Sequence record: NC_048048.2
Direction: 5' to 3' (one strand)
DNA length: 64,000 bases
Positions within the stretch are counted from its first letter, which is position 1; each line of letters opens with the position of its first letter. Positions 1 to 64,000 of this stretch are shown piece after piece. Both the position numbers and the translations under genes were made by a program. The notes beneath the pieces are model-generated. The model was not told where the DNA came from, did no database searches, and saw only the letters and a list, made by a program, of their open reading frames with translations.

Positions 1-1
1 C

Positions 2-160
2 GTCTCCTGGGTGCCTGAAGGCGCCGACCGGCGTGTGGTGCTGCATGCCCAGCGCATTGCCGTCCTGGAGGCTCGCTTGGGCCTCCTGGATGGTGAGGGC
101 AATCTGCTGGAGCGGCCCAGGACGGCGCCGAAGTTCCTGGGCTTCAGGGACGACTTCTGA
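2..160 (+). CDS. 3' end of hypothetical protein (partial)
   Basis: open frame VSWVPEG...FRDDF* running in from the window edge; next ATG 2 nt after its stop. Confidence 0.7.
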   Translation, partial: VSWVPEGADRRVVLHAQRIAVLEARLGLLDGEGNLLERPRTAPKFLGFRDDF

Positions 161-162
161 TC

Positions 163-486
163 ATGAGCGACGAAGCCGAAAGCAAACGCCTCGCCGAATG
201 GGGCTTCTACGACGCCCTACGCTACAAGGCGCCAAGTCAAGACCATCCAGCCTATCGCGCTGAGTACGAGCGCATGGCCGGCGACATGATCGATCGCCTT
301 GATCCCTGCAAGTTCTGCGGCGCCAAGATGACCGTGATCGAGCCCAATGGCGAGGACTGGACTGGCATTACCTGTGCCAATCCCCAATGCACCGGCGACG
401 TCAGGATCGGATTGACAGACCCTGACAAGCATAGACGCTGGGTGATCCTGGCGGGCGCCTGGAACAATCGGGACATGATCGGATGA
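163..486 (+). CDS. Zn-ribbon protein, Lar/restriction-alleviation-like
   Basis: DPCKFCG...ITCANPQC motif. Confidence 0.6.
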   Translation: MSDEAESKRLAEWGFYDALRYKAPSQDHPAYRAEYERMAGDMIDRLDPCKFCGAKMTVIEPNGEDWTGITCANPQCTGDVRIGLTDPDKHRRWVILAGAWNNRDMIG

Positions 487-680
487 CCGTCGACAGCTTC
501 ACACGGGATGCCTTACTCGATCTGATGTTCGCGCAGCCTTCATCCAGCATCCTGAGAGAGCGAGGCCTGCGGGACCAGCGTGCCGGGAAGCCTCGCCTCT
601 CTGGGAACGAGCACTACTTGAGAGGCTACGAACTCGGGCAGGAGCTTGAACAGCGACTTCGTGAGGGAAACACGCCATGA
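483..680 (+). CDS. hypothetical protein with Rmf-like G-x-x-D-x-x-A-G...Y-x-x-G-Y motif
   Basis: ERGLRDQRAGKP...HYLRGYELG; ATGA overlap. Confidence 0.65.
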   Translation: MTVDSFTRDALLDLMFAQPSSSILRERGLRDQRAGKPRLSGNEHYLRGYELGQELEQRLREGNTP

Positions 681-1042
681 GCACTGAAGACCTCGGCGGC
701 CCGGTCTATGGCGATGAGCGGCTCTACGCCCATGCCGCAGGCTATAAGAAGACGTTAGACCAGATCAAGAGTGAGAACCTCTTCTACAATCCCGAGAAGG
801 CCAAGAACGAGCCGATTGACTACCTGAAGCTCACGGCCCACCGTCGCGCCAACCACATCGGCATGGCCATGACGGATTATGGTCGCATCTTCGTCGGGAC
901 CGAAGCTGAGATGCGCAAGGCGGCAAGCGAGCGGAGCGAGACGCGCCGGCGCGGCGTGCCTATCGCCGAGGTCTTCATCTACGGGCTCTCGATCGCGGCC
1001 ATGCTGATCCTGGCCTGGATCGCCTGGGGACCCCACGCGTAA
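677..1042 (+). CDS. hypothetical protein, C-terminal TM helix
   Basis: VFIYGLSIAAMLILAWIAW; ATGA overlap. Confidence 0.75.
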   Translation: MSTEDLGGPVYGDERLYAHAAGYKKTLDQIKSENLFYNPEKAKNEPIDYLKLTAHRRANHIGMAMTDYGRIFVGTEAEMRKAASERSETRRRGVPIAEVFIYGLSIAAMLILAWIAWGPHA

Positions 1043-1080
1043 GAACCCTGTTGACTTCCCACGTCATGGGGCCTATCACC
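1040..1080 (+). promoter_or_regulatory. sigma70-type promoter
   Basis: AAGAACCCTG-TTGACT(1051)-N17-TATCAC. Confidence 0.6.
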
Positions 1081-1110
1081 GTGTCAACTGCAATTGCACG
1101 GAGACCCATC

Positions 1111-1392
1111 GTGAAGATGGTCATCAAGAAGACGACCGGCATCCACTTCCACTGGTTCGCCGTGCTGGTGATCGCCGCGCTGTTCTGCGGCGCCGGCTAC
1201 GTCATCGGCGTGCAGGTCACGCCCCAGCAAGTCAGCCGACCCGTACTGCCGCCGGCCCAGCCGCTGAAGATCACCGTGCTTAAGGACGGCACGCTGATCG
1301 AGGACCCGCGCACCGGCTGCGCCTGGATCGAGCGCGGCTGGATGGGCACCTCGACCCTGCGCGGCGACAACTGCGAGAAGGTGGTCCGTTGA
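1111..1392 (+). CDS. membrane-anchored protein, DPxxGCAW family (paralog of 3425)
   Basis: GGAGA SD before GTG 1111; TM helix, then IEDPRTGCAW...LRGDNC. Confidence 0.75.
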   Translation: MKMVIKKTTGIHFHWFAVLVIAALFCGAGYVIGVQVTPQQVSRPVLPPAQPLKITVLKDGTLIEDPRTGCAWIERGWMGTSTLRGDNCEKVVR

Positions 1393-1772
1393 GCATCGTC
1401 GGCTCCATCGTCCTCGCCCTGGCGGTCGCTGGCGTGATCATCTGGTGGGTGAAGACCACCAGCGACTACGAGGCCAAGTTCAAGATCGCGGTCGACGCCA
1501 AGGGCGTGCCCGAGGTCTACTCTCTGGCGTTCTTCATCAAGAACATGCGCCAGGAGTTCGTCACCGACCTCACGCGCCCCGAAGAAAGCCGGATCACCAA
1601 TCCGACCGCCTATCAGGCGCGCCTGGGACAAGCCGCTTCGATCCTCACCCTGTCGGCCGGCGCGGTCGATCGCGCCATTCGAGCCGACAATGGCGAGGTC
1701 CTGGCCGCCGCCCTGCTATTGGCCGACAGCCTCAAGGCCGTCGCCGAGGTCAAGAAGCACACCAACCCGTGA
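1389..1772 (+). CDS. hypothetical protein, N-terminal TM anchor
   Basis: IVGSIVLALAVAGVIIWWV; overlapping start/stop. Confidence 0.75.
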   Translation: MSIVGSIVLALAVAGVIIWWVKTTSDYEAKFKIAVDAKGVPEVYSLAFFIKNMRQEFVTDLTRPEESRITNPTAYQARLGQAASILTLSAGAVDRAIRADNGEVLAAALLLADSLKAVAEVKKHTNP

Positions 1773-2047
1773 CAAGCTGCGCCTGCTCCGAGAAGAAGCG
1801 TCCGCTGCCGACGGCCCTGCCGGAGGGCTCCAACGAGCGTCCCCGGCAGTGGTTTGTCCTGCGCCGCAACGAGAGCAGCAGCGCCTTCAACGGCTACCGC
1901 CGGCAGTGGTCGGACAAGTCCTATGTGCAGTGCCGTGTCTGCGGCTGCGCCTGGGACACCAAGGCCGCCTATGTCAGCGACCTCCCCAACTGCGAATACT
2001 ATCCCGAGCGGGTCGCCCCCGCCGTCGAGCCCTGGACCGATCAATGA
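1769..2047 (+). CDS. Cys-rich hypothetical protein
   Basis: GTGA overlap; CAC...QCRVCGC. Confidence 0.7.
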   Translation: MTSCACSEKKRPLPTALPEGSNERPRQWFVLRRNESSSAFNGYRRQWSDKSYVQCRVCGCAWDTKAAYVSDLPNCEYYPERVAPAVEPWTDQ

Positions 2048-2451
2048 TCACGCTGCCCGAACCCCTCAAGCCCTGCCCGTTCTGCGGCGGCCCTTTCGCG
2101 ATCAGCCAGGAGCCGCACGACAATCACCCGATCGCGGGGATGTACTACATCTACCACACCGATCGGACGACGCCGGAGCGCTGGCACTGCCGGATCAACG
2201 TCGACAACCACTTTGACTCGGTCGAGGCGGCCGTGTCGTTCTGGAACGATCGTCACGTCCCCGATGAGCGGATCATCCTGCCCAAGATCAGGGTCGCCGA
2301 ACTTTGCTATAGCATGGGCTGGACCGCCGGCTACGGGCAAGCCCTGGTCGAGAAGGGCCTGTGCTTGGCCGACGCCTGGGACCTCGACAAGCCCGAAGCT
2401 ATCGCTCGCCTCCAGGCCGGAGGCGAAGACCCCGGAGAGGAGACGCCATGA
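2044..2451 (+). CDS. Lar/restriction-alleviation-like Zn-finger protein
   Basis: LKPCPFCGG N-terminus typical of the Lar family. Confidence 0.65.
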   Translation: MITLPEPLKPCPFCGGPFAISQEPHDNHPIAGMYYIYHTDRTTPERWHCRINVDNHFDSVEAAVSFWNDRHVPDERIILPKIRVAELCYSMGWTAGYGQALVEKGLCLADAWDLDKPEAIARLQAGGEDPGEETP

Positions 2452-2654
2452 CCGCCGCTGAACAGATCGCCGAAGCCGGCAAGCGCTACCTCTACTTCAA
2501 GAACTGGCGCACCAAGGAAGTCGCGGACAATCCGATCGACGTCACCAACCGCTCCGATCGCGAGATCGAGAAGATCAAGGCCGGCATGGCCATCAACATC
2601 GGCGGCGACTGGTACATCGGCGACACGTTATATGACCGCGAGGACGTGGCGTGA
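2448..2654 (+). CDS. hypothetical protein
   Basis: GGAGA SD, ATGA overlap. Confidence 0.7.
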   Translation: MTAAEQIAEAGKRYLYFKNWRTKEVADNPIDVTNRSDREIEKIKAGMAINIGGDWYIGDTLYDREDVA

Positions 2655-2995
2655 AGAAGCCGACCAAGGCTCAACTGCGTATCTTTTCGCGCGCCTATCA
2701 GCACCCGCTGAAGCTCGCTGAGCCGCATTGGTCCTGGCAGGGCCTCAAGCGTGCCAACTGGCACGCCACCATGAGCCGGCTGGTCGCCCAGGGATGGTTC
2801 AGGACCTATCCTCACGGCGGCGGCTACGAACTCACGGAACTGGGCATTGAGGTGTCCGGCGTCGGCCGACCTGCGTTCCTGATCGTCAAAGGCCAGGAGG
2901 CGGATATCGAGCATATGCACCGGTCGCTCCAGGACCACATGAAAGAGACCTACATCATCCCACGAGACGAGGAGGACACCGATGGACCTGCATGA
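2651..2995 (+). CDS. hypothetical protein, possible winged helix
   Basis: ATMSRLVAQGWF...GYELTELG wing-like pattern. Confidence 0.6.
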   Translation: MKKPTKAQLRIFSRAYQHPLKLAEPHWSWQGLKRANWHATMSRLVAQGWFRTYPHGGGYELTELGIEVSGVGRPAFLIVKGQEADIEHMHRSLQDHMKETYIIPRDEEDTDGPA

Positions 2996-3419
2996 ACTGC
3001 GCGAAGAGATCGAGAGCGGCCGGCGCATGCTTTCGAGCGAGGCGGTCGATCATCTGCGCGAGATCGGTGAGCCCTATGTCAAGCTCCAGAACGAACTGGC
3101 CCAGGCCGGCGGCCCCGTACTGCCATCCGGTTACGAGTTCCCGATGAACGTCGAGGGCTACGAGACGTCGTTCCACAAGGGCGAGGCGTCGGTCTACATC
3201 TGGGGGTCCTGGACGCGGCGCGGCTGCACCGACCCGGAATCGTGTCATCTGCCGGTCGCCTACGTCTACGGCACGTTGTCGGAACAGGCCAACATCCTGG
3301 CCGGCATCAAGCAGCAGATCGCCGACCTCCAGGGCGCCAAGGCCGCTGCCGCCGAGAAGGCCCAGTACGCCGAATACCTGCGCCTGAAGCAAATCTACGA
3401 ACCCGCCAGCGTCGGTTGA
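2982..3419 (+). CDS. hypothetical protein
   Basis: GGAGG SD, phage codon bias. Confidence 0.75.
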   Translation: MDLHELREEIESGRRMLSSEAVDHLREIGEPYVKLQNELAQAGGPVLPSGYEFPMNVEGYETSFHKGEASVYIWGSWTRRGCTDPESCHLPVAYVYGTLSEQANILAGIKQQIADLQGAKAAAAEKAQYAEYLRLKQIYEPASVG

Positions 3420-3424
3420 CAGCG

Positions 3425-3715
3425 ATGCACACCTACAAGGAACCCAACCGCATGCGCCTGATGCAACAAATCTGCCTTGTCGTCGCCACGCCCTTGGCGA
3501 TCTTCGCCCTGATCATCAGTCTCGTGGCCATCAACGGCAAGGCTCCGCCCGTCGAGAGCCCGTCCATGTCGCCCAAGCTGCGGGTCGAGCGTCTGGACGG
3601 CGACGGGCGCAAGCAACTGATCCAGGACCCGCAGTCGGGCTGCGCCTGGGTCTCGTCGGTCGAGAACGTCTACAAGCTGCGCGGTGGCCCCGAGTGCGAG
3701 GTCAAACGCCTCTAG
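3425..3715 (+). CDS. membrane-anchored protein, DPxxGCAW family (paralog of 1111)
   Basis: TM helix, then IQDPQSGCAW...LRGGPEC. Confidence 0.75.
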   Translation: MHTYKEPNRMRLMQQICLVVATPLAIFALIISLVAINGKAPPVESPSMSPKLRVERLDGDGRKQLIQDPQSGCAWVSSVENVYKLRGGPECEVKRL

Positions 3716-3724
3716 CCACTCCAC

Positions 3725-3765
3725 AAGAAATCGGTTGACAGTCTGATCAAAGCCTCGCTAGATGG
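3725..3765 (+). promoter_or_regulatory. sigma70-type promoter
   Basis: AAGAAATCGG-TTGACA(3735)...GCTAGAT(3757), matching the Caulobacter GCTANAW -10. Confidence 0.8.
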
Positions 3766-3790
3766 GGCCTCGAACCAAGGAGGTCCTTGC

Positions 3791-4216
3791 TTGCCAGATC
3801 AAAAACTCCTGAGCCTGCTCAACGAGCTTGAGTGCCTGGAGACCCCGTCGACCGCACTCGACCTGGAGCTATGGGGCCTGCTGTGCGCCAAGCCGGAGTC
3901 GCCCGATCCGCGCAAGGTCGGCGTCAAGCCGCCGGCCTTCACCGGGCGGTTCGAGGACGCCTGCTGGCTGGCCTGCTATCTGATCAAGCCCGAGGACCAC
4001 AGACTGCGCGCGGCGGTGATCGAGGAAGCGGTCATCACCGCTACTCACCGGCTGGCCGAGGACGATTCCAAGTGCCAGGGCAAGTTCTTCCTGGAGCGCG
4101 CCGCCGTCCACGTCTGCGAGAACGCGATCAAGGCGCTCATCGATCCCGAGGCCTTCCGGGCCTTCGCCTATCGCCGCAAGCGCGACCGCGCGCACACCGA
4201 ACTGATGGTCGACTGA
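3791..4216 (+). CDS. hypothetical protein
   Basis: AGGAGG SD before TTG start. Confidence 0.75.
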   Translation: MPDQKLLSLLNELECLETPSTALDLELWGLLCAKPESPDPRKVGVKPPAFTGRFEDACWLACYLIKPEDHRLRAAVIEEAVITATHRLAEDDSKCQGKFFLERAAVHVCENAIKALIDPEAFRAFAYRRKRDRAHTELMVD

Positions 4217-4449
4217 TGAAGCGGCCCACCACCTACACCAGCACCGCCTACTTCGCCGAGGAGCTTCGACTGGAAAGCATCGACCTCGTCCAGGACGTGC
4301 TGAACAACCTCCAGCAGACCCGCGACGGCGAGGTCCGCACCAAGAACCGCAAAGGCCGGCTGCGCGAGATCGACTACGCGTCCAGCATCATCGAGGGCCA
4401 AATCCTCAAGGTCTTCCAGAACCTGACCGTGGAGGGCACGAACAAATGA
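4216..4449 (+). CDS. hypothetical protein
   Basis: TGATG overlap. Confidence 0.7.
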   Translation: MKRPTTYTSTAYFAEELRLESIDLVQDVLNNLQQTRDGEVRTKNRKGRLREIDYASSIIEGQILKVFQNLTVEGTNK

Positions 4450-4901
4450 GCGACTCCGCCATCGCTGAGATCGACGAGCTTCTTGATGTTCTCAACGGTC
4501 CCATCCACCTGGGCAATCGCCTGCTCTACAACGCGCGCATCGCCATAGCCATCGCCCCGCACCGGCATTGGACCTCGGGCGTCGTCGAGCAGAAGATCGC
4601 CAGGACCAATCCGCGCAAGATCGTCACGACCTATCGCCAATCCGACGGCTCGCTAAGCTATGGCACCGCGTGGGCGCCGGAATGGATCGAAGACGCCGAC
4701 AAGGCCCTGACCTTCATCCGCCAGTCGTTCCCGCACGCGCGCCTGACGATCCACACGCCCTGCGACCTGGATGAGGCGGTCGTCACCGCCGAGGCCGATA
4801 TCGGGCATGCGCGCATGTCGACCTTCGGCCCGACCCTGGCCCAGGCCGTGATCGGCGCGGCGCTCATGCTCATCCGCAATCGCCTGACGGATCGCACATG
4901 A
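4446..4901 (+). CDS. hypothetical protein
   Basis: ATGA overlap. Confidence 0.75.
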   Translation: MSDSAIAEIDELLDVLNGPIHLGNRLLYNARIAIAIAPHRHWTSGVVEQKIARTNPRKIVTTYRQSDGSLSYGTAWAPEWIEDADKALTFIRQSFPHARLTIHTPCDLDEAVVTAEADIGHARMSTFGPTLAQAVIGAALMLIRNRLTDRT

Positions 4902-5290
4902 CCCCCACCGAAAAGGTGCTCAAGAACGCGCGCCACATCACCCAGGCCGAGCGGCACGTCTACGCGATCGGCGACGAGTGCTGGCGCGCTGACTATGCCC
5001 GCATCGAACGCGGCGAGGTCGTGCGCCAGATGCCCTGCGACTTCGACAGCCAGGGCAACATCATCCGGCGGGGTGACGAAGGCGGAGCTTACACCCTGAC
5101 GGTCGCCAAGTTCCCCTCGGGGTACCAGGAACAGACCTACGGCTGGAAGTTCTTTCCGACCAGGGAACTGGCGATCTACGAACTCCAGATGATCATCGAG
5201 CGCCGGATCAACGACACCAAGCGAGACCTCCAGAAGCTGGAAGACTTGCGTGACGCGGCCCTGGCGATGGACGTGCAGGTTCGCGAATGA
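4898..5290 (+). CDS. hypothetical protein
   Basis: ATGA overlap. Confidence 0.75.
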   Translation: MTPTEKVLKNARHITQAERHVYAIGDECWRADYARIERGEVVRQMPCDFDSQGNIIRRGDEGGAYTLTVAKFPSGYQEQTYGWKFFPTRELAIYELQMIIERRINDTKRDLQKLEDLRDAALAMDVQVRE

Positions 5291-5688
5291 CCGAAGACGC
5301 CGACAAAGGCCCTTGGAAGTGCTTCCACTGCGGCTACATCGCCAACACCGTGCGCGAGGGCCTGGATCACTTCGGCTACGACGAGACCGAGGCGCCCGCG
5401 TGCCTCCAGGTCCTGACCGAGACCGAGAAGGCCATCGTCGAGGACCGGCGTTTCTGGCGCCACCGGGCGCTCACCGCCGAAGACCATCTGGAGCAGGCCC
5501 ACCACGAGCTTCACATGGCCCGCTACGACATCCACCACCACTTCCGCGTCCATACCCTGGCCGAGGCCGGGAACGCCTACGACAACCTCAAGGGCGAGGT
5601 CGAGGCGTTGAAGGAGCGCGTGCGCTGGGTTCCGGCCTGGATCAGGCGTCTCTTCCTGCCGAAGGGGTACTACGATGTGCAGCCGTAG
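5287..5688 (+). CDS. hypothetical protein with CxxC motif
   Basis: WKCFHCGY; ATGA overlap. Confidence 0.75.
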   Translation: MTEDADKGPWKCFHCGYIANTVREGLDHFGYDETEAPACLQVLTETEKAIVEDRRFWRHRALTAEDHLEQAHHELHMARYDIHHHFRVHTLAEAGNAYDNLKGEVEALKERVRWVPAWIRRLFLPKGYYDVQP

Positions 5689-5995
5689 GAACGAGTATCT
5701 GCCGACGATCTGGGAGCGCGTGACCAACACCCGGTGGCTCTACCACTTCGACGAGCGCTACCTGGGCATCCCCCTGCACCGTACCTTCGGCGGCGCGATG
5801 CCTTGTCGCGTCCGGGCTAAGGACATGTCGACCTCGATCGGCAACCGCACGCGCCTCATGGTCCGCGCCACCGGCGAGGTCAACCCCAACCGCCTGCCAA
5901 CGCACCGCGTCTTTGGTGGCTATGTGCCAGCCAAGATTCGAGCGCGCCACCACGTCTGGACCATTTCCTGTCCTTCCACCGGCGCACGCCTCTAA
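5675..5995 (+). CDS. hypothetical protein
   Basis: overlaps upstream gene and fills the gap to a promoter. Confidence 0.6.
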   Translation: MCSRRNEYLPTIWERVTNTRWLYHFDERYLGIPLHRTFGGAMPCRVRAKDMSTSIGNRTRLMVRATGEVNPNRLPTHRVFGGYVPAKIRARHHVWTISCPSTGARL

Positions 5996-6000
5996 CTTCG

Positions 6001-6040
6001 TGACACGGTTGACGGCGCCGTGTCATCCTGAGATGATCGA
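6001..6040 (+). promoter_or_regulatory. promoter with palindrome over the -35
   Basis: TGACACGG-N9-CCGTGTCA (6001-6025) enclosing TTGACG at 6009. Confidence 0.55.
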
Positions 6041-6057
6041 AGCCTAGCCATTACCGA

Positions 6058-6828
6058 GTGACCATGACCGACTTCGACACCGCCGAGGCCAAGTTCAACA
6101 AGCTGATCAAGCGTCTCGCCATCAAGATCGGCCAATCCCAGACGCCCGTGCCGGGCTTTGCCGTGGGCCTGTCAGGCACCGACTCGGCCCTGGCCTTCCT
6201 GGCGCTGAACGCGGCGATCAAGATCGCCTGGGCCGACTACGGGCTCAAGCCGCGCCTGATGGGCATCCACTATGTCAACGCCAATCGGCTGCGCCAGGGC
6301 GCCTTCGAGAAGGTCGGCATCCCGTGGCTGCGTCGCGAGGTCCCCGAGGCCACCATCCAGGTGATCGCCCCGCCGGGCGGCAATCACGACCAATACCGCT
6401 GGGCCGACCTGCACGTGCGCGCCCTGAAGGCGATCGATCCGGTCAGCGGTGACCTCTCGCCCCTGCCGGTCGAGGAGAGCTTCTGGGTCTCGGGCACGAT
6501 CAACGCCACCGAGCACGCCCTGGGCAAGTACAGTCTGTTCGCCAACGCCGTCTCGATCCAGCCGATCCGCTCGATGTGGAAGTCGGAGATCATGGCCCTG
6601 GCCAAGCAATGGATGCCCGAGGAGATCGTCGAGGCTGCCCGCATCCCCGACTGCCTATGCGGTCGTGACGAGGTGGCGGCCGAGAATATCGAACTGGTCG
6701 ATGCGGTCCTGCGCAACGACTATGATCCGTCCAAGGTCAAGCCCAAGCTGCTCAAGACCATCGTCGACTATATCCGCGTGACCAGGGCCGAGCACGGCTT
6801 CCGTTCGCGCATCCCCTACGTGGTGTGA
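6058..6828 (+). CDS. NAD+ synthetase (NadE)-like adenine nucleotide alpha-hydrolase
   Basis: GFAVGLSGTDSALA PP-loop-like; GTINATE...GKYS...SIQPIRSMWKSEIMALAK...IPD parallels NadE GTxNxxE...PixdLxKxeV...P. Confidence 0.7.
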   Translation: MTMTDFDTAEAKFNKLIKRLAIKIGQSQTPVPGFAVGLSGTDSALAFLALNAAIKIAWADYGLKPRLMGIHYVNANRLRQGAFEKVGIPWLRREVPEATIQVIAPPGGNHDQYRWADLHVRALKAIDPVSGDLSPLPVEESFWVSGTINATEHALGKYSLFANAVSIQPIRSMWKSEIMALAKQWMPEEIVEAARIPDCLCGRDEVAAENIELVDAVLRNDYDPSKVKPKLLKTIVDYIRVTRAEHGFRSRIPYVV

Positions 6829-7157
6829 TCATGCCGGGTTCCTATGACATCGAGACTTCGGGCCTGCATTGGCCGGGGACGCCGCGCAAGACGCTGTCCA
6901 TGAAAGTGATCGGCGCCGACAAGACCATTAGCACCCTGCGACTGACCAGCAATCGCCTGGAAGGGCTCCAGTCCTTCGTGCGTGCGATCAAGGCTGAGCA
7001 GGAACGCTCGCGCAAGCAGTTCGCCGCGCGGCGTAAGCGCTACATCCAGACCGTGGGTCATCGCGATCGCGGCGCCGGCGGCCCGCTGCGCAAGGTCGAG
7101 CGCCTGACGCGGGAGGCCCACAAGCTGCGCCGCCAGTTCCGAGCCGCCCATGGCTGA
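6825..7157 (+). CDS. basic hypothetical protein
   Basis: GTGA overlap; Arg/Lys-rich C-terminal half. Confidence 0.7.
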   Translation: MIMPGSYDIETSGLHWPGTPRKTLSMKVIGADKTISTLRLTSNRLEGLQSFVRAIKAEQERSRKQFAARRKRYIQTVGHRDRGAGGPLRKVERLTREAHKLRRQFRAAHG

Positions 7158-7425
7158 TCACCGCTTCAACGTCCTGACGCCCATCGTCGAAAAGGTCCGA
7201 GAAAAGACGGACCTCAAGGCCGTGCGCAAGGCCCTGTGGTTTGAGCAGATCGCCCGCTTGGAGGCCAGGGTGCGCGAGGCCCCTGATGCCGAAGAGACCC
7301 AAGACTGGCTACTCGCTGAAATTGTCTGCGCCGCCTACTACACGCTCCGCTCGACCTTGGGCGGAAAGCAACTTCGGGCCGATGCGTTCCGCCGGCTCAT
7401 CTATCTGAGGAGCCAATTCGCGTGA
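7150..7425 (+). CDS. hypothetical protein
   Basis: coupled ORF. Confidence 0.7.
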   Translation: MADHRFNVLTPIVEKVREKTDLKAVRKALWFEQIARLEARVREAPDAEETQDWLLAEIVCAAYYTLRSTLGGKQLRADAFRRLIYLRSQFA

Positions 7426-7859
7426 AGCTGACCGTCACCACCGTCGAAAGCGTCGAGGCCTGGGGCGACACGCTGTCCCTTGTCAAGGTCAAGGGCATCG
7501 ACAAGACCGTCGTCGCCAACCGCAAGGAAGACGACTCGTTCCGCTGGACCGTTGGTGAGCCCGTGGTCTACGTGCCCGAGAACGCCATCCTGCCCGAAGA
7601 AGTCCTCAAGGCCCGAGGCTACTGGGACGAGGTCAAGAACAAGGGCCTCCTGGGCGGCTCCAAGGGCAACCGCGTCAAGAACCGCGTCTTCGGCCGCACC
7701 GAGGACAACCCCGGCGTGGAGTCCAGCGGCCTGCTGTTCAAGGTCGCGATCGAGCAGGGCTACGAGTGGTTCGTGATCGGCGGCGCTTTGGGTAACAAGC
7801 GCGTCTTCGAGGGCGACGATGTCGCCGAGTTCCTGGGCGTGACGGAGTATGTGGCATGA
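7422..7859 (+). CDS. stand-alone N-terminal OB/tRNA-binding domain of DRB0094-type RNA ligase
   Basis: VGEPVVYVPENAILP...NRVKNRVF...ESSGLL...EGDDVAEFLGVTEY matches GDxVVYxPxDxxLP...RVKxxxxRG..SxGL...EGDDVTxxLGIxKY. Confidence 0.6.
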   Translation: MKLTVTTVESVEAWGDTLSLVKVKGIDKTVVANRKEDDSFRWTVGEPVVYVPENAILPEEVLKARGYWDEVKNKGLLGGSKGNRVKNRVFGRTEDNPGVESSGLLFKVAIEQGYEWFVIGGALGNKRVFEGDDVAEFLGVTEYVA

Positions 7860-8299
7860 CCGAAGCTGCCGAACACGCCTATCTGCACGCCAAGATCAAG
7901 CACGCCATCCTCGACATTCATCTGGTCGGCAAGCGCATCATGGGTCTGGATGAAGTCGTCGACAACGTCATCAAGATCATGGAGGAGCAAGTCCTGATCA
8001 GCAATGACGCGCGTCGCTACGACTTGCCGCCCACGATCATCCGCGCTTTGTCCAAGTGCGGCTTCGTCATCCTGGGCGTCCACAAGGGCGAGCATCCTTC
8101 CATCTACCGGATCGACTGCACAGGCCAGAAGACGGTGTCCCTGGTGCGGACCCGCCATCCCCAGGAGACCTGGATGGTCCTGGGCGCCAGCTTCCAGGTC
8201 GAGGAGGACGCGCTGTCCGCCCTGGCCACCACGATCGCCAAGGACTGGGCCGACCACATGACCCGCGTCAGGCAGACCGAAGGCAAGGTCGCCGCATGA
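7856..8299 (+). CDS. hypothetical protein, YDLP paralog family
   Basis: RYDLPPTIIRALSK...LATTIAKDW. Confidence 0.75.
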   Translation: MTEAAEHAYLHAKIKHAILDIHLVGKRIMGLDEVVDNVIKIMEEQVLISNDARRYDLPPTIIRALSKCGFVILGVHKGEHPSIYRIDCTGQKTVSLVRTRHPQETWMVLGASFQVEEDALSALATTIAKDWADHMTRVRQTEGKVAA

Positions 8300-8709
8300 G
8301 CCTGCTCGATCTCGTCTCCCGCGCCGACATCGAGCGCGCCATCGCCAAGGCCACCGCTCCGAGGGGAACGGTCGCAGCCGCCGTCACGGCCATCCAGGAC
8401 CTCATCATGAAGGCCGAGACGCGGCAGGAACTGGCCAGCCAATACGACCTTCCCGTGGCTGTCCTGGACGCCTTCACCAAGGCGGACCTGCCAATCACCG
8501 AGATCGCCAGGAACCCGACCTACGGGTTCATCTGGGAAATCAACGTGCGGGTGCTCTACAACGACGACCTCCGCGAGAGCGAGCCTTTGGTCTATCTGGT
8601 CCAGGGCGCGCATGACGGCTGGCTCGTGGCCAACGAGCGCTATGACATCCCCAACAACAAGCTTGAGGCCCTGTCCCAGGCTCTCGGAAAGGTCAAGGAC
8701 CATGGCTAA
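8296..8709 (+). CDS. hypothetical protein, YDLP paralog family
   Basis: QYDLPVAVLDAFTK. Confidence 0.75.
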   Translation: MSLLDLVSRADIERAIAKATAPRGTVAAAVTAIQDLIMKAETRQELASQYDLPVAVLDAFTKADLPITEIARNPTYGFIWEINVRVLYNDDLRESEPLVYLVQGAHDGWLVANERYDIPNNKLEALSQALGKVKDHG

Positions 8710-9013
8710 GAAGCTCGATCCGACCCTCAAGGCCGTCCTGATCGGCGCGACGATCGCCGTGGCGCCGTTCCTGGGCATGGCCTATTACGCCGGCGCGCAG
8801 GCTGCGGCCTTCACGCCCAAAGGCGCGATCGAACCGGGCGGCTTCCGCTGGCGTGGCCTCTCCGCGCCGGCCAAGGTGACCAAGGTCGCCGAGATGCCCG
8901 AAAGCGACTGCGTCGTCTATCGCGTCGATACCGAGGGCTCCAAGCTCTACATCGTGCGAGGCAACTACCAGAACTGCTCGATCACTTCGACAAACGCACA
9001 GGACGACAACTGA
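8702..9013 (+). CDS. membrane-anchored hypothetical protein
   Basis: hydrophobic N-terminus; two Cys in the C-terminal domain. Confidence 0.7.
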   Translation: MAKKLDPTLKAVLIGATIAVAPFLGMAYYAGAQAAAFTPKGAIEPGGFRWRGLSAPAKVTKVAEMPESDCVVYRVDTEGSKLYIVRGNYQNCSITSTNAQDDN

Positions 9014-9015
9014 GC

Positions 9016-9411
9016 ATGCACGCCAAGATCACCGCCTATAAGGGTCTGCTCGTCATCGAGATGACGACCCTGGAATCGATCGTCGGCGAGGTTACCTGCT
9101 CGCTCGACACGCCCGGCACCTTTGGCCAAGTCATCAATGACACCGCCAAGCATCTGGGCATCTCCGAGGAGGGCATCGCCCTCATGAAGGCCTTCAAGAC
9201 CAACCGCAGCAGCCTGGGCGATATTGACTGGTTCGCCACCGGCGAGGGCAAGCACGCCTTCGGTTGGATCGGCGGTCCCTTCGCCCTGAAGGACCCCACC
9301 ACCGACGAGGGCTCGCGCGACTACCGTGTCTTCGACGGCGCCTATGTCTCGATCCCCAACGATGTGCCGCAGGGCGCCCGTGAGGCGATCGACGCCCAGG
9401 GTGAAGCCTGA
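9016..9411 (+). CDS. hypothetical protein
   Basis: coupled ORF. Confidence 0.75.
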   Translation: MHAKITAYKGLLVIEMTTLESIVGEVTCSLDTPGTFGQVINDTAKHLGISEEGIALMKAFKTNRSSLGDIDWFATGEGKHAFGWIGGPFALKDPTTDEGSRDYRVFDGAYVSIPNDVPQGAREAIDAQGEA

Positions 9412-9767
9412 TGGACCGCAAGGACCTCGACGCCATCCTACATCTGGCCGGCATCAAGCCGCTGGGCATCTGGGAGACCGTCAACGGCTACTCCAAGACC
9501 CGCGAGGACCCCTGGTACCTCGTCCACACCGACTTCGGCATGATCCACATCGGCTGGCGCAAGCGGGTGATCAGCATCGACTGGGAGCAGACCAAGGTCC
9601 GTGTCATCGTCACCGAAGACGACGTGACCAAGGACGAGACCCAGGTCCACGCCCACAGCATGGCTGACGCCGCCGTCTATCTGCGATACTGGCGTCTCTT
9701 CGCCGAGCACACCGCCGCCGTGGCGCGGCGTGATGCAATCGACGGCGCGCCGGTGACGTCATGCTAG
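9411..9767 (+). CDS. hypothetical protein
   Basis: TGATG overlap. Confidence 0.75.
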   Translation: MDRKDLDAILHLAGIKPLGIWETVNGYSKTREDPWYLVHTDFGMIHIGWRKRVISIDWEQTKVRVIVTEDDVTKDETQVHAHSMADAAVYLRYWRLFAEHTAAVARRDAIDGAPVTSC

Positions 9768-10207
9768 ACCTCAATCTTTCCGTCGAAGAGATCACCGACA
9801 TCCTCGAACGTGAACTGTCCTCCCACGAGGACATCATCTACGGCGAGAAGAACGCGGCCCAGAGCATCATCGACTATGTCCAGGCCAAGGCCCTGATCGC
9901 CTCGCAGCATGACGCCTACGGCCTGCCGCTGTCGATCCTGGAGACCTTTCGCAAGCACAGCCTGAAGGTCGAGTATGTCAACCGCAAGGATGACCTGCCC
10001 GATGCCATGGACGTCTACTTCGAAGGCGGTCGGGAAATCACCCTGTGCCATGTCGAGGTTCCAGTCGAGTCCTGGGTCGTCGTTTCCTGGAACGGCAAGC
10101 TCAAGCGCCCCGAAGTGGAGCTTTTGGCCACCGACATGGCCAAGGCCTGGGGCGCGGAACTGAAGGCCAAGGAAGCCGGCCAGCCCAAGGGCAAGAAGGT
10201 CCGCTAG
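9761..10207 (+). CDS. hypothetical protein, YDLP paralog family
   Basis: AYGLPLSILETFRK...LATDMAKAW. Confidence 0.75.
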   Translation: MLDLNLSVEEITDILERELSSHEDIIYGEKNAAQSIIDYVQAKALIASQHDAYGLPLSILETFRKHSLKVEYVNRKDDLPDAMDVYFEGGREITLCHVEVPVESWVVVSWNGKLKRPEVELLATDMAKAWGAELKAKEAGQPKGKKVR

Positions 10208-10212
10208 GCATC

Positions 10213-10256
10213 GTGCGAGAAAGTTGTTGACATCGGTCTCCGGGCTGGCCTAGATG
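10213..10256 (+). promoter_or_regulatory. sigma70-type promoter
   Basis: TGCGAGAAAGTTG-TTGACA(10227)-N17-CTAGAT. Confidence 0.75.
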
Positions 10257-10280
10257 GGGTCAACACCAACCGGAGGCCAG

Positions 10281-10583
10281 ATGCCCTCTCTCAGCGAAGC
10301 CACCGACCTGATGCTACTCAAGCAAGGTCTCGTGTCCCTGGAGGACCTGGAGCGCAGCCCCGTGCTCCGGCCGCTGAATTGCTGGACCCTGTTCCTCGAC
10401 ACCTTCAATCTGGGCTTCAGCCACGACTGGTCGCTGCCCTTCCTGGAGAAGACCGACTGGGGTCACCTGGAGGTCCAGACCTGCCATGTCTGCGGCGCCG
10501 TGCGTCGCCCGCGCTTTGGCCCCTACTACGGCGTGGCCTCCGCGCCAATGACCCCGCTCCAGATCGAAGGACGTGCTGCATGA
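10281..10583 (+). CDS. hypothetical protein with CxxC motif
   Basis: GGAGG SD; TCHVCG. Confidence 0.7.
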   Translation: MPSLSEATDLMLLKQGLVSLEDLERSPVLRPLNCWTLFLDTFNLGFSHDWSLPFLEKTDWGHLEVQTCHVCGAVRRPRFGPYYGVASAPMTPLQIEGRAA

Positions 10584-10831
10584 TCCCCGCCATTCGTCGG
10601 TTCTTCGGCCTCTGCGAGCACGACTGGGAGCGCATGCCTCAGACCGTCTCCAAGACCCTGGTCCCGGCCAACCCCCGCGTCGACACCTGCCTGGGCTTCG
10701 ACGTGGTGGTCGTCAAGACCTTCCACCAGCGCTGCTGCCTGCGGTGCGCCAAGGTCGAGGTCACCTGCATCGGTCACGAGACTTTCCCGCTCTCCACCTG
10801 GAAGGGCGACCGCTCGGAGCTTTCGATTTGA
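10580..10831 (+). CDS. Cys-rich hypothetical protein
   Basis: CEHDW...RCCLRCAK; ATGA overlap. Confidence 0.7.
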   Translation: MIPAIRRFFGLCEHDWERMPQTVSKTLVPANPRVDTCLGFDVVVVKTFHQRCCLRCAKVEVTCIGHETFPLSTWKGDRSELSI

Positions 10832-11580
10832 ACGCCCACATCACCCACTGTTTCCAGGGCGAGTACGAAGGCTCGTGCAAGTACGGCGACGAGGACTGCC
10901 CCGCGCGGTTCGTCGCGCCGGCTCTGGCACGCAAGGCCATGGCGGATTCACGCTACTTCTCCGACGACGAGGCGCCGTTCAGCGGTCAGGTCTTCGACGG
11001 CGACAACCGCCTGCTGCTGATCGTCGGCGAGAACGCGTCGGGTAAAAGCCTGATGTTCCGCGTCCTCAATGCCTACGCCAAGCGAGACCACGACCTGACC
11101 GGCATCACCATCTCGATCCGAGAGCGCACCGATTCCTCCGTCCCGTTCCGCCGCATGTTCATGTTCGGCGACGAGGCCGAGCAATCGACCGGCGCGACCT
11201 CGTTTAGCACCATCGAGATGGGCTTCAAGACGGCCAACGGCGAAAGCCAGGGCAAGAACCTGCTGATGATCGATGAGCCCGAGATGGGCCTGTCGGATGG
11301 CTATGCCCGCGCCCTGGGCGAGTACCTGGGCGAGCGCGCCCGCGACCTTCCCGACGCCTGCCACGGTCTTGTGGTGGTGACCCACAACCGTCCCCTGGTG
11401 AAGGGCATGCTGATGGGTCTGAGCGCCACGCCTGCCTTTGTCCACATGGGCGCGACGACGCCGCTGTTCGACTGGCTGGAACACCGCGAAACCCGGTCCG
11501 TGCGCGAACTGCGCGCGCTCAAGGAAACCGCCTCCGAGCGTCGCAAGCAAACCCAGAAACTGATGAACCGCAAGGACTGA
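10828..11580 (+). CDS. stand-alone ABC/AAA-type ATPase (start uncertain)
   Basis: Walker A GENASGKS, Walker B/D-loop LLMIDEPE, H-loop VVTHN. Confidence 0.8.
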   Translation: MNAHITHCFQGEYEGSCKYGDEDCPARFVAPALARKAMADSRYFSDDEAPFSGQVFDGDNRLLLIVGENASGKSLMFRVLNAYAKRDHDLTGITISIRERTDSSVPFRRMFMFGDEAEQSTGATSFSTIEMGFKTANGESQGKNLLMIDEPEMGLSDGYARALGEYLGERARDLPDACHGLVVVTHNRPLVKGMLMGLSATPAFVHMGATTPLFDWLEHRETRSVRELRALKETASERRKQTQKLMNRKD

Positions 11581-11581
11581 C

Positions 11582-11941
11582 ATGACTGAGCAGACTGAAA
11601 TCGCCAAGGCGAAGGCCTATCTGGAAACCCTCGCTTCCGACGGGACGCGCGTTGAGTTCGATGCGAACGGCTATCTCGCGCCCGAGGGCGTCGACGCTAT
11701 CCGCACGGTCCTGGCCCACCTGGGCGCCCCCAAGGCTGGAGTCGCCAACCACGGCGTTTCGAAAGAGCACGCCTACGAGAACATCCGCTTTGCGGTGTTC
11801 GACGCCCTGATCGCCAAGATGCCGCGCGGCTCGTACGACTACCTGGAGCAGGCCGCCGAGGTCGCTGCCGAGGCGCTGAAGAACCCGGCCTTCGCCTGGG
11901 TCTTCGACGTCCTGGCCGAGAAAGAGGACGCGCCGTCGTGA
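11582..11941 (+). CDS. hypothetical protein
   Basis: coupled ORF. Confidence 0.75.
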   Translation: MTEQTEIAKAKAYLETLASDGTRVEFDANGYLAPEGVDAIRTVLAHLGAPKAGVANHGVSKEHAYENIRFAVFDALIAKMPRGSYDYLEQAAEVAAEALKNPAFAWVFDVLAEKEDAPS

Positions 11942-12492
11942 GCGACGATCGTCTCGACCCGCCGGTCCTCCAGAAGCTGATCTACAAGCACTTCTACAAC
12001 GGACCCGTGGGCGGCGCCGCGCTGCGTCTGGCCAAGATCATCAACCGCCACGCCCAGGGCCTGCCGATCATGGCCTTCGAAGAGGTCCTGAACGAGTTCC
12101 TGGTCCAGCGCCTGGGGCTAAACGAGACGACCGATCCCAAGCTGGCGGCCGAGAACAAGGAGGCCCTGGCGGCCGAGCGGGCGAGCTTCTGGAAAGCCCT
12201 GAACGGCAAGGTGGATGGCGGCATCGTCCATGACCTGATCGCCTATGCCCGCGCCAAGGACCTCTATGAGTGCTTGACCGAGAAGGTTCAGCAGTTCGAT
12301 CAGCCCGTCATCAATGCCTTTGGCATGACCGTCGACCAGACGATCGCGCACTTGCAGAGCGTCATCGCCGATCGCACTGCCGATTTGGCTGCGGCGACCG
12401 ACCCGAACAGGCGCGCTGACCTGGAGGCGGTGATCGCCGACGTCCGGGCGGCCCTGGCCAAATTGCAGCCCATAGAAGGAGTCCAATCGTGA
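11938..12492 (+). CDS. hypothetical helical protein
   Basis: GTGA overlap. Confidence 0.75.
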   Translation: MSDDRLDPPVLQKLIYKHFYNGPVGGAALRLAKIINRHAQGLPIMAFEEVLNEFLVQRLGLNETTDPKLAAENKEALAAERASFWKALNGKVDGGIVHDLIAYARAKDLYECLTEKVQQFDQPVINAFGMTVDQTIAHLQSVIADRTADLAAATDPNRRADLEAVIADVRAALAKLQPIEGVQS

Positions 12493-12905
12493 GCCAGGAC
12501 ATCGCCACCTCGACCCTGCCCTTCTTCCTGGGCGCGCTGGTCAAGTACGCCAAGGACGGTCCCAGTTCGTGGATGCTCTGCGAGCGGGCCGAGGACCAGG
12601 ACTATCTACCTGAGTTGATCAAGGGGACCTGGACGACCGACGGTCATCCCAACTGCTCCCACTTCTCGCCGGAGTTCGTCTACGGCTTCTTCGCCACCAG
12701 GGAAGAGGCCGCCAGAGCCTGGGCGGTCGCCGGCGCCGCGTGGCGCACCAACGCGCTCCTGCTTCAAAGGCTGCGCAGCCAACTGGCGCTCGCCGAGACC
12801 GAGCAACGCCAATCGGCGATCACCGTGGCCAGGGAACTGGCCACCATGATTGAAACCGTTCGCGGCGAGGACATCGTCGCGACCATCAAACTCGTGGACG
12901 TCTAA
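12489..12905 (+). CDS. hypothetical protein
   Basis: GTGA overlap. Confidence 0.75.
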   Translation: MSQDIATSTLPFFLGALVKYAKDGPSSWMLCERAEDQDYLPELIKGTWTTDGHPNCSHFSPEFVYGFFATREEAARAWAVAGAAWRTNALLLQRLRSQLALAETEQRQSAITVARELATMIETVRGEDIVATIKLVDV

Positions 12906-12906
12906 C

Positions 12907-13152
12907 ATGGGCCGCAAGCTGATCCTCACCCGTCTCAATCCAGAGCGTGAACTGTCCCGCGCCGACCAGCGCACCTTTGAGGACATCCAGGCCCTTCTGG
13001 GCAAGGCCGGGCAACTGGCCGATCGCCTCGGCCCAGACGTCTCGGTGGTCATGGAACTCTGGGACGCCGAGGAGACCGGCAACACCGTGCGTGGCCGGCT
13101 CCAATACGGCTGCTCGGGCGCCTCGATCTGCTCCTCGCGCATCGCCCCTTGA
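12907..13152 (+). CDS. hypothetical protein
   Basis: ATG 1 nt after upstream stop. Confidence 0.65.
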   Translation: MGRKLILTRLNPERELSRADQRTFEDIQALLGKAGQLADRLGPDVSVVMELWDAEETGNTVRGRLQYGCSGASICSSRIAP

Positions 13153-13190
13153 CGCTATTCATGACGCCATGCTACGGCTGGCGTCATGAA
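13149..13190 (+). promoter_or_regulatory. promoter with perfect 12-bp inverted repeat over the -10 and start codon
   Basis: TTGACG(13149); TTCATGACGCCA-N9-TGGCGTCATGAA (13158-13190). Confidence 0.65.
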
Positions 13191-13674
13191 AGAGCTTTAC
13201 CACCAGGACCTGCACGCGGTCGTCTCCGCCTCCGGTAAGAGCCGTCTCGTCTACGGCTCGGCAAAGGACGCCACGGCGCGCGCCGAGCAGCTATCGCGCC
13301 TGGAAGGTGGCTCCCTGGTCCAGACGTGGCCGGTCAGCGACGTCTACCACATCCTGCATGACACCGAGTTCAACGCCGCCGAGCGCCGGCGCGCGGTCAA
13401 CACCGTCACGCTCCTGGGACAGGCGGCCAAGTCCTCGCCGCTCACCGTCTACAAGGCGCCCGGCGACGTGCGCCCGGTCGAGCCGGATGCCTCGCGTGAG
13501 GTGACCGAGGCCGGCCTGCGCATCGACGCCGGCATGATCATCCACAAGCTCCAGAACGGCCTCTCACCTGTGACCCTGTCCCAGGCGCAGATCGACACCC
13601 TGGTCGACGCCTGGGCGCTGATGCTCCGCGATGTCGGTCGCCTGCATGATCTGGAACTGATGCAGGACGCCTGA
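13186..13674 (+). CDS. hypothetical protein, probably leaderless
   Basis: ATG lies just downstream of the -10, no SD. Confidence 0.7.
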   Translation: MKELYHQDLHAVVSASGKSRLVYGSAKDATARAEQLSRLEGGSLVQTWPVSDVYHILHDTEFNAAERRRAVNTVTLLGQAAKSSPLTVYKAPGDVRPVEPDASREVTEAGLRIDAGMIIHKLQNGLSPVTLSQAQIDTLVDAWALMLRDVGRLHDLELMQDA

Positions 13675-13717
13675 TCCGCGTTCCACCCTGGCATTAACCC
13701 TAACGACGAGACGCCCC

Positions 13718-13999
13718 GTGACCGACAGCTACTACACCGAGGATGGCGATGAGTATGCCGAGCGCGCGGCCCACTGCGAGGGCATGCTGGGCTTCTTCCG
13801 CGAGGCCGAGCAGGAGATCGCCCGTCTGTACCCGCCGATCGATCGCGCGCTGAACGAGGCCAGCTACACCATGAGCGAGATCGGCCTGTGGATCGATCAG
13901 GAGGGCGGCATCTCCATTCCGGCCATCATCCAGGCCTGGGCGCTGGTGGAGACGCTGCGCCGCAATGGCGGGCAGTTCCCCTCCAAGCTGCGGATGTAG
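13718..13999 (+). CDS. acidic hypothetical protein, AWxLVE family
   Basis: IQAWALVETLRRNG. Confidence 0.75.
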   Translation: MTDSYYTEDGDEYAERAAHCEGMLGFFREAEQEIARLYPPIDRALNEASYTMSEIGLWIDQEGGISIPAIIQAWALVETLRRNGGQFPSKLRM

Positions 14000-14003
14000 T
14001 CCC

Positions 14004-14279
14004 ATGAGCAACGCCCTCACCAGCGGCTATGTCCAGGAGATCGAGGACGCCGATCGAAAGGTCCTGGCCGAGGACCGCGACCGCTTCAATGGTCCGCTGT
14101 TCGAAGAGGCCCTGCAAGACGACACCCTCAAGCGCGAGGTCGCCAAGGGTATCGACGCCATGATCCAGTCGGGCATCTGGTTCAGCGACGCCGATCTCCA
14201 TGACGCCCTTCAGGCATGGTCGCTGGTCGAGGCCATCCGCCGCAACGGCAACACCTACCCGGCGGAGCTTGAGGCGTGA
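14004..14279 (+). CDS. acidic hypothetical protein, AWxLVE family
   Basis: LQAWSLVEAIRRNG. Confidence 0.75.
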   Translation: MSNALTSGYVQEIEDADRKVLAEDRDRFNGPLFEEALQDDTLKREVAKGIDAMIQSGIWFSDADLHDALQAWSLVEAIRRNGNTYPAELEA

Positions 14280-14713
14280 TCTCCTGGCCCGAGACCTACA
14301 GCTTCACCCGTGAGGAGATGCTGGCCTTCGTCAAGCAGCACGACGCCTATTCGGAGGCCTTCCGCTCGGCGTTCCTGGGGCTTGTGGCGGCCTCTTCGGG
14401 CGATCGCGCCATCACCATCCTGGGCTTGACCCGCGAGGGCCAGCGCGATGATCGCTTCTGCTATCTGGGCCACATCACCGGCGCCGATGAGCGGCTGCTG
14501 ATCCGCTGCTTCGAGAACGTGCGCTTTGGCGAGGCGCCGCCGGTCCTCACCGAAGAGGGCAGCAACGTGCTGCACTTCATCGCCCAGTTCTATCCCGACG
14601 AGATCAACGACCACATCGGCCCCTTCAGCAAGGCCTATGCGCACCTGCGCGCCCCACCCAAGCCCAAGGCCGACAAGAAACCCAAGAAGGACAAGACCGA
14701 TGTCGTGGTTTGA
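14276..14713 (+). CDS. hypothetical protein
   Basis: GTGA overlap. Confidence 0.75.
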   Translation: MISWPETYSFTREEMLAFVKQHDAYSEAFRSAFLGLVAASSGDRAITILGLTREGQRDDRFCYLGHITGADERLLIRCFENVRFGEAPPVLTEEGSNVLHFIAQFYPDEINDHIGPFSKAYAHLRAPPKPKADKKPKKDKTDVVV

Positions 14714-15095
14714 CGACTTCAAGGCGTGGCTGGGATACACCCGCCAGCACAAGAACCCCGAGGCCGGCGAGTTCCGCATCCACCAGTTCGCGCCCAACAG
14801 CTTCGTCGTGCAGATTTTCGATGGCGGCGATTGGAAGGGCCTTTCGCCGCTCGGCCGCATCGCCAACTTCCGGGCGCATGTCGAGTTCCACGAGAGCTTC
14901 GACCAAGCCGTCGAGAAGATGACCAACCTGCGCGCCCGCTGGTCAAGACTGTACGAGGGCGAGATCGAGCGTCTGCTGGGCAGCGAGATCAACTACTATC
15001 CCGAGAGCCTCCATCCGGTGCGCAAGCATGGCAAACGCTCGTGGAAGGTCGAGAACAAGGCCACCGAAGTCGCCCTGAAAGGGTTCGGCGGTTGA
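14700..15095 (+). CDS. hypothetical protein (paralog of 15146)
   Basis: FRIHQFAPNSFVVQ...ESFDQAVE...NYYP. Confidence 0.75.
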   Translation: MSWFDDFKAWLGYTRQHKNPEAGEFRIHQFAPNSFVVQIFDGGDWKGLSPLGRIANFRAHVEFHESFDQAVEKMTNLRARWSRLYEGEIERLLGSEINYYPESLHPVRKHGKRSWKVENKATEVALKGFGG

Positions 15096-15121
15096 CGCCA
15101 ATCGCGGCGCCATGATAGCCA
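15092..15121 (+). promoter_or_regulatory. sigma70-type promoter
   Basis: TTGACG(15092)...TGATAGCCA in the intergenic gap. Confidence 0.5.
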
Positions 15122-15145
15122 AGACGTCATAGAAAAGGAATCGAC

Positions 15146-15544
15146 ATGCCCTGGTGGTGGCCCTTCAAGCGCAAGGCCCAGGTCGAAGTGACCGAGCCCG
15201 TCCGCACGCTCCAGCCCTACGACGTCCGGGTCGTCCAGGTGGATGCCGACACCTTCTATGTCGAGGCCTACGTCGACAACGTCTGGCGTCGTATGCTCTC
15301 CATGCGCCACTCCGACTGGCGCCTGACCCTGGCCAGTGGTAAGGCCTGGAAAACCTTCGAGGAGGCCAAGGCCGCTGCCGAGGCTTTCACGGCCTACCGT
15401 GTCGACTGGATCGCCAAGGAAGCCATCCGGCTGCGCGAGCATCGCAACAACTTCTATCCGACCGAGTACGTGCGCGAGCCAGTCAACGTGGGCATGAACC
15501 ACGAGGCCAAGGCGGCTTCGAACTTCCGCCTGAGCTTCGGATGA
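15146..15544 (+). CDS. hypothetical protein (paralog of 14700)
   Basis: AAGGA SD; VRVVQVDADTFYVE...KTFEEAKA...NFYP. Confidence 0.75.
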   Translation: MPWWWPFKRKAQVEVTEPVRTLQPYDVRVVQVDADTFYVEAYVDNVWRRMLSMRHSDWRLTLASGKAWKTFEEAKAAAEAFTAYRVDWIAKEAIRLREHRNNFYPTEYVREPVNVGMNHEAKAASNFRLSFG

Positions 15545-15852
15545 GAAACCGCGCTCACCAAGTCCTGGCCCTGCTCGCCGAAGCCTCCGACGAAGGCTTC
15601 GATGATATCCTGTGCGATGGCGCCTGCTATGTCGGGCACGTTCGCATCAGCCGGGGCACGGTGACCGAGCTTCTGATCCACATGGCCATCTCGCGCGCCG
15701 ATGAGGATACCGAGCGCTACACGATCAACGCCACCGGTCTGGCCATCCACCGACGGCCGGCGCTGGCGTGCGACATCCTCAAGGCAATCGGCCAGGGCAT
15801 CGCGTTCACGGTGGACGAGAACGACCAGATCGAGGTCCTGGACTATCCTTGA
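15541..15852 (+). CDS. hypothetical protein
   Basis: ATGA overlap. Confidence 0.75.
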   Translation: MRNRAHQVLALLAEASDEGFDDILCDGACYVGHVRISRGTVTELLIHMAISRADEDTERYTINATGLAIHRRPALACDILKAIGQGIAFTVDENDQIEVLDYP

Positions 15853-16337
15853 TGGCCAAGACCCTGATCCTCGAACAGGCGATCGAACGCTTCCCGGTCC
15901 TGCTCCTCCTGGCGCAGGGCGTGGGCCGCTGGACGCGTCTGCGCGACACCAGCATCGACGAGTCTACCCTATCGGTCCTGGTCGCCGAGGGCGTTGTCGA
16001 AGTCGGCCGCTACAAGCCCGATCAGCGGGTGCGCGGACGCGTGCGGACCTTCCGGGCTCTGGCCCTGACCGCCAAGGGCGAACTGCTGTCGGCCATGCTG
16101 CGCGACGCCTTTCGCGAGCGCAATCTGGCCTGGAGCTACGGCCCAGACGATGGCATCGGGCGCGTGGCCATGCGCGCCGACTGGGGCCAGCCCAAGATCG
16201 AGTACGTCGCTGACGGATACCTGGGCCGGCGCCGTAAGGTGATCACCGCCCGGCCAGATAACCACAAGACCAAGATGAAGAAAGCCGCCCAGCAGGCCCT
16301 GGCCAAGTGGCGGCTTTGGCAGAAAGCACCGACATGA
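15852..16337 (+). CDS. hypothetical protein
   Basis: TGATG overlap. Confidence 0.75.
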   Translation: MAKTLILEQAIERFPVLLLLAQGVGRWTRLRDTSIDESTLSVLVAEGVVEVGRYKPDQRVRGRVRTFRALALTAKGELLSAMLRDAFRERNLAWSYGPDDGIGRVAMRADWGQPKIEYVADGYLGRRRKVITARPDNHKTKMKKAAQQALAKWRLWQKAPT

Positions 16338-16612
16338 GCGATTACGAGCGTCAATTCGAGGAACGGTTCGACGACCTGGAGGTCGATCGTCGCCGCGCGC
16401 GCAGCCTGATCGACGACTTCGCCACGCATGCCGTGCCCGAGGACAAGAAGGACGCGGTCGACAAGCTGATCGGGCTGGCCAACTACTTCGATCACCTGGA
16501 GATCAAGCTGGACGTGGAGACGGCGATCGCCGCCTGGGCGTTGGTCGAGGAGGCGCTGCTGTGCGCCCCCGAGGAGATCGACGACCTGATCGCCGACATC
16601 GAACGAGGCTGA
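16334..16612 (+). CDS. acidic hypothetical protein, AWxLVE family
   Basis: IAAWALVEE. Confidence 0.7.
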   Translation: MSDYERQFEERFDDLEVDRRRARSLIDDFATHAVPEDKKDAVDKLIGLANYFDHLEIKLDVETAIAAWALVEEALLCAPEEIDDLIADIERG

Positions 16613-16614
16613 AG

Positions 16615-17289
16615 ATGCAGACCGGCATCGTCGATCGCACCTTCGAGACGCGCAAGGAATACTGGGTCGCACGGGGCTTCTCAAAGAAGCTCAACTGCTA
16701 CGTCTATCCCCACCACGGTTGGTCCTGGATTTCCTGGACGCGGCAGATCGGGGACACCCACGACACCCTGGAACAGGCTCGGAACAACATCCGGGGCGGC
16801 TATATCGAGGACATGATCGAGACCCAAGAGGTCGTCGACATCGAGTTCCTGCACTACAAGCGCACCCGCCAAATCGCCGAGCATGTCGAGGTCGTGGCCT
16901 ATAATCACGATGGCGAGCCCTCGACCTTGGCGGAGCCGACCGTGGTGGTCGAGAACTGGACACTACGCCCGGACGACTACATCGGCATCGGCAGTGACGA
17001 CGGCCGCGACATTTCCATCTATGGTCGCATCACCGCCCTGCGCGATGGCAAGGCTTATATCGACGTCCTCAATGGCGGCTGGACCTTGGTCGTGCGTATG
17101 GACGGCGACAAAACCATCGTCGACGCCGAATCCGACTGCTGCCAAGGCGGCGACGAGGACGAAGAGTCCAGGGCTGGCCGGCCCGTGCGCGTCCTCTTCC
17201 AGGGCGTTCCAAATCCGAACGAGGACCCTGGCTGCTACACCACCCAGATGAACGCGTGGCGCGATCAGCAGGAGGGCGTGGCGGCATGA
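16615..17289 (+). CDS. hypothetical two-domain protein
   Basis: coupled ORF. Confidence 0.75.
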   Translation: MQTGIVDRTFETRKEYWVARGFSKKLNCYVYPHHGWSWISWTRQIGDTHDTLEQARNNIRGGYIEDMIETQEVVDIEFLHYKRTRQIAEHVEVVAYNHDGEPSTLAEPTVVVENWTLRPDDYIGIGSDDGRDISIYGRITALRDGKAYIDVLNGGWTLVVRMDGDKTIVDAESDCCQGGDEDEESRAGRPVRVLFQGVPNPNEDPGCYTTQMNAWRDQQEGVAA

Positions 17290-17618
17290 CCGAGATCGCA
17301 CACTATCGGCATCCAGCCCAAAGCACGCGTTGGGAAACGGATTTCTATGTCTTCGCCAAGGTCGAGTTTCCTTCGAGCCAGGGTAAACCGATGTTCGAGG
17401 AAGTCGTCTGGGGCTCCGACTTCGCCAGGACCGGATGGCGCAAGGTCAATGCCGAAGGTGTCAGTCCGGTCGGTTTCGCGCGCCGCGAGGATGCCGACAA
17501 GGATGTGATGTCCGATCGCGCGCGCTGGTTCAACGGCCAGGAACTCACCGCCGTCCACGATTTGCGCTTCCTCAAGCGCACCGTCGTCACCGCGACCTAT
17601 TACGAGGACGTTCCGTGA
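17286..17618 (+). CDS. hypothetical protein
   Basis: GGAGG SD, ATGA overlap. Confidence 0.75.
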   Translation: MTEIAHYRHPAQSTRWETDFYVFAKVEFPSSQGKPMFEEVVWGSDFARTGWRKVNAEGVSPVGFARREDADKDVMSDRARWFNGQELTAVHDLRFLKRTVVTATYYEDVP

Positions 17619-17917
17619 CCGCCGACCTCGAAGTGATTCTGCGCACCTACCACAAGTCCGGCCGCAACGGCGACCGGGCCATGCGCGACACGCCCTACCG
17701 CGACTACGAGGTCGTCCTGCGCCGCGTCGCCGATCGCGTCGAGGTCCCCGTCCGCCTCTTCGATGGATATGACAGTTTCAACGTTTCGATCCGCTCTGAT
17801 CAGCACCGCCTCGCCGATGCCCTGGCAAACCAGTTGGCCGACTTCTTCCACACGTCCGTCATCCGCGAAGACTATGAGCCCCAGGTCACCACGACCTGGG
17901 TCAAACGAGAACAGTAA
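17615..17917 (+). CDS. hypothetical protein
   Basis: GTGA overlap. Confidence 0.7.
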   Translation: MTADLEVILRTYHKSGRNGDRAMRDTPYRDYEVVLRRVADRVEVPVRLFDGYDSFNVSIRSDQHRLADALANQLADFFHTSVIREDYEPQVTTTWVKREQ

Positions 17918-17927
17918 GGGGGAACCC

Positions 17928-18533
17928 ATGGACCGCCGTTCATTCTTGGCCGCAGGCCTCGCTACCGCCCTGGCGCCGGCCATCGCCCAGGCCTATCCGC
18001 TCACCGATCCGACCAAGCTGATCGATAGCTTCCTGATCGACCGTGTCACCAGCGGTGATCTGGCCTTCCAGCCCAAGACGCCGGCCATGCTCTCCCTGGC
18101 CCGCAATATGACCAGTCGCCTCTTCATGGAGCCGGTGGACACCACCTCCTATCGCCTGTCCGACTGGGGCGTGCAGCGCGGTCACTTCCTGCTGGTCGAC
18201 CGTCTGTTCGATCCCTCCAAGGGTGGCGCCAAGAAGCTGATCCGTGACGTCTACGCGCTGAGCAAGGAACACCACCGTGATCCTGCGGGGCGGCGCTTCG
18301 TGCCCGTCACCGGCGGCCGTGATCGTGATCTGATCGCCCGCATGCAGTCGCGCGATCGCGCGCCCGGCGGCATCGTCACCACCACCCTGACCCGCGCCCA
18401 GGCCCAGCAGAACGACTGGCGCATGGCCTTTCTGCGCGCCGGCCGCCTGCGTCCGTCGGGCTACCTGCACACCAGCGACATCCTGCTGCTGGAGCCGACA
18501 GCGGCCTTCCCCAAGCTGACGCGTGTGGCATGA
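17928..18533 (+). CDS. Tat-signal exported protein
   Basis: MDRRSFLAAGLATALAPAIAQA/YP. Confidence 0.8.
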   Translation: MDRRSFLAAGLATALAPAIAQAYPLTDPTKLIDSFLIDRVTSGDLAFQPKTPAMLSLARNMTSRLFMEPVDTTSYRLSDWGVQRGHFLLVDRLFDPSKGGAKKLIRDVYALSKEHHRDPAGRRFVPVTGGRDRDLIARMQSRDRAPGGIVTTTLTRAQAQQNDWRMAFLRAGRLRPSGYLHTSDILLLEPTAAFPKLTRVA

Positions 18534-18847
18534 TCCCGCCTCCGATCGTCCAGGACCAGCATAAGGTCGAGACCTACTTCGTCGTCCACGCCCAGGCGCG
18601 GTCGACCAAGAACGGCAGCGTCTGGCCGATCTACCTCGCAGGTGACCGGGTCCTGAAGGGCTGGGCGCAGTATCCCTACCACATGACCGGCGACCCGCCG
18701 TTTCGGTTCCAGGCCATAGAGGCGGCTAGGGCCGCCGCCGCCAAGGACACCGTCGGCTACAAGGTCGAGAACATCGTGGTCACCGAGCACGTTGTCGATA
18801 CCCGCACCACCATCAGGACGATCGATCACCGATGCACTACGACCTGA
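18530..18847 (+). CDS. hypothetical protein
   Basis: ATGA overlap. Confidence 0.7.
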   Translation: MIPPPIVQDQHKVETYFVVHAQARSTKNGSVWPIYLAGDRVLKGWAQYPYHMTGDPPFRFQAIEAARAAAAKDTVGYKVENIVVTEHVVDTRTTIRTIDHRCTTT

Positions 18848-19086
18848 AGCAAGAACTGTGCATCATGGGCGAGGACGTGGAACGCGACCTCGACGTCCAT
18901 GGCGGCTTCGATTGGATGGTGCTGTCCTATTCTGCGACCATCTTCTCCCATCCTGTCCTTGTCGAGCGCTTCGAATCCGAGGAGATAGCGATCCTCGCGG
19001 GACGCCAGCGGATCGAAGATGGCTATCGCCATGTCGACGTCGTCAAGCAAGTCGCCTATTCCTGTGTCCCCTGGATCGAGGACTGA
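18832..19086 (+). CDS. hypothetical protein
   Basis: overlapping ORF filling the gap. Confidence 0.65.
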   Translation: MHYDLKQELCIMGEDVERDLDVHGGFDWMVLSYSATIFSHPVLVERFESEEIAILAGRQRIEDGYRHVDVVKQVAYSCVPWIED

Positions 19087-19089
19087 CCC

Positions 19090-19839
19090 ATGAGCATCAC
19101 CCGCCGCGCCATCCTGGCCTCCGCCGGCCTTGCCGGAGCCCTCTTCGCCGTGCCGGCGATCGCCAAGGCGCCGGTGAGCGAGCGCATCGAAAAGTGGCTG
19201 GCCCAGATGGTCCACGACGGCAACTACTCGGTCCATGTCCAGGCGGTCGATCCCGAGGTGCTGGAAGCCTTGCGCGCCGGCGCGCTCGCTGAGCAGCATG
19301 ACGCCTGGGTCCCTGACAGTCCCTCCAACGTCGTCACCATCTCCCGCCGCGACATGGTTCGCCTGACGCCGCGCGGCGTCGAGATGGGACAGGTCTTCCT
19401 GGCCGCCCGCCTGGGCCTGCACGCGCGCTACCTGATGGCCCAGGCGATCGACACCAAGCCCGCCAAGCCGGGCTATGCCTACAAGGTTTTGCGCGGCAGC
19501 GAGGCCGAGAACGCCAACTTCAAGCGGTTGTTCGGCAAGGCCTATTCCAACGGCGCCTTGCCGCGCACGGTCTTGACGCCCGAGCAGGCGGCCAAGGGTG
19601 ACTGGCGCATGGTCCTGCTGCGCGAGGCCTATCTTCGCTCCGTCGCCGCTGGCTCGACTCTCATCGCCCTGGAGCGCACACCCGCCGGGCAGGACTGGTA
19701 TCAGGCCTGCCTGATCGACCAGCAGTACGATCGCGTCGAGGCGCGCCTCAAGAAGATGGGCATCAAACCTGTCTTCGACATGAACCGGGCCGAGGCCTTC
19801 ATGGTCGACTTTGGTCGCGGCAAGATCGTGGGCGCCTGA
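19090..19839 (+). CDS. Tat-signal exported protein (paralog of 17928)
   Basis: MSITRRAILASAGLAGALFAVPAIAKA/PV; LTPEQAAKGDWRM shared with 17928. Confidence 0.8.
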   Translation: MSITRRAILASAGLAGALFAVPAIAKAPVSERIEKWLAQMVHDGNYSVHVQAVDPEVLEALRAGALAEQHDAWVPDSPSNVVTISRRDMVRLTPRGVEMGQVFLAARLGLHARYLMAQAIDTKPAKPGYAYKVLRGSEAENANFKRLFGKAYSNGALPRTVLTPEQAAKGDWRMVLLREAYLRSVAAGSTLIALERTPAGQDWYQACLIDQQYDRVEARLKKMGIKPVFDMNRAEAFMVDFGRGKIVGA

Positions 19840-20165
19840 TGATCGATCGTCGCGCCCTCCTGGCGGGCCTCTTCACCGCACCCGTGACCCTGCCGGCCAT
19901 CGCCCAGGCCCTGCCCGTCGATCCCGATCCGGGGCCGGGCAAGATGTACCTTGGCGTTGATCCAGGCGCCCGCGACTTCGGCACCGCGATCTGGATGGTG
20001 CAAGACACGAACGGCGCCTACAGGATCACCTGCCACAAGAGCCAAGGTGGGACCTGGGACGACGCCGTCTACCTCTCGACCGACGGTGTCAACCAAACCA
20101 AGCTGATGCCCGGTCAGAGCCTGATCCTGCGCGGTAACGGCGTCATGGAGCACCTGCGTCGATGA
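19839..20165 (+). CDS. Tat-signal exported protein
   Basis: MIDRRALLAGLFTAPVTLPAIAQA/LP. Confidence 0.75.
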   Translation: MIDRRALLAGLFTAPVTLPAIAQALPVDPDPGPGKMYLGVDPGARDFGTAIWMVQDTNGAYRITCHKSQGGTWDDAVYLSTDGVNQTKLMPGQSLILRGNGVMEHLRR

Positions 20166-20548
20166 CCGAGCAATTCACCGTCGAGGAGATCGACCGCTTC
20201 CGCCAGTGGTACAACCACATGGAGGACAGCAATTTCGACTACATCGAGGCCGAGGACGCGCAGTTGGCGATCAAGGTCCACGACCTCGTGGGCCGGCGCG
20301 TCAGCAGCCGCACGCGCGACCTTGCCTTCCCGCCCAAGCACTTCCTGCTCTCCTTCGACGAGGAGGACATGCGCGCCCAGGACTCGGTGTCGGTGACCCT
20401 GACCCTGATCACCATCCTCAAGCACCGAGGCATCGCCTTCGACATCACTTCGGAGTCGACGATCACCCTGGCCTGCGCCGCCGAGACGCTCGACGAGATC
20501 ATGCCCGATCTCCCCGGCTGGCGTCACGCGCCTCTCTACCAGTTCTGA
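20162..20548 (+). CDS. hypothetical protein
   Basis: ATGA overlap. Confidence 0.75.
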   Translation: MTEQFTVEEIDRFRQWYNHMEDSNFDYIEAEDAQLAIKVHDLVGRRVSSRTRDLAFPPKHFLLSFDEEDMRAQDSVSVTLTLITILKHRGIAFDITSESTITLACAAETLDEIMPDLPGWRHAPLYQF

Positions 20549-20560
20549 GCGGACCTGCCC

Positions 20561-20779
20561 GTGACCATCTTCATCGATCAAGTCATCCCGGCCGCTGCGC
20601 GCACGCCCCTTTTCGTGGTCTGCCTGACGCCGCTGAACGAAACCGCGCCGCTCGTCTATGAAACGCGTCCCACCCGCAAGGAGGCCGAGGACTTCGCCTA
20701 TGCCAGCCTGAGCCGAGGCTACCGCCGCGCCGATGTCTTCGAACAGGTTCCCGTCGCTTCCTATAGGATCGAGCGATGA
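20561..20779 (+). CDS. hypothetical protein
   Basis: GTG start, coupled downstream. Confidence 0.65.
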   Translation: MTIFIDQVIPAAARTPLFVVCLTPLNETAPLVYETRPTRKEAEDFAYASLSRGYRRADVFEQVPVASYRIER

Positions 20780-21114
20780 GCGCGCCCGCACCGCCCGGCG
20801 ATCTCGTCGGCAATGGCGACGCCGTCTGGGGATGGGCCGATCGCCTGTCCAGACATACCCACGACCTGCACAAGAGCCGCGAGCTTTGGCAGCAGATCGT
20901 CCAGGGCGACATGTTCTGCGGCTCGTGTCGGCTGTGGATGACCAAGTCCTGTCCCCGTGAGCACAATGACGGTCTCTCCGGCTACAGCCGAGGTCCGTCC
21001 AGCGGAGCCTTGAAGTGCAGTCAGTACCAGATCAGCCCGTCGGCGGCGAAGCTCCTGGAGGAGCGCAAGGCGCAGTACCAGGAAGTGAGCCTGCGCCTCA
21101 AGGCTGGTGGGTAG
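20776..21114 (+). CDS. Cys-rich hypothetical protein
   Basis: FCGSC...SCP...KCSQY. Confidence 0.7.
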   Translation: MSAPAPPGDLVGNGDAVWGWADRLSRHTHDLHKSRELWQQIVQGDMFCGSCRLWMTKSCPREHNDGLSGYSRGPSSGALKCSQYQISPSAAKLLEERKAQYQEVSLRLKAGG

Positions 21115-21488
21115 ACTGGTCCTATGAGGACGGTCTTCGCCAGCAGGAGGCTCGCCGCGAGAAGTGGTTCCAGAACCTGCTGATCAACGCCTCCTGGGAC
21201 GCCTTGGCCAAGATCGCCTGCCCCGACGAAGGGCTGCGCGGCATCGCCCATGATGGTCAACTCTTCTGGTGGAACCCCTGGCTGGCCACCCACGGCGACG
21301 CCATGCGTTGGCTGGACAAGCGCGGTTTCGAGGGCCGCGACGCCTGCATCGAGATGCACTTCGACGAGGACGGCAGGCTCTATCTGACGGCCTGGGACCA
21401 GACGACCTATGACGAGGCCCTGGCCCACCCGTCGCTGAATGGCAAGACCTGCAAGCCCTACCGGGCGCGGCGAGGCCTGCCGCGCTAG
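21015..21488 (+). CDS. Trp-rich hypothetical protein (true start unclear, probably near 21110)
   Basis: phage-like codon use from about 21110; no clean start codon at the junction. Confidence 0.55.
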   Translation: MQSVPDQPVGGEAPGGAQGAVPGSEPAPQGWWVDWSYEDGLRQQEARREKWFQNLLINASWDALAKIACPDEGLRGIAHDGQLFWWNPWLATHGDAMRWLDKRGFEGRDACIEMHFDEDGRLYLTAWDQTTYDEALAHPSLNGKTCKPYRARRGLPR

Positions 21489-21503
21489 TCTGGCACGAGC
21501 CGC

Positions 21504-21545
21504 TTGACAGCCCTCCGGCACTGTGCGAGAAAGCTGTTGACGCAG
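21504..21545 (+). promoter_or_regulatory. promoter of the cassette class
   Basis: TTGACA(21504)-N14-TGCGAGAA followed by a second GCTG-TTGACG. Confidence 0.65.
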
Positions 21546-21562
21546 CCGCCCGGAGGACCTCG

Positions 21563-22069
21563 ATGATCACCGCACTTCAGCTTCAGAACGCCCTGGGCGC
21601 CAACGGCTTCGTGCATGTTCGCACGTCCAAGCCCGGCCAGATCGTCAAGCTGATGCGCACCGTCGAGGGTCTGGCGGTCAAGACGCCCCAGGGCGAGTTC
21701 AAGGAATTTTCCGCCAACGCCTGGAAGCGCGTCGCCGCCTTCGTCAACAAGCAGTTTGGCCTGCGGCGCCCGCCGGCTCCGCGCCTGGACGCGGACGAGC
21801 GCTTCGAGCGCGATCGCCGACTGGCCGACCAAGCCGATGATCGGCTGCGCGAGTTCGACTACACCCTGATGTGGCGTAATCAATACGCCAGCGGCTCCGA
21901 TCATCGTTCGTTCGGGGCATGCCACGCCGTCGATCGCAGGGGGCTCAATACCCTCTGTGGCCGCAAGGTCCCCCAGCACCTGACCACCTACGAGGTCGAC
22001 AATCTCGACTGCCGTCAGTGCATCAAGATCGAGCGCAAGCTGAAATCCCTGGTCTCCAAGGTCTACTAA
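21563..22069 (+). CDS. hypothetical protein with C-terminal Zn finger
   Basis: GGAGG SD; CH...LCG...DCRQC. Confidence 0.75.
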   Translation: MITALQLQNALGANGFVHVRTSKPGQIVKLMRTVEGLAVKTPQGEFKEFSANAWKRVAAFVNKQFGLRRPPAPRLDADERFERDRRLADQADDRLREFDYTLMWRNQYASGSDHRSFGACHAVDRRGLNTLCGRKVPQHLTTYEVDNLDCRQCIKIERKLKSLVSKVY

Positions 22070-23149
22070 GTGCTGCCTGTCGACACCCACGCCAAACTCC
22101 TCACCCGCGACCAGTTCCGCGAGGGCGTCTTCGCGCGCGATGGATACGCCTGCGTCTTCTGCAAGCGCACCGCCGAGGAGACCAAGGAAGGCAAGCTCGA
22201 CGCCCACCACATCCTGGAGCGCCGGCTGTTCCAGGCCCCGCACGAGAAGGGCGGCTATTTCCTCAACAACGGCGCCACGGTCTGCGAGCACCATCATCGC
22301 CTGTGCGAAGCGACGCAAATCTCCACCGACGAGGTCTATGCCGCCTGCGGCATCACGCGGCGCGTCCTGCCCGATCACCTCTACAGCGACTTCGACTACG
22401 ACAAGTGGGGCAACATCGTTCTGCCGACCGGCGAGCGCCTGAAGGGCGAACTCTTCAGCGACGAGTCGGTCCAGAAGGTCATGGCCGAGGCCTCGCCGCT
22501 GCCGGTCTTCAAGCACTACGTCAAGTACCCCCGCACCAATCACCTGCCCTGGTCGCCCGGCCTCAACGACGATGACCGGGTGCTCAAGGACATGGGCGCC
22601 TTCATAGGCGAGCGGGTGATCGTCACCACCAAGATGGACGGCGAGCAGACCAACATGTACCGGGACCACTTCCACGCCCGGTCGGTCGAGAGCGCCCACC
22701 ACGAAAGCCAGGGCTGGGCCAAGAACTTCTGGTCGCAGATTTGCGGTGACATTCCCGAGGCATGGCGCGTCTGCGGCGAGAACCTCTACGCCAAGCACTC
22801 GATCGCCTACGACAACCTGCCCACCTACTTCATGGGCTTTGGCGTCTGGACCGATCTCAACGTCTGCCTCTCCTGGGACGACACCCTGGAATGGTTCGAG
22901 CTTCTGGGCGTCACGCCCGTGCCGGTGATCTATGACGGCGTCTATGACGAGAAGCTGATCCGGGGGCTCTACGACGAGAAGACCTGGGACACCTGCGAGG
23001 GCTATGTCATGCGCGTGGCGCGGTCCTTCTCCTATGGCGAGTTCCGTTCCTGCGTGGGCAAGTTCGTCCGCGCCGGCCACGTCCAGACCACCAAGCACTG
23101 GAAGCACGGGCAGCGGGTCGAGAAGAACGGCCTGCTGGTCAGCCCTTGA
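22070..23149 (+). CDS. HNH domain-RNA ligase fusion
   Basis: N-term REGVFARDGYACVFC...DAHHI...NGATVCEHHH; C-term KYPRTNHLPWSPG, motif I TTKMDGE, CGENLYAKHSIAY, EGYVMR, KFVRAGHVQT. Confidence 0.85.
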   Translation: MLPVDTHAKLLTRDQFREGVFARDGYACVFCKRTAEETKEGKLDAHHILERRLFQAPHEKGGYFLNNGATVCEHHHRLCEATQISTDEVYAACGITRRVLPDHLYSDFDYDKWGNIVLPTGERLKGELFSDESVQKVMAEASPLPVFKHYVKYPRTNHLPWSPGLNDDDRVLKDMGAFIGERVIVTTKMDGEQTNMYRDHFHARSVESAHHESQGWAKNFWSQICGDIPEAWRVCGENLYAKHSIAYDNLPTYFMGFGVWTDLNVCLSWDDTLEWFELLGVTPVPVIYDGVYDEKLIRGLYDEKTWDTCEGYVMRVARSFSYGEFRSCVGKFVRAGHVQTTKHWKHGQRVEKNGLLVSP

Positions 23150-23613
23150 CGCAGGACCTCCTGGCCCTGGCGCGCCAACGGCGCGAGGAGATGTACGCGC
23201 GCATCGCCGCGCGGATGAACGTCGACTACGCCGTTCAGGCGCCGCCCCCGGAGGCTGGTGACCAAGGCCACTGGCGTCGGCGCCCCGGCGACAAGACGCG
23301 CCTCTCCCTGGTCCGCGAGGTCCAGAAGAACCGCTGCTATCTGTGCGGCAATCCGATGTCGCCAAAGGCCCGTCGCAAAGCCTCCGCCAGTCGCGACCAT
23401 GTCGTGGCCAAGGCGCGCGGCGGCAAGAACGCCGAAAACATCCTCCTGGCCCACACCCGTTGCAACAGCGAGCGAGGCTCCCGCCGCGCCTATCCGTGCG
23501 AACTGATCTATCTCCAGGCCGTCAATCTCGTGCTCGACGCGAGGATGAGGCGCAACAAGCCGCGCGGACATCGCTTCGCCGCCAAGCTGCGCGCCTTGAT
23601 GGAGGGCTCGTGA
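23146..23613 (+). CDS. HNH endonuclease
   Basis: CYLCG...SRDHVVAKARGG...NILLAHTRCNSERG. Confidence 0.85.
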   Translation: MTQDLLALARQRREEMYARIAARMNVDYAVQAPPPEAGDQGHWRRRPGDKTRLSLVREVQKNRCYLCGNPMSPKARRKASASRDHVVAKARGGKNAENILLAHTRCNSERGSRRAYPCELIYLQAVNLVLDARMRRNKPRGHRFAAKLRALMEGS

Positions 23614-24725
23614 AGACCTTTAGGACCAATCGCATCCGTCTAGGCCAGTTTCGCATCCGCGATCGTAGCAACCAGCGCGCCAAGACCGCGATCATGGGCG
23701 CGGTGATCGAAGCCCAGGGTAAGCCGCGCAAGCGCGCCGCCATGCTGGAGGCGGAAAACCACGCCAAGCGCTATCGAGCCCCGCGCGACCTGGGCGAGGT
23801 CCTGCCCAAGCACGGGCCGCCGGCCCCAGAGCCGCCTCCCCCGGAAAAGAACTGGCGCTCCAAGCCTCGGCCTCGATACGACATCGACCATCTGGTGTCG
23901 GTCTATCTTGATCACCGCCGATCGCTGGCCAGAGCCGCGCGCGCCCTGGAGATGCACCCCTCGACCCTGCAAGCCAACCTCAAGCGCCATAGGCCCGAGG
24001 TCCTCCTGCCGAAGGGTCAGCGCTACGATCACGACGCCGCGCTCGAATGGCTCCAGGCCGGCGGGCAGATCGAGGACGTCGCCGCCGCCTTCGCCGTCAC
24101 GCCGACCATGATCGAGGCGATGCTGAAGGCCCGCGCGCCTGACCTCCTGCCGACCAAGCGTGAAGTCGACGAAGACGCCGTCCGCGCCGCCTATCTCGTC
24201 TCGGACCTGGACTTTGGCGACTTCGCCAAGCAGCAGGGCTTGACTCCGCACCGCGCGCGTCGGATCACCAAAGGCCTGAAGCGGCCCTATCGGCGCCACA
24301 AAGCCTACACGATCTCCGCGCGCGACGTGGCGATCCTGGCCAAGTTCGATCAGGAAGGCCTGTCGACACGCACCCTGGCCAAGGTCTTCGGAGTAAGCGC
24401 CCAGCGCATTTCTCAAATCCTGCTCAAGCACGGTCGCAGCCCCAGCCACCATAAACAGCAGAATCAATTCGCCGAACGTCACGCCCGCAAGGAAGCCAAG
24501 GCCAAGGCGCGCGCCGCCCAGAAGGCGGCCTTCAAGGCCAAGCGCGACGCCGACGGGTTCAGGCGCTACGACATCGCCAAGGCCCGCGCCCTCTATCTGG
24601 AGGGGCTGTCCCAGACCGAGGTCGCCCGCCGCGTCGGCGTCCATCCCGTGACCATTCACCTCATGGTCCATCGCGACTTTCCCGAGATCGTCGCCGAACG
24701 CGCCCGTCTGCGAAAGAAGGCTTGA
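23610..24725 (+). CDS. tandem multi-HTH DNA-binding protein
   Basis: five HTH-like segments, e.g. LSTRTLAKVFGVSAQRISQIL and LSQTEVARRVGVHPVTIH. Confidence 0.75.
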   Translation: MKTFRTNRIRLGQFRIRDRSNQRAKTAIMGAVIEAQGKPRKRAAMLEAENHAKRYRAPRDLGEVLPKHGPPAPEPPPPEKNWRSKPRPRYDIDHLVSVYLDHRRSLARAARALEMHPSTLQANLKRHRPEVLLPKGQRYDHDAALEWLQAGGQIEDVAAAFAVTPTMIEAMLKARAPDLLPTKREVDEDAVRAAYLVSDLDFGDFAKQQGLTPHRARRITKGLKRPYRRHKAYTISARDVAILAKFDQEGLSTRTLAKVFGVSAQRISQILLKHGRSPSHHKQQNQFAERHARKEAKAKARAAQKAAFKAKRDADGFRRYDIAKARALYLEGLSQTEVARRVGVHPVTIHLMVHRDFPEIVAERARLRKKA

Positions 24726-24760
24726 CCTTGCTCCGGCATCGTGCGAGAACCCTGTTGACA
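24722..24760 (+). promoter_or_regulatory. promoter of the cassette class
   Basis: TTGACC(24722)-N14-TGCGAGAA then CCTG-TTGACA. Confidence 0.6.
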
Positions 24761-24798
24761 CGCCGACAGGCGCCAACCGCGAACGGAGGGCCAAGACC

Positions 24799-24972
24799 AT
24801 GAAGACCGCTGACCTGGGCCAGGGCTGGTACGCCAACGCCAACGACGATGGCAGCTTCACGATCCGCAATCCCGACAAGGGCCAGCGCATCAACATGACC
24901 GGCGAGGAGGCCAAGCGCTTCGTCGCCCTCTATCGCGAAGCCGAGGCGGAAGTCGCGGGTAAGGCCGACTAA
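24799..24972 (+). CDS. 57-aa hypothetical protein
   Basis: GGAGG SD; MKTADLGQGWY...GKAD*. Confidence 0.7.
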   Translation: MKTADLGQGWYANANDDGSFTIRNPDKGQRINMTGEEAKRFVALYREAEAEVAGKAD

Positions 24973-24974
24973 TC

Positions 24975-25427
24975 ATGAAGCTTGGCCCCAACGACATGTT
25001 CGTCGTCCGTGATGTCATGGGCGGCGTCGCCGTGGCCTTCCGCTCGGAGAGCGTCAGCGGCAACCAGAGCCACTCTCTGGACATCGCCCGCTTCGCCTTC
25101 GCGACCTATCCGACGATCGGGGCGGCCCAGGACGCCGCCCTGGCCCTGCGCAACAAGCTCAACGAGGCCCTGGTCAGCGAACGTCTGGCCAGTCTCGTCC
25201 TGACCTCGCCCGAGTGGGACCCCTTGCAGGTCTACATCACGGGCGATCAGGTCGCCTACAACGGCGAGGTCTTCGAGTATTGCGAGGCCGAGCCGACCCG
25301 GCTGGGGAGCGCTCGCCCCGACTACTCGCCCCGCTGGGAGAACGTCAAGAACATCGGCCGGCTCAACCATCGCCGCGCCGAACTGATCCGCCAAAACGCC
25401 ACGCCAGAAGAGGAGTCTGCGTCGTGA
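24975..25427 (+). CDS. protein with CBM5/12 (chitin-binding type 3)-like C-terminal module
   Basis: EWDPLQVYITGDQVAYNGEVFE...RPDYSPRWE. Confidence 0.65.
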   Translation: MKLGPNDMFVVRDVMGGVAVAFRSESVSGNQSHSLDIARFAFATYPTIGAAQDAALALRNKLNEALVSERLASLVLTSPEWDPLQVYITGDQVAYNGEVFEYCEAEPTRLGSARPDYSPRWENVKNIGRLNHRRAELIRQNATPEEESAS

Positions 25428-25942
25428 ACCACAACGAAATGGCCGTCCTCTACGTCACCGACCGCTGCGATGACGACGGCGACACCTACATCTTCCTGAC
25501 CTTCGACAACGAAGACGAGGCCAATGCCCTGGAGCGCCGGCTGTCGTCGGCCCTGTCGCGCACCCACAGCAACGACGGCCTCTCGTACGAGGCCTATCGC
25601 CGCCGGCGCCTTGCCGCGCTCGTCGAGGTCGAACCGGCCCTGGACAGCTTCTCGCCTTTCCACGAGATGAACCACCAGCGCATGTCGTTCCACGTCGACG
25701 TGGTCCCGCTGCGGCAGGCGCCGCGCACTCGCATGCAGGTCAGCCAGCACCAGCCCTCGGCGATCGCCCAGGACATCGGCCGCCAGGAGATCGACTCGCT
25801 GCGCCTCGCCGGCATGAACGTCGAGCGCGCCCTGCTGGAGCACGCCTATCACATCCTGCTGGCGGACATGCCTCGGCATGAGATCAACGACAGCGCCACC
25901 ATGGCCGCCATCCGCGCGGTCGTCATCGACAAGGTTGCCTGA
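25424..25942 (+). CDS. hypothetical protein
   Basis: GGAG SD, GTGA overlap. Confidence 0.75.
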   Translation: MNHNEMAVLYVTDRCDDDGDTYIFLTFDNEDEANALERRLSSALSRTHSNDGLSYEAYRRRRLAALVEVEPALDSFSPFHEMNHQRMSFHVDVVPLRQAPRTRMQVSQHQPSAIAQDIGRQEIDSLRLAGMNVERALLEHAYHILLADMPRHEINDSATMAAIRAVVIDKVA

Positions 25943-25943
25943 C

Positions 25944-26261
25944 ATGGACATGTTCGAAAACGCCACCAACATCGCCTGCGCCGTGATGGCCGTATGGTTC
26001 GCCGGCGCCGTCTGCTATCTGGTCGTCATGATCGCCCTGGCGTTGATTTCCAATGCGATCAGCGCGACGTTCAAGTGCGAGAGCGCCCTGACCGCCGCGA
26101 TCGGCGTGCAGATGGACCGCTTCGGCTACGACGCCAACGCCCTGACGGTCGCGGCCGTCTGGTTCATCGCTGTCCCGTTCCACATCCTGTGGACGATCAC
26201 CGACACGATCAAGGCCCTGCGCGCCAAGAAGCCCTCGGAGCCCTACCAGGGCTGCGTCTGA
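25944..26261 (+). CDS. two-TM membrane protein
   Basis: two hydrophobic segments. Confidence 0.7.
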   Translation: MDMFENATNIACAVMAVWFAGAVCYLVVMIALALISNAISATFKCESALTAAIGVQMDRFGYDANALTVAAVWFIAVPFHILWTITDTIKALRAKKPSEPYQGCV

Positions 26262-26264
26262 CCC

Positions 26265-26444
26265 ATGATCACCGCGCAGGAAGAACGCGACGCCCGCGAG
26301 GAGGGCTGGCAGGCGGCCAAGGCCGGCAAGCGCAAGTCCTCCAATCCCCACTTCGGGACGCGCGGGCGCGCCTGGGCGCAAGGCTGGATCGCCGGCAAGG
26401 ATGACAGCGAGACGCCGCAGCGGCCTGACCTCGACGAGGCGTGA
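26265..26444 (+). CDS. Rmf/CrpP-like small protein
   Basis: EEGWQAAKAGKRKSSNPH...RAWAQGWIAG. Confidence 0.65.
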   Translation: MITAQEERDAREEGWQAAKAGKRKSSNPHFGTRGRAWAQGWIAGKDDSETPQRPDLDEA

Positions 26445-26541
26445 GATCGTGATGGCCTGAGGCCGTGACGAAGTGAGAGTTTGAAGTCGCGAGCGGGTCG
26501 CCGAAGGCGGCGCGTGATGCGTCCATAAGCAAGGAACCCAG

Positions 26542-27456
26542 ATGACAGACGCTGTGACGGGCAAGGACCTCTACGAGCAGGAGGTCAACAACGCCAACAT
26601 CCACTCCAACCGCATGTACGCCTGGGACGAACTGACGCCCCTGCTCAAGGCGGAGTGGAACCACAAGGCCGCCCAGATGGCAGCCAACAAGGCCCCGCCC
26701 GTCGAGCCGCCAATCACCCCGCTCGACCGCGACATCCTCGACCTCTTCCAGGAAGAGGGCGCCGAGACGATCCTGGAGCTTATCCCGCTCCTGCTGCAAC
26801 TGATCCGCGCCATCGCCCAGGTCCAGAAGACCGCCTCCAAGGTCCAGCGCTTCGGCAACGTCAAGAACCCGTTCGCCGGCGACGGCGTCAAGCCCAACTT
26901 CGAACTGCTGGAGGACGAGCTTGGCGACATGCTGACCCTGGCCGGCATCCTCGGTTCGCGCGGCATCATCAACAAGGAGCGCGTCGACGCCCGCATCGCC
27001 TGGAAGACCGGCATGCTCAAGACCCACGGCTCGATCGACTGGACCAAGCTCGACCTGCCCGAGAACCAGCCGCGCACCTTGAAGGACGCCACCGACGAGG
27101 ACTTGGCCGGCCCGAACTTCGGCGGCTATGTCAACAAGGCGCCCTACCAGGAAATGCGGCTGCGCCAAGCCATGACCGGCAACAACGCGCCGGCCGAGAA
27201 GGACTGGGTCGAGGCCCTGAAGGTCCTCAACGCCTTCCTGCGCCTGACGCCCGAGGAACTGGGCCACCGCCAGGAAATGGCGATCGTGCGCAAGGGCAGC
27301 GGCTTCCCGGCCAGGGACTTCAACGACTACCCACTCGAACACCAGAACGAGATCAAGCGCCGAGGCGCGGCGATCCTGGACATGCTGTTCGACCGCAACA
27401 TCGCCGATGCGCTGGGCCTGTCCGCCGACGACTTCACGTCGCAAGAAAACGGTTGA
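26542..27456 (+). CDS. multidomain protein with central MazG-like pyrophosphatase segment
   Basis: QVQKTASKVQRFG...NFELLEDELGDMLTL. Confidence 0.6.
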   Translation: MTDAVTGKDLYEQEVNNANIHSNRMYAWDELTPLLKAEWNHKAAQMAANKAPPVEPPITPLDRDILDLFQEEGAETILELIPLLLQLIRAIAQVQKTASKVQRFGNVKNPFAGDGVKPNFELLEDELGDMLTLAGILGSRGIINKERVDARIAWKTGMLKTHGSIDWTKLDLPENQPRTLKDATDEDLAGPNFGGYVNKAPYQEMRLRQAMTGNNAPAEKDWVEALKVLNAFLRLTPEELGHRQEMAIVRKGSGFPARDFNDYPLEHQNEIKRRGAAILDMLFDRNIADALGLSADDFTSQENG

Positions 27457-27480
27457 CACCCTCCGCCTAGCGTGGGACAA
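27441..27480 (+). promoter_or_regulatory. promoter of the cassette class
   Basis: GCAAGAAAACGG-TTGACA(27453)-N14-TGGGACAA. Confidence 0.6.
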
Positions 27481-27512
27481 GGGCGCATCGCTGAACAACC
27501 AAGGAGACGCCC

Positions 27513-27884
27513 GTGCTGCAAATGGTGAAACTGGACCCACGCATCGGCGTGCTTCAGACCGAACGCGGCACGGCCTTCTACGCCTATCCCGGCGGCTATG
27601 ACGCCCCGCCCGTGCGCGGCAGCCGCGAGAAGGTCGAGTACGCCCTGGGCCTGCGCCGGCGCTTCAATGCGCTGGGCGACGTCCCCTTCGGTCCCTACCT
27701 GACCGTCTATGACGTCGAGGTCACGGTGCGCTACCGCCATCGGCGCGTCAGCCGCGCGCCCTTCCGGTTCGAAGGTATCCGCGCCCCGTCCAAGTCGGCC
27801 GCCAACCAGGAAGCCCGTCGCCTGCTAAAGCACGGTCACGGCGGCCTGCCGTTGTGCAAGGCCACCCTGCGCGTGGAGCACTAA
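27513..27884 (+). CDS. hypothetical protein
   Basis: AAGGAG SD before GTG. Confidence 0.75.
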   Translation: MLQMVKLDPRIGVLQTERGTAFYAYPGGYDAPPVRGSREKVEYALGLRRRFNALGDVPFGPYLTVYDVEVTVRYRHRRVSRAPFRFEGIRAPSKSAANQEARRLLKHGHGGLPLCKATLRVEH

Positions 27885-27887
27885 GCC

Positions 27888-28256
27888 ATGAAGACGACCC
27901 ACAAGCTCACCCAGGAAGAAGCCAACCTGATCCGCACCACCGCCTGCAAGAAGGTCGGGCGCGGGCGCGTCAAGCTGGAAGTCAACGTCCGCGCCGACGA
28001 CTTCGGCGGCGAGGGCTTCAACATGCTGGCCATGAACGGCCAACACGAGATGATCGACACCGTGCCCTGGAGCCGGTTCCGCAGCCGTGTCTTCCCGCTG
28101 GTCGACGGCGCCGCCATGCTCGACGTGGCGATCCAGTCCTCGCACAACGATGGCGACGGCCCCGAACTGCTCGACCATGTCAAGCCGGTCTGGGAGAACG
28201 GCGTGCTGGTGCGGATCGAAGGCTATCAGCGCATCCTGTGGCAGCGCGCCGCGTGA
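27888..28256 (+). CDS. hypothetical protein
   Basis: coupled ORF. Confidence 0.75.
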   Translation: MKTTHKLTQEEANLIRTTACKKVGRGRVKLEVNVRADDFGGEGFNMLAMNGQHEMIDTVPWSRFRSRVFPLVDGAAMLDVAIQSSHNDGDGPELLDHVKPVWENGVLVRIEGYQRILWQRAA

Positions 28257-28483
28257 GTCGCCTGGACCCCAAGGACCGGTTCTGGGCCGGCGGCAGCGGC
28301 GAAGGCTGGTTCGTCAAGTTCCACCGCGAGCCGTCCTGGCATCCGGGCGCGCCCGAGGAAAGCACGATCGCCGTCTTCGCCGCGCGCGACTACGTCGATG
28401 GCGAAACGGGCGCCGCCAAGGCCGCCAGCGCCCTGGCCGCCGATCTGAATCAAGCCCTGGACAAGGTGCGTACGAGCGCATGA
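28253..28483 (+). CDS. hypothetical protein
   Basis: GTGA overlap. Confidence 0.65.
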   Translation: MSRLDPKDRFWAGGSGEGWFVKFHREPSWHPGAPEESTIAVFAARDYVDGETGAAKAASALAADLNQALDKVRTSA

Positions 28484-28953
28484 CCGAGCCCGTCATTCCT
28501 TCCCTGACGCTTCTGGCCCTGCTGCGCGAGGCCCAGTCGAGCGTGATCCTGTCCTGCGGGACCGAGATCAACTACATCGACGCCGACGTGCTGGTGGCCA
28601 ACGTGGCCGAGTACATCAGCGATCACACCGTCTCCTGGCTGGAGCACCTGCTGGTCGGCGTCCACGTCACCGAGGCCGAGCAAGAACTGTCGATCGGGCA
28701 GAACGACCCGGAGTTCCCGACCTATGTGGGCCTGCGCATCTGGGCGCACCGCGTCGAGGGCAAATGGAACCGTGACTTTCTCACCATGCTGCGCGCCCGG
28801 CCGGTCCAGCAGTCTCCCGCCATCAAGGATGCCCTGGCCGACCCCGACCCCGCCGACTGGGCGGTCAAGCGCTACCTGAACAAGGGAGACGTCATCGTCC
28901 GCCTCAACAAGGACGGCGTGATCGTCGACGTCGAGGCCGTCAAGCTGGTCTGA
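28480..28953 (+). CDS. hypothetical protein
   Basis: ATGA overlap. Confidence 0.75.
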   Translation: MTEPVIPSLTLLALLREAQSSVILSCGTEINYIDADVLVANVAEYISDHTVSWLEHLLVGVHVTEAEQELSIGQNDPEFPTYVGLRIWAHRVEGKWNRDFLTMLRARPVQQSPAIKDALADPDPADWAVKRYLNKGDVIVRLNKDGVIVDVEAVKLV

Positions 28954-28955
28954 CG

Positions 28956-29189
28956 ATGAACCGCAAGCCCCGTCCCGTCAGCGTGCGCGGCAAGGCCGAA
29001 CTGGTCGAGGGCACCAAGGTGCGCTTCATCTGTCCGCTGGGCCACACCCAGGTCGAGGACCTGGGCCGCAAATCCTTGCCGCTGCCCAGGCGCTACTCGG
29101 CCGAGGCGGTCAAGCGGCTGGCCCACTGGTGGCGCCAGGGCGTCACCTTCGACTGCAAGCGCTGCACCAGGGACAACCACAAGACTTAG
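28956..29189 (+). CDS. small Zn-ribbon-like protein
   Basis: FICPLGH...FDCKRC. Confidence 0.7.
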   Translation: MNRKPRPVSVRGKAELVEGTKVRFICPLGHTQVEDLGRKSLPLPRRYSAEAVKRLAHWWRQGVTFDCKRCTRDNHKT

Positions 29190-29251
29190 GTCGATTAAAT
29201 AGACTCGATACTGTCAATCACGTCACGGTGTCATTTCGGCTTGCATAGTCG

Positions 29252-29266
29252 TTAATCATGCCTTAA
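29252..29266. promoter_or_regulatory. CtrA-type site upstream of a Tat-protein gene
   Basis: TTAA-TCATGCC-TTAA (exact N7). Confidence 0.6.
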
Positions 29267-29296
29267 AAGGGACCCTAAATCCAGAGGGACCTTCAC

Positions 29297-30079
29297 ATGA
29301 CCACCCGCCGCGCTCTCCTCTCCGCTGGTATGGCCCTGGCCGCCACGTCGGCCATACCGGGTATGGCTGCCGCCAAGACCCTGAAAAACAAGGACGATTT
29401 CGATAAACGCGTCCTCGACGTCCTGGCCAACGGCGCCAAGACGGGCGGCGGGTTCCAGGAAAATCTCGACCGCGATGTCGCCGACTATCTGGTCAAGCAT
29501 ACCCTGGCCTACGGCATCACCCTCAAGAGCTTCGGCGACTACCACGTCGCCAACACCACCAAGCCCACGACCGTCGACATCTACGGCCTGACCAAGGAAG
29601 GCCTCCAGGCCGGCAACATCGTCCTGGCCGATCGCCTCTCGCCTGACGCCGGCGCCATGCTGCGCAAAGCCTTCGCCCACCGGGTCCCCGCCGGCGCGAG
29701 CCCTTGGGGCACGCGGGCCGACGTCGTGCGCAACCTCTACGCCCACTTGACCGGTCCCACCCACGAGGGCCGCTTGCCGGTCGCGCCTCTGGTCCTGAAC
29801 GAGACCACCTACCGCAAGGACTACATCCTCGAAAATCTGGAGAAGGGCGCCCTGCGGCCGGCCAAGTGGTCGGGGGATTCCTACGCCGAAGGCGGCATCC
29901 TCTGGGTCGAGCGCACCCCCACCTTCCTGATCGGCCGGGACTTCCACGACGGCATACACTGGGAGATCGACTCCGTCGCCCTCAACAAGGACATCGTCCA
30001 GTTCCAATCCCTGCCGGCCCACGAGCGCGACACCTACCGCCGCCTGATCACCGCGTACGCGCCCGGCCTGTTCGGCTAG
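29297..30079 (+). CDS. Tat-signal exported protein
   Basis: MTTRRALLSAGMALAATSAIPGMAAA/KT. Confidence 0.8.
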   Translation: MTTRRALLSAGMALAATSAIPGMAAAKTLKNKDDFDKRVLDVLANGAKTGGGFQENLDRDVADYLVKHTLAYGITLKSFGDYHVANTTKPTTVDIYGLTKEGLQAGNIVLADRLSPDAGAMLRKAFAHRVPAGASPWGTRADVVRNLYAHLTGPTHEGRLPVAPLVLNETTYRKDYILENLEKGALRPAKWSGDSYAEGGILWVERTPTFLIGRDFHDGIHWEIDSVALNKDIVQFQSLPAHERDTYRRLITAYAPGLFG

Positions 30080-30275
30080 CAGCGCATCCCGCGACGCGGT
30101 TCGCCCACCTCAGGGTCGAAGTGTGCCGCGCGAAGCGCTCGCGTTATGGTATTTCAAAGTTGCCTAACGGTTGCCGTATCAACAGGTTTTCTCAATTTCT
30201 GAGAGTCATCGCCCGGCGGCCGTCTTGGCACGCCCCCGCGAGGCGATCTCTCATGACCCGAGCCCAGGAGGTCCC

Positions 30276-30542
30276 ATGCCACGCGGCGGCGTCCATCGCT
30301 ATGTGATCGGCCAGCGCTGGTACTCCAGCCAGGAAGTCCAGAGCCTGATCGTCGAGACCCTGCCCAAGCTGCCGGCCGGCGGGCGCACAGCCGCCAAGCT
30401 CGATCTGGCGTTCGGCTCGGTCGATCTGGCCCAGACCACCATCTCGGCCATGCTCAAGAAGCTCGCCGCCCAGGGCCGCGTGCGCAAGGTGCGGCACGGT
30501 CACTACGAACTCCCCTCCCGAACCAGGGCCTCCCATGACTGA
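30276..30542 (+). CDS. winged-helix protein
   Basis: AGGAGG SD; TTISAMLKKLAAQGRVRKVRHGHYEL. Confidence 0.7.
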   Translation: MPRGGVHRYVIGQRWYSSQEVQSLIVETLPKLPAGGRTAAKLDLAFGSVDLAQTTISAMLKKLAAQGRVRKVRHGHYELPSRTRASHD

Positions 30543-31707
30543 ACCCAAGAAGCGCGGCCGACCTCCCGGCGAAGCCAACCTCAAGCGCCGCGTCGCCGGC
30601 AAGGCCTACGGCACCCGCGAGTTCAAGAACCTCGTGCTGGAGACGATCAAGCAGGTCCCGACCGGCGAGCAGACCATCGACGGCATCCTGAAAATCTGGG
30701 GCGACCCGCTCTGGCACGAGGCCGAAGCCAAGCTCGACCTGCGCCGGGTGATCAGCCGCTTCCACGACCAGGGCAACCTGATCCGCATCGATCGCGGCGT
30801 CTACGAGGTCGCCGAAATCCTCAAGCTGACCGCCAGCCACGACATCCAGCTTCTCGCCGAGCAGGCCCTGCGCGAGGCCGGCGGCTTCATGAAGGCCAAG
30901 GCCCTGCGCAAGGCGCTCGGCTATAGCTCCCAGGACGCGGTCAACGCCAATCTGTTCACCGCCCTGCGCATGGAAGGCTCGCGCATCCGCCGCGACTGCC
31001 ACGAGCGCTACACCTACAACCTGCCCGAACCGGACCTCAAGCGCCTGATCCTGCCGCCGATCTGGGCCAGCGCCTACTATCGCGGCGTCTATCTCGGCGC
31101 GGCCCCCTCCCCCGAGCCGGGCGCGACGCCGTGGATGGAGTTCTTCGACAGCCACATCGCCAAGGTCGGCGAAGCCCTCTACCTGTCGCGCAAGGCCGCC
31201 GGCGCCGAACTGGAAGACGTCCTCGACTATCCGGCCATCACCAAGGCCCTGGACGCCGCGCGCATCCGCAACCCCGCGCGCCTGACCAATCGCGAGATCA
31301 TCCGCCAGATCGAGGAGATGCCCGACAACATCATCGTCGTGGGTCACCGCGAGACGCGGGCCGGCAAGCTGGTCGAGATCAGGGCCACCACGCCGCGCGA
31401 CGAAAGTGATCCGCGCCTCGTCGACATCCGCAACGTCCGCCTCGACATCCTGGCCAACCTGGAAAGCCCGCGCCCCGACCAGCTTCATCCTGAGCACTTC
31501 GACCGCTTCGACTACGAGAGCCTGGGCCGCGACTTCTTCGAAGCCTGGGGCAGCGTGTTCCATATCGACCCCGTCGCCCTGTCGTGGGGGAACCTTGGCC
31601 TGCGCGAAGACGGCGGCTGGCACAGCGTCAAGGGCAGCAAGCTGACCACCAACGTCACGGCGCTGGACGGCGGCTGGGAAGAGGAGCCCGACGCCGAAGG
31701 CGATTAA
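30535..31707 (+). CDS. tandem winged-helix DNA-binding protein
   Basis: LRRVISRFHDQGNLIRIDRGVYE and a second ALRKALG...RIRRD...RYTY unit. Confidence 0.65.
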   Translation: MTEPKKRGRPPGEANLKRRVAGKAYGTREFKNLVLETIKQVPTGEQTIDGILKIWGDPLWHEAEAKLDLRRVISRFHDQGNLIRIDRGVYEVAEILKLTASHDIQLLAEQALREAGGFMKAKALRKALGYSSQDAVNANLFTALRMEGSRIRRDCHERYTYNLPEPDLKRLILPPIWASAYYRGVYLGAAPSPEPGATPWMEFFDSHIAKVGEALYLSRKAAGAELEDVLDYPAITKALDAARIRNPARLTNREIIRQIEEMPDNIIVVGHRETRAGKLVEIRATTPRDESDPRLVDIRNVRLDILANLESPRPDQLHPEHFDRFDYESLGRDFFEAWGSVFHIDPVALSWGNLGLREDGGWHSVKGSKLTTNVTALDGGWEEEPDAEGD

Positions 31708-31839
31708 GGGCGCGCCTCACCAGCAAAAATCAGCAGTTCAATCCAGTTGTTGACTATAAGCATAGAATAAAGACTAGGCTCCGAGCCCCAGCAAACACTG
31801 GGCCGGGGCCTATTTGCTGCGCCCAGGGCTGCGCGCCGC

Positions 31840-32140
31840 ACACCACCTTCCCCCAGAAAGCTAGACGCATATATTGTAGATTAAAAGACGAGCATAAAGG
31901 CTAGGGCAGGAGGGCTGAACACCACCTTCCCCCAGAAAGCTAGACACACATATTGTCGATTAAACGTAGAACATAAAGGCTAATGGGATGCAGGCCCATC
32001 TGTGGGACACAGGGCTTGCCCCAGAAAGCTAGACACACATATTGTCATCTAAACGTATAGCATAAAGGCTAATGCACCTCACACCATACAGGGCATAGGC
32101 TGTGCCTTTCAATGAACCACACTACCATTTAGCCTTTATC
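31840..32140. repeat. AT-rich region with three imperfect 55-64 bp direct repeats (candidate origin)
   Basis: CCCCAGAAAGCTAGAC..ATATTGT..TAAA..CATAAAGGCTA at about 31840, 31919 and 32019; inverted TAGCCTTTAT near 32130. Confidence 0.8.
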
Positions 32141-32516
32141 TTCTACTTATAAATAACAATATTCTCACTCTATGGGGTAAGGAAAATAGGAATCTAGTAT
32201 AGAAGAGAGTAGTAGGGATTGTGCAGCGTATGGTTGTATGGTTGCCAGATCGAATGGGCGTCAGGGAGACACGGAAGAGGCCCGCTCCGCGTAGGACGAC
32301 ACTGAGGGGTCGGTTTGAACTTCCGCTGAAATGCGCACTCAGACTGCTCAAATTCGGTAATCCCTAAACCGGGGACGGTCGACACCAGAAGACGCGACCG
32401 GCGAAGGAGGGCGCAGCCCGAGTGAGGTGGGAGGCGTAGCAAACCTATGGACCTCTGCTTCCCAACCATAGGACCTCCTGGTTCAAACCTCTGGACCTCC
32501 TGGCGTAGCGACGCTC

Positions 32517-32561
32517 GAAGATGGAGGCCCTGAAGATGGCGGCCCTGAAGATGGAGGCCCG
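32517..32561. repeat. 3 x 15-bp tandem repeat
   Basis: GAAGATGG(A/C)GGCCC(T/G) three times. Confidence 0.85.
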
Positions 32562-32702
32562 ACCGGCGATCGAGGCGCAGCCGAGGAGACGGGATGGGAT
32601 GGGAAAGGATTCATGACCCGATGTCGCGTTTCTTGACGTGTGTCACGTGACGTGTCATGAAGGTTACCGAAGATGGTTAATGCGCCATCCAAGGACCACC
32701 CG

Positions 32703-33428
32703 ATGTTCACCTCCATCCGCGCCGCCGATCCGCAAGACCCGCGTCCCCAACTGACGGACGAGGCCACCCTGCGCGCGGCGATCGCCACCACCCTGCCGCT
32801 CTACGTGGCCCTGGCCAAGACGCGCGGCGCCGATCTCGTCGGCGACCAGATCAGCTTCGCCCTCGAAGTGGCCTTGAAGAAGGCGCGCACCTCTGACGGC
32901 GACTGGGCCTGGAACGCCGCGCGGCTGATGGAGGACGCCTTCGGTCTGCCGGGCGATGGCAAGCTGCTCGCCCTGGTCGAGACGACCATCGCCCGGCTGA
33001 AGATCGAGTGGGAGAGCCTGACCCGCGCCTGGGTCATGCGCACCGGCTACCGCATCCCCGCCGCGCTCGACGAGAAGGTCGAGGCCGTGGTCAATGGGGT
33101 TCCGGTGGTGGGCAAGATCGTCGGCGTCTCTCGCGCGCTCGGCGTGGCCTACATGGACAACGAGGCCCACACCGAGACCTACCGCATCGACGGCGAGGAC
33201 ATCATCGCCAACTACACCCAGGGCCGCTTCTCGCCCGAGACCCCGGTCCTGGGCTCGCGCTACGAGGACGCCCCCGCGCTCGCCGCTGCGGCCGAAGCCG
33301 CCCGAGGCAAGACCCGCAAGCTGCCGGCCGCGCCGTCCGATGATGCGGCCTCGCGTCAGCAGCGCATCGCCGACGCCTATCGCAATGGCTCGTTCGGCGC
33401 TGATCTCGACGGACCCGGAGCGGCCTGA
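32703..33428 (+). CDS. hypothetical protein
   Basis: AAGGA SD before ATG 32703. Confidence 0.8.
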   Translation: MFTSIRAADPQDPRPQLTDEATLRAAIATTLPLYVALAKTRGADLVGDQISFALEVALKKARTSDGDWAWNAARLMEDAFGLPGDGKLLALVETTIARLKIEWESLTRAWVMRTGYRIPAALDEKVEAVVNGVPVVGKIVGVSRALGVAYMDNEAHTETYRIDGEDIIANYTQGRFSPETPVLGSRYEDAPALAAAAEAARGKTRKLPAAPSDDAASRQQRIADAYRNGSFGADLDGPGAA

Positions 33429-33547
33429 TGATCGACACCAACACCTTCCTGTTCAGCATGGGCATGATGGCCGCCGTGGTCATCGCCCTGACCCTGCTGA
33501 TCCGCGTCGCCGACGCCCGCTACGACTATGAGCGGGGTGTCAAGTGA
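33428..33547 (+). CDS. 39-aa single-TM peptide
   Basis: MIDTNTFLFSMGMMAAVVIALTLLIRV...; TGATG overlap. Confidence 0.7.
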   Translation: MIDTNTFLFSMGMMAAVVIALTLLIRVADARYDYERGVK

Positions 33548-33642
33548 TCGGCCTGACCTTCCTGGCCGTGCTGGCCTTCGGGGCCTTCTTCCTGTGGCTG
33601 CTGGGCTTCGACTTCGAGTTCACCGGACCGGACGCCGCCTGA
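33544..33642 (+). CDS. 32-aa single-TM peptide
   Basis: MIGLTFLAVLAFGAFFLWLLGF...; GTGA overlap. Confidence 0.65.
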   Translation: MIGLTFLAVLAFGAFFLWLLGFDFEFTGPDAA

Positions 33643-33800
33643 TGGACACCCTTGGCCTCATCCTGCTGCTGATCGTCGCGGTGCTGATCCTCGCCATCGC
33701 GCTCGGCTTCTGGGCCACCATCGCCCTGGTCAACATCCTGGCCAAGGAGGTGCGCGTGGTCATCGCCGACCAGCGCCATCTTCCCAAGGAGGCCTCGTGA
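33642..33800 (+). CDS. 52-aa TM peptide
   Basis: MDTLGLILLLIVAVLILAIALGFW...; TGATG overlap. Confidence 0.7.
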   Translation: MDTLGLILLLIVAVLILAIALGFWATIALVNILAKEVRVVIADQRHLPKEAS

Positions 33801-33946
33801 TCAACGCCCTCCTGATCCTGGCCATCCTGTGCCTGGGGCCGTTCGCCCTCCTGGCGGCGATCCTGCTGTTTTCGGCCCTGTTCTCCTGGGCGGCCTTCCG
33901 CCACGCCGACGTGCAGAAGACCCTGACCGTCAAGGTGGGGCCGTAA
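33797..33946 (+). CDS. 49-aa TM peptide
   Basis: AGGAGG SD; MINALLILAILCLGPFALLAAILLFS... Confidence 0.7.
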   Translation: MINALLILAILCLGPFALLAAILLFSALFSWAAFRHADVQKTLTVKVGP

Positions 33947-33947
33947 G

Positions 33948-34136
33948 ATGGAAGTCCTGGCCCTGATGGGCGCGATCCTTGGCGTGGCCTTCGCCCTGCT
34001 GTTTGGCGCGGCGGCCGTCTATCTGGCCCTGCTGCTGGGCGCGATCGTGCTGGGCTTCCTGGCCCTGTTCATTTCCGGGTTCGCCATGATGGTCGACGAG
34101 ATCGTCGACATGGTGCGCGACCACTACCGCCGGTGA
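33948..34136 (+). CDS. 62-aa two-TM peptide
   Basis: MEVLALMGAILGVAFALLFG... Confidence 0.7.
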   Translation: MEVLALMGAILGVAFALLFGAAAVYLALLLGAIVLGFLALFISGFAMMVDEIVDMVRDHYRR

Positions 34137-34210
34137 GCATCGTCACGGCCCTGATGGCCGCGTCGCTGATCGCCATCCTCTACCACCTCAAGCCGGGCGC
34201 GCACCGATGA
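34133..34210 (+). CDS. 25-aa TM peptide
   Basis: MSIVTALMAASLIAILYHLKPGAHR; overlaps at both ends. Confidence 0.55.
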   Translation: MSIVTALMAASLIAILYHLKPGAHR

Positions 34211-34377
34211 GCACCTTCCTGCAAGTCTCCCTGGTCCTGGCCGGCGTCCTGATGGTCATCGGCCTGTCCTGGGCCATGGGCCATTTCGAGGAGTTCATGC
34301 GCGGCTCCCTGGGCGCCCCGGAGCTTCCGGCCCACGACCTGCCCGATGAACCCGAGTTCGGATCGGAGCGTCCGTGA
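34207..34377 (+). CDS. 56-aa TM peptide
   Basis: MSTFLQVSLVLAGVLMVIGLSW...; ATGA overlap. Confidence 0.7.
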   Translation: MSTFLQVSLVLAGVLMVIGLSWAMGHFEEFMRGSLGAPELPAHDLPDEPEFGSERP

Positions 34378-34460
34378 CGGAGATCATCTTCCCCGCCTGC
34401 GTGGCGCTGGCCCTGGTCATCGCGATCTTCCGCCTGATCGACCACTACGACGGGACCTGA
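34374..34460 (+). CDS. 28-aa TM peptide
   Basis: MTEIIFPACVALALVIAIFRLIDHYDGT; GGAG SD, GTGA overlap. Confidence 0.6.
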   Translation: MTEIIFPACVALALVIAIFRLIDHYDGT

Positions 34461-34465
34461 CGTCC

Positions 34466-34537
34466 GTGAGCCTGCTTCTCGTCGCCGCCTTCATCGTCTG
34501 GCTGGCCTACGCCGCCGCCCGCAATCTTCGAGTCTGA
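34466..34537 (+). CDS. 23-aa TM peptide
   Basis: MSLLLVAAFIVWLAYAAARNLRV. Confidence 0.55.
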   Translation: MSLLLVAAFIVWLAYAAARNLRV

Positions 34538-34541
34538 TCCG

Positions 34542-34700
34542 ATGACCTATTTCGCTCTCGTCCTGGCCCTGTCGCTGGTCAACACCGGCGCCCAGATCAC
34601 CACCGCCTATCGCAACTGCGAGGAAGGTCAGGTCGCCTGGGGCGTTATCCTGGCCCTGGCCCAGGCCATCGCCCTGGCCGTCTACAAGGCGCCCGCATGA
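34542..34700 (+). CDS. 52-aa two-TM peptide
   Basis: MTYFALVLALSLVN...WGVILALAQAIALAVY. Confidence 0.65.
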   Translation: MTYFALVLALSLVNTGAQITTAYRNCEEGQVAWGVILALAQAIALAVYKAPA

Positions 34701-34876
34701 CCGGCTTTGTCGTCACCCTGCTGATCACCGCGATCGTCTATCACGCCCTGATCCTGCGCGATGTCTTCTGCGAGTTCTCGCGCGACGAGGGCCAGCAGCT
34801 TTTCCACGGCGTCGCCGCCGGCCTGCTGCTGATGTTCGAGATCGTCGCCGTCGGTAGCCTCTGGATGGGCAAGTAA
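34697..34876 (+). CDS. 59-aa two-TM peptide
   Basis: MTGFVVTLLITAIVY...GLLLMFEIVAVGSLW; ATGA overlap. Confidence 0.7.
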   Translation: MTGFVVTLLITAIVYHALILRDVFCEFSRDEGQQLFHGVAAGLLLMFEIVAVGSLWMGK

Positions 34877-34879
34877 GCC

Positions 34880-35089
34880 ATGGCGCTCGCCTACGTCCTC
34901 GCCGACATTCTGGCCATCGCCGCCGGCGTCTATGGTGCGATCACCGGCGCCGTCTGCACCATGGACGATACGCTCAATCGTGAGCACAGCCTGCTGGTCG
35001 GCCTGTGGGTCCTGATCTGCCTGGGTTCGGCGACCATCGCCGCCCTGGGCGTGGTCGATCTGGTCATGAGGCTGCCGCCCGCGTCATGA
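34880..35089 (+). CDS. 69-aa two-TM peptide
   Basis: MALAYVLADILAIAAGVY...LLVGLWVLICLG. Confidence 0.7.
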   Translation: MALAYVLADILAIAAGVYGAITGAVCTMDDTLNREHSLLVGLWVLICLGSATIAALGVVDLVMRLPPAS

Positions 35090-35111
35090 CCCGTATCTCG
35101 GCCGCTTTGTC

Positions 35112-35303
35112 GTGGAGCCTTCCGTCGTGAGTGTGGCGGCAGCAGGCGCGGTGGGGGCTTACGCCGCCCAGCGTATGCGTGAGGGAGGCTACCCGCCTCT
35201 CGCGCCCATGACCCGCGCCGAGAAGTGGGGTCTCGTAGGGGAGGCTGTGGTCATCGTCATGATCTTCGCCGCCCTGGCCTGGGTCTACAGTCTGGGGTCC
35301 TGA
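35112..35303 (+). CDS. TM peptide (start uncertain)
   Basis: KWGLVGEAVVIVMIFAALAWVY; TGATG overlap with the resolvase gene. Confidence 0.55.
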   Translation: MEPSVVSVAAAGAVGAYAAQRMREGGYPPLAPMTRAEKWGLVGEAVVIVMIFAALAWVYSLGS

Positions 35304-35821
35304 TGTCTAGAATTCTCGGCGTCGACCCCGGCGTCAAGGGCGCCCTGGCCCTGCTCGACACCACCAACTGGACCATCGCCATCCGCGACATGCCCCTGGA
35401 GATCGGCACCAAGGGCAAGGAGAAGGTCTCCGCGCGCGGTCTGCTCGATGCGATCGCCGCCGCCAAGCCCGACGCGGCTTTCCTCGAAGAGGTCTACGCC
35501 TCGCCGCAGATGGGCGTGACCTCGGCCTTCTCGTTCGGCGACGGCTTTGGCTGCACCCGCACCGCGATCCTGGCCTATGGCTGCGTCCTTTGGCCGATCC
35601 GTCCCCAGGTGTGGAAGGCGGCCATGAAGGTCCCCAAGGACAAGAAGCAGGCCACCACCCGCGCCAGCCAGCTTGTCCCGGCCGCCCACGGCCTGTTCTT
35701 CGGCCCGCGCGGCGGCGCCTTCGATGGCCGAGCCGAAGCTGCGCTCCTGGCCCTCTATGGCTGCTTCCACCTGAAATCCACGCCCCCCAGGCCTCTCAAG
35801 GTCGTCGAGTTCCCCGAGTAG
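35303..35821 (+). CDS. RuvC-like Holliday junction resolvase
   Basis: ILGVDPG, FLEEV, FSFG, WK, DGRAEAALLA: the RuvC D-E-D/E acidic set. Confidence 0.85.
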   Translation: MSRILGVDPGVKGALALLDTTNWTIAIRDMPLEIGTKGKEKVSARGLLDAIAAAKPDAAFLEEVYASPQMGVTSAFSFGDGFGCTRTAILAYGCVLWPIRPQVWKAAMKVPKDKKQATTRASQLVPAAHGLFFGPRGGAFDGRAEAALLALYGCFHLKSTPPRPLKVVEFPE

Positions 35822-35829
35822 TACCCAGT

Positions 35830-36339
35830 ATGACCTTTTTCACCGTCCAGCCCTACCGGGTCCGCCAGCGCAAGACGCGGCTGAAGATCAAGAGCGCCCT
35901 GGAGCGCATCGACCTGATGCCGCGCCCGCAGGCCACAGTCCACCCGTTCGCGCCCAAGAAAAAGCGCGCCCGACTGACCGGGCCATACCAACCGGTGACC
36001 GGCCATACCCGGCCCTACCAAGTGATCGGCGGCGTCCATCCGGTCTATGACGAGTGCTTCGCCACCGCCGACCACGTCTACGAGGAACCGCGCAGCCCCC
36101 AGATCGTCCCGACCGGCATCCTCGACGAGCGCGGGATCATGCTCTGCCGCGTCTCCATGCCGATCAAGCAGCAGATGGGCTTTTGCACCGGCGGCAACGC
36201 CTGGACCGGTGACTTCGACGAGGAGGTCGAGGCCCTGATGCCGGCCGACATGCTGCGCATCTCCACCGGCGGCGGCGGGGTCAGCGAGATCGACGCCTCC
36301 GAGTTCGACGAGGACTTCGACGACGAGGACGAGGACTGA
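35830..36339 (+). CDS. hypothetical protein with acidic tail
   Basis: ends SEFDEDFDDEDED. Confidence 0.75.
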   Translation: MTFFTVQPYRVRQRKTRLKIKSALERIDLMPRPQATVHPFAPKKKRARLTGPYQPVTGHTRPYQVIGGVHPVYDECFATADHVYEEPRSPQIVPTGILDERGIMLCRVSMPIKQQMGFCTGGNAWTGDFDEEVEALMPADMLRISTGGGGVSEIDASEFDEDFDDEDED

Positions 36340-36566
36340 TGGCCTATTTCAACGACCGCGATTGGCAGATGGCCGGCCTGATGCTCGCCCTGGGCATGGT
36401 CACCCTGTTCGCCATCATCGGCGCGGCTATCGGCGCCGTCGTCGCCCTGCCGTTCATGCTCTGGTACCACGACTTTTTGCCGCTGCCGGCCTTTCTGGCC
36501 GTTGGCGCCGGGGCGGGCGTGGTCTTCACCGGCGTGGCCATGCGCCCCTGGGACATCCTGGCATGA
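36339..36566 (+). CDS. two-TM membrane protein
   Basis: TGATG overlap; two hydrophobic segments. Confidence 0.7.
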   Translation: MAYFNDRDWQMAGLMLALGMVTLFAIIGAAIGAVVALPFMLWYHDFLPLPAFLAVGAGAGVVFTGVAMRPWDILA

Positions 36567-36886
36567 CCCGCGCCACCGATGCGATGCTCAAGCTCGCCGC
36601 CGAGATCGAGGAGGCCGAAAGCCGCCTGTCGGCCGCCACCGACTACTGGGCCGATCGCCAGAAGGACTACCTCAACGCCACCGAGGAGACCGACGACGCC
36701 AAGGTCCTGGCCGCCATTCAACTCAAAGCCCTGGTCGCCTATGAGCAGGTGGTCGACGCCATCGCCTTCAAGGGCGTGATGGTCGTCCAGCTTCGACGCC
36801 TCCAGAAGGCCCGCAGCGACGAGATCGCCCGCCGGGGCCAAGCCCGCAAGCGCCTGGGCGGCGCCGACGATCGCGAGGCGGCCTGA
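36563..36886 (+). CDS. coiled-coil hypothetical protein
   Basis: ATGA overlap. Confidence 0.75.
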   Translation: MTRATDAMLKLAAEIEEAESRLSAATDYWADRQKDYLNATEETDDAKVLAAIQLKALVAYEQVVDAIAFKGVMVVQLRRLQKARSDEIARRGQARKRLGGADDREAA

Positions 36887-36887
36887 C

Positions 36888-37610
36888 ATGCCCGTGCTCG
36901 CCAACGCCAAGCAGGAGCTTTACTGCAAGCACCGCGCCAACGGCTTCGTGCCCAAGAAGGCCGCCCAGGCCGCCGGCTACGCCACCGGCAGCGCCGTCTA
37001 CCAGGGCCTGGAGGAAGACGCCGATGTCGTCGCCCGCATCCATGAACTGATCGACGAGCGCAATGAGGCGAAAGCCGCGCGCATGGCCGCCGCCCAGGCC
37101 AAGGCGCTCGCCGAGGGCCACACCGTCGGCACCATGACCGGCGTCTCCCACGCCTGGGTCATCGAGCAATTGAAGATGAACGCCGAGGACGCGCGCGAGA
37201 GCGGCGACTTCAAGGAAAGCAACGCGTCCCTGAAGCTGATCGGCGAAGCCTTGGGCATGTGGGGCGGAGGCCTTGCCGGCAAGGACGGCGCCGGCCCTGG
37301 CCTGCTCAATGGACCGGGCGAAGGCCCGACCCTGATCGACATCGACTCGATCGAGAAGCTGATCGGCGTCACCGACCAGTTCCACCAAGCCGCCTTGGCC
37401 GCGCCCGCCGAACTCAGTGTCGAGGACCGCGACATCGCCATGAACCTGATCGCGGGCCAGGGCTCGAAGAATCTGGCTGGCGATCGCCAGCTTTCCACCG
37501 GCAGCGAGACCGACGTCGCCCTGCAACTGCTCGACGCCCTTGACGAGGGCGAGAGCGAAATCGCCGCGCGCGAGATCATCCCGCCGCCGCCCTATCAAGA
37601 CGAGGACTAG
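36888..37610 (+). CDS. terS: terminase small subunit
   Basis: LANAKQELYC...KKAAQAAGYA...VVARIHEL (Terminase_2-type N-terminus); upstream of TerL. Confidence 0.75.
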   Translation: MPVLANAKQELYCKHRANGFVPKKAAQAAGYATGSAVYQGLEEDADVVARIHELIDERNEAKAARMAAAQAKALAEGHTVGTMTGVSHAWVIEQLKMNAEDARESGDFKESNASLKLIGEALGMWGGGLAGKDGAGPGLLNGPGEGPTLIDIDSIEKLIGVTDQFHQAALAAPAELSVEDRDIAMNLIAGQGSKNLAGDRQLSTGSETDVALQLLDALDEGESEIAAREIIPPPPYQDED

Positions 37611-37615
37611 AGATC

Positions 37616-37765
37616 ATGGGCCAGCCCAACTTCGCTCCCAATTCGCCGCTGGTCGGCTTCAAGAAGTTCCTGCTCGGCGGCACGGCCGTCTATCGCCTCG
37701 CCATGACCGAGACCACCGTCAAGTCGGCCTATGGCGAGATCAAGGCCTGGGGCGTGCGGGGCTGA
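37616..37765 (+). CDS. 49-aa hypothetical protein
   Basis: MGQPNFAPNS...WGVRG*, coupled downstream. Confidence 0.55.
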   Translation: MGQPNFAPNSPLVGFKKFLLGGTAVYRLAMTETTVKSAYGEIKAWGVRG

Positions 37766-37914
37766 TGCGCGCGCGTCTGGCCCTCCTCCTGGCCGGGATC
37801 ACCGGCGCTCTGGTCTTGTCGCTCACCCGCCCGGTCAGCGCCAGGACCAAGCTGATCTCCCTGGCCGCGCGTCCGCCCTGGGTGGGCAGAAAGCTCCCCG
37901 CCCACACCGCCTGA
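37765..37914 (+). CDS. 49-aa protein with signal/TM segment
   Basis: MRARLALLLAGITGALVLSL; TGATG overlap. Confidence 0.5.
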   Translation: MRARLALLLAGITGALVLSLTRPVSARTKLISLAARPPWVGRKLPAHTA

Positions 37915-38001
37915 AACCTTTCAAGGCCCGCCCGATCAACGAGGCGGGCCAAACCCATTTTCGATGACGAGTAGCCCTCACCAACCTGGACTGCTCATCC
38001 T

Positions 38002-40818
38002 GTGACCCTTAGTACCCTTAAGCCCCCCGTTTCGCCCTATCCCCACGAGGAGCGCGCCAAGCGTCGCGCCGGCGTGCGCCGCATGCGCAAGCTCGCCGAG
38101 GACATCCGCGACGATCACGTCCGGGGCCGGGACCAGGACCCCCAGCGCGCCACCGCCGCCACCGCCATCACCGGCGTGTCCGAGCCCCGGCACCAAGTCG
38201 CCGTGCTGGAGCAGATCGCCGACAAAATCCAGACCGAGCACCTGGACAAGCTCTATCCGCTGGCGCGCGACGACTTCTCGGCCTTCTGCGAGGTCATCAG
38301 CCCCGAGGAGCCGCCCGAAAGCCCCTGGCACATCTGGCTGACAAATTTCCTGCAAGAGGTCGAGCTTTCGCCCGATCTCAACAAGGTCGTGCTCAACGTG
38401 CCGCCCGGCCACGCCAAGCCCCTGCACGAGGACACCCTGGTGCTGATGGGCGATGGCGCCTATCGGCCGCTCAAGGACATCGCCGTCGGCGATACGGTCT
38501 GGACCCATGCCGGCCGCGCCCGCCCCGTCACCGCCGTCCACGAGCAGGGCAAGCTTTCCACCGTCGAGATCGTCACCGAGGCCGGCCGTATCGTGCGCGC
38601 CGCCCCCGACCACCCGTTCCTGGTCAAGCTGGGGACCAGGGACGATGGGACCCCGATCGCCGAGTGGATCAACGCCGGCGACCTGCGGCCGGGCATGCCC
38701 GTGGTGCTCTCGGCCCACAAGCCGCCGAGCATTGAGCGCCTGCGCTATGACGGCGACCACACCACGCCCGAGACCTACGACAAGCACCTGCGCCGGGCCG
38801 AGGCGCTGGGCTACATGGCGCTGGGCGGCGCCCTGCACTGGCAGAAGTCCAAGACCCAGGTCACCCCCTCGCCGGACTTTAGGCTGTCGACCCACAAGCG
38901 CGCGCTGATGAAGCACATCGTCAAGCTGGTCAAGACCGGCCTTGGCCATCACATCAGCGTCTGCAAGGTCGCCTCCCAGAACACCTTCGTCGCGCGCCTG
39001 GGCGTCAAGGGCTTTCGCGATCTCAACGCCGGCGACTGGTTCACCTACGAGCCCGAAAAGCGCCGCGTCCCGCCGGTCATCTTCACGTCGAGCAAGGACG
39101 AGATCGCCGCCTTTCTGGGCGCGGCCTTCTCCCTGCGCGGCGAGGTCATCCGCCGGCTGCGCGGCAAGAACCTGCGCCTCTACCATCGCTCGATGGACCT
39201 GCTGCTGGACGTGCAGAAGTTGTGTGCGACGCTGGGGGCCACAGGAAGCCTCGACAGGGGCGATCCTGATTTTGGCGGCCGACCCTGCCTGAACCTCGAC
39301 TTCGCCGCTGTGGAGGCCCTCCAGGCGGCCGGAGTGACCTTCGACGGCGAGACCGACATCGACCTCGTCAACCAGCCGCCCTTCACCATGCTGATCCCGC
39401 GTCCGAGCGACACCGACGCGGTCGTCTCGGTGCTGCCGGCCAAGAAGGCCCGCTGCCTGTGCCTGACCGTCGAGGAGGACCACAGCTTCACGGCCGAGAC
39501 CCTGGTGGTCAAGAACTCCACCTACGCCTCGCGCCTGTTCGTGGCGTGGCGCCTGGGCCGCGATCCCAACCAGCGCATCATCGGCGGCGGCCACAGCCAG
39601 AACTTCGTCGAAAACGAGTTCTCGGCCAAAATCCGCAACATCGTCGAGAGCCCCGAGTTCCAGCGCGTCTTCCCCGGCATCACCGTCGACCACAAGACCA
39701 ACGCCAAGCAGCAGTGGGCGATCGCCGGCTACAAGGGCCAGTACGTGGCGCGCGGCGTGGGCCAGGGCATCCACGGTTTCCGCGCCACCTTCATCTGCGT
39801 CGACGACCCCTACTCCAAGATCGAGGACGCCAACAGCCCCGTCCACCGCCGCAAGGTCGAGCAGTGGTTCGACGCCGATATCGGCTCTCGCGCCCTGCCC
39901 AACTGCAAGACCTTCCTCATCATGACCCGCTTCCATGGCGAGGATTTGACTAATCACCTGGAGGAGATGAATAAGGTCCTCCCCGACAATGCAAAGTGGA
40001 AGATCGTTACTGTTCCGGCGATCTGTTTTGATGAAGAGACTGATCTTCTAGGCCGCAAGATCGGGGAATTTTTGTGGGATTACTATCCGTTGTCCTACTT
40101 TGTTGACAAGAAGATTCAGTTTGGATTTTTGGGTTTCGCCCTCACCTACCAACAGGTGTCGTCTGCCGCAAATCCCGACAACATCGCCAGCAAGTTCAAC
40201 TTCTACGATTTTCTGCCCCACGAGTCGCCTGAAGCCAAGGCCCGCGCGCCGCTCGACCAGTTCGGTCGGCCGCAGATTAACGAGAGTGATTTTTACCGGC
40301 GCACCATCGTCTCGGTCGACACCGCCTCCAAGACCACCGAACGGGCCGACTACACCGTCGTCCAGGTCTGGCGCGAGGATTTCAAGGGCAAGCACTATCT
40401 CGTCCATCAGGATCGCCGGAAGGTTGAGTTCAACGATCTGATCTCGATGATCGAGGCGCCGGCCATCAAGTACCGGGCCGATCAAATCCTTGTCGAGGAC
40501 AAGGGCTCGGGCACCCAGTACCTCCAGAACCGGGGCTCGACCGACAACCAGAAGCGTCAGGCCCCCTGCCCGCTGGTGGCGGTCAATCCGGGCGTGGCCG
40601 GCAAGAGCTTCCGCTTCGATGGGGTCACGCCGATGATCGAGGCCGGCGATGTCTGGCTGCCCAAGGACGCCCCCTGGATCGAGCAGCTTCTGGTCGAGGT
40701 GGGCCAGTTCCCCGACAGCGCCCACGATGACCAAGTCGACGCCATGAGCCAGTACCTCAACCACGCCAAGAAGAACCGCACCCGTTACGGCAGCCGCAAG
40801 ATCACCAAGCACACCTGA
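38002..40818 (+). CDS. terL: terminase large subunit, intein-containing (start uncertain)
   Basis: Walker A VPPGHAK/ST split by intein; Walker B ICVDDP; IMTRFH; nuclease SVDTAS, VEDKGSG and HDDQVDAMSQ. Confidence 0.95.
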   Translation: MTLSTLKPPVSPYPHEERAKRRAGVRRMRKLAEDIRDDHVRGRDQDPQRATAATAITGVSEPRHQVAVLEQIADKIQTEHLDKLYPLARDDFSAFCEVISPEEPPESPWHIWLTNFLQEVELSPDLNKVVLNVPPGHAKPLHEDTLVLMGDGAYRPLKDIAVGDTVWTHAGRARPVTAVHEQGKLSTVEIVTEAGRIVRAAPDHPFLVKLGTRDDGTPIAEWINAGDLRPGMPVVLSAHKPPSIERLRYDGDHTTPETYDKHLRRAEALGYMALGGALHWQKSKTQVTPSPDFRLSTHKRALMKHIVKLVKTGLGHHISVCKVASQNTFVARLGVKGFRDLNAGDWFTYEPEKRRVPPVIFTSSKDEIAAFLGAAFSLRGEVIRRLRGKNLRLYHRSMDLLLDVQKLCATLGATGSLDRGDPDFGGRPCLNLDFAAVEALQAAGVTFDGETDIDLVNQPPFTMLIPRPSDTDAVVSVLPAKKARCLCLTVEEDHSFTAETLVVKNSTYASRLFVAWRLGRDPNQRIIGGGHSQNFVENEFSAKIRNIVESPEFQRVFPGITVDHKTNAKQQWAIAGYKGQYVARGVGQGIHGFRATFICVDDPYSKIEDANSPVHRRKVEQWFDADIGSRALPNCKTFLIMTRFHGEDLTNHLEEMNKVLPDNAKWKIVTVPAICFDEETDLLGRKIGEFLWDYYPLSYFVDKKIQFGFLGFALTYQQVSSAANPDNIASKFNFYDFLPHESPEAKARAPLDQFGRPQINESDFYRRTIVSVDTASKTTERADYTVVQVWREDFKGKHYLVHQDRRKVEFNDLISMIEAPAIKYRADQILVEDKGSGTQYLQNRGSTDNQKRQAPCPLVAVNPGVAGKSFRFDGVTPMIEAGDVWLPKDAPWIEQLLVEVGQFPDSAHDDQVDAMSQYLNHAKKNRTRYGSRKITKHT
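38419..39516 (+). mobile_element. 366-aa intein with degenerate LAGLIDADG domain
   Basis: block A PLHEDTLV, block B AAPDHPF, block F RCLCLTVEEDHSF, block G VVKN/S; block C LGYMALGG and block E FLGAAFSLRG. Confidence 0.9.
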
Positions 40819-41258
40819 TGACCACCCTGGCTTACAAGGACGGCGTCCTGGCCGCCGACACCCGCATCTGCGACGGCACCCTGATGCTGGGCGTCTTCAC
40901 CAAGATCAGGCGCATCGGCCCGGTCTTGACGGCCGGCTGCGGCAACGCCCAGGACGTGGCCAAGTTCAACGCCTGGGTCAGCAGCGGGATGGAGGGCGAG
41001 TTCAGTATGGGCGAAAGCGAGTGCTGGCTGATCGCCCCCGGCCAGCCTGTCCTGATCTACGAGAACGACACCTTCCTGCGCATCGACGCGCCGTTCTACG
41101 CCAGCGGCACGGGCGGCGAGATCGCCCGAGGCGCCATGGCGATGGGGGCCGACGCGGTCACGGCCGTGCGCCAAGCCATCCTCCACGACAGCGCCACAGG
41201 CCCGCCGATCGACGTCCTCTACCTGGACGGCCGCCCCGGCGAGCGGCTGGCGGCCTGA
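40818..41258 (+). CDS. HslV/proteasome-beta-like Ntn hydrolase
   Basis: MTTLAY...LAADT...TKI...AGCG...ASGTGGEIARGAM...D..TG. Confidence 0.8.
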   Translation: MTTLAYKDGVLAADTRICDGTLMLGVFTKIRRIGPVLTAGCGNAQDVAKFNAWVSSGMEGEFSMGESECWLIAPGQPVLIYENDTFLRIDAPFYASGTGGEIARGAMAMGADAVTAVRQAILHDSATGPPIDVLYLDGRPGERLAA

Positions 41259-41330
41259 TCCGCCCAAGACCACGATCGGCGACATCTTCAGACAGTCGCC
41301 GATCGTCGACTTTGCCCCCTGTGGGGCGCG

Positions 41331-41371
41331 TTAACCATGTTTGTTTACCCTCTTTGGCCCGTTAACCTTAA
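41331..41371. promoter_or_regulatory. CtrA-type half sites
   Basis: TTAACCAT at 41331 and TTAACCTTAA at 41362 in the intergenic gap. Confidence 0.5.
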
Positions 41372-41434
41372 TAAAATCCCTGGTAGTACCAAGTAGGACC
41401 GGCACTACCAGCGGTAATACCGGAGAAAACGCCC

Positions 41435-41998
41435 GTGTTTCGCTACATCGCTGCCCTTTTCGACCACATCGTCCACTACAAGCTCGCCCCCGCCCACCTG
41501 AAGGTGGAGAACCAGGGCGCCCTGGAGCGGCTCCAGGCGGCCGATCGCCAGATCGAGGCCGGCGTCTATGCCGGCAGCGACGTGCGCGGCACCCGCGCCT
41601 ACGCCTTCCACCACATCCCGCCGCGCGAGCGCCTGATCGCCGCCAACAAGGGCCGCGACGTCACCAGCCTCACCCCGCGCCGCGAGCGTCGCCTGTCGGT
41701 GGCCGGCAAGAAGCCCTGGGAGCCGCTGCTGGTCACCGAGCCGCCGCGTGATCCCGAGGAACTGGCGCGCGAGCGCGAGGATGAGGCCCGTGCCCTGCGC
41801 GACAGCGCCGAGCATCTGGCCAAGCGCGCGGCCACGCGTCTGGCGCGCCAGCGGATGCGCGAACGCTACGCGCCTTATCGCAGCGCGGGTCAGGAGGTGC
41901 TGAGCAACGTCGGCCTGGACGCCACCTGGGTGCGGGCTGGCTATCAGCAGGCCATCGACGACGCCCATCCGATCGCCGAGACCCCGGACGAAGTCTAG
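41435..41998 (+). CDS. hypothetical protein
   Basis: GGAGA SD before GTG. Confidence 0.75.
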   Translation: MFRYIAALFDHIVHYKLAPAHLKVENQGALERLQAADRQIEAGVYAGSDVRGTRAYAFHHIPPRERLIAANKGRDVTSLTPRRERRLSVAGKKPWEPLLVTEPPRDPEELAREREDEARALRDSAEHLAKRAATRLARQRMRERYAPYRSAGQEVLSNVGLDATWVRAGYQQAIDDAHPIAETPDEV

Positions 41999-42100
41999 GG
42001 ACCCTCGTCCCAACCGCTCGGGGACCCGGCCGGAAAAAGGCCAGGGACCCTGGCGGAAAAACCTCCAGGGACCCTGCGCCAGACGAGCCAGGGACCCTGG
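41996..42100. repeat. GGGACCC repeat cluster
   Basis: five GGGACCC, three as CCAGGGACCCTG (42041, 42065, 42088). Confidence 0.8.
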
Positions 42101-42138
42101 CCAAAATCGCTTCCAACCCAGACGGAAATTCGTAAGCC

Positions 42139-42285
42139 ATGCCCCACGACCTCCTCGCCCTCGTCTATTTCACCCTGGCCAGCCTCCTGGCGCTCGCCAT
42201 CCTCTTTGGCGAACTCGACTGGGATATCGACGGCCGCCGGGGCAGCCTCAAAGGCCCGCTCGCCCCGCCCGGTCCTAGTTCATAG
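42139..42285 (+). CDS. 48-aa TM peptide
   Basis: MPHDLLALVYFTLASLLALAILFG. Confidence 0.55.
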   Translation: MPHDLLALVYFTLASLLALAILFGELDWDIDGRRGSLKGPLAPPGPSS

Positions 42286-42922
42286 TTTTCGTGACAACAT
42301 TTGATTTCATTGGGCTTTTTGGCCTGCTGTCACGATTCAAAAGGTTTCACGCGTGCCCCGAGCCCTGCAAATCCACCCAAAATGGGCGATTTTGATCGAT
42401 CTCGGGCTCTGGCTGATCGTCAGGATCATCGCATTGGTCCACAATGCGAGGCCGGAGGCCGGTGCGCCACCCACCAAAGCGTGAGACATGTCAAGCCCCC
42501 TGGCTTGGCGTGTCATAGTTTGTCCGAAAGGTGACAGGGCGGGCGCAAAAGAAATCCGGTTGACTCCGCAAACCCAGGCCAGACTTGACGTTGCGCCATT
42601 CTCCGCAGGTCTTGCGGCGATTGCCCAGGCTATTCTCCGCACGTGTCCGCAAAACCGCCTATGTGACGCCCTGCTTGACACGGCGGGGGCGCTGTGACAC
42701 ACAAAAGGCTCGGGCGTGCGCTCGGATGGAAAGCCCCGCTGTCGGCTTCACGCCAAGGCCTGGGTGGACCACCAGCGCTAGACCTGCCCGCCGGCGCCCT
42801 CGACCCCATGCGATCGCCGGCGGGACCCCACCGCCTTGGCCTGCCACACCCGGCGAGGACCCAGGGCGAGAAACGCCCACCAGAGCCCGCCGCCCTGGTG
42901 GGCGTTTTGGTGTCCGGGCCTG

Positions 42923-43125
42923 GACTTGACGTCGGCCCATTTCGCCGCCGACTTGACGCCGGATCATTTGCCCGGCCGACTTGACGCCAGCGCATTTCCC
43001 CCAGACTTGACGCGAACGCATTTCGAATTTGACGCGAGCGCGTTTCCTTCCCAAATTTGACGCGAGTCCATTTCAAACTTGACTTGACGTCATTTCATTT
43101 CCTTGACCTGACGCCGTTCCGTTCC
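42923..43125. repeat. array of 8 TTGACG-N6-CATTT units
   Basis: hexamer at 42926, 42953, 42981, 43007, 43029, 43057, 43084 and (CTGACG) 43108. Confidence 0.9.
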
Positions 43126-43133
43126 GCCGGGCC

Positions 43134-43360
43134 TTAAGGTTAACGGCGGATTAACCATACGGCGAGTAAGGTTAATTTTCAAGGTTAACGGGTAGGATGA
43201 ACGAACGTGGTTAACGGGCCTTAAGGTTAAATCTTAAGGTTAACAGGCGTTAAGGTTAACGCTTAGGGTGAAAAATTAAGGTTAACGCGCCCGGCCGGAC
43301 CGCCCAGGCCCTACCGGCGCCGTTAAGGTTAACGCCAGGGGTCGAATCGTTAAGGTTAAC
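43134..43360. repeat. dense TTAAGGTTAA / CtrA-type cluster
   Basis: about ten AGGTTAA/TTAAGGTTAA copies, including TTAA-N7-TTAACCAT. Confidence 0.85.
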
Positions 43361-43364
43361 ACCC

Positions 43365-43481
43365 AAAAACAGCGAAAATCAGCAAAAATCGTCCAAAAAC
43401 AGTGAAAATCAGCGAAAAATAGCGCTTTTCAGCCTGAAAATCGCAAAAAATCCGTGTTTTGGCCCATTTTTGGGTCATTTT
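43365..43481. other. helically phased A/T tracts (intrinsic bend)
   Basis: A4-6 at 43365, 43375, 43384, 43395, 43405, 43415, 43437, 43445; T tracts at 43426, 43457, 43467, 43478. Confidence 0.8.
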
Positions 43482-43550
43482 CGCGCTCTGACCCGCTTCT
43501 GGGCCAGCCCGAACGGGCGCCGGCCGGGTCGTGATCCCCCGGCCGGTGGG

Positions 43551-43613
43551 TCAGTGGAGAATCCAGAGCAACAGCGCCAGAGCCGCCAGTGACCAGCCGT
43601 TCAGCAATTTCAG
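43551..43613 (-). CDS. 20-aa hydrophobic peptide (KLL...LLWxLH family), CTG start
   Basis: (L/M)KLLNGWSLAALALLLWILH*; GAGAGG SD; similar to 53876 and 57615. Confidence 0.5.
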   Translation of the reverse strand: MKLLNGWSLAALALLLWILH

Positions 43614-43756
43614 GTGTGCGCCTCTCTCGTCTGCCGTGGCCGCTCGCCACGCTTCCTTCATCGCATACAAGAAAACTGTTGCCAAGCCCCAAAGATCGCT
43701 TGACAGCATAAAAGCCCAATGCGACAAGGGGACATCCAAACGGGAGACACCCCCCA

Positions 43757-44329
43757 ATGACCACCGAAACCCTCGACCTCCTCTATCCGGTCCTGATGCT
43801 GGAGCAGAAGATTCCCCACCGCGAAGGCATGTTGCGGCTGGCCATCGTCCTGCGCGACTTCGGCCCCAAGGCGCCCCATCGCTACGTCACCCACCTGCGG
43901 GCTGAAAACCCCGTGCCGGGCTCTGACCACGCCTTCACCTACAGCTATGAGCATGGCACCTATTCGGCCGACCTGCGCCGCGCCCTGGCCGTCTATTTCG
44001 AGCGCGTCACCGAGCGGGTCATGACCGCCATGGTCGTGCTCCACGACCTGCCCGAGGTCGCGCCGCCGGCGCCGACCGTCACCGTGCCGCTCGAACTGGC
44101 CCAGACCGCCTATGGCCTGATCGATGACAACGAACTGGACCTCTCCAAGGCCTGCGGCAACGTCACCTTGGTCGAGGCCGCCATTACCGGTCTGGCCGCC
44201 GTCCTGGGACCGCGCCGCTACTTCCGCGATGTCGAGGAAGGCAACGCCAAGCTTCTGGAGGCCTTCGAAGCCCAGCAAGCCGCGCGTGACGCGGCCCTAG
44301 AAGCCGAATCCGAAGAGGAAGAGGCCTAA
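43757..44329 (+). CDS. cassette gene, hypothetical
   Basis: GGGAGACACCCC leader. Confidence 0.8.
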   Translation: MTTETLDLLYPVLMLEQKIPHREGMLRLAIVLRDFGPKAPHRYVTHLRAENPVPGSDHAFTYSYEHGTYSADLRRALAVYFERVTERVMTAMVVLHDLPEVAPPAPTVTVPLELAQTAYGLIDDNELDLSKACGNVTLVEAAITGLAAVLGPRRYFRDVEEGNAKLLEAFEAQQAARDAALEAESEEEEA

Positions 44330-44499
44330 AAAGCCCGCCCAGGCCTCCCCGGCCTGGGCGTGAGCCCTCCAGGGGCCGTTAAGGTTAACGCCAGGGGCCG
44401 GGACGTTAAGGTTAAGGCCGAAAATAGTGCGAGAAACCTGTTGACACGCATTGCGGCCCTATGCGAGAACAAGGCTCCACTTCATGAGGAGCGCCAAGC

Positions 44500-45126
44500 A
44501 TGGCCCTGCCCGATCACTTCCTGGTTTCCGTCGACGGCTCGCTCTATGACACGCGGGTGCAAGGCTGGAACCAAGCCGCGCCGCTGCGGATCAATTACCG
44601 GATCGTCAATCGCGACATCCACGGCATGAGCGAGGTCAAGGCCGCCTTGCGCTGCGGCGCCTTTACCGACATCGGCGGCTATCCGCTGTATTTCGTCACG
44701 CAGGACGGCCGCGCCCTGTCCTTCGACAGCGCCCGCAAGATGCTCTATCAGATCGCCGACGATTTCCAGCATGGCGCCTCGACCGGCTGGCGGATCACCG
44801 GCGCCCTCATCAACTACGAGGATCACGACCTCGTCTGCGATCACAGCGGCGAGAAGATTCCGGCCGCCTATGATCCGGTGCAATGGGCCGCAGGCTGCAA
44901 TGTCTCGGGCTTCATGCCCGACAGCGAGCCTTCCCACCATGCGACCTGGGAAGAGGCCAAGGAAGACTTGCGCGCCCAGGTCGAACTGGCGCGCGAGCCC
45001 TACGAGATCGGTTCGGACGAGGACGACGCCCTAGCCCGCGTCGCCCGCGCCCTGGAGGCCCTTAAGGAAGGCCAAGAGCTTAACATGGGCGCCATCGGCT
45101 ATCGCTGGTGGGTCGAACGCCTGTAA
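44500..45126 (+). CDS. cassette gene, hypothetical
   Basis: GAGGAG SD; YPLYFVTQDG...CDHSGEKIPAAY. Confidence 0.8.
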   Translation: MALPDHFLVSVDGSLYDTRVQGWNQAAPLRINYRIVNRDIHGMSEVKAALRCGAFTDIGGYPLYFVTQDGRALSFDSARKMLYQIADDFQHGASTGWRITGALINYEDHDLVCDHSGEKIPAAYDPVQWAAGCNVSGFMPDSEPSHHATWEEAKEDLRAQVELAREPYEIGSDEDDALARVARALEALKEGQELNMGAIGYRWWVERL

Positions 45127-45147
45127 ACCAAGGAAAGGACCCCTTCC

Positions 45148-45294
45148 ATGTTCATTCTCATCGTCGGCAATCCCAGCGACGGCTTCACTTATTACGGCCC
45201 CTTCGACGAGCATGACGACGCCGTCACCTATGCCGAGGCGACCGGCACCGAGGGCAACCCCTGGTGGGTCGCGCCCCTGGAAGCGGCGGACTAG
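45148..45294 (+). CDS. 48-aa hypothetical protein
   Basis: AAGGA SD; MFILIVGNPSDGFTYYGPF. Confidence 0.7.
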   Translation: MFILIVGNPSDGFTYYGPFDEHDDAVTYAEATGTEGNPWWVAPLEAAD

Positions 45295-45300
45295 CCCGTC

Positions 45301-45435
45301 ATGACCGCTCTCGAAAAGCGCGGCTACAAGGCCGCCCAGGCGGGCGTCAAGTGGTGGAACAACCCCCACCCCAGCGGCTCCCCGGCCGCCTATCAGTGGG
45401 ACAAGGGCCACACCCGCCACCGCCTCGGACGCTAG
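45301..45435 (+). CDS. 44-aa Rmf/CrpP-like protein
   Basis: KRGYKAAQAG...NPHPSGSPAAYQWDKG. Confidence 0.6.
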   Translation: MTALEKRGYKAAQAGVKWWNNPHPSGSPAAYQWDKGHTRHRLGR

Positions 45436-45614
45436 CCGAGCCCAGGCCTTCGCGCCTGGGCTTTGCCCGCCCCCTGGGCGTTAAGGTTAAGGCCGAAAAT
45501 AGTTCAAGAAACCTGTTGACACGCATCAGGCTCCCATGCGAGAACAGGATCAGACGAAACGACAAGACCACAAAGGAGGCCGCCATGAAGTAGCGACAAT
45601 CTGGAGCACAACTC

Positions 45615-46001
45615 ATGGAATTCTTCGTCCGCACCACGCTGGTCAGCATCGCCCGCCACTGGGAGGACGGCGCCGACGTGATCGCCACCTGCTATTGCGT
45701 CTGTGTCGAGTACCCGGACGGCGCCCGCTATGTCCACGACTATCAGCCGGTCGACCGCTATGTCAGCGCCGACGACGAAGGCGAGCCCATCTATCCCTGG
45801 CGGGACGGCGAGGCCATCAAGGCCAAGCTGGACGCCTTGCGCGATGAGATCGCCGCCCACGTCGCCGCTGGCGGGAGCCTCGATCCTGGCCACTGGTTCG
45901 AGGTCGATCCGCGCTACGGCTCCCCGGCCTATATGGGCCTGGACGCCTTCGGGTTCTTCCGGGCGCGCGAAAAGCAAGAGGCCGCCGAGCGCGGCGACTG
46001 A
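45615..46001 (+). CDS. cassette gene, hypothetical
   Basis: GGAG SD; ...DPRYGSPAY. Confidence 0.8.
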   Translation: MEFFVRTTLVSIARHWEDGADVIATCYCVCVEYPDGARYVHDYQPVDRYVSADDEGEPIYPWRDGEAIKAKLDALRDEIAAHVAAGGSLDPGHWFEVDPRYGSPAYMGLDAFGFFRAREKQEAAERGD

Positions 46002-46008
46002 CACCCAA

Positions 46009-46036
46009 AAGGCCCGCCCATCCGGCGGGCCTTTTT
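46009..46036 (+). terminator. intrinsic terminator
   Basis: AAGGCCCGCC-loop-GGCGGGCCTTTTT. Confidence 0.8.
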
Positions 46037-46055
46037 CCTTGACCACCGCCTGGGG

Positions 46056-46082
46056 TTAACCTTAAGGCCGCGTTAAGGTTAA
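46056..46082. promoter_or_regulatory. extended CtrA-type box (example; exact N7 copies also near 47122, 47797, 49537, 51660, 54325, 56380, 57734, 63014)
   Basis: TTAACC-TTAA-N7-TTAA-GGTTAA. Confidence 0.8.
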
Positions 46083-46183
46083 GCCCGCCCAGGCCCGTAA
46101 AAAGATGCAAGAAACCTGTTGACACGCATGGAAGGCCTATGCGAGAACAGGGCTCAACACCAACGCCAGCCGGGAGACACCCC

Positions 46184-46774
46184 ATGGCCCTCGTCACCGA
46201 ATCCTTTGTCGTCGATCTGGCCTGCGGGCGCGCCCTGACCAACGGCGAGCGCCGCATGGTCGCCGCCGTGATCGACTCGCTTCTCGACCCGCATTTCAAG
46301 TCGACCGCCTGGGTCAAGGGCGGCGACCATCGCGAGGCCGTCCACTACTGCGACCGCGTGACGCCCTACAGCCTGCACGGCGAGAACGCCAACGCCGCGC
46401 GCGTGCGCACCGAGGCCCTGACCACCCGCGACCATGACGCCCCCGTCCTGCTGTCGCTGTCGGTCGGCGACACCATCGGCGAAATCGCCCGCTTCTACAC
46501 CATCGCCGCCGCTGTCGAATATCTCGACGGCAACCCCGATATCGATCCGACCTCGCTGCACATGGGCGCCTACACCATTGACGCCCCGTTCGGCGTGGCC
46601 AATGACATCGAGGCTGACAAGCTCCTCTATGACCTGGGCTATCGCCTGCACGCCATGGCCGGCGGGTCCTGGACCTACAGCGATCCGCAGGGCCGCCTGT
46701 GGGACGGCGGCGGCAAGCGCGAAGCCGTGGTCATGATCGCTCTGAAGCAAGCCGCCGACGCTGAAGAGGCCTAA
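46184..46774 (+). CDS. cassette gene, hypothetical
   Basis: GGGAGACACCCC leader. Confidence 0.8.
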   Translation: MALVTESFVVDLACGRALTNGERRMVAAVIDSLLDPHFKSTAWVKGGDHREAVHYCDRVTPYSLHGENANAARVRTEALTTRDHDAPVLLSLSVGDTIGEIARFYTIAAAVEYLDGNPDIDPTSLHMGAYTIDAPFGVANDIEADKLLYDLGYRLHAMAGGSWTYSDPQGRLWDGGGKREAVVMIALKQAADAEEA

Positions 46775-46779
46775 GGCCC

Positions 46780-47103
46780 GTGAAGCGCCGTCACGCCCTC
46801 TTCCTGTCGGTGATCGCTTCGGCGCCCGACGTGGTGATCCTGCAAGCTCCGGCGCACTTCCTGCGCTGGAGCGACCACCGCAAGGCCATCCTGGCGTTCA
46901 TGCGCCAGACCTACGGCGTCAAGGCCGCCGACGTTCACGCCGTCGAAGGCGTCGCCGGCTATGCCGAACCCGACCCGACCGACGACCCCGCCGTCCTGGC
47001 GCGCTTTCAAGCCGCCTTCGCCGGGTCTGACAACTTCCCCAAGGTCGCCCTGGCGGCCTGGGACGGGCAGGCCTATCGGCTGGTCCGCCGGCCTCTGGCG
47101 TGA
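46780..47103 (+). CDS. hypothetical protein
   Basis: GTG start after upstream stop. Confidence 0.65.
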   Translation: MKRRHALFLSVIASAPDVVILQAPAHFLRWSDHRKAILAFMRQTYGVKAADVHAVEGVAGYAEPDPTDDPAVLARFQAAFAGSDNFPKVALAAWDGQAYRLVRRPLA

Positions 47104-47227
47104 GGCCGCCACCGCCCAGGCTTAACCTTAACGTGGCGTTAAGGTTAAGGCCGAAAATAGTTCAAGAAAGCTGTTGACAGCATAGGAGGCTTATGCGAGA
47201 AAGGCTCATCGAAACGGGAGACACCCC

Positions 47228-47743
47228 ATGGACGACACCTATCCGCCCCTGACCCCCGGCCAGCAAGCCGCCCTGGTCGCCTTCGCCGACCAGCATGGCG
47301 GCCTGGGCGAGGCCTGGAAAGAGGCCCTGAGCGACGCCTGGAGGACGTGCAGCGAGCCCGATGCGCTCAAGGCCGACCTGCGGACCATCCGCAACACCTA
47401 TGGCCCCTCCTGGCTCTATGACGAATACGCCTGGGGCTGGCGCCCGACCCTTCCCGACTGGGAGCGCGCCGGCCGCTGGACCGACACCCCGCCGCAGCCG
47501 ACGCCGGGCAAGGCTCGCTGGAGCGCCGCCTTCGACCCGCCGGCCATCGGCGACCGGGTGCGCGTGACCACCAACGGCCTGGGCTGGGCGCGGGTCACCG
47601 GCTACTTCGTCGAAGCCGACTGGCTGGGCGTGATTGTCAAGCTGGAGGCCCCGGCCGACTGGTATGTCAAACAGAACGGCGGCAACGTCCCCGGCCACAG
47701 CTTCGGGACCGAGATCGCCCTGACCGACCCCGCGACCGACTGA
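47228..47743 (+). CDS. cassette gene, Trp-rich hypothetical with SH3-like C-terminus
   Basis: conserved leader; PAIGDRVRVTTNGLGWARV. Confidence 0.8.
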   Translation: MDDTYPPLTPGQQAALVAFADQHGGLGEAWKEALSDAWRTCSEPDALKADLRTIRNTYGPSWLYDEYAWGWRPTLPDWERAGRWTDTPPQPTPGKARWSAAFDPPAIGDRVRVTTNGLGWARVTGYFVEADWLGVIVKLEAPADWYVKQNGGNVPGHSFGTEIALTDPATD

Positions 47744-47923
47744 CCTGGACGGCCCTGGCTGGGAGACCAGCCGGGGCGAGGCCTAACCCGGCGCGGTTAA
47801 CCTTAACCGCCCATTAAGGTTAACCGCCGGCGCCCTGGGGCGGGCGAAAGAAAATGCAAGAAAACTGTTGACACGCATCTGAGGGCTATGCGAGAAAGGG
47901 CCATCGAACAACGGAGGCCCCTC

Positions 47924-48766
47924 ATGGCCAAGCTATTCAGCGACCTTCAGGACCTTGCCAACTCGACCTATGTCGTGCGCATCGTCGACAATGGCGGCCA
48001 GAGCGCCGACCGCTACACGATCGTCACCGCCGATGGCGACTATTACGCCTACAGCGCCAATCCCGCCCATCCCCAAGGCGTGGGCCTGAGCGGCGAGGGC
48101 ATCGACCCGCAAGTGCTGGTCGACTGGGTGGAGCGCGGCGAAGCCGTCGACCTGACCATCGGCGAGCTACCCGAGGCCGCCGCCCGCTGTCTGCTGGCGT
48201 CGATCAACGCCAGCGTCGAGGACTTCCTGTCGGCTGTCGAGGACCCGACCAGCAACGCCGTGGCCCCGACCCGCGAAAAGGCGGAGATCAATGACGGCGT
48301 GATGGATTGCTTCGGCAAGGGCATCTATCGCGTGGGCGAGGGTTTCGCCGTGCGCATGGATGGCCTGGACGCGGGCGATGATCGCGGCCCCTTCATGAGC
48401 GCTGTCGAGGCGGTCAAGGCCACCCTCCCCGATGAATACGCCTGGGCTGGCGAGGAATACCTGTCGCCGCGCGACATGACCAAGATCACGCCCGAAGCCA
48501 AGCCGCTCGTTCTGGTCCACGCCCTGGAGGCCATTCGCGACTATGAATATCAGCGCGACAACCCCGGCTCGTTCTTCGACGGGCTGAACGAGGACGACAC
48601 TGACGCGGGCCTGGGCATCGTGCGCCGCACGCGCTACCTGTCCAAGGTCACCGATGATGCGACCATCGTCGGGCTGATCGGCGAGGCGCCGGCCTTCGCC
48701 CTGGCCCATGAATGTCTCGACCAACTGTGGACCCTGGCGCAAGAGCGGTGGGAGGCGGGCCAGTGA
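47924..48766 (+). CDS. cassette gene, hypothetical
   Basis: GGAGG SD; RIVDNGGQSADRYTIV. Confidence 0.8.
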   Translation: MAKLFSDLQDLANSTYVVRIVDNGGQSADRYTIVTADGDYYAYSANPAHPQGVGLSGEGIDPQVLVDWVERGEAVDLTIGELPEAAARCLLASINASVEDFLSAVEDPTSNAVAPTREKAEINDGVMDCFGKGIYRVGEGFAVRMDGLDAGDDRGPFMSAVEAVKATLPDEYAWAGEEYLSPRDMTKITPEAKPLVLVHALEAIRDYEYQRDNPGSFFDGLNEDDTDAGLGIVRRTRYLSKVTDDATIVGLIGEAPAFALAHECLDQLWTLAQERWEAGQ

Positions 48767-48966
48767 GCGCCCGCGAACGCCGCGCCCTCTCCGAACTGCT
48801 GGCCCTGTTCCACGCGGTCAACAGCGGCCACGTCAAGGGCCGCAACCCCTACGCCTTCCCGGCCGTCAAGCTCGCCAACGAGGTATTGACGGGCGACCCG
48901 CTGGACGGGGTTTCCACGTCGCCGAAGCCCTGGACCGGCATCGCGAGGCGGACGGCAAGGCCTTGA
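48763..48966 (+). CDS. hypothetical protein
   Basis: GGAGG SD, GTGA overlap. Confidence 0.65.
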   Translation: MSARERRALSELLALFHAVNSGHVKGRNPYAFPAVKLANEVLTGDPLDGVSTSPKPWTGIARRTARP

Positions 48967-49070
48967 TTTTCGAGGTCGGCGGTTGCCCGGACGGCTGCTT
49001 GCTGTCCTACAGCGGCGCGGTTCCGCGCTGCGTCAACTGCGACACCGAATATCCCGAAGAAAACGGTTGA
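48963..49070 (+). CDS. 35-aa Cys-rich peptide
   Basis: TTGA overlap; GCPDGC...RCVNC. Confidence 0.45.
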   Translation: MIFEVGGCPDGCLLSYSGAVPRCVNCDTEYPEENG

Positions 49071-49121
49071 CAGCATAAGGGAGCTATGCGAGAAAGGGTC
49101 ATCAACGGAGACACCCCGCCC

Positions 49122-49262
49122 ATGTGGACCGAAAAGACCTTCAAGACCCGCGCCGCCAAGGAGGCCTGGATCGCCCGCAATGAAGACCGCTATCAGATCG
49201 TCGAGATCGTGGTCTGCAACGCCTACGGCGTGACCTACAAGCCCCTCCGACGCGTCTACTAG
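49122..49262 (+). CDS. 46-aa cassette gene
   Basis: conserved leader; MWTEKTFKTRAAKEAW. Confidence 0.75.
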   Translation: MWTEKTFKTRAAKEAWIARNEDRYQIVEIVVCNAYGVTYKPLRRVY

Positions 49263-49272
49263 GAGACCTCGC

Positions 49273-49464
49273 ATGATCCCCGACTCGGTCCGTAACCCGC
49301 AAGATCATTGGACCCCCATCGCCACCCGCGCCAAGGCTGACGCCCTGGCCTATCGCTACAACCAAGATGACGCCGGCCCCGGCCTCTACGAGGTCCACGA
49401 AAAGGGCGAAAGCTTCGCCATCGCCTACTATGACGAAGACGGCGCCTTCTGCGGCTACGTCTAA
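49273..49464 (+). CDS. 63-aa hypothetical protein
   Basis: AGGAG SD. Confidence 0.75.
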   Translation: MIPDSVRNPQDHWTPIATRAKADALAYRYNQDDAGPGLYEVHEKGESFAIAYYDEDGAFCGYV

Positions 49465-49481
49465 CCCGCTCCTGTCAACTT

Positions 49482-49518
49482 GAAGGCCGGCGCCGCTCTC
49501 CTGGCGCCGGCCTTTTTC
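49482..49518 (+). terminator. intrinsic terminator
   Basis: AAGGCCGGCGCC-loop-GGCGCCGGCCTTTTT. Confidence 0.85.
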
Positions 49519-49673
49519 TTGCCCGCCGCCTGGGTCTTAACCTTAAGGCGAGATTAAGGTTAACGCCGCCTTAAGGTTAACCGGTGCCCCGCATCCCGCC
49601 CGGATGCAAAAAACCTGTTGACACGCATTTCGACCCTATGCGAGAAAGGCGACGAACACGGGAGACACCCCTT

Positions 49674-50672
49674 ATGACCACGACCATTCCCGGCGCCGAG
49701 CATACGATGATCGGACAAGCCGCCTATCGCTCGACCAAGCGCCCCGACCAAGTGCGCGAGATGGCCTATGGCGCGTTCCCGGCCGCGACGTCGGACTCGC
49801 CCTTCGCCGTCAAGCCGGCCTGTGGCAAGGTCCCGAGCGCGCGCGTGCTGGAGGACTTCGACCCCGCCGACGTCTTCACGACCAGAGCCAATGATCGCGG
49901 CGGCTTCTATGCCTCCGCCAACTTCGGCGGCTCTGAGGTGTCGTGGATCAGCATCGCCGGCTATGGCGACACCGAGGAGGCCGCCCGCGCCGATCTCATG
50001 GCCCGGTTCATCGCCGACCGCGACGGCAAGGGCAAATTTGGCCCTCACCATCCCCTGGTCGGCTATGACTGGGGCTATAAGCTCGCCCCGTTCTGGGACA
50101 TGCTGGAGCGCGAGGCCGCCATTCGCCAGCCCTTCAAGCGCCAGCTTTACCTGGGCAAGCTGAAGTCCGGCCGCCCTAATCCCAAGGGCTTTGACGTGTT
50201 CGTCGATGTCGAATGGACCGGCGTGCGCCTGTCGCTGTCGGGCGTCATCGGCCCCAAGGCCAATGGCAACGCCTGGGACGGCGCAGGCCAGATCGTCGGC
50301 AGTCTCAAGCGCAAGGACTTTCTGGAGTTCGCCCCGTCCTGGCATTATGGATCGGCCCTTGACGGTCTGGTCCAGGCCTGGACCCGCTGGCACCTGAACG
50401 ACCTGCGCGCCGGCACGCTTCGGCAGGAAGACCACCTGCGCGGCTATGAGGCCAAGCGCAACATTGAGCAGGCCAAGGCCGCCGGCGCCCATTCTCTCGA
50501 CGCCACCCGCGCCGAACTGGCGCGCGTCCATATGGAGCCCGACACCTGGGAGCGCCACAACGGCCGGCCCTATAGCTACGGCTCCGCATGGCTTCGCGAG
50601 GAGGTCCCCACCTACGTTCTCGACTTCCTGCGCAATCTCCCCGCCCCCACCAAAATCAGCCCCTGGAGGTAA
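49674..50672 (+). CDS. cassette gene, hypothetical multidomain
   Basis: conserved leader; WTRWHLNDLRAG...YSYGSAWLREEVP. Confidence 0.8.
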   Translation: MTTTIPGAEHTMIGQAAYRSTKRPDQVREMAYGAFPAATSDSPFAVKPACGKVPSARVLEDFDPADVFTTRANDRGGFYASANFGGSEVSWISIAGYGDTEEAARADLMARFIADRDGKGKFGPHHPLVGYDWGYKLAPFWDMLEREAAIRQPFKRQLYLGKLKSGRPNPKGFDVFVDVEWTGVRLSLSGVIGPKANGNAWDGAGQIVGSLKRKDFLEFAPSWHYGSALDGLVQAWTRWHLNDLRAGTLRQEDHLRGYEAKRNIEQAKAAGAHSLDATRAELARVHMEPDTWERHNGRPYSYGSAWLREEVPTYVLDFLRNLPAPTKISPWR

Positions 50673-50679
50673 CCCGCCC

Positions 50680-51114
50680 ATGGCCATCAACACCGCCGGC
50701 CTCGTCGGCAAGCTCAAGGAAGCCCTCGCCGCCGCCCCCAACCTGACCCTATGGGCCAAGGAACGCGGCCTCTTCCATCAGAACGTTTCGGCCGCCGCGC
50801 GCGGCGACACCGTGCCGCAAGAAAGCATCGCCAAGGCCCTGGGCTTCCGACGCGTCCACGTCCAGGCCTATCTGGCGCCGGGCGAAGCCCTGCCGCTCCT
50901 GCCGCCCGGCTGGGAGGAGGTGCTTCCCGGTTCGGCGACCCCGGTCGACTGGAAGCCCCGCGACAAGGCCGCCGCCCCCGCCCCGCGCCGGGTCGGTTCG
51001 CCCGACCAGATGGCCAAGGCCCGCGACGCGCGCCGGCCGCGTTCCGCGCCGGTCCAGCCCCCGGCCCAAACCGCCGGCAAGCCTCGCCGCAAGAAAGTGC
51101 AAGAAACCGGTTGA
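50680..51114 (+). CDS. XRE/Cro-type HTH protein
   Basis: NLTLWAKERGLFHQNVSAAARGDTVPQESIAKALGF. Confidence 0.7.
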   Translation: MAINTAGLVGKLKEALAAAPNLTLWAKERGLFHQNVSAAARGDTVPQESIAKALGFRRVHVQAYLAPGEALPLLPPGWEEVLPGSATPVDWKPRDKAAAPAPRRVGSPDQMAKARDARRPRSAPVQPPAQTAGKPRRKKVQETG

Positions 51115-51164
51115 CAGCATAAGGCGGCTATGCGAGAAAGGCTCATCACTTCTGGAGCAAGCCC

Positions 51165-51374
51165 ATGGCCGCCTTCATCTGCACCGCCGATCTCAACGCC
51201 CTGGTCGAGGACATCGCCTATGACGTGGAGATGGAAGACCGCGCCGCCGAGGAACTCGACGGCCTGGACTTTGGCGACCGCTGTTACTACGGCGACCGCG
51301 CTTACCATGGCCAGCTTGAGCTTGCCCGGATCATCGAGACGGCCGTCGCCGCTCATCCCATCCTGTACGCCTAG
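51165..51374 (+). CDS. acidic 69-aa cassette gene
   Basis: GGAG SD downstream of promoter. Confidence 0.75.
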   Translation: MAAFICTADLNALVEDIAYDVEMEDRAAEELDGLDFGDRCYYGDRAYHGQLELARIIETAVAAHPILYA

Positions 51375-51390
51375 CAGAGGAGGCGCCGCT

Positions 51391-51603
51391 TTGCCACGCT
51401 ACCGCACCGACTACAGCGAAGACGACGGAAAAACCGTCATCATCGAGGAAGGCCTGACGAGGACGCAGGCCATGCAAAAGGCCGCGATCCTGTCGCGCAA
51501 GCACGGGACCGCCTACGCCGTCGCCTCCGACGACAAGGGCCGCGACACCGGCCAAAGGGTCTATGCTGACGGCCGGTTCAGCTACCAAGACGACAAGTTC
51601 TAA
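51391..51603 (+). CDS. 70-aa hypothetical protein
   Basis: AGGAGG SD before TTG. Confidence 0.7.
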   Translation: MPRYRTDYSEDDGKTVIIEEGLTRTQAMQKAAILSRKHGTAYAVASDDKGRDTGQRVYADGRFSYQDDKF

Positions 51604-51606
51604 GGC

Positions 51607-51634
51607 AAGAGGCCCGGAGCGATCCGGGCCTTTT
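51607..51634 (+). terminator. intrinsic terminator
   Basis: AGGCCCGG-loop-CCGGGCCTTTT. Confidence 0.8.
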
Positions 51635-51779
51635 GTCTGTCCCCCGCCCGGCGATAACCTTAACGCCGCGTTAAGGTTAACCCCCTGGGACGGGGGGCGC
51701 CGCCGCAAAAACTGCAAGAAAACTGTTGACACGCATTTCGACCCTATGCGAGAAAGGCGCATCAACCACGGAGGACAAC

Positions 51780-52511
51780 ATGTCCACGCACCCGCTGATC
51801 GCCGCCGCCCTGGCCAATCTTCGCGAAGGCCCGGCCATGGTCGCCGGCCCCGACCACGTCACCAAGGTCACGTCCTACGAACTGACCCGCGCGGTCATGT
51901 TCAAGGCCGCCGACCAGATCGAACGGGCTCTGAGCGATTTCCCCGCCCCGCCCGCCTGCCTGGGCGCCTTCCTGATGACCGAGTTCGACCGCCTGGGCGA
52001 CAACTGGGGCGCCCTGGGCGACGCCATCACCGAAGGCGAGGCCCTGGCCAATGCTGAAACCGTCCTGGCGTGGTACTTCAACGCCACCCGTGACGACGGC
52101 GACCCGGACGGCTACACGCTCAAACTCGCTGGCGCCCTGCCCAACGACGCCGAGGCCGCCCGCATCCGCCGCGACTACGCCGCCGCCCTGGAGGCGCAAG
52201 AGCAGGCCAAGGCCGCCGAGGCTCGCGCCTTCGCCGACCGTCACGCCGCCCTAGGTTCGGCCGAAGCCGTCGCCGACCTCCTGGGCTCGCTGTTCGACAC
52301 GCCGCGCACCGCCGCCGAGGCCCTGGGCTACAGCTTCCATTTCGTCCCGGTGATCGGCGGCGAGATCGAGGGCGAACGCGCCTGGATCGGCGAGGACAAG
52401 GCCGGCGAGCGCGTCCATGGCGACTACGCCAGCGCCGACCAAGCCGCCCGCGCCGCCCTCATCTACCACGTGCGCGCCAACCAAGCCGCCCAAATCGTCA
52501 AGGACGCCTGA
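51780..52511 (+). CDS. cassette gene, Ala-rich hypothetical
   Basis: GGAGG SD. Confidence 0.8.
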
Positions 52512-52513
52512 CC

Positions 52514-53140
52514 ATGACCGCCGCCGCATCCCTCTTCGAACAAGCCCAGATCGAGGCCGCTCAAGCCGCCATCGACGCCAACACCGCGCGCGTTGGGCTG
52601 GAGACCGAGGACGCCACGCCCGGAACCGACCTTTTCCACCTGCTGGGCTCGCTGCTGACCTGGGCCGACGCCTGGGCCGTGGACTTCGACGACATCCTGT
52701 CTCAGGTCCGCGAACCGGTGAACCTCTCCAAGACCGTGACCCGCTTTGATCCGGCCACCTATGGCCAAGACCAGCGGCTTGCGGCCATCCGCGCCAATCT
52801 CGACCAGCGCAACACCCCTTCCGTTCCGGTCCTGACCCGCGACGAGGCCGAAACCGAGGCCATGCGCGATCTCGCCGCCGTGGTCGGCAAGGTGATCAAG
52901 GTCCACGATATCACCGGCTATTTCGGCGAGACGGGCCAAGAGGACTTGCGCCCCCACGACGGCGCGCCGGCCTTTTCGGTGATCGTCCTGCCGTCCGACC
53001 GGGACGACGTGATCTACTGGAATGACGAGCATCTGGACGTTCGGTGGAACGTCACCCCCGCGCCGGGCGAAACCCGCCTCTACGAACTGCGCTCGCTCTG
53101 GGTGTTCGGGCGCGGCTATGTCATCGAAGGCGAGGGCTGA
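52514..53140 (+). CDS. hypothetical two-domain protein
   Basis: coupled ORF; DLFHLLGSLLTWAD. Confidence 0.75.
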   Translation: MTAAASLFEQAQIEAAQAAIDANTARVGLETEDATPGTDLFHLLGSLLTWADAWAVDFDDILSQVREPVNLSKTVTRFDPATYGQDQRLAAIRANLDQRNTPSVPVLTRDEAETEAMRDLAAVVGKVIKVHDITGYFGETGQEDLRPHDGAPAFSVIVLPSDRDDVIYWNDEHLDVRWNVTPAPGETRLYELRSLWVFGRGYVIEGEG

Positions 53141-53142
53141 TC

Positions 53143-53451
53143 ATGGCCATGCCCCTGGGCTTGCGGACCACCGCCACCAGCTACGCCATTGACGTGGACG
53201 ATGACCAGTTTCTGGCCATGATCCAGGCCGAAGGCTACAAGGGCGGTGATTTCGAGCCGTCCCTGTTCGACAAGCTGCAAAAGACCCCCGCCCGCGACAT
53301 CGAATATAACGGCCACTTCGGCGCGTCGGTCTATTTCACCCTCACCGAGGAAGACGACACCCCCGCCCTACGCGCCGAGCTTGGCCGGATGATCGCCGAA
53401 CACCTAACCCTCTGCGTCGCCCACATGGCGACCTACGACAAGGACGCCTGA
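53143..53451 (+). CDS. hypothetical protein
   Basis: coupled ORF. Confidence 0.75.
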   Translation: MAMPLGLRTTATSYAIDVDDDQFLAMIQAEGYKGGDFEPSLFDKLQKTPARDIEYNGHFGASVYFTLTEEDDTPALRAELGRMIAEHLTLCVAHMATYDKDA

Positions 53452-53453
53452 CC

Positions 53454-53759
53454 ATGCTGAATATCGAGGACCAGACGATTCGCCTTCGCGAGGAAGGCAA
53501 GAACAAGACCACCACCGTCATTGGCGGGGTGCTGCTGTTCTTCTCCTATTCGACCCTGGTCGGCTTTCGCTGTCCGCGCCTGGGGATGGTGATCAACCCG
53601 GCCGCCAAGAGCTACGGCGTCACCACCGCCCGCCACGTCGGCGAATTTGGCCTAGGCGCGCCGGGCGTGGGTAAAACCGCCACCGAAGAAGACTTTCAGC
53701 GCCTCGCCATGGGCGCGGTCATGGGTTCGTCCGGGCCTGACTACCTACTGTTGAATTAA
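53454..53759 (+). CDS. hypothetical protein
   Basis: AAGGA SD; LFFSYSTLVG...YGVTTARHV. Confidence 0.75.
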   Translation: MLNIEDQTIRLREEGKNKTTTVIGGVLLFFSYSTLVGFRCPRLGMVINPAAKSYGVTTARHVGEFGLGAPGVGKTATEEDFQRLAMGAVMGSSGPDYLLLN

Positions 53760-53875
53760 GCCCCGAGACGAGCACTAGGGCTGTCACGAATCCCCTCATC
53801 TATGACAGCTTAAGAGCCCGTTTAGTCTTCCCTGTACTCTGTTGCGCCAGTATCGGCGCGGAAAGTGATGCGCCT

Positions 53876-53938
53876 ATGAAGCTCCTCGAAGGTGGCGGAC
53901 TGCTGGCCCTGTGCTTCCTTTTCTGGCTCCTCCACTGA
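53876..53938 (+). CDS. 20-aa hydrophobic peptide
   Basis: MKLLEGGGLLALCFLFWLLH*; near-identical protein at 57615. Confidence 0.65.
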   Translation: MKLLEGGGLLALCFLFWLLH

Positions 53939-54002
53939 CAAGGCTGTTGACAGCATCAAGGCCCTATGCGAGAAAGGCTCATCGCCACCGGAGACACCCG
54001 CG

Positions 54003-54269
54003 ATGACCGATTACGACGATTGGGGCCAAGAGGCCTATATGGACCACCTCCATGATCAGGCCGTTGACGAGGCTTTCGAGCGCCACGCCGACGACGCCTA
54101 TGAGGACGACCTGGGCGCCGAAGACCCGGACCTCGAATTCCCCGATGAGGCGGACGACGAGGAAGACCTTCGCCGGGCCGAAGGGCTCATGCCCTGGGCG
54201 ACCCCCGAGGGCGTCGAGCCTGGGCAGTTCCCCCGCCGGGCCTATGACGACGACGAAATCCCGTTCTGA
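54003..54269 (+). CDS. acidic protein ending in an SSB-like C-terminal tip
   Basis: very D/E-rich 88 aa ending RRAYDDDEIPF*. Confidence 0.8.
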   Translation: MTDYDDWGQEAYMDHLHDQAVDEAFERHADDAYEDDLGAEDPDLEFPDEADDEEDLRRAEGLMPWATPEGVEPGQFPRRAYDDDEIPF

Positions 54270-54282
54270 CCTCCTCCCTTCG

Positions 54283-54310
54283 AAAGGCCCCGCGCGGGCC
54301 TTTCTTTTTG
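54283..54310 (+). terminator. intrinsic terminator
   Basis: GAAAGGCCC-loop-GGGCCTTTCTTTTT. Confidence 0.8.
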
Positions 54311-54479
54311 CCCCGCGCCTGGGGTTAACCTTAACGCCGCCTTAAGGTTAACCCGGCCGGATCGTTTTTCGTCTTTTGTGTCGGGCCGTCTTTCGTTTTC
54401 CGTGTCGAGGTGCAAGAAAGCTGTTGACAGCATAAAAGCCCTATGCGAGAAAGGCTCATCGCAACCAAGGAGCCCGACC

Positions 54480-54671
54480 ATGGGACTCAAGATCGAAATC
54501 GACACCGGCAACGAGGCCTTCCAAGGCGTGGCCGGCGAGCATTGCGCCACCCTCCTGCATGAGGTCGCCCGCAAGCTCGATCAAGGCGCCCGCGCCGGCA
54601 ATATCTACGACGGCAACGGCAACAAGGTCGGGACCTACGAACTCGACCACACCGACGCCCCGGAGTCGTGA
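54480..54671 (+). CDS. 63-aa cassette gene
   Basis: AAGGAG SD; IYDGNGNKVG. Confidence 0.75.
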   Translation: MGLKIEIDTGNEAFQGVAGEHCATLLHEVARKLDQGARAGNIYDGNGNKVGTYELDHTDAPES

Positions 54672-54674
54672 GCC

Positions 54675-55001
54675 GTGGCCAGCTACGTCATCCAGATCAG
54701 CGTGAACGTGGAGGTCGATGACCTCCCCGTTCTGTTGGCCGCCGCCATGGCCAAGGCCACGGGCGACGACGGCCTGACCGAAGATCAAGCCCGCGATATC
54801 CTGACCAACTCCGACCCTCTGGGCCGGCCGGATGTCAAGGCCTGTCTGACCATGCTGTTTGATCCGGGCGTCAGCCCGGACGGCACGTCGATCAATGACA
54901 GCATCGTCACCCGCGAGGACTACGACCAAGACGAGGCCATGGACGCCTATGAGGCCGCCCACGGCGAGGACGAGGAAGGGGAAGGCGATGACGAGGACTA
55001 G
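54675..55001 (+). CDS. acidic hypothetical protein
   Basis: GGAG SD; D/E-rich tail. Confidence 0.75.
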   Translation: MASYVIQISVNVEVDDLPVLLAAAMAKATGDDGLTEDQARDILTNSDPLGRPDVKACLTMLFDPGVSPDGTSINDSIVTREDYDQDEAMDAYEAAHGEDEEGEGDDED

Positions 55002-55338
55002 GAGCAAGAAGCGCGTCCCGCAACGCCTGCTTCTGGCCAATCGCGCGCCCCTGGTCGCCGGGCCTGACCCCGCCACCCGCCGCCACTGGTGGGAGCTTCT
55101 GGAGAGCGTCGGCGAGCCGCGCGACCTTGAGGCCCTGCTGGTCGTGGCGATTGACCAAGACGCGGCCGAAACCGTCGCCGGGGTCTTTCCGCTCGCCGGC
55201 GCCGACTATGAAGCCCAGAGCCGCAAGGCCGACGCCCTGGCCGCCGCCACCACCCGCCCCCGCAGCCCTGGCCAGCGCGACGCGCTCAACGCCTATGTGC
55301 TGCACGTCAATGACCCGAACGCCGAGCATCATCCATGA
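54988..55338 (+). CDS. hypothetical protein
   Basis: overlapping coupled ORF. Confidence 0.65.
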   Translation: MTRTRSKKRVPQRLLLANRAPLVAGPDPATRRHWWELLESVGEPRDLEALLVVAIDQDAAETVAGVFPLAGADYEAQSRKADALAAATTRPRSPGQRDALNAYVLHVNDPNAEHHP

Positions 55339-55586
55339 GCTATTCCGGCCCGATCACCATCGCCCAAGGCCAGCGCTTCCAACTAGACAGCTACGGCAAC
55401 GGCGCGGCCTATGCCTTCTATGACCGCACCGCCGGCGCCAGCGTCTGGCTGGACGGCGACGACGCCACCCAGTTTCGCGCCGACTTCGACAACGCCGAAG
55501 ACCGCCGCCCCCATGACGGGCCTGACCAGATCATGGCCCATCTGTGGGACGAACACGACTACGGCGCCGCCGCCACGCCGCTCTAA
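55335..55586 (+). CDS. hypothetical protein
   Basis: ATGA overlap. Confidence 0.75.
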   Translation: MSYSGPITIAQGQRFQLDSYGNGAAYAFYDRTAGASVWLDGDDATQFRADFDNAEDRRPHDGPDQIMAHLWDEHDYGAAATPL

Positions 55587-55590
55587 GTCA

Positions 55591-55620
55591 AGGCCCGCCC
55601 ATCCCCCTGGGCGGGCCTTG
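55591..55620 (+). terminator. intrinsic terminator
   Basis: AAGGCCCGCCCA-loop-TGGGCGGGCCTT. Confidence 0.7.
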
Positions 55621-55729
55621 TCCTGGGCGATCGGCGTTAACCTTAACGCGCAAGAAAACTGTTGACACGCATTGCAGCCCTATGCGAGAAAGAGCGCCTA
55701 GGCCGCTTTGGCCCCTGGAGACTTGCGTC

Positions 55730-56311
55730 ATGGAACACCGCGACTTCGTTCCCCACATCATCACCGCCCGCACCGTGGATGGAACCGTCTACTACGAGTC
55801 CAGCCACTGCACCGCCTTCCATCTGGGCTATGCCCGCGCCATGGACAAGGCCGACGCCGAGCGCCGGGCCGCCGCCTGGAAGCGCGCGGAAAAGGACGGC
55901 GCCCCGCAAGCCACCATCGACGAGGGAACCTATGGGATCACCGTCGTGGCCACCACCTGGGAGGCCCTGGACAAGGCCCGCGCCCATCGCGCCGAGCTTG
56001 AGCGCCTGGAGGCCAATTTCCTCGCCGAGGAGGCCCATGACGACCAGTTCGACGACTATGAAGAACCGGTCATGAGCCCCGAGGATATCGCTGCCGAGGA
56101 AGAGGCCGCCCGCGACTATCTGGCCACCATCCAGCCCCATAAGGCCGGCGACGTGGTGCGGATCACCGACGAGGGCCATCCCCATTTCGGGGCGCTGGCC
56201 ACCGTCGCCGAGGCCGAATGGAGCGGCTATCTCGTCCTTGACCTGGGCGCGGGCCTGACCTGGGGCTGGGCGACGGGCGTGCAATCGACGGCCGATTTCC
56301 CCCAGCCTTGA
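55730..56311 (+). CDS. cassette gene with KOW/SH3-like C-terminus
   Basis: GGAGA SD; KAGDVVRITDEGHPHFGALATV. Confidence 0.75.
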   Translation: MEHRDFVPHIITARTVDGTVYYESSHCTAFHLGYARAMDKADAERRAAAWKRAEKDGAPQATIDEGTYGITVVATTWEALDKARAHRAELERLEANFLAEEAHDDQFDDYEEPVMSPEDIAAEEEAARDYLATIQPHKAGDVVRITDEGHPHFGALATVAEAEWSGYLVLDLGAGLTWGWATGVQSTADFPQP

Positions 56312-56331
56312 AAGCTGGCCTCGCGCCAGCA

Positions 56332-56362
56332 AAAAGGCCCGTCCCCTGGCGGGGCGGGCCTT
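56332..56362. terminator. terminator between convergent genes
   Basis: AAAAAGGCCCG...CGGGCCTT hairpin. Confidence 0.65.
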
Positions 56363-56419
56363 GTCCGGTCCGATCGGGATTAACCTTAACGAGAGATTAA
56401 GGTTAACGCGCCCTTAAGG

Positions 56420-56665
56420 TTAACTGGTGGCGTTCTTGCGCGTCGTGGCCTGGGGATTGGCCTTGAGCCATGCGTCGGCTTCCGTGCGGGTCGAGAACGG
56501 CGCCCCGCCAATGCCCTGCGTGCCGTCATCCCATTGAATGGTCCAACCCACGTCCTTGATTTCCCAATCCTCCGCCACGCCATGGGGAATCGGCGTATGA
56601 AGCGCGATGCGGGTAAAGGGCGCGCGCTTGAGTTGACGGATGCGCGCCGGAATGACTTGCGGCAT
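56420..56665 (-). CDS. 81-aa hypothetical protein on the minus strand
   Basis: AAGGA SD; own minus-strand promoter TTGACA(56744)-N16-TACATT. Confidence 0.75.
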   Translation of the reverse strand: MPQVIPARIRQLKRAPFTRIALHTPIPHGVAEDWEIKDVGWTIQWDDGTQGIGGAPFSTRTEADAWLKANPQATTRKNATS

Positions 56666-56843
56666 GTGTGGAATTTCCTTGACAAAGGCCTTGCCCCATG
56701 GGCGGCCCGAAAGGCGAATGTAGCAAGCGGCGCTTTCGTGTCAAGAAATGCGACATGGGCTAGAATCCTGTTGACACGCATTGCGGTCCTATGCGAGAAA
56801 GATCGGGCAAAGGCGCATCCCGCGCCGCTGGGAGACACCCCGC

Positions 56844-57614
56844 ATGGACCTGACCACCTTTACGGCCAAGGCTGATTTCGTGCTCTGCAATGAGCCGGTG
56901 ACCATCACCGTCAAGCCCGCCGGCCGCCCGCTCTACCTGTCGTTTTCCATCGACCAGATCGGCATGATCGGCGGCGCCGAGGAGCTTTACGCCAAGGCCG
57001 AACAACACGGCGTCGAGGACCTGATAACGGTTCTCAACATTTCCAACGTCCTGTCGCTGAAGTCCATCGAGACCTATGACGACGAAGACCGCGAGGCCGT
57101 CGAAAGCCTGCGCTACGCCCTGCTCATGCTCGACGGCGAGCGCTACGCTTCGGATGTCCAGTTCGAGGACGTGGACGAGGCCGAGTTTTCCAACCGCGAC
57201 GACACCATTGACAGCCGGCAAATCGTCGAGCGGGTCGAGGTGCTTCGGAGCGCCCTGGAAACCGCCGGCTTCGACACCGCCGACCTGTCCGCCCTGGAAG
57301 ACCTCGACGCCGACGAAGCCGTCAAGGACGCCGACCAGCGCGACGCCTTCAACGCCATCCGCGAGGAATTCCTGATCCTGGCGCGCATGGTCGAGGAGGG
57401 CGGCAACTACGGCGAGGATTGGCGGTTCGGCGCGACTCTGGTCCGCGAATCCTACTTCACCGAGTTCGCGCAAGAAGAGTGCGAAAGCCTGGGCTTCATC
57501 TCCAAGGACTTCCCGTCCTGGATCGCCATCGACTGGGAAAAGACCGCCGAAACGATGCTACACGACTACACCGAAATCGACTTCGACGGCGTGAGCTACT
57601 ACGTCCGCGCCTAG
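56844..57614 (+). CDS. acidic ArdA-like antirestriction/DNA-mimic protein
   Basis: D/E-rich; C-terminal YFTEFAQE...SWIAIDWEKTAETMLHDYTEIDFDGVSYY resembles the ArdA C-terminal IDYExxARDL pattern. Confidence 0.55.
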   Translation: MDLTTFTAKADFVLCNEPVTITVKPAGRPLYLSFSIDQIGMIGGAEELYAKAEQHGVEDLITVLNISNVLSLKSIETYDDEDREAVESLRYALLMLDGERYASDVQFEDVDEAEFSNRDDTIDSRQIVERVEVLRSALETAGFDTADLSALEDLDADEAVKDADQRDAFNAIREEFLILARMVEEGGNYGEDWRFGATLVRESYFTEFAQEECESLGFISKDFPSWIAIDWEKTAETMLHDYTEIDFDGVSYYVRA

Positions 57615-57677
57615 GTGAAGCTCCTCGAAGGCGGCGGCCTGCTCGCGCTCTGCTTCCTCCTCTGGTTGCTTCACTAA
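57615..57677 (+). CDS. 20-aa hydrophobic peptide
   Basis: MKLLEGGGLLALCFLLWLLH*; GTG directly after the upstream TAG. Confidence 0.65.
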   Translation: MKLLEGGGLLALCFLLWLLH

Positions 57678-57716
57678 ACCCGGCCGGCGTCCATGACCTG
57701 GGCGCCGGCCTTTTCT
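57678..57716 (+). terminator. intrinsic terminator
   Basis: GGCCGGCG-loop-CGCCGGCCTTTT. Confidence 0.75.
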
Positions 57717-57774
57717 TACCGCGCCGATCGGGGTTAACCTTAACGCCGTCTTAAGGTTAACGGCGGGCCTGGAG

Positions 57775-57877
57775 GCGAGGGCGTCAAGGCCGCGAGCTAG
57801 GATTACACGCGATGGCTTAGCCGGCGTCCAGCCGGCGGCGCCTTCGACCACCGCGAGGCGGCCTTGACCCTCGCAAT
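57775..57877 (-). ncRNA. candidate structured ~100-nt small RNA
   Basis: 17-bp closing stem with a 2-nt bulge, 9-bp inner stem with G-U pairs only on the minus strand, GCCGGC hairpin; minus-strand TTGACA-N16-CGAGAT promoter at 57903-57876. Confidence 0.6.
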
Positions 57878-57988
57878 CTCGCCGATCCGCGACCAAGTGT
57901 CAACCGTTTTCTTTTTCCAAGAAACCTGTTGACACGCATCGAACGCCTATGCGAGAAAGACTCAACGTCAACGCCTGGAACCCTATCC

Positions 57989-58645
57989 ATGCCCCGCACC
58001 GTCACCAAACAGGTCTACACCTTCAAGGAACTGAATCCCAAGGCCAAGCAAAAGGCCATCGAGTGGTATCGTGGCCTGAACGATCAAGACTCCGGTTGGT
58101 GGGATTTCGTCTATGACGAAGCCGACCGCATCGCCGAAGCCTTCGGGATCACCCTGCGCCGCAAGGAAGCCGGCAAGCCCAATAGCGGCCCGGACATCAT
58201 GTTCACCGGCTTCTGGAGTCAAGGCGACGGCGCCTGTTTCCAAGGCCGCTACGAGTCGCCCCAAACCCCGGCCGTCGAAGCCTTCGCCGCCCTGGGGATC
58301 GAAGACGCCACGCTCAAGGCTCTGGCCGCCCGCCTCGACGCCCTGAGCGCCAAGGTGCGCTTGATCAGCACGGTCAAGCACTCCGGTCACTACTATCACG
58401 AGTATTGCACCGACTTCGAAACCGAGCGCATGGTTCCCGACGACGCCGGCGACGACTTCGATATCTACGATTTCGACCACGAGGACGAAAAGGAACTGAT
58501 CGACATTCTTCGCAGCTTCATGAAGTGGATTTATCGCCAGCTTGAGGCCGTGGACGAAGATCGCAATTCCGATGAGACGATCAGCGAAACCCTGACCGAC
58601 TCCGATTACGAATTCGAGGCGGACGGCTCGCCGACCAACGACTAG
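57989..58645 (+). CDS. acidic cassette gene of a widespread mobile-element family
   Basis: VYTFKEL...AKQKAIEW...WWDFVY...FTGFWSQGDGACF...YEFEADG. Confidence 0.8.
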   Translation: MPRTVTKQVYTFKELNPKAKQKAIEWYRGLNDQDSGWWDFVYDEADRIAEAFGITLRRKEAGKPNSGPDIMFTGFWSQGDGACFQGRYESPQTPAVEAFAALGIEDATLKALAARLDALSAKVRLISTVKHSGHYYHEYCTDFETERMVPDDAGDDFDIYDFDHEDEKELIDILRSFMKWIYRQLEAVDEDRNSDETISETLTDSDYEFEADGSPTND

Positions 58646-58700
58646 GCCAAGCCCGCCGCGCCCGGCCTCAACGCCGGGCGCGTGTCGGGTTTTGGTTTTT
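58646..58700 (+). terminator. intrinsic terminator
   Basis: GCGCCCGGC-loop-GCCGGGCGC followed by T-rich tail. Confidence 0.6.
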
Positions 58701-58819
58701 CAAGGTCCTGTTAAGGTTAACGAAAAAAGCCCTCGGACGGCCTGAGAAAAACGCAAGAAAACTGTTGACACGCATCCAAGCCCTATGCGAGAAAGGCTCA
58801 TCGCAACGGGAGACACCCC

Positions 58820-59107
58820 ATGACGACCCAAGCCAAGAAGCGCCGCAAGCGCTACCCGCCCAAGAGCGACGCGGCCAAGGCCCGCGCCGCCGCCAAGAGC
58901 AAGGCGTTCTTCGCCCGTCACGCGCTCAAGGCCACCGAGGCCACGATTGCCGCCATGAAGGCCGGCGATCAAAAGGCCGTCCAACGCCACGCCAAGGACG
59001 CCCGGCGCCTGACCCGCTGGATGAACCACAAGCGCGACATCGCCGCCGCCTTCGCGGCCGTCTTCAACATTCGGGCCGCCGCCCAAGCCCTGAGAGCCGC
59101 CGCATGA
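58820..59107 (+). CDS. basic Ala/Lys/Arg-rich cassette gene
   Basis: conserved leader. Confidence 0.8.
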   Translation: MTTQAKKRRKRYPPKSDAAKARAAAKSKAFFARHALKATEATIAAMKAGDQKAVQRHAKDARRLTRWMNHKRDIAAAFAAVFNIRAAAQALRAAA

Positions 59108-59319
59108 CCCGTCGCCCTGCCTTTCTGACCGTCCTGGGCGGGATTGGCCTCATCCTGGCCAGCTTCGTCCTTTCGGCCGCCAGCGCCCCGGAAAAGCGGG
59201 TTCTCGTGGGTCAATACTGCGACGGCGACCCCGTGCGCCTCTACGGCCTGGAAGACGGCGAGGAAGCCGCGCAAGCGTGCGCCATCGTCGAAGTCCACGC
59301 CCTGCCCAAGGGCTTCTGA
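59104..59319 (+). CDS. small secreted or membrane protein
   Basis: MTRRPAFLTVLGGIGLILASFVLSAASA; two Cys. Confidence 0.65.
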   Translation: MTRRPAFLTVLGGIGLILASFVLSAASAPEKRVLVGQYCDGDPVRLYGLEDGEEAAQACAIVEVHALPKGF

Positions 59320-59321
59320 CC

Positions 59322-59579
59322 ATGGCCGCCCCGAACGACAGCCGCGAGGAGCCGGTCAAGGTCGAAGACCTCAAGGGCGGCATGATGTGCGATCTTGAGG
59401 GCGACATGTACGCCGACAACGCCGGGCGCTTCCCGGAATTCGAGTTCGCCTATGCCGTCGTCGTCGAAGTCGACACGGCCCCGCGCTACGAGGCGCCGGG
59501 GACGGTCCTGGTCGAGTTCGACAAGATCACCGTGGCCTTTCCCAAGGGCCACACCCTGCCGACCATCAAGGAACCCTAG
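59322..59579 (+). CDS. hypothetical protein
   Basis: coupled ORF. Confidence 0.75.
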   Translation: MAAPNDSREEPVKVEDLKGGMMCDLEGDMYADNAGRFPEFEFAYAVVVEVDTAPRYEAPGTVLVEFDKITVAFPKGHTLPTIKEP

Positions 59580-59581
59580 AC

Positions 59582-60115
59582 ATGGAACGCCTCAACGTCC
59601 ACGTGCTGACCGTCACCTATGACAGCGGCAACCCCGTCCCGCCGTTCGTCGCCCTGGGCATGTCCAAGGAGGAACTTGACGACACCCTGGAGGCCCTGGC
59701 GCGCGAGGAAGTCGATAACCGCTATTTCGAGGAAGAAGACCTCTTAGACGACCTCGCCAAGTTCCTGACCGCCGAACGCGTCGCCGAGCTTGAGCCCCTG
59801 GGCCTGGACGCCATCGGCCTACTGACTCCGGTCGAAATCGTCGACATGGCCAAGCGCTTCGCCTCGATCACGCCAAGCTTTGACGTGCTCCCGCTCTACC
59901 GCGACCCGCCGCCCGTCCGCGCCTTCGATCTCGACGACCGCGAAGCCGCCGCCGTCCTGACCGGCCTGCGCATGATCCAAGCCCAAGGCGTCCCGGACGA
60001 TCTCGACGACCTCGCCACCAATGGCGGCGCCTTCGAGCCCCTGGACGGCGACGCCATCGACGGGCTCTGTGTGCGGATCAATTTCGACGTGACCGGCGAG
60101 GCGCCGGCCTCCTGA
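59582..60115 (+). CDS. acidic hypothetical protein
   Basis: AAGGA SD. Confidence 0.75.
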   Translation: MERLNVHVLTVTYDSGNPVPPFVALGMSKEELDDTLEALAREEVDNRYFEEEDLLDDLAKFLTAERVAELEPLGLDAIGLLTPVEIVDMAKRFASITPSFDVLPLYRDPPPVRAFDLDDREAAAVLTGLRMIQAQGVPDDLDDLATNGGAFEPLDGDAIDGLCVRINFDVTGEAPAS

Positions 60116-60195
60116 CGCAAGAAAGCTGTTGACAGCATAATCCGCCTATGCGAGAAAAGGCTGTCAACGGCGATCCCCGCCGCATGGAGACACCC

Positions 60196-60540
60196 ATGAA
60201 GTTCATCAAGACCGACATCCTCGACCACGGCCGCGCCTCGACCCTGCGCAACGCCCTGGGCACGGCCCTGGAGCGCTACACCGAAATCGGCAAGGAATTC
60301 GAGGGCTACCTGAACGACTATCAGGCCCTGGACGAGGCGGGCAAGGAAGCCTGGAAGGCCCGCAACCACTGGATCAACCCGCGCGCCCTGCCCGACCTCA
60401 AGACCCAGTTCGAGCGCCAAGCCGCCGACGTGCAAGACCTCATCAACTGGCTTGACGGCGACAAGTTCATGAACGAAGACGGCGATTTCCCCAAAGGGAC
60501 CGAGTTCACCATTGTCGCCGGCCTGATCCGCGACTTCTAA
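60196..60540 (+). CDS. cassette gene, hypothetical
   Basis: GGAGACACCC leader. Confidence 0.8.
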   Translation: MKFIKTDILDHGRASTLRNALGTALERYTEIGKEFEGYLNDYQALDEAGKEAWKARNHWINPRALPDLKTQFERQAADVQDLINWLDGDKFMNEDGDFPKGTEFTIVAGLIRDF

Positions 60541-60550
60541 ACGCCCTGGT

Positions 60551-60579
60551 CAAGGCCCGCCCTCACGGCGGGCCTTTTC
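60551..60579 (+). terminator. intrinsic terminator
   Basis: AAGGCCCGCC-loop-GGCGGGCCTTTT. Confidence 0.8.
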
Positions 60580-60734
60580 CTTGACCTCGCGCCGTTGTTA
60601 ACCTTAACGTGCAATCGTTCGCCTGTTAACCTTAACGGGACATGCCTGATCCGTTAACCATAGCCTGCAAAAAAGCTGTTGACTCGCATCCAAGCCCTAT
60701 GCGAGAAAGGGTCATCAGCAACGGGAACGATCCC

Positions 60735-61133
60735 ATGACCCAAGAATACACCGCCGAAGAACGCCAAGCCAAGTTGACCGAAATGGCCGATCACTGGCGC
60801 GAGCAACTGAAGGACGCCCAAGCCCGCCTGGACATGACCGTCCTCGTCGGTCAAGGATTCGTCTGCGCTCTGGAGCGCGATCTTTCCATGGCTATCCGCG
60901 CTGACGGTCCCGACCGCTATCGCCTGTGGCCAGTATCGGCGCGCATGGTTCCCATCCTCCACTTCACCAAACTTGACGCCATGCGGGTCGCCGCGCACTG
61001 GAATGGCAACCTCCCCGACGATAAGCAGGACCTGCGAGTCGTCGCCACCCATTACCGCGACGTGCTTCAAGCCTATGTCGAGACCGCAACGGCGCAAATC
61101 GCCTGGATCGAAGGCGGCTGCAAGGCCGCCTGA
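60735..61133 (+). CDS. cassette gene, hypothetical
   Basis: GGGA SD after promoter. Confidence 0.8.
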   Translation: MTQEYTAEERQAKLTEMADHWREQLKDAQARLDMTVLVGQGFVCALERDLSMAIRADGPDRYRLWPVSARMVPILHFTKLDAMRVAAHWNGNLPDDKQDLRVVATHYRDVLQAYVETATAQIAWIEGGCKAA

Positions 61134-61323
61134 CCTTGACGCCCTCCGGCTCCGGCCGGAGGGTTAATTTCTGCCCAGCCCGCGTTAAGGTTAACCCGCC
61201 GCCGGCCTGGGATTAACCTTAACCCGCAACCGTTTGCGGGTTAACCATTCGATGCAAGAAAGGTGTTGACACGCATTTAGGCCCTATGCGAGAAACGCCT
61301 ATCAGCAACCGGGAAACACCCCC

Positions 61324-61887
61324 ATGCCGCAATTCGTTCTCGACACTTCGGGCAAGGCCCGTGTTGGCGCCACCAAGAATTTTCCGAACGGCGTCACCAT
61401 CAACTGGAATGATCTCGACGCCTTCACCCAAGGCTATATCGAGGCGCTGTTTTTCACCGAAAATTCCCCGGCCTTCACGTCGGACGAATGGCACGGCGAG
61501 GAATGTCAAGCCGCGCTTGAGGCCGGCACGTCTGACGGCTCGCTCCCCGGTGACGCCGGTTTCGCCGACCTTCATGAAACCGCCCTGGCCACCATCGTCG
61601 AGGAGTGCGCCGCCTTCCAACGCGAAAACGCCGACCTGTTGGCGCAAGCCTATGGCCACAACTTCCCGGCGCGGGTGATCGGCGACGGCACCTTGCCCGA
61701 TTCCCACCGCCCGGCGTGGGACTATGACGAGGCGGCGGCGGGGCGGGATTTCTGGTACACTCGCAACGGCCATGGCGTCGGCTTTTGGGATCGCGGCCTA
61801 GGCGAGGTCGGCGACAAGCTTTCCGACGCCTGCCGTTACTCTGAGGTTTACGTGTCGTTCGAGGCTGACGGCAAGGTTCATCTCTAA
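61324..61887 (+). CDS. cassette gene, conserved phage hypothetical
   Basis: conserved leader; FTQGYIEAL...GRDFWYTRNGHGVGFWDR. Confidence 0.8.
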   Translation: MPQFVLDTSGKARVGATKNFPNGVTINWNDLDAFTQGYIEALFFTENSPAFTSDEWHGEECQAALEAGTSDGSLPGDAGFADLHETALATIVEECAAFQRENADLLAQAYGHNFPARVIGDGTLPDSHRPAWDYDEAAAGRDFWYTRNGHGVGFWDRGLGEVGDKLSDACRYSEVYVSFEADGKVHL

Positions 61888-61893
61888 CCCGGC

Positions 61894-61921
61894 AAAGGCC
61901 CGCTTGACAGCGGGCCTTTTT
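61894..61921 (+). terminator. intrinsic terminator
   Basis: AAAGGCCCGCT-TGAC-AGCGGGCCTTTTT. Confidence 0.85.
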
Positions 61922-62049
61922 CGTGCCTGCCCCACCTGGGTTAACCTTAACGCCAGCCCGCTTCGCCTTAACGCTCTTTTTGCAAGAAAACAGTTGACTC
62001 GCATCCAAGCCCCATGCGAGAAAAGGTCATCAACCACGGAGCGCCGCAC

Positions 62050-62424
62050 ATGGCCAAAACCGAAACCGTCGACCTCGCCCTGGTCATGCTCGATGAGCAA
62101 AAGGCCGCCCTGGGCGCCTCCCGGACCTTCACCTTTCACGAAGTCCGCGCGGCGTTCATCGACGCCAAGGCCCTGACCACGCTTGAGGCCACCTTGCACA
62201 AGATCGCTGAACACGAGTGCAACGGCTATCGCAGCGACATCACCGAACGTTTCGACATCCGCCGCCGCGACAAGGCGCAAGCCGCCGCCACGGCCATTGC
62301 CGAGCGCTACGGCCTGACGCTCGATTTCAACGGCGACCCGCGCGGTTCGGCCCTGAAGATCAAGACCCCGCACACCGGCCGTTACAACGGCTTTGGCGGG
62401 CGTGAGGATGGATGGTGCGTCTAG
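62050..62424 (+). CDS. cassette gene, hypothetical
   Basis: GGAG SD; IAEHECNG...FNGDPRG. Confidence 0.8.
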   Translation: MAKTETVDLALVMLDEQKAALGASRTFTFHEVRAAFIDAKALTTLEATLHKIAEHECNGYRSDITERFDIRRRDKAQAAATAIAERYGLTLDFNGDPRGSALKIKTPHTGRYNGFGGREDGWCV

Positions 62425-62493
62425 CGCCATCCTGACCCCCTTCCACCCCCTGTAGCGCGTCCCTCTCAAACCCCTGGCCCTAGGAGACACCCC

Positions 62494-62664
62494 ATGGCCC
62501 GCACCACCACCCACACCCGCACCGACAAGGCCAAGCGCGAGACGCTGGCGCCGTGGGAATATGACCGCCAGCACAAGGCGGACAAGAAAGCCGCCAAGGC
62601 GTGGCGCACCGATCGCCAAGGCCGCCGCGCCCTGGCCTCTTCGGACGCCTTCAAGGCCCACTAG
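62494..62664 (+). CDS. 56-aa basic protein
   Basis: AGGAGACACCCC leader; MARTTTHTR. Confidence 0.7.
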   Translation: MARTTTHTRTDKAKRETLAPWEYDRQHKADKKAAKAWRTDRQGRRALASSDAFKAH

Positions 62665-62757
62665 GCGGGCTCGAAAAAAGTTCGGCTCGATGCGAGAAAG
62701 CTGTTGACTCGCATCGAGCCCCTATGCGATAAAGGGTCATCAAACGGAGACACCGAC

Positions 62758-62922
62758 ATGACCCACCTGCAACGCGCCACCACCGACCAAGTCACCGTCG
62801 AGCACTACGCCGTTTCGGGCGGTCAACTGACCGTCACCCGCGCCCCCGCCCGCGCCCCGATCTATCGCCTGAACGGCTTCAAGATCACCTACTTCGAGGC
62901 CAAGCGTAAGCTCGCCGCCTAA
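62758..62922 (+). CDS. 54-aa cassette gene
   Basis: conserved leader. Confidence 0.75.
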   Translation: MTHLQRATTDQVTVEHYAVSGGQLTVTRAPARAPIYRLNGFKITYFEAKRKLAA

Positions 62923-62936
62923 GACCCCTCCCCGAT

Positions 62937-62966
62937 AAGGCCCCCTCCCTGGAGCGGGGCCTTTTT
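62937..62966 (+). terminator. intrinsic terminator
   Basis: AAGGCCCC...GGGGCCTTTTT. Confidence 0.7.
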
Positions 62967-63156
62967 CGTGGCCGTTAGCCAAGCGTTAAGGTTAACCCGT
63001 AGGGTTGATTTCGTTAACCTTAATGGGGCGTTAAGGTTAACGGGCCGGCCCAGGCTGTTAACCCTGCGGGCGAAGAAAGTGCGATCCTGTGCAAGAAAGC
63101 TGTTGACTGCATAAGCGTCCTATGCGACAAAGGGTCATCAACAACGGAGCTACCCG

Positions 63157-63327
63157 ATGTCCTTCCGCCTGACCCTCACTGACGAAGCCCGCTTCACCGC
63201 CGCGCGCGGCGCGGTCCGCACCGTCCGCGAACAGGCCCGCCCTGAGCCGGCCAAGGACGGCTCGGGCAAGTACGTCCTGGCCTCGCAAGACGCTCTGTCG
63301 CGCATCCGCGCCGTGCTGGGCAACTAA
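63157..63327 (+). CDS. 56-aa cassette gene
   Basis: GGAG SD after promoter. Confidence 0.7.
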   Translation: MSFRLTLTDEARFTAARGAVRTVREQARPEPAKDGSGKYVLASQDALSRIRAVLGN

Positions 63328-63330
63328 GCC

Positions 63331-63516
63331 ATGAAGGTCACGGCGCACTATGGCAACGGGCTCTCGCGGGTGATCCCCTGCGAGACGCCGCAAGCCGCTC
63401 TGGACGCGATCAAAGCCGCGCTGCGCTATGATCGTTCGGCGACCTTCACGGTTGACAAGCGCCTCACCCAAGGCGCGCCGACCCGCGCGGCCTCCGAACG
63501 GGTTTGGCTGCTGTAG
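63331..63516 (+). CDS. 61-aa hypothetical protein
   Basis: coupled ORF. Confidence 0.65.
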   Translation: MKVTAHYGNGLSRVIPCETPQAALDAIKAALRYDRSATFTVDKRLTQGAPTRAASERVWLL

Positions 63517-63602
63517 AAGAAAAAAGCGAGTCGACGCAAAAAAGCTGTTGACTCGCATAAGGCCCGTATGCGATAAAAGGTCATCAGCAACGGAGACACC
63601 CG

Positions 63603-63800
63603 ATGACCTTCCACCACACCATGATGAGCAAGCTGGACGCGGCCCAACAGTCGGGCGAACTGTCCTATGCCCAGCACGCCGACATGCGCGCCACCCTGCG
63701 CGAGGCGAACATGCGCGGTCAGGTCTTCACCTCGATGATCGAACTGCGCCAAGCCTGCAAGGGCGCGGGCCGCGACTATCAGGGCCGCTTCGCCAGCTAA
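63603..63800 (+). CDS. 65-aa cassette gene
   Basis: conserved leader. Confidence 0.75.
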   Translation: MTFHHTMMSKLDAAQQSGELSYAQHADMRATLREANMRGQVFTSMIELRQACKGAGRDYQGRFAS

Positions 63801-63833
63801 GGCGGCCCAAACCCTCCCAAAGCCCCGACCCCT

Positions 63834-63860
63834 AGGCCCGCCCTTCGAGGCGGGCCTTTT
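63834..63860 (+). terminator. intrinsic terminator
   Basis: AGGCCCGCC-CTTCGA-GGCGGGCCTTTT. Confidence 0.85.
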
Positions 63861-64000
63861 GGCGTCTGCGCCTCGGGGAGGCTCCAAGCCCCCGCCCGCC
63901 GGCGACGGTAAATAAGAAGGTTCCAAGAAAGTATGGCCCTACCGGAAGGGGTCCAGGGACCCAAGGCCGGGGTCTGTTGCATTTCTGCCACAGGCCCCTC

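Follow-up and report, generated by a model that had tools for sequence, protein, structure and literature searches.

Thirteen consecutive small hydrophobic orphan genes in the packaging-gene block of Caulobacter phage CcrSC

T4 Imm, T4 Sp and HK97 gp15 are small inner-membrane proteins with one or two transmembrane (TM) helices that act in exclusion or block entry, and they are accessory and fast evolving. Exclusion proteins are encoded by single genes, are usually expressed early or from a prophage, and act on host membrane machinery. Bacteria encode small membrane proteins of 20–60 aa, including the toxins Hok, TisB, Ibs and Fst and the regulators MgtS, MgtU, AcrZ and KdpF; these proteins bind larger membrane proteins or perturb the bilayer. 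Phage PRD1 encodes many small TM proteins close together, some of which work with the packaging ATPase at the membrane. Hotspots of the 'moron' type hold variable accessory genes between conserved phage genes. Lysis cassettes of Gordonia phages contain tandem holin-like genes, at most four, an arrangement there called unprecedented (PMC9671378).

Here, an array of 13 small open reading frames (O1–O13) is described from CcrSC, a giant Caulobacter phage of the genus Bertelyvirus (317 kb). As in the Gordonia sets, consecutive and unrelated genes for small TM proteins occur in combinations that vary between related phages, and one Gordonia set is likewise remote from the endolysin, in an operon separate from it (PMC9671378). 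The Gordonia proteins differ in having 1–4 TM helices, Gram-positive hosts and a link to lysis through lysis-cassette homologues (PMC9671378). The CcrSC array differs in turn by its 13 genes, its distance of 163 kb from the lysis cassette and its lack of homologues in the searches made.

The array proteins are similar to T4 Imm, T4 Sp and HK97 gp15 in size and helix number, and no sequence relation to them was found. To our knowledge, no exclusion-protein counterpart exists to a 13-gene array in a packaging operon. Like the bacterial small membrane proteins, the array products have a hydrophobic helix from near residue 1 and a short charged tail; unlike these and the type I toxins, they are phage-borne, arrayed and without family membership. 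Bertelyviruses are tailed siphophages that are not known to have an internal membrane, and, unlike the case of PRD1, sister genera with the same packaging genes have no array. The locus shares conserved flanks and variable content (0–5 genes in other genera, 11–15 here) with 'moron' hotspots, as expected of an accessory hotspot. It differs from them in that no convincing promoter or terminator of its own was found, its base composition is that of the flanks and genome, and within the genus its genes are collinear and passed on vertically, with no patchwork of imports.

Composition and setting of the array

The window analyzed is a 64,000-nucleotide stretch of record NC_048048.2 that forms the right end of the CcrSC genome. 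On the plus strand, positions 33428–35303 of the window (record 286917–288792) are tiled by 13 ORFs of 23–69 aa (Table 1), and the coordinates and sizes given in an earlier, sequence-only reading of this DNA were all correct. GTG codons at 35112, 35127 and 35133 are candidate starts for O13; its relatives are 56 aa long, which favors the start at 35133. Nine of the 13 ORFs are already annotated in GenBank (gp485–gp493) as hypothetical proteins. O2, O6, O8 and O9 are without annotation in CcrSC, and orthologues of these four are annotated in the sister genomes C2, RB23 and BL47 (those of O9 in C2).

The array occupies the slot between gp484 and the RuvC-like resolvase gene in the packaging-gene block, upstream of terS and terL, as that reading had placed it. 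Homologues of gp484 adjoin RuvC in all Dolichocephalovirinae examined. The transcription unit to which the array belongs probably begins in the AT-rich gap upstream of gp484. Other genera have equivalent gaps, and in one of these a terminator is annotated.

Table 1. Features of the array and its surroundings in window coordinates. Helices are as predicted from hydropathy.
Feature	Coordinates	Strand	Length (aa)	Description
AT-rich non-coding gap	31708..32672	.		GC 0.42-0.52 vs ~0.66 in flanks; no annotated CDS
gp484, upstream anchor	32703..33428	+		phrog_11118; putative protein; stop overlaps O1 start (TGATG)
O1 (gp485)	33428..33547	+	39	one N-terminal TM helix and charged tail; family F1
O2	33544..33642	+	32	GTG start; one TM helix and acidic tail
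O3 (gp486)	33642..33800	+	52	32-residue uncharged stretch and charged tail
O4 (gp487)	33797..33946	+	49	GTG start; AGGAGG Shine-Dalgarno site
O5 (gp488)	33948..34136	+	62	47-residue uncharged stretch and charged tail
O6	34133..34210	+	25	GTG start; one TM helix and basic tail
O7 (gp489)	34207..34377	+	56	one TM helix and long acidic tail (+2/-8); family F7
O8	34374..34460	+	28	GTG start; one TM helix and conserved polar tail; family F8
O9	34466..34537	+	23	GTG start (ATG in relatives); one TM helix and basic tail; family F9
O10 (gp490)	34542..34700	+	52	two-helix hairpin with acidic loop
O11 (gp491)	34697..34876	+	59	two-helix hairpin with acidic loop; CcrSC and CcrBL9 only
O12 (gp492)	34880..35089	+	69	two-helix hairpin; CcrSC and CcrBL9 only
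O13 (gp493, GenBank start 35175)	35112..35303	+	56-63	C-terminal TM anchor; family F13; stop overlaps RuvC start
gp494, downstream anchor	35303..35821	+		RuvC-like Holliday-junction resolvase; phrog_1770, E 4.8e-24

The junctions from gp484 to RuvC are -1, -4, -1, -4, +1, -4, -4, -4, +5, +4, -4, +3, +22 and -1 nt. Nine of the 14 overlap and 13 are at most 5 nt, which bears out the tight joins described earlier. Such overlaps are the general style of the CcrSC genome and no special property of the array. They are also what lay behind the description of the ORFs as translationally coupled; the overlaps are present, and coupling is suggested rather than established by them. A Shine-Dalgarno core (at least 4 nt at a usable spacing) precedes O1, O4 and O8. 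The earlier mention of several such motifs holds for these three, and the other 10 ORFs have no core. Over four genomes, 18 of 55 array ORFs have one. These frequencies are close to the norm of 24.6% in the host, where genes without such sites are usual (PMC4117421). Within the array no promoter or terminator is conspicuous, although the promoter consensus used is of the E. coli type and says little about Caulobacter or phage promoters. Array GC content is 0.64–0.68, equal to that of the flanks and the genome.

All 13 ORFs have a 17-residue Kyte-Doolittle maximum of at least 2.28 (highest in O3, 3.41) and are TM-like by hydropathy, in agreement with the first description of each as a hydrophobic helix or helices with a polar tail. 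Among the other annotated CDS of the window, 10 of 96 are TM-like at a looser cutoff (maximum at least 1.9). Membrane insertion and topology of O1–O13 are predicted from hydropathy alone. The helix begins at residue 1–5, and a basic N-region is absent. Predicted fold classes are a single N-terminal helix (O1, O2 and O6–O9), a long uncharged stretch (O3–O5), a two-helix hairpin (O10–O12) and a C-terminal anchor (O13, which has a small-residue N-terminal motif). AlphaFold2 models of O5 and O12 are helical. The uncharged stretch of O5 may be either one long helix or a hairpin; its single-sequence model is a single helix of residues 2–61 (pLDDT 97). The O12 model has helices at residues 2–27 and 32–64 (pLDDT 78).

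Chains of such genes were sought with a detector for same-strand, TM-like ORFs of 20–100 aa with junctions of -20 to +40 nt. Exactly these 13 ORFs were returned at the array. The longest chain in the rest of the window was 1 on either strand, with 0 on the antisense strand of the array. The maximum was 2 in 80 metagenomic loci and non-Bertelyvirus phage loci (~0.75 Mb of related loci). As had been noted, no ORF repeats another: no within-genome pair is clearly above a shuffled null, and one C2 pair just reaches its 99.9% threshold.

Coding status, inheritance and turnover

Per ORF, own-frame GC3 is 0.78–0.97 and GC2 is 0.32–0.53. Substitutions relative to CcrBL9 number 69, 44 and 111 at codon positions 1, 2 and 3 (chi-square p = 2e-7). 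The sequence-only reading had proposed a comparison across related phages, and amino-acid conservation is seen, with an array dN/dS of 0.39 against CcrBL9 (Fisher p = 1e-10). For eight ungapped ORFs, dN/dS is 0.29 in frame versus 1.06 and 2.43 in the shifted frames. The independent pair C2 and RB23 gives an array dN/dS of 0.48. Flank values are 0.195 (against 0.39) and 0.12 (against 0.48), and array proteins evolve 2–4 times faster than the flanks. Values are 0.4–0.6 for O1, O3, O5, O10, O11 and O12, per-gene counts being small, and constraint is only mild on O1, O3, O5 and O12. Indels within ORFs relative to CcrBL9 are whole codons (18 nt in O7, a multiple of three). A larger difference of 203 nt, with CCTGGCC microhomology at its flanks, makes O10 an in-frame fusion relative to two neighboring CcrBL9 genes and leaves a single intact ORF. 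Start codons swap between ATG and GTG yet remain starts, and ORF boundaries are retained across four lineages. The array ORFs are coding sequences under purifying selection, and their products are hydrophobic orphans restricted to the genus.

Conservation differs from member to member. F8 has 20 of 28 columns invariant over four lineages and F9 has 17 of 23, with dN/dS of 0.11 for O8 and 0.13 for O9. F1 is found in all four lineages (O1 GC3 0.93), and its 14 invariant columns of 39 are grouped in the juxtamembrane tail. F7 has 20 invariant columns and is found in all nine Bertelyvirus genomes. O4 differs from CcrBL9 by 0 non-synonymous and 8 synonymous changes; its 34-residue uncharged stretch has a conserved Gly-Pro turn, and the LGP motif is retained in C2 and RB23. 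Identity to CcrBL9 is 96% for O6 (dN/dS 0.11) and 92% for O3. O2 (GC3 0.94, dN/dS 0.19) has an orthologue in CcrBL9 only. A weak positional homologue of O5 is C2_4/RB23_4, and a weak orthologue of O10 is C2_11. F13 is common to Colossusvirus and absent from CcrBL9; homologues of O13 are C2_12, RB23_11, Colossus gp443 and CcrPW gp445. The N-terminal motif of F13 is invariant and lies 5′ of the GenBank start.

Related loci were collected using gp494 as the anchor. Every Bertelyvirus locus examined (seven genomes, four lineages) has 11–15 collinear members, and O7–O9 are at the same locus in 9 of 9 Bertelyvirus genomes. The slot is empty in L011, L019 and L020. Five other lineages have 1–5 genes there, all soluble except the O13 homologue of Colossusvirus. 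About 10 positional families keep the same order across four lineages, and 4–5 members are strongly conserved. SC-type and C2-type arrays share DNA homology only as islands at O1, O7, O8, O9 and O13. Members also turn over: O13 is missing in CcrBL9, the BL9_4 family in CcrSC and C2_8 in RB23, and the O10 fusion arose by deletion. The best reading is that the array has been inherited collinearly since the Bertelyvirus ancestor, with gain, loss, fusion and replacement of members.

These data bear on three readings in which the array is less than a set of functional genes. That the ORFs are untranslated chance frames is highly improbable. GC-rich DNA is full of spurious ORFs and the original annotators called 9 of the 13 only, but elsewhere in the same GC-rich window chains reach at most one, selection is frame-specific, and the smallest ORFs are the most conserved. 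Just as improbable is an origin by decay, in which frameshifts and stops broke up one or more genes for multi-pass membrane proteins. Decay would leave short ORFs on one strand, in changing frames, with 1–2 TM helices each. Yet each frame is under purifying selection, lineages at only 70–76% DNA identity share the same boundaries and stop/start overlaps, and every piece opens with a start codon where its helix begins and closes with a polar tail. Moreover, the pieces match no transporter or other family, neighboring pieces are joined in no relative apart from the O10 fusion, and no long intact membrane-protein gene homologous to them was found in 50,697 phage records. Less far-fetched, though still unlikely, is that most members are young, weakly selected proto-genes and that real functions belong to only a few (O4, O6, O8, O9). 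On this view the slot would be tolerant of insertions, and T-rich second codon positions would easily yield hydrophobic peptides. In other genera unrelated small genes occupy the slot, every member is an orphan restricted to one genus, turnover is fast, and dN/dS exceeds that of the flanks. Against this, the variable members equal the conserved ones in codon phasing and GC3, the frames are open in all lineages, the O10 fusion preserved its ORF, and the array varies little in size or order within the genus.

Searches for relatives and candidate functions

The absence of a described relative, suspected from the start, was upheld: O1–O13 have no match among the protein families, solved structures, bacterial genomes and literature searched. 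Matches to O7 (tblastn) are in Bertelyvirus records only, at a single place in each. The O8 motif was not found in 185,579 species genomes and occurs in IMG/VR in CcrSC and CcrBL9 only; the O9 motif was not found in the bacterial genomes searched. An exhaustive phmmer search of 1.84 billion representatives with O12 gave one clear match (68 aa, 66% identity), whose length and identity agree with the CcrBL9 orthologue.

Holin and antiholin families gave no significant match in PHROGs, NCBIfam or, for the nine longer ORFs, Pfam, the closest being a 'lysis inhibition' PHROG (E 0.53). The ORFs do combine one or more TM helices with a charged tail at the C-terminus, a holin/antiholin trait that is generic to small membrane proteins. 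No match was found to exclusion proteins of the T4 Imm/Sp and HK97 gp15 type in PHROGs or Pfam, or to type I toxin family models in NCBIfam or Pfam, with Pfam again covering the nine longer ORFs. The best match to a small membrane protein was MgtU (E 0.069; 12.8 bits versus a cutoff of 33). A crude scan for antisense partners gave 0 minus-strand promoter-like sites inside the array and 0 Rfam matches. PADLOC defense profiles did not match O1, O3–O5, O7, O10–O13 or gp496. Phages of the phiCbK type use the host pilus as their receptor. A match to Flp/Tad-type pilins was not found: the nine longer ORFs searched (O1, O3–O5, O7 and O10–O13) had no Pfam match at E ≤1, and a Flp processing motif after a leader is not visible in any of the 13 sequences.

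No endolysin is nearby, as had been observed. In record coordinates the lysozyme gene lies near 123 kb and the array near 287 kb; lysozyme gp175, TM protein gp176 and spanin-like gp177/gp178 occupy record 123075–124746, 163 kb from the array. Such a lysozyme, TM protein and spanin-like cassette has been described for phiCbK-like phages (PMC3556154). A lysis-timing module, with additional peptides of the holin, antiholin or pinholin-like kind that adjust or support the canonical holin, is rated slightly below the proto-gene reading. The peptides look generically holin- or antiholin-like (small, 1–2 TM helices, charged tail), co-expression with late packaging genes would fit, and Gordonia phages have tandem unrelated holin-like genes, one set away from the endolysin (PMC9671378). 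The distant cassette, though, already has a holin candidate, holin family matches are absent, 13 genes far exceed any described lysis set, and related genera manage lysis without an array. A tentative alternative, doubtful but better placed than any of the foregoing, is that the products, or a conserved core (F1, F4, F7, F8, F9, F13), form one hetero-oligomeric inner-membrane assembly. It might be a channel, or a platform tying resolvase and terminase work to the membrane. Its case includes the fixed order of about 10 families with 11–15 members, overlapping stops and starts that make equimolar co-translation plausible, invariant polar tails in F8, F9 and F1, and small-residue helix-packing motifs in O5, O12 and O13. 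The same packaging operon contains further membrane ORFs, both here and in phages of Brevundimonas. Set against it, close relatives lose, fuse or replace members (O13, BL9_4, C2_8, O10). Other genera have the same packaging block without such genes, so the array is dispensable for packaging.

With a probability of about one half, the array is a fast-evolving accessory set of inner-membrane micro-proteins, polycistronic with the packaging operon, that modulates host or competitor membranes. It would be transcribed together with gp484, RuvC, terS and terL from the AT-rich gap upstream and translated largely by termination-reinitiation at overlapping stop and start codons. The products would lack signal peptides and enter the inner membrane of the host in the manner of small YidC-type substrates. 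During infection they may play an accessory part by modulating membrane processes of the host or of competitors, with entry exclusion, membrane energetics and membrane-bound defense as candidate targets, and would be neither lysis machinery nor virion parts. Conservation is highest in the short polar juxtamembrane tails, a pattern that suggests specific partners at the surface of the membrane. If the array is co-transcribed with the terminase genes, a late role would be a better fit than exclusion of the classical early kind. The differences in membership between close relatives fit separable units. Collinear order and 4–5 strongly conserved members leave room for a core complex, and the order within the genus fits a co-operating set and independent effectors equally well.

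Significance

Among phage genes, those for small membrane proteins are understood least, and annotation routinely overlooks them, as it did 4 of 13 here. As a natural case the array is unusually clean: it places 11–15 unrelated micro-proteins in fixed order in nine genomes of a phage whose host is a model bacterium with excellent ribosome-profiling and membrane-biology tools. The extent of the pile-up, 13 here, compares with the four called unprecedented in Gordonia phages. Members form a graded series from conserved 23–28-residue peptides to fast-turnover members, in which the origin, persistence and replacement of micro-proteins can be followed. A minority possibility is that the ~10 families make up a Bertelyvirus-specific multi-subunit inner-membrane device or coordinated toolkit tied to the resolvase/terminase operon. 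If so, it would be a viral membrane assembly of co-translated 20–70-residue subunits, without a described counterpart in tailed phages. If members bind distinct host membrane machines or co-assemble, they would provide new probes of the Caulobacter envelope.

Genomic setting and layout of the array

The window matches the right-hand end of the Caulobacter phage CcrSC genome at 100% identity (MH588547.2; 317,489 bp). This phage belongs to Dolichocephalovirinae, genus Bertelyvirus, and has C. vibrioides CB15 as host. Window positions equal record positions minus 253,489. The array of 13 ORFs for micro membrane proteins (O1–O13) sits within a long + strand gene block. Gene order in this block bears out the location upstream of the RuvC-like gene, terS and terL described in the sequence-only reading.

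Features of the array and compared loci (window positions unless a locus or record is named)
Feature	Position	Strand	Remarks
AT-rich gap	31708–32672		~1 kb, GC 0.42–0.52; first element of block
gp484	32703–33428	+	phrog_11118, function unknown
13 small ORFs	33428–35303	+	between gp484 and RuvC-like gene
ORFs omitted from CcrSC annotation	33544–33642, 34133–34210, 34374–34460, 34466–34537	+	four array ORFs
O10	34542–34700	+	compared with CcrBL9, L002 3374–3735
O13 (gp493)	35112–35303	+	annotated start probably too far downstream
RuvC-like resolvase	35303–35821	+	gp494; phrog_1770, E 5e-24
gp494 and gp495	35303–36339	+	resolvase profile matches gp494, but "DNAase H-like" label is on gp495
gp495, gp496, gp497		+	next after RuvC-like resolvase
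gp496	36339–36566	+	75 aa, 2–3 hydrophobic helices
terS, two 49-aa ORFs, terL		+	after gp497, in this order
gp500	37765–37914	+	49 aa, between terS and terL; signal-like N-terminus
terL	38002–40818	+	938 aa
CcrSC lysis cassette	L102 28076–29747 (record 123075–124746)		3′ of tail genes
RB23 gp483	L016 2884–2968		called in frame with GC3 0.46
RB23, true O9 orthologue	L016 2897–2968		
BL47 gp484 homologue	L004 1195–2174		deposited as two CDS; fits single frameshift or sequencing error
Brevundimonas jumbo phage terS–terL ORFs	L099 8938–9174, L100 3538–3798, L101 8925–9161		78–86 aa

All 13 consecutive ORFs proposed earlier (23–69 aa) are present. The 14 junctions from gp484 to the RuvC-like gene are −1, −4, −1, −4, +1, −4, −4, −4, +5, +4, −4, +3, +22 and −1 nt. 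Shine-Dalgarno motifs had been noted for several ORFs; the core is at usable spacing before O1, O4 and O8, and the other 10 of 13 are without it. Over four genomes 18/55 ORFs have such a core, which is about the host norm, with 75% of C. crescentus genes lacking a Shine-Dalgarno sequence (PMC4117421).

A strongly hydrophobic 17-residue window (KD 2.28–3.41) was found in 13/13 ORFs. Among the 96 CDS annotated outside the array in the window, only 10 were TM-like even under a looser cutoff (KD ≥1.9). A neutral chain detector joined same-strand ORFs of 20–100 aa, each TM-like, at junctions of −20 to +40 nt. It recovered exactly the 13-ORF chain in the window. Elsewhere in the window, on both strands, chain length peaked at 1; the array's antisense strand gave 0, and 80 metagenomic loci with RuvC relatives and the non-Bertelyvirus phage loci examined gave ≤2. 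These controls exclude a chance origin of the chain. The scan for further arrays in CcrSC covered 114 kb of the 317-kb genome. Promoter and terminator scans inside the array gave no usable signal, and the region had no Rfam or tRNA match.

The ~1-kb gap upstream of gp484 probably marks the edge of an operon or has a regulatory role. Conservation with phage C2 is confined to its final ~300 nt. Gaps of 0.5–1.2 kb lie at the equivalent place in Colossus (annotated terminator), Rogue, Bajun and Kabachok. Downstream, gp496 and gp500 are further membrane-type ORFs, both within the packaging operon. The Brevundimonas ORFs between terS and terL begin with a hydrophobic, TM-like segment, after which comes a long charged region rich in Arg and Leu. 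CcrSC terL has sub-threshold Hint/intein matches at residues 143–505, before the terminase nuclease domain; it is annotated as intein-containing in Colossus and Rogue and without an intein in CcrSC. CtrA-box-like TTAA-N7-TTAA sites number 13 at 29252–63034 (0.01 expected). Twelve of the 13 are at 43140–63034; the terminal repeat contains nearly all sites, and the surroundings of the array have none. This agrees with published CtrA-site enrichment in the terminal repeats of this phage group (PMC9437464).

Coding evidence and predicted architecture

Each ORF has GC3 of 0.78–0.97 and GC2 of 0.32–0.53 in its own frame, and the frame switches at every boundary. The related phage CcrBL9 (88% DNA identity) has orthologues of O1–O12. 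Array substitutions between these two phages fall 69/44/111 at codon positions 1/2/3 (p = 2e-7), and indels inside ORFs are whole codons. Because extreme GC3 constrains dS, dN/dS is inflated and is valid only relative to flanks and shifted frames: the pooled Nei-Gojobori value was 0.39 (Fisher p = 1e-10) against 0.195 for the flanks, a second, independent pair (C2 and RB23) gave 0.48 against 0.12, and in eight ungapped pairs the in-frame value was 0.29, with the two shifted frames at 1.06 and 2.43. The array therefore evolves faster than its flanks. Conservation at the amino-acid level, which the sequence-only reading had proposed to check in relatives, was found in both pairs with boundaries kept. 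Orthologous starts interchange ATG and GTG yet stay starts, and stop/start overlaps are retained.

O2, O6, O8 and O9, which the CcrSC annotation omits, rank with the best-conserved members, and C2, RB23 and BL47 carry annotated orthologues of them. Across four lineages 20/28 columns of O8 and 17/23 of O9 are invariant. A motif of O13 conserved as far as Colossusvirus, outside the genus, is located 5′ of the GenBank start, so this gene is probably longer than annotated. The array ORFs are real genes for hydrophobic micro-proteins.

Hydropathy places one helix from residue 1–5 with a short polar tail after it in O1, O2 and O6–O9 (n=6). O3–O5 (n=3) have 32–47 uncharged residues, with a conserved Gly-Pro turn in O4. 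A single-sequence AlphaFold2 model of O5 is one 60-residue helix (pLDDT 97), which does not distinguish one span from a hairpin. O10–O12 (n=3) are predicted hairpins with an acidic loop; helices span residues 2–27 and 32–64 in the O12 AlphaFold2 model. O13 has an N-terminal small-residue motif and a C-terminal anchor. Basic N-regions and lipoboxes are absent from all 13 ORFs. O4, O6 and O9 have basic tails and O2, O7 and O8 acidic ones, so by the positive-inside rule both membrane orientations are likely in the array.

Retention and turnover in Bertelyvirus

O7, O8 and O9 are each found in single copy at the same locus in 9/9 Bertelyvirus genomes of the phage collection. Arrays were fetched from seven genomes representing four lineages, and have 13 members in CcrSC, 15 in CcrBL9, 12 in C1, C2 and J4, and 11 in BL47 and RB23. 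Families (those named for CcrSC ORFs share their numbers) are collinear in the order F1, Fb4, F4, F5, (F6 or Fc5), F7, F8, F9, F10, F13. DNA similarity between SC-type and C2-type arrays is limited to islands at O1, O7, O8, O9 and O13. Members turn over: CcrBL9 is without O13, CcrSC without the BL9_4/C2_2 family, and RB23 without C2_8. O10 of CcrSC joins the head of BL9_12 in frame with the final residues of the adjacent CcrBL9 gene, BL9_13; the 203-nt difference from CcrBL9 has 7-nt microhomology at its edges and leaves a single intact ORF. This is a concrete case of member loss without a broken frame.

All-against-all comparison matched cross-genome orthologues only. Against a shuffled null no within-genome pair was clearly above, and one C2 pair just reached the 99.9% threshold, so expansion by tandem duplication is unsupported. 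Recent import was also rejected, as the array does not differ from the genome in GC content and shows no promoter or terminator of its own.

The slot between gp484 and the RuvC-like gene is empty in three uncultured relatives (L011, L019, L020; RuvC 63–70% identical). Colossusvirus has two genes there, one of them homologous to O13; CcrRogue has two genes and Brevundimonas phages have 1–5, all soluble. This variable content across genera makes the slot a general hotspot. Its occupation by micro membrane proteins is particular to Bertelyvirus and goes back to the genus ancestor.

Relatives and possible function

No significant match was found for O1–O10 in PHROGs and NCBIfam, for the nine longer ORFs in Pfam and PADLOC, or for O5 in PDB sequences. 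Matches to MgtU (E 0.069) and a "lysis inhibition" PHROG (E 0.53) were far below cutoffs and treated as noise. A word search of a large database with O13 recovered nothing beyond the shorter form annotated in the phage itself. Exhaustive phmmer with O12 over 1.84 billion representatives gave a single clear match (68 aa, 66% identity) that fits the CcrBL9 orthologue; four others, to long proteins (E 2e-5 to 2e-4), were taken as compositional. Degenerate F8 and F9 DNA motifs had zero matches in 185,579 species genomes, and in IMG/VR the F8 motif was found in CcrSC and CcrBL9 only. The proposal of an undescribed system holds in that the literature searched, including the phiCbK genomics paper, neither discusses the array nor gives it a function, but most of the genes were already deposited as hypothetical proteins.

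Conserved members carry short invariant polar tails, and the array is genus-restricted, collinear and fast evolving. We favor co-transcribed accessory modulators located in the inner membrane, at a probability of about 0.5. A single transcript would run from the AT-rich gap through terL, with translation handed from gene to gene at overlaps. The peptides would enter the inner membrane without signal peptides and may modulate host or competitor membrane processes there. That the products instead form one hetero-oligomeric complex is unlikely; conserved order and core are compatible with it, and the turnover of members speaks for separable units.

Less probable still are a role in lysis timing, largely proto-genic members, gene debris and chance ORFs. 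As the earlier reading noted, no endolysin is nearby: the lysozyme cassette is 163 kb from the array. It encodes a soluble lysozyme (gp175), a candidate holin (TM protein of 103 aa), an i-spanin-like protein of 176 aa that has additional hydrophobic helices at its N-terminus and a long polar C-terminal part, and a 73-aa o-spanin-like ORF that overlaps the end of the 176-aa gene and has a Cys near its N-terminus. This matches the lysis cassette of phiCbK-like phages (PMC3556154), and the array was rejected as the lysis system. Origin as the wreck of a multi-pass gene was rejected on conserved boundaries, frame-wise selection, no family match and no relative with joined pieces.

The nearest described case is a tandem set of ≤4 unrelated holin-like genes in Gordonia phages, there called unprecedented (PMC9671378). 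Individual members resemble single exclusion proteins, type I toxin-like peptides and small regulatory membrane proteins in form; in every membership test with a clear outcome the likeness ended at being small with a TM helix. We rate the array as a set of phage accessory small membrane proteins, a known kind, remarkable in number, collinearity and genus-wide retention, and claim no new mechanism for it.

Follow-up and report, generated by a model that had tools for sequence, protein, structure and literature searches.

The window analysed here is a stretch of 64,000 nucleotides from sequence record NC_048048.2 and belongs to the Caulobacter jumbo phage CcrSC. It carries a gene for the large terminase subunit, terL, which is 100% identical to CcrSC gp501. 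The terL precursor gene is located at 38002..40818 on the plus strand, as are all features given below unless stated otherwise, and was recognised as an open reading frame (ORF) with matches to Terminase_6C and TIGR01630. Its upstream partner, terS (36888..37610), is also an ORF and is recorded as "putative terminase small subunit" in MH588547.2. The precursor of 938 aa (computed mass 105.4 kDa) consists of an N-extein (aa 1-139; 38002..38418) ending in PPGHAK, the first part of the Walker A motif (38401-38418), an intein of 366 aa and 40.2 kDa running from Pro1 to Asn366 (38419..39516), and a C-extein (aa 506-938; 39517..40818) that starts with ST, the remainder of Walker A. In intein-free homologues the Terminase_6N match begins at the Walker A motif; the C-extein completes the ATPase domain and includes the RNase-H-like nuclease domain. 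The predicted spliced TerL counts 572 aa with a computed mass of 65.3 kDa. The CcrSC record has no annotation for the intein. A tRNA scan of the window yielded no tRNA.

The translation of 38380-39560 reads ...NVPPGHAK/PLHEDTLVLMGDG...AAPDHPFLV...ARCLCLTVEEDHSFTAETLVVKN/STYASR, in which the slashes mark the junctions. With the start of terL at 38002, residue 140 begins at nucleotide 38419 and residue 505 ends at nucleotide 39516. The intein-free TerL homologues (P0061, P0063, P0064, P0075 and P0079-P0093) have an unbroken PPGHAKSTYASR across the insertion site, which makes the junctions and the Pro at position 1 unambiguous: the insertion lies exactly between Lys and Ser of Walker A, PPGHAK/ST. 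The original prediction had put the intein at precisely these coordinates and had read Pro at position 1, leaving no N-terminal nucleophile, and the intein-free alleles agree on both points. A misplaced boundary hiding a Cys or Ser at position 1 was considered and rejected, since these alleles fix the junctions, and a boundary moved by one residue no longer regenerates GHAKST. No second, uninterrupted terL was found by tblastn with the C-extein in the genomes of CcrSC and its relatives; terL-like matches were confined to this locus and, in some records, a terminal-repeat copy of the 3' part of terL.

The TerL insert is a genuine intein domain, and chance is excluded. It is an in-frame insertion with contiguous intein-free alleles, contains HINT blocks A, B, F and G, and ends with Asn followed by Ser+1. 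Block A, PLHEDTLVLMGDG (38419..38457), has Pro at position 1 and no N-terminal nucleophile. Block B, GRIVRAAPDHPFLV (38584..38625), contains His65 at B:10 (38611-38613) and Phe67 at B:12 (38617-38619). Block F, RCLCLTVEEDHSFTAE (39451..39498), contains Cys346 at F:2 (39454-39456) and Cys348 at F:4 (39460-39462), while block G (39496..39519) is ETLVVKN plus Ser+1 (39517-39519), with Val364, Lys365 and Asn366 at G:5, G:6 and G:7. TIGR01443 (intein_Cterm) scored above its cutoff and TIGR01445 just below; the Pfam Hint and Intein_splicing matches were below gathering thresholds. A profile search matched solved inteins down to 3e-17. The AlphaFold model (pLDDT 93.1, pTM 0.91) has a HINT plus LAGLIDADG fold, for which the best Foldseek matches were the inteins TliVMA (TM 0.74), PI-SceI and PI-PfuI.

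The assignment of the key residues was based on three alignments. In a HMMER alignment to the Mtu RecA mini-intein, His65 corresponds to the B:10 His, Phe67 to B:12, Cys348 to the F:4 Asp and Lys365-Asn366 to the terminal His-Asn. In an alignment to gp41-1_WCT, Cys348 stands opposite the Cys of ICIEV, the engineered F:4 position, and hhalign against canonical W-C-T inteins placed Phe opposite Trp, Cys opposite Cys and Val opposite Thr. Cys at F:4, only one member of the W-C-T triad (with Phe67 at B:12 and Val364 at G:5) and Lys in place of the penultimate His had all been read from the sequence before, and the alignments bear out each of them.

The HINT blocks enclose a LAGLIDADG-type endonuclease-like domain at about 38719..39393 (approximate limits), recognised by a weak PF14528 match and Foldseek matches to I-DmoI and PI-SceI. 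It includes block C, EALGYMALGGAL (38800-38835), block D, EKRRVPPVIF (39055-39084), and block E, IAAFLGAAFSLRGEV (39103-39147). In an alignment to PI-PfuI, the acidic positions of its GDG and AEG motifs correspond to Gly (block C) and Arg (block E), confirming the loss of the catalytic residues noted earlier; the acidic residue that ends each LAGLIDADG motif of an active homing endonuclease is thus absent. In the family alignment no member from the phiCbK clade has an intact endonuclease motif, and the catalytic Asp is kept in RuvB relatives and W-C-T inteins. Some actinophage inteins have their endonuclease encoded in another frame or antisense. Here, a 659-aa antisense ORF (37978-39957) has no Pfam match and was set aside as the usual high-GC artefact.

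Divergence of intein and extein is correlated (r = 0.82, Mantel p = 0.001), and the intein behaves as immobile, as had been thought probable. Its inheritance is vertical and its endonuclease dead. The dN/dS ratio of the intein is 0.15-0.47, indicating purifying selection, without stops or frameshifts; the ratio cited for the endonuclease-like domain is 0.14-0.49. Three precise losses of the intein were identified within the phage clade (P0061, P0063 and P0064).

The signature Pro1, A-x-D-H-x-F, C-x-C-L-T-V and V-[H/K]-N/(S/T) was found in 60 or more related TerLs; other terminase families and bacterial RuvB have it too. The Pro1/C-x-C family as defined in this analysis has Pro1, A-x-D-H-x-[FVIYLM], C-x-C-L-T-V and V-[HKR]-N/[ST], mostly after the Walker A Lys, and the CcrSC intein carries every element. 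Conservation was assessed in 70 same-site inteins and in the best 126 full-length matches from a screen of a 1.84-billion-protein library. Pro occupies position 1 in 63/70 same-site inteins and 122/126 best library matches, the other four being unaligned there. Cys348 (F:4) is kept in all 70 and in 124/126, and the C-x-C pair in 61/70 and 123/126; Met or Thr takes the F:2 position in some presumably functional members. The B:10 His is invariant, while B:12 is Phe, Val, Ile, Tyr, Leu or Met, with no Trp at B:12 among the 126 best library matches. In the same 126, G:5 is Val in 121 and Thr in one, and the +1 residue is Ser in 103 and Thr in 23 (Ser in 70/70 same-site inteins). Across 68 inteins with a mean column identity of 37% there are only six invariant columns, three of which are His B:10, Cys F:4 and Asn G:7. 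Within one and the same protein set, a non-nucleophilic residue 1 (Pro, Asp, Ala or Glu) covaries with Cys at F:4, and the Cys1 of class 1 inteins with Asp at F:4. Lys replaced the penultimate His at least four times on the extein tree, a natural variant known in phage inteins (PMC5050341).

In 2012 the homologue from phage phiCbK (P131-N471) was annotated as an intein with Pro1, and class 3 was pointed to (Gill et al. 2012, BMC Genomics 13:542; PMC3556154); an annotation also exists in CcrColossus and CcrRogue. In that paper the absence of W-C-T went unremarked and the mechanism was not analysed. The phiCbK intein is an ortholog of the CcrSC intein, in the same TerL clade, and shares the K/S site of PPGHAKST, Pro1, DH-x-F, C-x-C-L-T-V and a degenerate LAGLIDADG domain, but the CcrSC intein is no more than about 30% identical to those of the phiCbK group. 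Moreover, the inteins of CcrSC, CcrBL9 and other Bertelyviruses end with Lys-Asn, whereas the phiCbK-like intein ends with His-Asn. No literature match for the non-W-C-T Pro1 family or for RuvB inteins was found in the limited collection searched. The original prediction of an atypical intein stands as far as the non-canonical class 3-like signature is concerned, but not as an isolated oddity: F-C-V is the normal pattern of a very large, little-studied family, abundant in phage terminases and also present in bacterial RuvB.

The class 3 signature comprises a position 1 other than Ser, Thr or Cys, Trp B:12, Cys F:4, Thr G:5 and Ser or Thr at +1 (Tori et al. 2010). Pro1, Cys348 and Ser+1 of the CcrSC intein agree with it; Phe67 and Val364 do not. 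The class 3 inteins MP-Be DnaB, Msm DnaB-1, Mch DnaB1 and Dra Snf2 likewise have no N-terminal nucleophile, Cys at F:4, His at B:10, Asn at G:7 and Ser or Thr at +1, and their host site is also the P-loop of a phage or helicase-type ATPase; MP-Be DnaB even begins with Pro. Unlike the CcrSC intein, they have no extra Cys at F:2. Canonical W-C-T inteins occupy the identical TerL site in relatives P0072, P0074 and P0078. In block B, the A-x-D-H-x-F of the CcrSC family contrasts with D-x-x-H-x-W in these three of the five same-site W-C-T inteins; the other two have G-A-G-H-E-W, and Msm DnaBi1 has DxxH. Thr53 was considered as a stand-in for the missing G:5 Thr and dropped, as it is invariant in canonical W-C-T inteins too. 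The best sequence and structure matches are class 1 LAGLIDADG inteins (Mtu RecA/PI-MtuI, TliVMA, PI-PfuI, Ssp/Npu DnaB and gp41-1), with which the CcrSC intein shares a hydrophobic B:12, Val at G:5 and the HINT plus LAGLIDADG architecture. These, however, have Cys or Ser at position 1 and Asp at F:4, so that with Pro1 and Cys348 the first step of class 1 is impossible in the CcrSC intein.

The insert is most probably a functional splicing intein of the Pro1/C-x-C family, fixed in the TerL of phiCbK-like jumbo phages, which uses a class-3-type route with Cys348 acting first on a class-1-like scaffold. CcrSC and ten or more relatives are plaque-forming lytic phages with a single terL locus; from this viability, together with the strongly conserved catalytic residues, we infer that the intein splices. 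P0046 and P0056 carry inteins back to back, an arrangement that makes sense only if the Pro1 intein splices. His B:10, Cys F:4, Asn G:7 and Ser+1, the residues that are conserved, make up the catalytic set of class 3.

Each chemical step of this route is inferred, against the observed anatomy, conservation, fold, family membership and vertical inheritance. In the 105-kDa precursor the P-loop would be split between Lys139 and Ser506, leaving it unable to bind ATP, with two HINT lobes (intein residues about 1-100 and 326-366) wrapped around the inactive LAGLIDADG domain. Pro at position 1 rules out the acyl shift with which splicing normally begins. Cys348, aided by His65, may attack the carbonyl of Lys139 to give an N-extein thioester, the block-F branched intermediate. 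The N-extein would then pass to Ser+1 (block-G branched intermediate), Asn366 would cyclise beside Lys365 rather than His and release the intein, and an O-to-N shift would restore PPGHAKST and produce the active 65-kDa TerL. The idea that splicing gates DNA packaging is true in no more than a trivial way, in that the two parts of the P-loop have to be brought together again.

In the Msm DnaBi1 structure the class 3 nucleophile sits at the F:4 Asp position of the Mtu RecA type (PMC6195587). Mutagenesis of MP-Be DnaB found W67F to be the best-tolerated change at B:12 and T339 (G:5) the least important residue, while the F:4 Cys was absolutely required (PMC2807308; PMC5222942). Against the class-3-type route stands the absence of two of the three class 3 signature residues. 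A Cys-His-Thr triad has been proposed in which the G:5 Thr is the third member, and grafting Trp, Cys and Thr onto class 1 gp41-1 did not give efficient splicing (PMC7664689), which means that Cys F:4 by itself does not suffice in all scaffolds.

A supplement to this explanation, not a replacement, is redox- or metal-gated splicing, which selection would have favoured as a switch for the timing or safety of packaging: a reversible Cys346-Cys348 disulfide, or metal binding, would keep TerL inactive under oxidative stress. The wide conservation of the C-x-C pair is consistent with such a switch, as is the location of both Cys on one predicted beta strand (E332-351), whose geometry suggests that the two side chains should face one side. 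By analogy, in the class 3 intein Msm DnaBi1 a disulfide formed with the F:4 Cys causes a reversible block (PMC6195587), and N-cleavage of MchDnaB1 is blocked by H2O2 (PMC7664689). Retention of an endonuclease-dead intein under purifying selection throughout the phage clade points the same way, but can also be explained by the difficulty of exact deletion. The members with Met or Thr at F:2 suggest that the second Cys is dispensable, and the three precise losses show that the phage manages without the intein. Redox gating of CcrSC TerL, an analogy with Msm DnaBi1 joined to the conserved Cys346-x-Cys348, is speculation, and we regard it as unlikely.

Class-2-like splicing is improbable, although the CcrSC intein has a class-1-like scaffold and neither an N-terminal nucleophile nor the W-C-T triplet, the exclusion by which class 2 was defined (PMC2807308). 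Known class 2 inteins are all archaeal KlbA orthologues with Ala1, Cys+1, Asp F:4 and Ser G:6 (PMC4031507), none of which applies to the CcrSC intein with its TerL host, Pro1, Ser+1, Cys F:4 and Lys G:6. The tie between a non-nucleophilic residue 1 and Cys F:4, with Asp where residue 1 is Cys, also argues against direct attack by the +1 residue. In the Pro1 family the latter is always Ser or Thr, which are weaker nucleophiles than Cys for direct amide attack. A decayed, non-splicing insert, with TerL inactive or the insert tolerated or removed otherwise, is hardly credible: the dead homing endonuclease, the lack of the penultimate His and two signature residues and the sub-threshold Pfam matches would suit it, but the phage is viable with one terL whose P-loop is split between Lys and Ser, stops and frameshifts are absent at a dN/dS below 0.5, and despite deep divergence there is strict conservation of His B:10, Cys F:4, Asn G:7 and Ser+1.

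A profile of the Pro1 family matched only class 1 inteins in the PDB and no class 3 structure at E<=1e-3, whereas the W-C-T inteins from the same TerL site matched solved class 3 structures at 1e-22. In a HINT-only tree, an unrooted three-clade star with only four class 1 inteins included, the W-C-T group is placed on a long separate branch (length 2.0) and class 1 adjoins the Pro1 family; in the AU test on this tree, holding the Pro1 group together was not rejected (p = 0.58). A star of this shape is also compatible with a single origin. The Pro1/C-x-C inteins might be a second, independent evolutionary route to splicing without an N-terminal nucleophile, a tentative proposal to which we give somewhat less than an even chance. 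If true, the mechanism of class 3 would be polyphyletic and could do without the proposed Cys-His-Thr triad.

Class 3 has been described as a clade of single origin with Trp B:12 and Thr G:5 alongside the Cys F:4 nucleophile. The Pro1/C-x-C family, widespread and located in an essential phage enzyme, appears to have made the conversion from class 1 to a class-3-type intein naturally, with Phe and Val. It is a natural test of the residues truly needed by the block-F-Cys mechanism, and its inteins are new templates for engineering inteins in which position 1 may be any residue. In genome annotation, both the intein and the 572-aa mature TerL should be marked in the records of CcrSC and the Bertelyviruses. 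Finally, Caulobacter CB15 and its jumbo phages form a tractable system in which a fixed, endonuclease-dead intein as mere baggage can be weighed against a post-translational switch.

The segment 36800-41300 matched Caulobacter phage CcrSC (MH588547.2 / NC_048048.2) at 100% over its full length by Megablast. CcrSC belongs to the genus Bertelyvirus (Dolichocephalovirinae, the phiCbK-like phages); it is a lytic siphophage of the jumbo type, 317 kb in size, with Caulobacter vibrioides CB15 as its culture host. The last 64 kb of its record, at the right-hand end, make up the window. The interrupted gene, terL (38002-40818, + strand), is annotated there as gp501, 'putative terminase large subunit', without an intein. 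The small terminase subunit gene (36888-37610) lies just upstream and the gene immediately downstream (40818-41258, + strand), an HslV-family peptidase in RefSeq, overlaps the terL stop codon. According to the GenBank record, 40055-64000 is the right copy of a direct terminal repeat of about 24 kb; since this copy begins within terL, the left genome end has a promoterless terL 3' fragment. The annotated repeat start (record 293544, window 40055) falls inside a patch of the terL C-extein (39800-40250) where the G+C content falls sharply, from about 0.66 to between 0.50 and 0.54 along a stretch of some 300-450 bp, with AT-rich codons. CcrBL9 and BL47 show the same dip at the corresponding position (loci L002:4600-4900 and L004:4500-4950), and in BL47 and J4 the terminal repeat begins near the terL end. 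The patch could mark a signal at the DNA level, for packaging or replication for example, or it could result from recombination.

Translation of TerL gave NVPPGHAK/PLHEDTLVLMGDG ... AAPDHPFLV ... ARCLCLTVEEDHSFTAETLVVKN/STYASR, with intein residues 140-505 of the precursor encoded by nucleotides 38419-39516 (+ strand). A search of 5.8 billion proteins yielded a set of 118 homologues, 70 of which carry an insert at the identical point, while about 20 are uninterrupted and read PPGHAKSTYASR. Natural metagenomic alleles without intein (P0061, P0063 and P0064) occur within the same clade as CcrSC TerL. As the Pfam Terminase_6N match of the intein-free proteins runs from this motif onward, the insert divides the Walker A loop, with Lys on one side and Ser on the other. 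Other intein boundaries were rejected because none regenerates GHAKST; only one boundary restores it, which makes Pro position 1 of the intein. The original prediction of a PPGHAK/ST split and a Pro start is thereby fixed by the intein-free alleles, its coordinates are exact by translation, and no Cys or Ser at position 1 emerged when the boundary was rechecked.

For the block assignment, in a phmmer alignment with the Mtu RecA mini-intein from the PDB, His65 corresponds to the block B His, Phe67 to B:12 and Cys348 to the block F Asp, and Lys365-Asn366 matches the terminal His-Asn. In a family-profile alignment to gp41-1_WCT, Cys348 fell on the Cys of ICIEV, the residue engineered at F:4 (PMC7664689), and hhalign against inteins with the canonical class 3 triplet (Trp B:12, Cys F:4, Thr G:5; W-C-T) put Phe opposite Trp, Cys opposite Cys and Val opposite Thr. 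These alignments bear out the predicted F:4 Cys, B:12 Phe, G:5 Val and VVKN/S end, leaving Cys F:4 as the only one of the three triplet residues. An AlphaFold2 model built from 68 sequences (pLDDT 93.1, pTM 0.91) had the TliVMA intein (TM 0.74), PI-SceI and PI-PfuI as best Foldseek matches, and I-DmoI for the central domain. Every sequence feature listed in the original prediction thus proved real. Redox sensitivity of splicing would be a reasonable hypothesis, given the conserved pair Cys346-x-Cys348 on one predicted strand and the precedent of Msm DnaBi1, in which the F:4 Cys is reversibly trapped by a disulfide (PMC6195587); against it, some members have Met or Thr at F:2 and the intein was cleanly lost in three lineages.

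Class 3 chemistry is the most likely splicing route of the CcrSC intein, even though the W-C-T signature is missing. Pro at position 1 makes the class 1 first step impossible. Of the columns in an alignment of 68 inteins (mean column identity 37%), only six are invariant, and three of these are His B:10, Cys F:4 and Asn G:7; Ser+1 is invariant too; these four positions are essential in class 3 inteins (PMC2807308, PMC5222942). Within the same protein set, class 1 inteins with Cys1 have Asp at F:4, and those with Pro, Asp, Ala or Glu at position 1 have Cys. In the MP-Be DnaB intein, Cys F:4 is indispensable, Thr G:5 is the least important of the triplet and Trp67Phe is the best-tolerated B:12 change, splicing being about half complete at 30°C and rescued at 15°C (PMC2807308). 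A class 2 route, with direct attack by the +1 residue, fits poorly, known class 2 inteins having Cys+1 and Asp F:4 (PMC4031507) where +1 is always Ser or Thr here. Together, these points argue for class-3-type chemistry, and the class-3-like reading first proposed was largely right.

It is very unlikely that the P-loop insert fails to splice, since the interrupted gene occurs in plaque-forming phages (CcrSC, CcrBL9, J4, C1, C2, BL47, RB23 and the phiCbK group), tblastn with the C-extein found no second terL in these genomes, and comparison of CcrSC with CcrBL9, BL47 or J4 gave an intein dN/dS of 0.15-0.47 (exteins 0.09-0.24) with no stops or frameshifts. CcrSC and CcrBL9 each gave two tblastn places because the terminal repeat duplicates the 3' part of terL.

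All 70 same-site inteins have His B:10, Cys F:4, Asn G:7 and Ser+1. Position 1 is Pro in 63, Asp in 4 and Ala in 3; B:12 is Phe (65), Trp (3) or Val (2), F:2 is Cys in 61, G:5 is Val (67) or Thr (3) and G:6 is His (63) or Lys (7). The canonical triplet is confined to three Ala1 inteins (P0072, P0074 and P0078). The Pro1 / C-x-C-L-T-V / V-H-N/S-T type recurs in unrelated terminases after the Walker A Lys (PPGMMK/, PPRHGK/, PGSSGK/ and others) and, as GPPGLGK/P...VVHN/TT, in the bacterial RuvB Holliday-junction helicases P0121, P0122 and P0125 (Micromonospora), at 30-34% identity to the phage intein. In the P0125 intein both LAGLIDADG motifs (LAGYLIGDG and FLGAYFACDG) look intact. A Pro1-only profile, run exhaustively with HMMER against 1.84 billion representative proteins, returned 2,728 matches at E<=1e-30. 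Among the 126 full-length matches within the best 150 of these, position 1 is Pro in 122 (the remaining four are unaligned at this column), F:4 is Cys in 124, F:2 is Cys in 123 and G:5 is Val in 121 and Thr in one. B:12 is Phe (97), Val (11), Ile (7), Tyr (4), Leu (3) or Met (3) and never Trp, G:6 is His (113), Lys (5), Arg (4), Ser (2) or Ala (1), and +1 is Ser (103) or Thr (23).

Pro1 / C-x-C inteins were also seen far from the Walker A loop, at about residues 300-770 of the host proteins, as EQEPG/P...HN/SGGK (P0159, P0194, P0224, P0235, P0260 and P0264) and DPGQAGK/P...HN/SQ (P0113, P0114, P0158 and P0185). By eye, the EQEPG/SGGK site resembles VEDKGSGTQY in the nuclease half of CcrSC TerL, which suggests insertion in a nuclease motif. 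A 2012 paper presented the phiCbK orthologue as an intein that spans P131-N471 and is flanked by K130 and S472; it notes that functional Pro1 inteins exist, citing the class 3 paper, and does not discuss the missing Trp and Thr (PMC3556154).

The penultimate Lys is a minor variant. On the extein tree, Lys took the place of His at G:6 on at least four occasions (the Bertelyvirus clade, P0057/58, P0011 and P0052), and Lys or Arg occupies G:6 in about 7% of the best library matches. Non-His penultimate residues including Lys are known to modulate splicing in phage class 1 inteins (PMC5050341); no report of a penultimate Lys together with a block F Cys was found in the literature searched.

Class 3 is defined by a non-nucleophilic residue 1 co-varying with Trp B:12, Cys F:4 and Thr G:5, and by Ser or Thr at +1 (PMC2807308). 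It has been reviewed as monophyletic, with the two triplet positions other than Cys F:4 conserved in all members (PMC4031507), and a Cys-His-Thr triad including G:5 was proposed from a structural study (PMC7664689). The Pro1 family shares the non-nucleophilic residue 1, Cys F:4 and Ser/Thr+1, but lacks Trp B:12 and Thr G:5. Its block B, A-x-D-H-x-F, is similar to that of class 1 (T-P-D-H-K-V in Mtu RecA) and unlike the D-x-x-H-x-W of P0072, P0074 and P0078; the other two of the five W-C-T inteins at this site read G-A-G-H-E-W. The contrast is sharpest in two profile searches. A profile of 27 Pro1 inteins found 33 PDB sequences at E<=1e-3, none of them a class 3 structure; the recognised matches are class 1 inteins and one bacterial intein-like domain. 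The profile of the five W-C-T inteins had the class 3 structures 6bs8, 6rix and 6riy as top matches (1e-22 to 2.5e-21). In a HINT-only tree, an unrooted three-clade star, the W-C-T group sits on a branch of length 2.0 and four class 1 inteins adjoin the Pro1 family; this topology is compatible with a single origin as well as with two.

Two metagenomic phiCbK-like TerLs, P0046 (L005:3001-6762 and L006) and P0056, contain two inteins at GHAK/ST with no extein residues between them. The first has Asp1, the canonical W-C-T triplet and intact LAGLIDADG motifs and ends ...MTPTHN; the Pro1 intein (...VVVHN/STYASR) follows directly. As Pro is the +1 residue of the first intein, that intein would splice only once the Pro1 intein has removed itself and brought in Ser+1, which implies an obligatory splicing order. 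Two separate samples gave independent assemblies of P0046, and the two host TerLs fall in different subclades. In P0076 and P0077, a W-C-T-type intein (TQCIAV ... VTHN/T) lies one residue further along (GHAKS/C) and starts with Cys, so that the class 3 triplet and an N-terminal nucleophile occur together.

Alignment with PI-PfuI put Gly (block C) and Arg (block E) at the catalytic acidic positions of both LAGLIDADG motifs, as had been predicted. Both acidic residues are lost in all Pro1 inteins of the phiCbK-like clade, where the intein is endonuclease-dead; the block E Asp is still present in the members from RuvB and other terminases, and the W-C-T inteins retain both acidic residues. Pairwise intein distances correlated strongly with those of the exteins (r = 0.82; Mantel test, p = 0.001), and in no pair were the inteins more similar than expected. 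On the extein tree the Pro1 inteins occupy one clade of 65 TerLs, with three intein-free alleles nested. In contrast, the Ala1 W-C-T inteins turn up sporadically among almost identical TerLs without an intein, the pattern expected of mobile elements. The loss of both acidic residues, the correlated distances and the single-clade distribution agree with the prediction that the Pro1 intein is probably immobile. Purifying selection on the endonuclease-like domain (dN/dS 0.14-0.49) and its confident predicted fold suggest a structural or other kept role.

The original prediction of a mechanistically unusual intein holds for the missing W-C-T signature and overstated its uniqueness: inteins like that of CcrSC form a large and coherent Pro1 family with a class-1-like scaffold and a block F C-x-C, within which the CcrSC intein is unexceptional. 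As the mechanistic status of this family and its relation to class 3 are not examined in the literature searched, the finding is of moderate interest. For the phage, the splitting of the P-loop means that packaging necessarily requires splicing first.

Follow-up and report, generated by a model that had tools for sequence, protein, structure and literature searches.

What is the function of an array of short direct repeats, TTGACG-N6-C(A/G)TTT, that stands in non-coding DNA near the end of the genome of a Caulobacter phage? The left half of the repeat invites an easy answer, as TTGACG(C/G/T) is the −35 consensus of Caulobacter promoters, and a sequence-only reading of the locus saw in the repeats −35 units devoid of −10 elements, forming either an RNA-polymerase loading or sink array on the first-injected DNA or iterons for a phage protein. 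The analysis presented here corrects the tempting misreading of TTGACG repeats as necessarily parts of promoters.

Genomic Setting and Structure of the Array

The DNA under study, referred to below as the window, comprises the last 64,000 bp of the genome of Caulobacter phage CcrSC (NC_048048.2, 317,489 bp, genus Bertelyvirus); window positions equal record positions minus 253,489. The annotated right terminal repeat (23,946 bp) begins at window position 40,055, inside terL (38002–40818), and the repeats, hereafter array A, are located 2.87 kb into this 23.9-kb terminal repeat (2872 bp from the left terminus) and are present twice per packaged genome, at record positions 2872–3065 and 296415–296608. 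Array A is indeed non-coding, as had been claimed, since it lies within a 1.47-kb gap (42285–43757) that is flanked by annotated genes and free of them. Its status as first-injected DNA is uncertain: the left terminus has been proposed as the start of packaging (Gill, 2012; PMC3556154), in which case the right repeat would enter first and array A would follow about 21 kb in. No Rfam match was found in window positions 41000–45000, and no recognizable DNA-binding domain was found in the genes neighboring array A. The array is not described in the studies of Gill (2012; PMC3556154), Mascolo (2022; PMC9437464), Nielsen (2017, on Lacusarx; PMC5648845) and Mohammadi and Ely (2025; PMC12195562). Its components are the following.

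42585–42601, + strand: isolated extra unit TTGACGTTGCGCCATTC, 340 bp upstream of array A, also present in phage CcrBL9 (L002, position 1753)
42923–43125, + strand: array A, 8–9 direct copies of (G)AC-TTGACG-N6-C(A/G)TTT-C
Starts at 42926, 42953, 42981, 43007, and 43057, + strand: TTGACG-N6-CATTT units
Start at 43029, + strand: TTGACG-N6-CGTTT unit
43079/43084 (43079–43100), + strand: compound unit TTGACTTGACGTCATTTCATTT, both halves doubled, 5 nt apart
43103–43119, + strand: degenerate last unit, TTGACC-N6-CGTTC

The units are 17 bp long, bipartite and in one orientation, with start-to-start distances of 19–28 bp. Seven of the left blocks are exact copies of TTGACG, the others being the variants TTGACT and TTGACC, and the compound unit TTGACTTGACGTCATTTCATTT can be read in two registers, each of which keeps the N6 spacing intact. 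The earlier count of eight units at 22–28 bp was accurate in general, but the last unit is degenerate and the outlier at 42585 had been missed. The repeats themselves are real: a search of the window for TTGACGNNNNNNCATTT with at most one mismatch returned 10 matches, 9 of them at the array locus, against an expectation of 0.51 and a maximum of 3 among 100 shuffled sequences. Across the 317,489-bp genome the motif was found at the array locus only, once per terminal repeat, and a genome scan for clusters of the words TTGAC or TGACG yielded none comparable to array A. According to TRF, array A is the strongest short-period array in the non-redundant part of the genome (293 kb), where the other arrays of at least 3 copies and a period of at least 9 are its two neighbors and a single repeat within an ORF homologous to conserved structural genes. 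CRISPR arrays consist of constant repeats of 24–48 bp separated by unique spacers of similar length; the view that array A is not CRISPR-like is borne out by a constant part of 11 nt split into two blocks and by variable parts of 6 nt and 5–11 nt.

Beyond the phage genome, bacterial contigs (596 Gb) scanned for two adjacent units gave at least 120 single matches in unrelated taxa, which by our estimate is about the level of chance, and no Caulobacter array was found among the matches listed. A scan of IMG/VR recovered known phages only, plus four unrelated AT-rich or coding repeats.

Elements Surrounding the Array

Array A is bordered by other elements of the same gap.

42871–42907, + strand: intrinsic terminator (16-bp stem, T-run), ending 16 nt 5′ of the first unit
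43134–43360, + strand: array B, nine TTAAGGTTAAC-type units, 6 exact and 3 with 1–2 mismatches
43140–43154, + strand: canonical CtrA box TTAA-N7-TTAA, the single full box in array B
43151, + strand: CtrA half-site TTAACCAT, inside array B
43363–43484, no strand assigned: region C, six A-tracts phased at about 10 bp (43365–43419), then three phased T-tracts (43457–43481)
43700–43756, + strand: first stereotyped early promoter, TTGACAGCAT..CAATGCGACAAGG, with leader; the ATG of the first early gene is at 43757

The TTAAGGTTAAC word occurs 40 times in the window, every copy being inside the terminal repeat, and most copies form inverted pairs that make up TTAA-N7-TTAA boxes in front of cassette promoters, of which CcrSC has about 18 of the stereotyped early type, the one at 43700 being the first. 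Binding of CtrA (by EMSA) and regulation at such boxes were reported for the terminal repeats of phiCbK (Mascolo et al., 2022; PMC9437464). Region C has a GC content of 36–40%, compared with a genome mean of 64%, and its DNA is bent intrinsically and melts easily. Its 100-bp windows are among the least stable in the genome, and it is situated about 240 bp from array A. In terms of AT-richness it comes only about third to eighth in the genome, with further AT-rich gaps at genome positions 24.0–24.2 kb and 285.2–285.8 kb.

Conservation of the Array in Related Phages

The sequence-only reading had named conservation in relatives as a check, and the array proved to be present at the same place in relatives across genera.

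CcrBL9: L002, 2094–2286, same place as in CcrSC
C1 and kin: L003, 1944–2194, same place as in CcrSC
CcrPW (genus Colossusvirus): L004, 1428–1575, 1428 bp from the left terminus
phiCbK: L016, 1777–1908, 1777 bp from the left terminus

It was also found in Karma, in CcrBL10 and in the Brevundimonas jumbo phages Domovoi (at least 15 units) and Papperlapapp. The order of the module is always terL, terminator, array A and the CtrA-type array of TTAAGGTTAAC/TTAACCAT units, which in most relatives is followed by phased A-tracts and then by the first early promoter; in phiCbK, the annotated terminator (1745–1774) runs into the first unit at 1777. In the comparison of CcrSC with CcrBL9, the two blocks are 97% identical (95/98 positions), the N6 spacers 72% and the linkers 91%, and the difference in identity between blocks and N6 is significant (Fisher p = 0.0015). 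Both blocks are thus under purifying selection, from which the N6 spacer is exempt. Neutral, satellite-like expansion of the repeat was excluded by the block-specific conservation across genera.

The arrangement of the units differs between groups of phages in an informative way. In the phages of about 220 kb and in Domovoi, the units follow one another head to tail with a period of 16 bp, the TT of CGTTT being shared as the TT of the next TTGACG; members of Bertelyvirus have linkers of 5–11 nt between the units and never within N6. As linkers are inserted between units and never inside N6, the functional unit is TTGACG-N6-CATTT and not CATTT-TTGACG. Most of the Caulobacter and Brevundimonas phages examined close the array with a compound, double-register unit. 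In phiCbK, CcrBL10, Domovoi and Papperlapapp, the pattern is confined to such arrays and is always on the terL strand, and a control search with the reversed pattern gave 0–1 matches in these four genomes. Domovoi and Papperlapapp contain three arrays each. The main array adjoins terL and is accompanied by B and C elements; the two secondary arrays are intergenic, 12–31 kb further into the early region, and are located directly after the end of a gene and about 300 bp before a CtrA-boxed promoter, without B and C.

A Fixed Right Half and a Changing Left Half

More distant relatives carry a module of the same design. The Sphingobium phage Lacusarx and the Erythrobacter phages XM05 and EliS-L02 code for TerL proteins that are 34–36% identical to TerL of CcrSC, and downstream of terL they have, in this order, a GGGACC array, an array of a hexamer followed by N6-CATTTT, TTAAGGTTAAC/TTAACCAT units and an early promoter. 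The hexamer that forms the left half of their units is as follows.

Lacusarx: ATCGAG/ATCGTC, in 8–10 units
XM05: ATGGAT
EliS-L02: ATCGAG/ATGGAG

The right half of the unit is therefore ancient and the left half lineage-specific. The simplest account would be co-evolution between the sites and a binding protein that is two-headed or binds as a head-to-tail dimer. The module as a whole is about 1.5 kb of non-coding DNA that has been kept from Caulobacter phages to Sphingobium and Erythrobacter phages. Apart from one ORF repeat, no other locus in the non-redundant 293 kb of CcrSC is rich in repeats, and the module carries the clear signature of co-evolution with a DNA-binding protein.

Are the Repeats Promoter Elements?

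The likeness to promoters is confined to one half of the unit. The −35 consensus of the sigma-73 promoters of the host is reportedly TTGACGS, as Malakooti is said to have described in 1995, and the left half of the units of Caulobacter phages is equal to the −35 consensus of sigma-70/sigma-73 promoters. Unlike such promoters, array A has a conserved second block at N6 and lacks −10 elements. The absence of −10 elements that had been noted earlier was upheld by a scan of the + strand of array A with the E. coli-type consensus, which found none, and the best match to the Caulobacter −10 sequence GCTANAWC after the units reached 3–4 of the 7 informative positions for every unit. The idea that these −35 elements load or sequester RNA polymerase is not supported by the second block, as CATTT at a fixed N6 is conserved equally well and no contact of RNA polymerase explains it. 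Nor is it supported by the outgroups, where ATCGAG or ATGGAT replaces TTGACG in the homologous arrays whereas the early promoters of Lacusarx, XM05 and EliS-L02 still have TTGAC(G/C). The likeness of the left half to a −35 hexamer in the Caulobacter phages is therefore not the reason for its conservation.

Transcriptome data bear on the same question. Contigs assembled from four RNA-seq runs of 2023 were placed on positions 1–6000 of Karma; of the words sampled from the Karma locus, 47% occur in these runs, which points to a close relative as their source, presumably phiCbK-infected cells. In all four runs, the RNA contig upstream of the array ends at 1724–1766 (Karma coordinates), at the terminator, and the next one begins at 2190–2237, at the first early promoter. 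Positions 1767–2189 of Karma, which include arrays A and B, have no contig, the next contig resuming about 430 bp after the terminator. Such a hole proves nothing by itself, and it is seen in contigs, not in reads, and in a relative, not in CcrSC. The contigs flanking this hole have depths of 114–270, and their end points vary between runs, which looks like the fading coverage of transcript ends and not like a fixed assembly break induced by repeats. The control region appears to be transcriptionally silent, and the lack of a transcript over it in the phiCbK contigs would be a further difference from sigma-70/sigma-73 promoters.

A Candidate Initiator in the Core Genome

All ORFs of CcrSC were compared with the genomes of phiCbK, XM05 and Lacusarx, and the shared ORFs were annotated. 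The DNA-related core comprises TerS, TerL, a RuvC-like resolvase, a small tyrosine recombinase, a T5-A1-like “DNA transfer protein,” a family-A DNA polymerase, RecD-like and SNF2 helicases, a RecE-like exonuclease and a protein of 1234 aa. The latter (genome positions 157395–161099) is common to phiCbK, XM05 and Lacusarx. Its PHROG matches are families of DNA polymerase/primase, DNA primase and DNA helicase, its nearest Atlas clusters contain RepB_primase, DUF5906 (SF3 helicase), VapE-like and Prim-Pol domains, and its more distant homologs contain PF19263, PF06048 and PF05272. The protein is of the primase/SF3-helicase class. Some of its relatives are mis-annotated as “PE-PGRS family protein.”

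An AlphaFold model of the last 450 residues (pLDDT 85.9) aligns with MPXV E5 (Z 12.3) and with the PriRep1-dsDNA entry (Z 12.1, model residues 55–450), and further with the ASFV PrimPol, vaccinia D5 and the SaPI5 primase-helicase (Z about 12). Modeled alone, the last 100 residues (pLDDT 88.6) fold as helix-helix-helix followed by a three-stranded beta-wing, and Foldseek matches of this model are weak (E of 0.2 or more) and mostly to winged-helix DNA-binding domains, namely those of Z-alpha, PadR, Fur/Zur, MarR, Cdt1, forkhead and ORC proteins. On the strength of this topology and of these weak matches, the C-terminal domain of the primase-helicase is predicted to be a winged helix. In the Rep proteins of SaPIs, a C-terminal winged helix reads 6–12 iterons around an AT-rich center, where the helicase loads itself (PMC9371898). 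By its modeled structure, the primase/SF3-helicase would be a candidate for the initiator that reads array A.

A Probable Iteron Array and a Putative Replication Origin

The pattern of conservation makes it very probable that the units of array A are iterons, maintained by selection as protein-binding sites, and are not promoters. The earlier suggestion of iterons for a phage protein holds in its general form on account of this pattern, but the partners that it named, terminase or a multi-HTH protein, found no support. A single sequence-specific protein binding double-stranded DNA would occupy the tandem, same-sense sites of array A and would contact two successive major grooves at TTGACG and CATTT, the centers of which are about 11 bp apart. 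Since the left half-site varies with the phage lineage, this binder is most likely encoded by the phage; it may also be a factor of the host, with differences between Caulobacteraceae and Sphingomonadales.

As to what the bound array does, we lean tentatively, and at somewhat less than even chances, toward the iterons of a phage replication origin. What we infer, namely protein binding, the identity of the binder and the function as an origin, takes the following form. Array A would be the first element of a composite, terminator-insulated region made up of iterons, CtrA-type sites and AT-rich DNA with phased A-tracts; the primase/SF3-helicase (1234 aa, of the self-loading initiator type) would load on the iterons, the bent, AT-rich region C would melt, and CtrA of the host, bound to the neighboring sites, could tie firing to the cell cycle. 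By analogy, direct 17-bp repeats, sites for a host regulator and phased A-tracts would constitute an origin-like anatomy. Iteron origins are recognized by at least three direct repeats of about 17–22 bp with a conserved core and regular spacing, which array A has, and by adjacent AT-rich or bent DNA, which region C provides.

Other features commonly sought at origins gave negative or contrary results. There are no DnaA boxes in the gap, and inside the arrays no sequence comes within 1 mismatch of either DnaA-box consensus; W-box and IHF consensus sequences are also absent from the gap, where CtrA-type sites are present instead. No Rep_3-type initiator was found in the CcrSC genome, and GC skew follows gene strand and transcription and gives no origin signal. 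The distance of about 154 kb between the helicase gene and array A counts against an origin, and no set of iterons was found beside the primase-helicase gene, the AT-rich spot upstream of it being a divergent promoter gap. Also contrary to an origin, the iterons are unidirectional and are found to one side only of the AT-rich DNA, at a distance of about 240 bp; in SaPI and lambda origins, iterons are adjacent to AT-rich DNA or flank it. Finally, the secondary arrays of the Brevundimonas phages, which precede ordinary early cassettes, fit a regulatory role equally well.

The phiCbK-like phages are classic tools of Caulobacter cell-cycle research. Genomes of the Dolichocephalovirinae were shown to persist as replicating episomes, and an origin was postulated but not located (Mohammadi and Ely, 2025; PMC12195562); the gap at 42285–43757 is the obvious candidate for it. 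How the phage genome survives “lytic deferment” is a question that has also been raised (PMC9437464). In an extended version of the model, iterons, CtrA sites and bent DNA would together make a cell-cycle-gated origin, in which the helicase would read the iterons and CtrA~P on the dozen adjoining sites would block or license firing, in the manner of its action at the origin of the host. We consider this extended version unlikely. If true, it would provide the molecular basis of the proposed lytic deferment and of episomal pseudolysogeny in phiCbK-like phages, and the lineage-specific left half-site would be a determinant of replicon specificity, or incompatibility, among co-infecting phages.

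Alternative Functions of the Array

The function of array A could also lie in transcription control. A transcription factor of the phage or the host would use the units as operators, as upstream activating sites or as insulator sites and would act on the downstream early promoters or block read-through from the late terL operon; the RNA-polymerase sink of the sequence-only reading would be a special case of such control. This role would suit the position of the arrays, which are always directly after a terminator or gene end and in front of a CtrA-regulated early promoter of the same orientation, as well as the two further arrays that precede ordinary early cassettes in Domovoi and Papperlapapp. 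It would also suit the identity of the left half in Caulobacter and Brevundimonas phages to the sigma-73 consensus, TTGACGS, that is reported for the host, and the resemblance of the units to the 5′ half of the cassette promoter, TTGACAcGCAT. However, only one of the approximately 18 CcrSC cassettes has an array, at 580 bp from the nearest promoter, 8–15 sites are far above the typical number of operators, and the left half in the outgroups is not −35-like whereas their promoters are. As moreover no phiCbK RNA contig begins in the array and no −10 element follows any unit, we consider transcription control fairly unlikely. A packaging signal, at which TerS would bring in TerL so that the concatemer is cleaved at the left terminus, or would help to form the long terminal repeats, is quite improbable. 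Downstream of terS-terL, the array invariably occupies the first large stretch of non-coding DNA, 1.4–2.9 kb inside the left terminus, TerS (phrog_11494, 1.4e-40) is a core protein with an HTH at its N-terminus, and pac or cosB sites of other phages, such as pacL/pacR of SPP1 and cosB of lambda, are arrays of repeats with bent DNA. Against this stand the variable distance of 1.4–2.9 kb to the cut, known pac and cos sites being within a few hundred bp of it, and the three arrays per genome in the Brevundimonas phages. Moreover, GGGACC arrays track the termini better and are nearer the end (window positions 41998–42096): GGGACCCAA(A)GGCC is found 45 bp inside the boundary of the right repeat in both CcrSC and phiCbK, and the left end of CcrPW begins with GGGGACCC.

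That array A is a centromere-like or anchoring site, through which an adaptor protein would partition or tether the circularized episomal genome in pseudolysogens, we regard as very improbable. Episomal carriage has been reported for the subfamily (PMC12195562), and both the size and number of the direct repeats, reminiscent of parC-type centromeres, and the several arrays of the Brevundimonas phages, comparable to the scattered centromeres of N15, would agree with it; however, ParB_N and ParA/CbiA gave no match at E ≤ 1 in six frames of the whole genome, and no candidate partner gene adjoins the array. Most improbable is a signal in DNA entry analogous to the injection stop of T5, by which the array, placed where the first 21 kb end, could make transfer pause or hand it over. 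It would be in keeping with the T5-like long terminal repeats and the core homolog of the T5 A1 “DNA transfer protein” (phrog_1745; Gill, 2012; PMC3556154), and with the left terminus as the proposed packaging start, from which the right end would exit first. Nevertheless, two-step transfer is not known for phiCbK-like phages, the A1 homolog is encoded in the replication module, outside the terminal repeat, and the T5 signal consists of palindromes and mixed repeats and not of a regular bipartite array.

Three other candidates were rejected. Chi sites are short and contiguous and not bipartite at a fixed spacing, which speaks against a Chi-like protective array. A mimic of Type I restriction sites would be self-harmful and would leave the tandem layout unexplained. 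The array was also dismissed as a set of arm-type sites of the core tyrosine recombinase, as no core-type inverted repeat was seen; this recombinase is small (242 aa) and has Pfam matches to the catalytic domain only.

Comparison with Known Origins and Terminase Sites

The iterons of plasmids and phages (RepE of F, TrfA of RK2, oriR/incA of P1, ori of lambda, and ori/crr of P4) are tandem direct repeats of 17–22 bp, like array A, with which they also share a bipartite core with a free spacer, a spacing of about two helical turns and nearby AT-rich or bent DNA. The secondary arrays of the Brevundimonas phages resemble extra iteron clusters such as crr of P4 and incA of P1. Unlike those origins, CcrSC has no Rep_3 homolog, no DnaA boxes and no initiator gene adjacent to the array. 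The terminase arrays, i.e., the R sites of lambda cosB, pacL/pacR of SPP1 and the pac hexamers of P1, are as here repeated short motifs with bent DNA near terS/terL, but array A is kilobases from the cut and the termini are marked by GGGACC.

SaPI origins combine short iterons with an AT-rich region, as does the CcrSC locus (PMC9371898). Their initiator is an SF3 (primase-)helicase with an iteron-reading C-terminal winged helix, a domain that is predicted for the CcrSC helicase. On the one hand, SaPI iterons measure 5–6 nt, are found in both orientations, flank the AT-rich center and lie immediately downstream of rep. On the other hand, array A units are 17-bp, bipartite, in one sense and on one side, about 154 kb from the helicase gene. 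At the Caulobacter chromosomal origin, Cori, CtrA-type sites likewise stand beside an AT-rich region, as they do in the CcrSC gap, a likeness that, together with the work on CtrA and phages (PMC9437464), suggests by analogy a cell-cycle gating of the phage region. Cori has DnaA boxes and five full TTAA-N7-TTAA sites, whereas the CcrSC region has one full CtrA site, many TTAAGGTTAAC units and the unrelated iterons of array A. What is unusual in array A is its combination with CtrA-type sites in a composite, its fixed right half next to a lineage-specific left half, and its compound closing unit.

Array-adjacent gene and secondary arrays

A single gene neighboring the TTGACG-N6-C(A/G)TTT arrays is conserved beyond the genus:

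Window 44500-45126, + strand: 208-aa protein annotated 'DNA ligase', on the basis of phrog_18452 only

Its homologues lie a short way past the arrays in the Caulobacter phages CcrBL9, C1, and CcrPW and in the Brevundimonas phages Domovoi and Papperlapapp, and a gene bearing a similar 'DNA ligase' annotation is found near the arrays of the more distant Lacusarx. Since the protein apparently comprises two domains and Pfam detects neither a ligase nor a DNA-binding domain in it, this annotation looks doubtful. The genomes of Domovoi and Papperlapapp contain three arrays apiece:

Domovoi, ON529855.1: 12141, 30146-30373, and 352005-352089
Papperlapapp, ON529860.1: 56968-57052, 69816, and 87319-87530

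The secondary arrays of both phages are built of a 36-bp compound unit (CTTGACCTGACGCCGTTTCGATTTGACG...) and are followed by ordinary early cassettes.

Other elements of the terminal repeat

Several further elements were found in the terminal repeat of CcrSC:

Window 41998-42096: GGGACC(C) repeats (n = 5, 23-bp period), directly past gp003
Window 42700-42912, + strand: folded stretch of ~210 nt, lying between a promoter-like site of the TTGACA type and the terminator preceding array A
Window 43134-43360: same-sense array of nine TTAAGGTTAAC units, in the gene-free gap
Window 44441-63548: early cassette promoters (~18 sites), common pattern CTGTTGAC(A/T)-(C)GCAT-N6-8-CCTATGCGAGAAAGG
Window 63956-63968: one copy of AGGGACCCAAGGCC, 45 bp inward of the right terminal-repeat boundary

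Four hairpins are predicted in the folded stretch (MFE -112 kcal/mol, z = -3.9), which CcrBL9 retains and which may be a small structured RNA; an Rfam search with it returned no match. The TTAAGGTTAAC word is confined to the terminal repeat, where it occurs at 40 sites (window 41361 to 63041). Outside the gap, it forms inverted pairs that generate TTAA-N7-TTAA boxes for the host regulator CtrA ahead of the cassette promoters, and because the sites are so numerous, titration of CtrA could be an additional role. The cassette promoters themselves contain a GCAT..ATGC inverted repeat between the -35 and -10 regions.

The GGGACC(C) repeats and AGGGACCCAAGGCC are candidates for a terminase or terminus signal. 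The same AGGGACCCAAGGCC word is found in phiCbK at the same distance from the repeat boundary as in CcrSC, the left end of CcrPW opens with GGGGACCC, and arrays similar to the GGGACC(C) repeats lie downstream of terL in Lacusarx, XM05, and EliS-L02.

AT-rich regions and core proteins

Two stretches exceed the rest of the genome in AT content, and either is a possible alternative origin or control region. They are listed here together with two core proteins encoded outside the window (G000:C1, CcrSC whole-genome coordinates):

G000:C1:24030-24190: AT-rich stretch just beyond the left terminal repeat, with a AAAAATTTTTTATAAAAAATTT palindrome directly past the repeat boundary
Window 31700-32700: AT-rich 1-kb gap without genes, with tandem repeats of 15 and 22 bp
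G000:C1:157395-161099: primase/SF3-helicase, 1234 aa, C-terminal domain predicted to be winged-helix-like
G000:C1:126852-128744: homologue of the T5 A1 'DNA transfer protein', 630 aa (phrog_1745, 1e-178)

In C1 and CcrPW, the homologues of the primase/SF3-helicase carry the apparently mistaken label 'PE-PGRS family protein'. The T5 A1 homologue is common to CcrSC, phiCbK, XM05, and Lacusarx. Its N-terminal ~145 residues extend beyond the phrog_1745 profile, and a TyrR-like HTH has been reported in the N-terminal region of the phiCbK protein (Gill 2012, PMC3556154).
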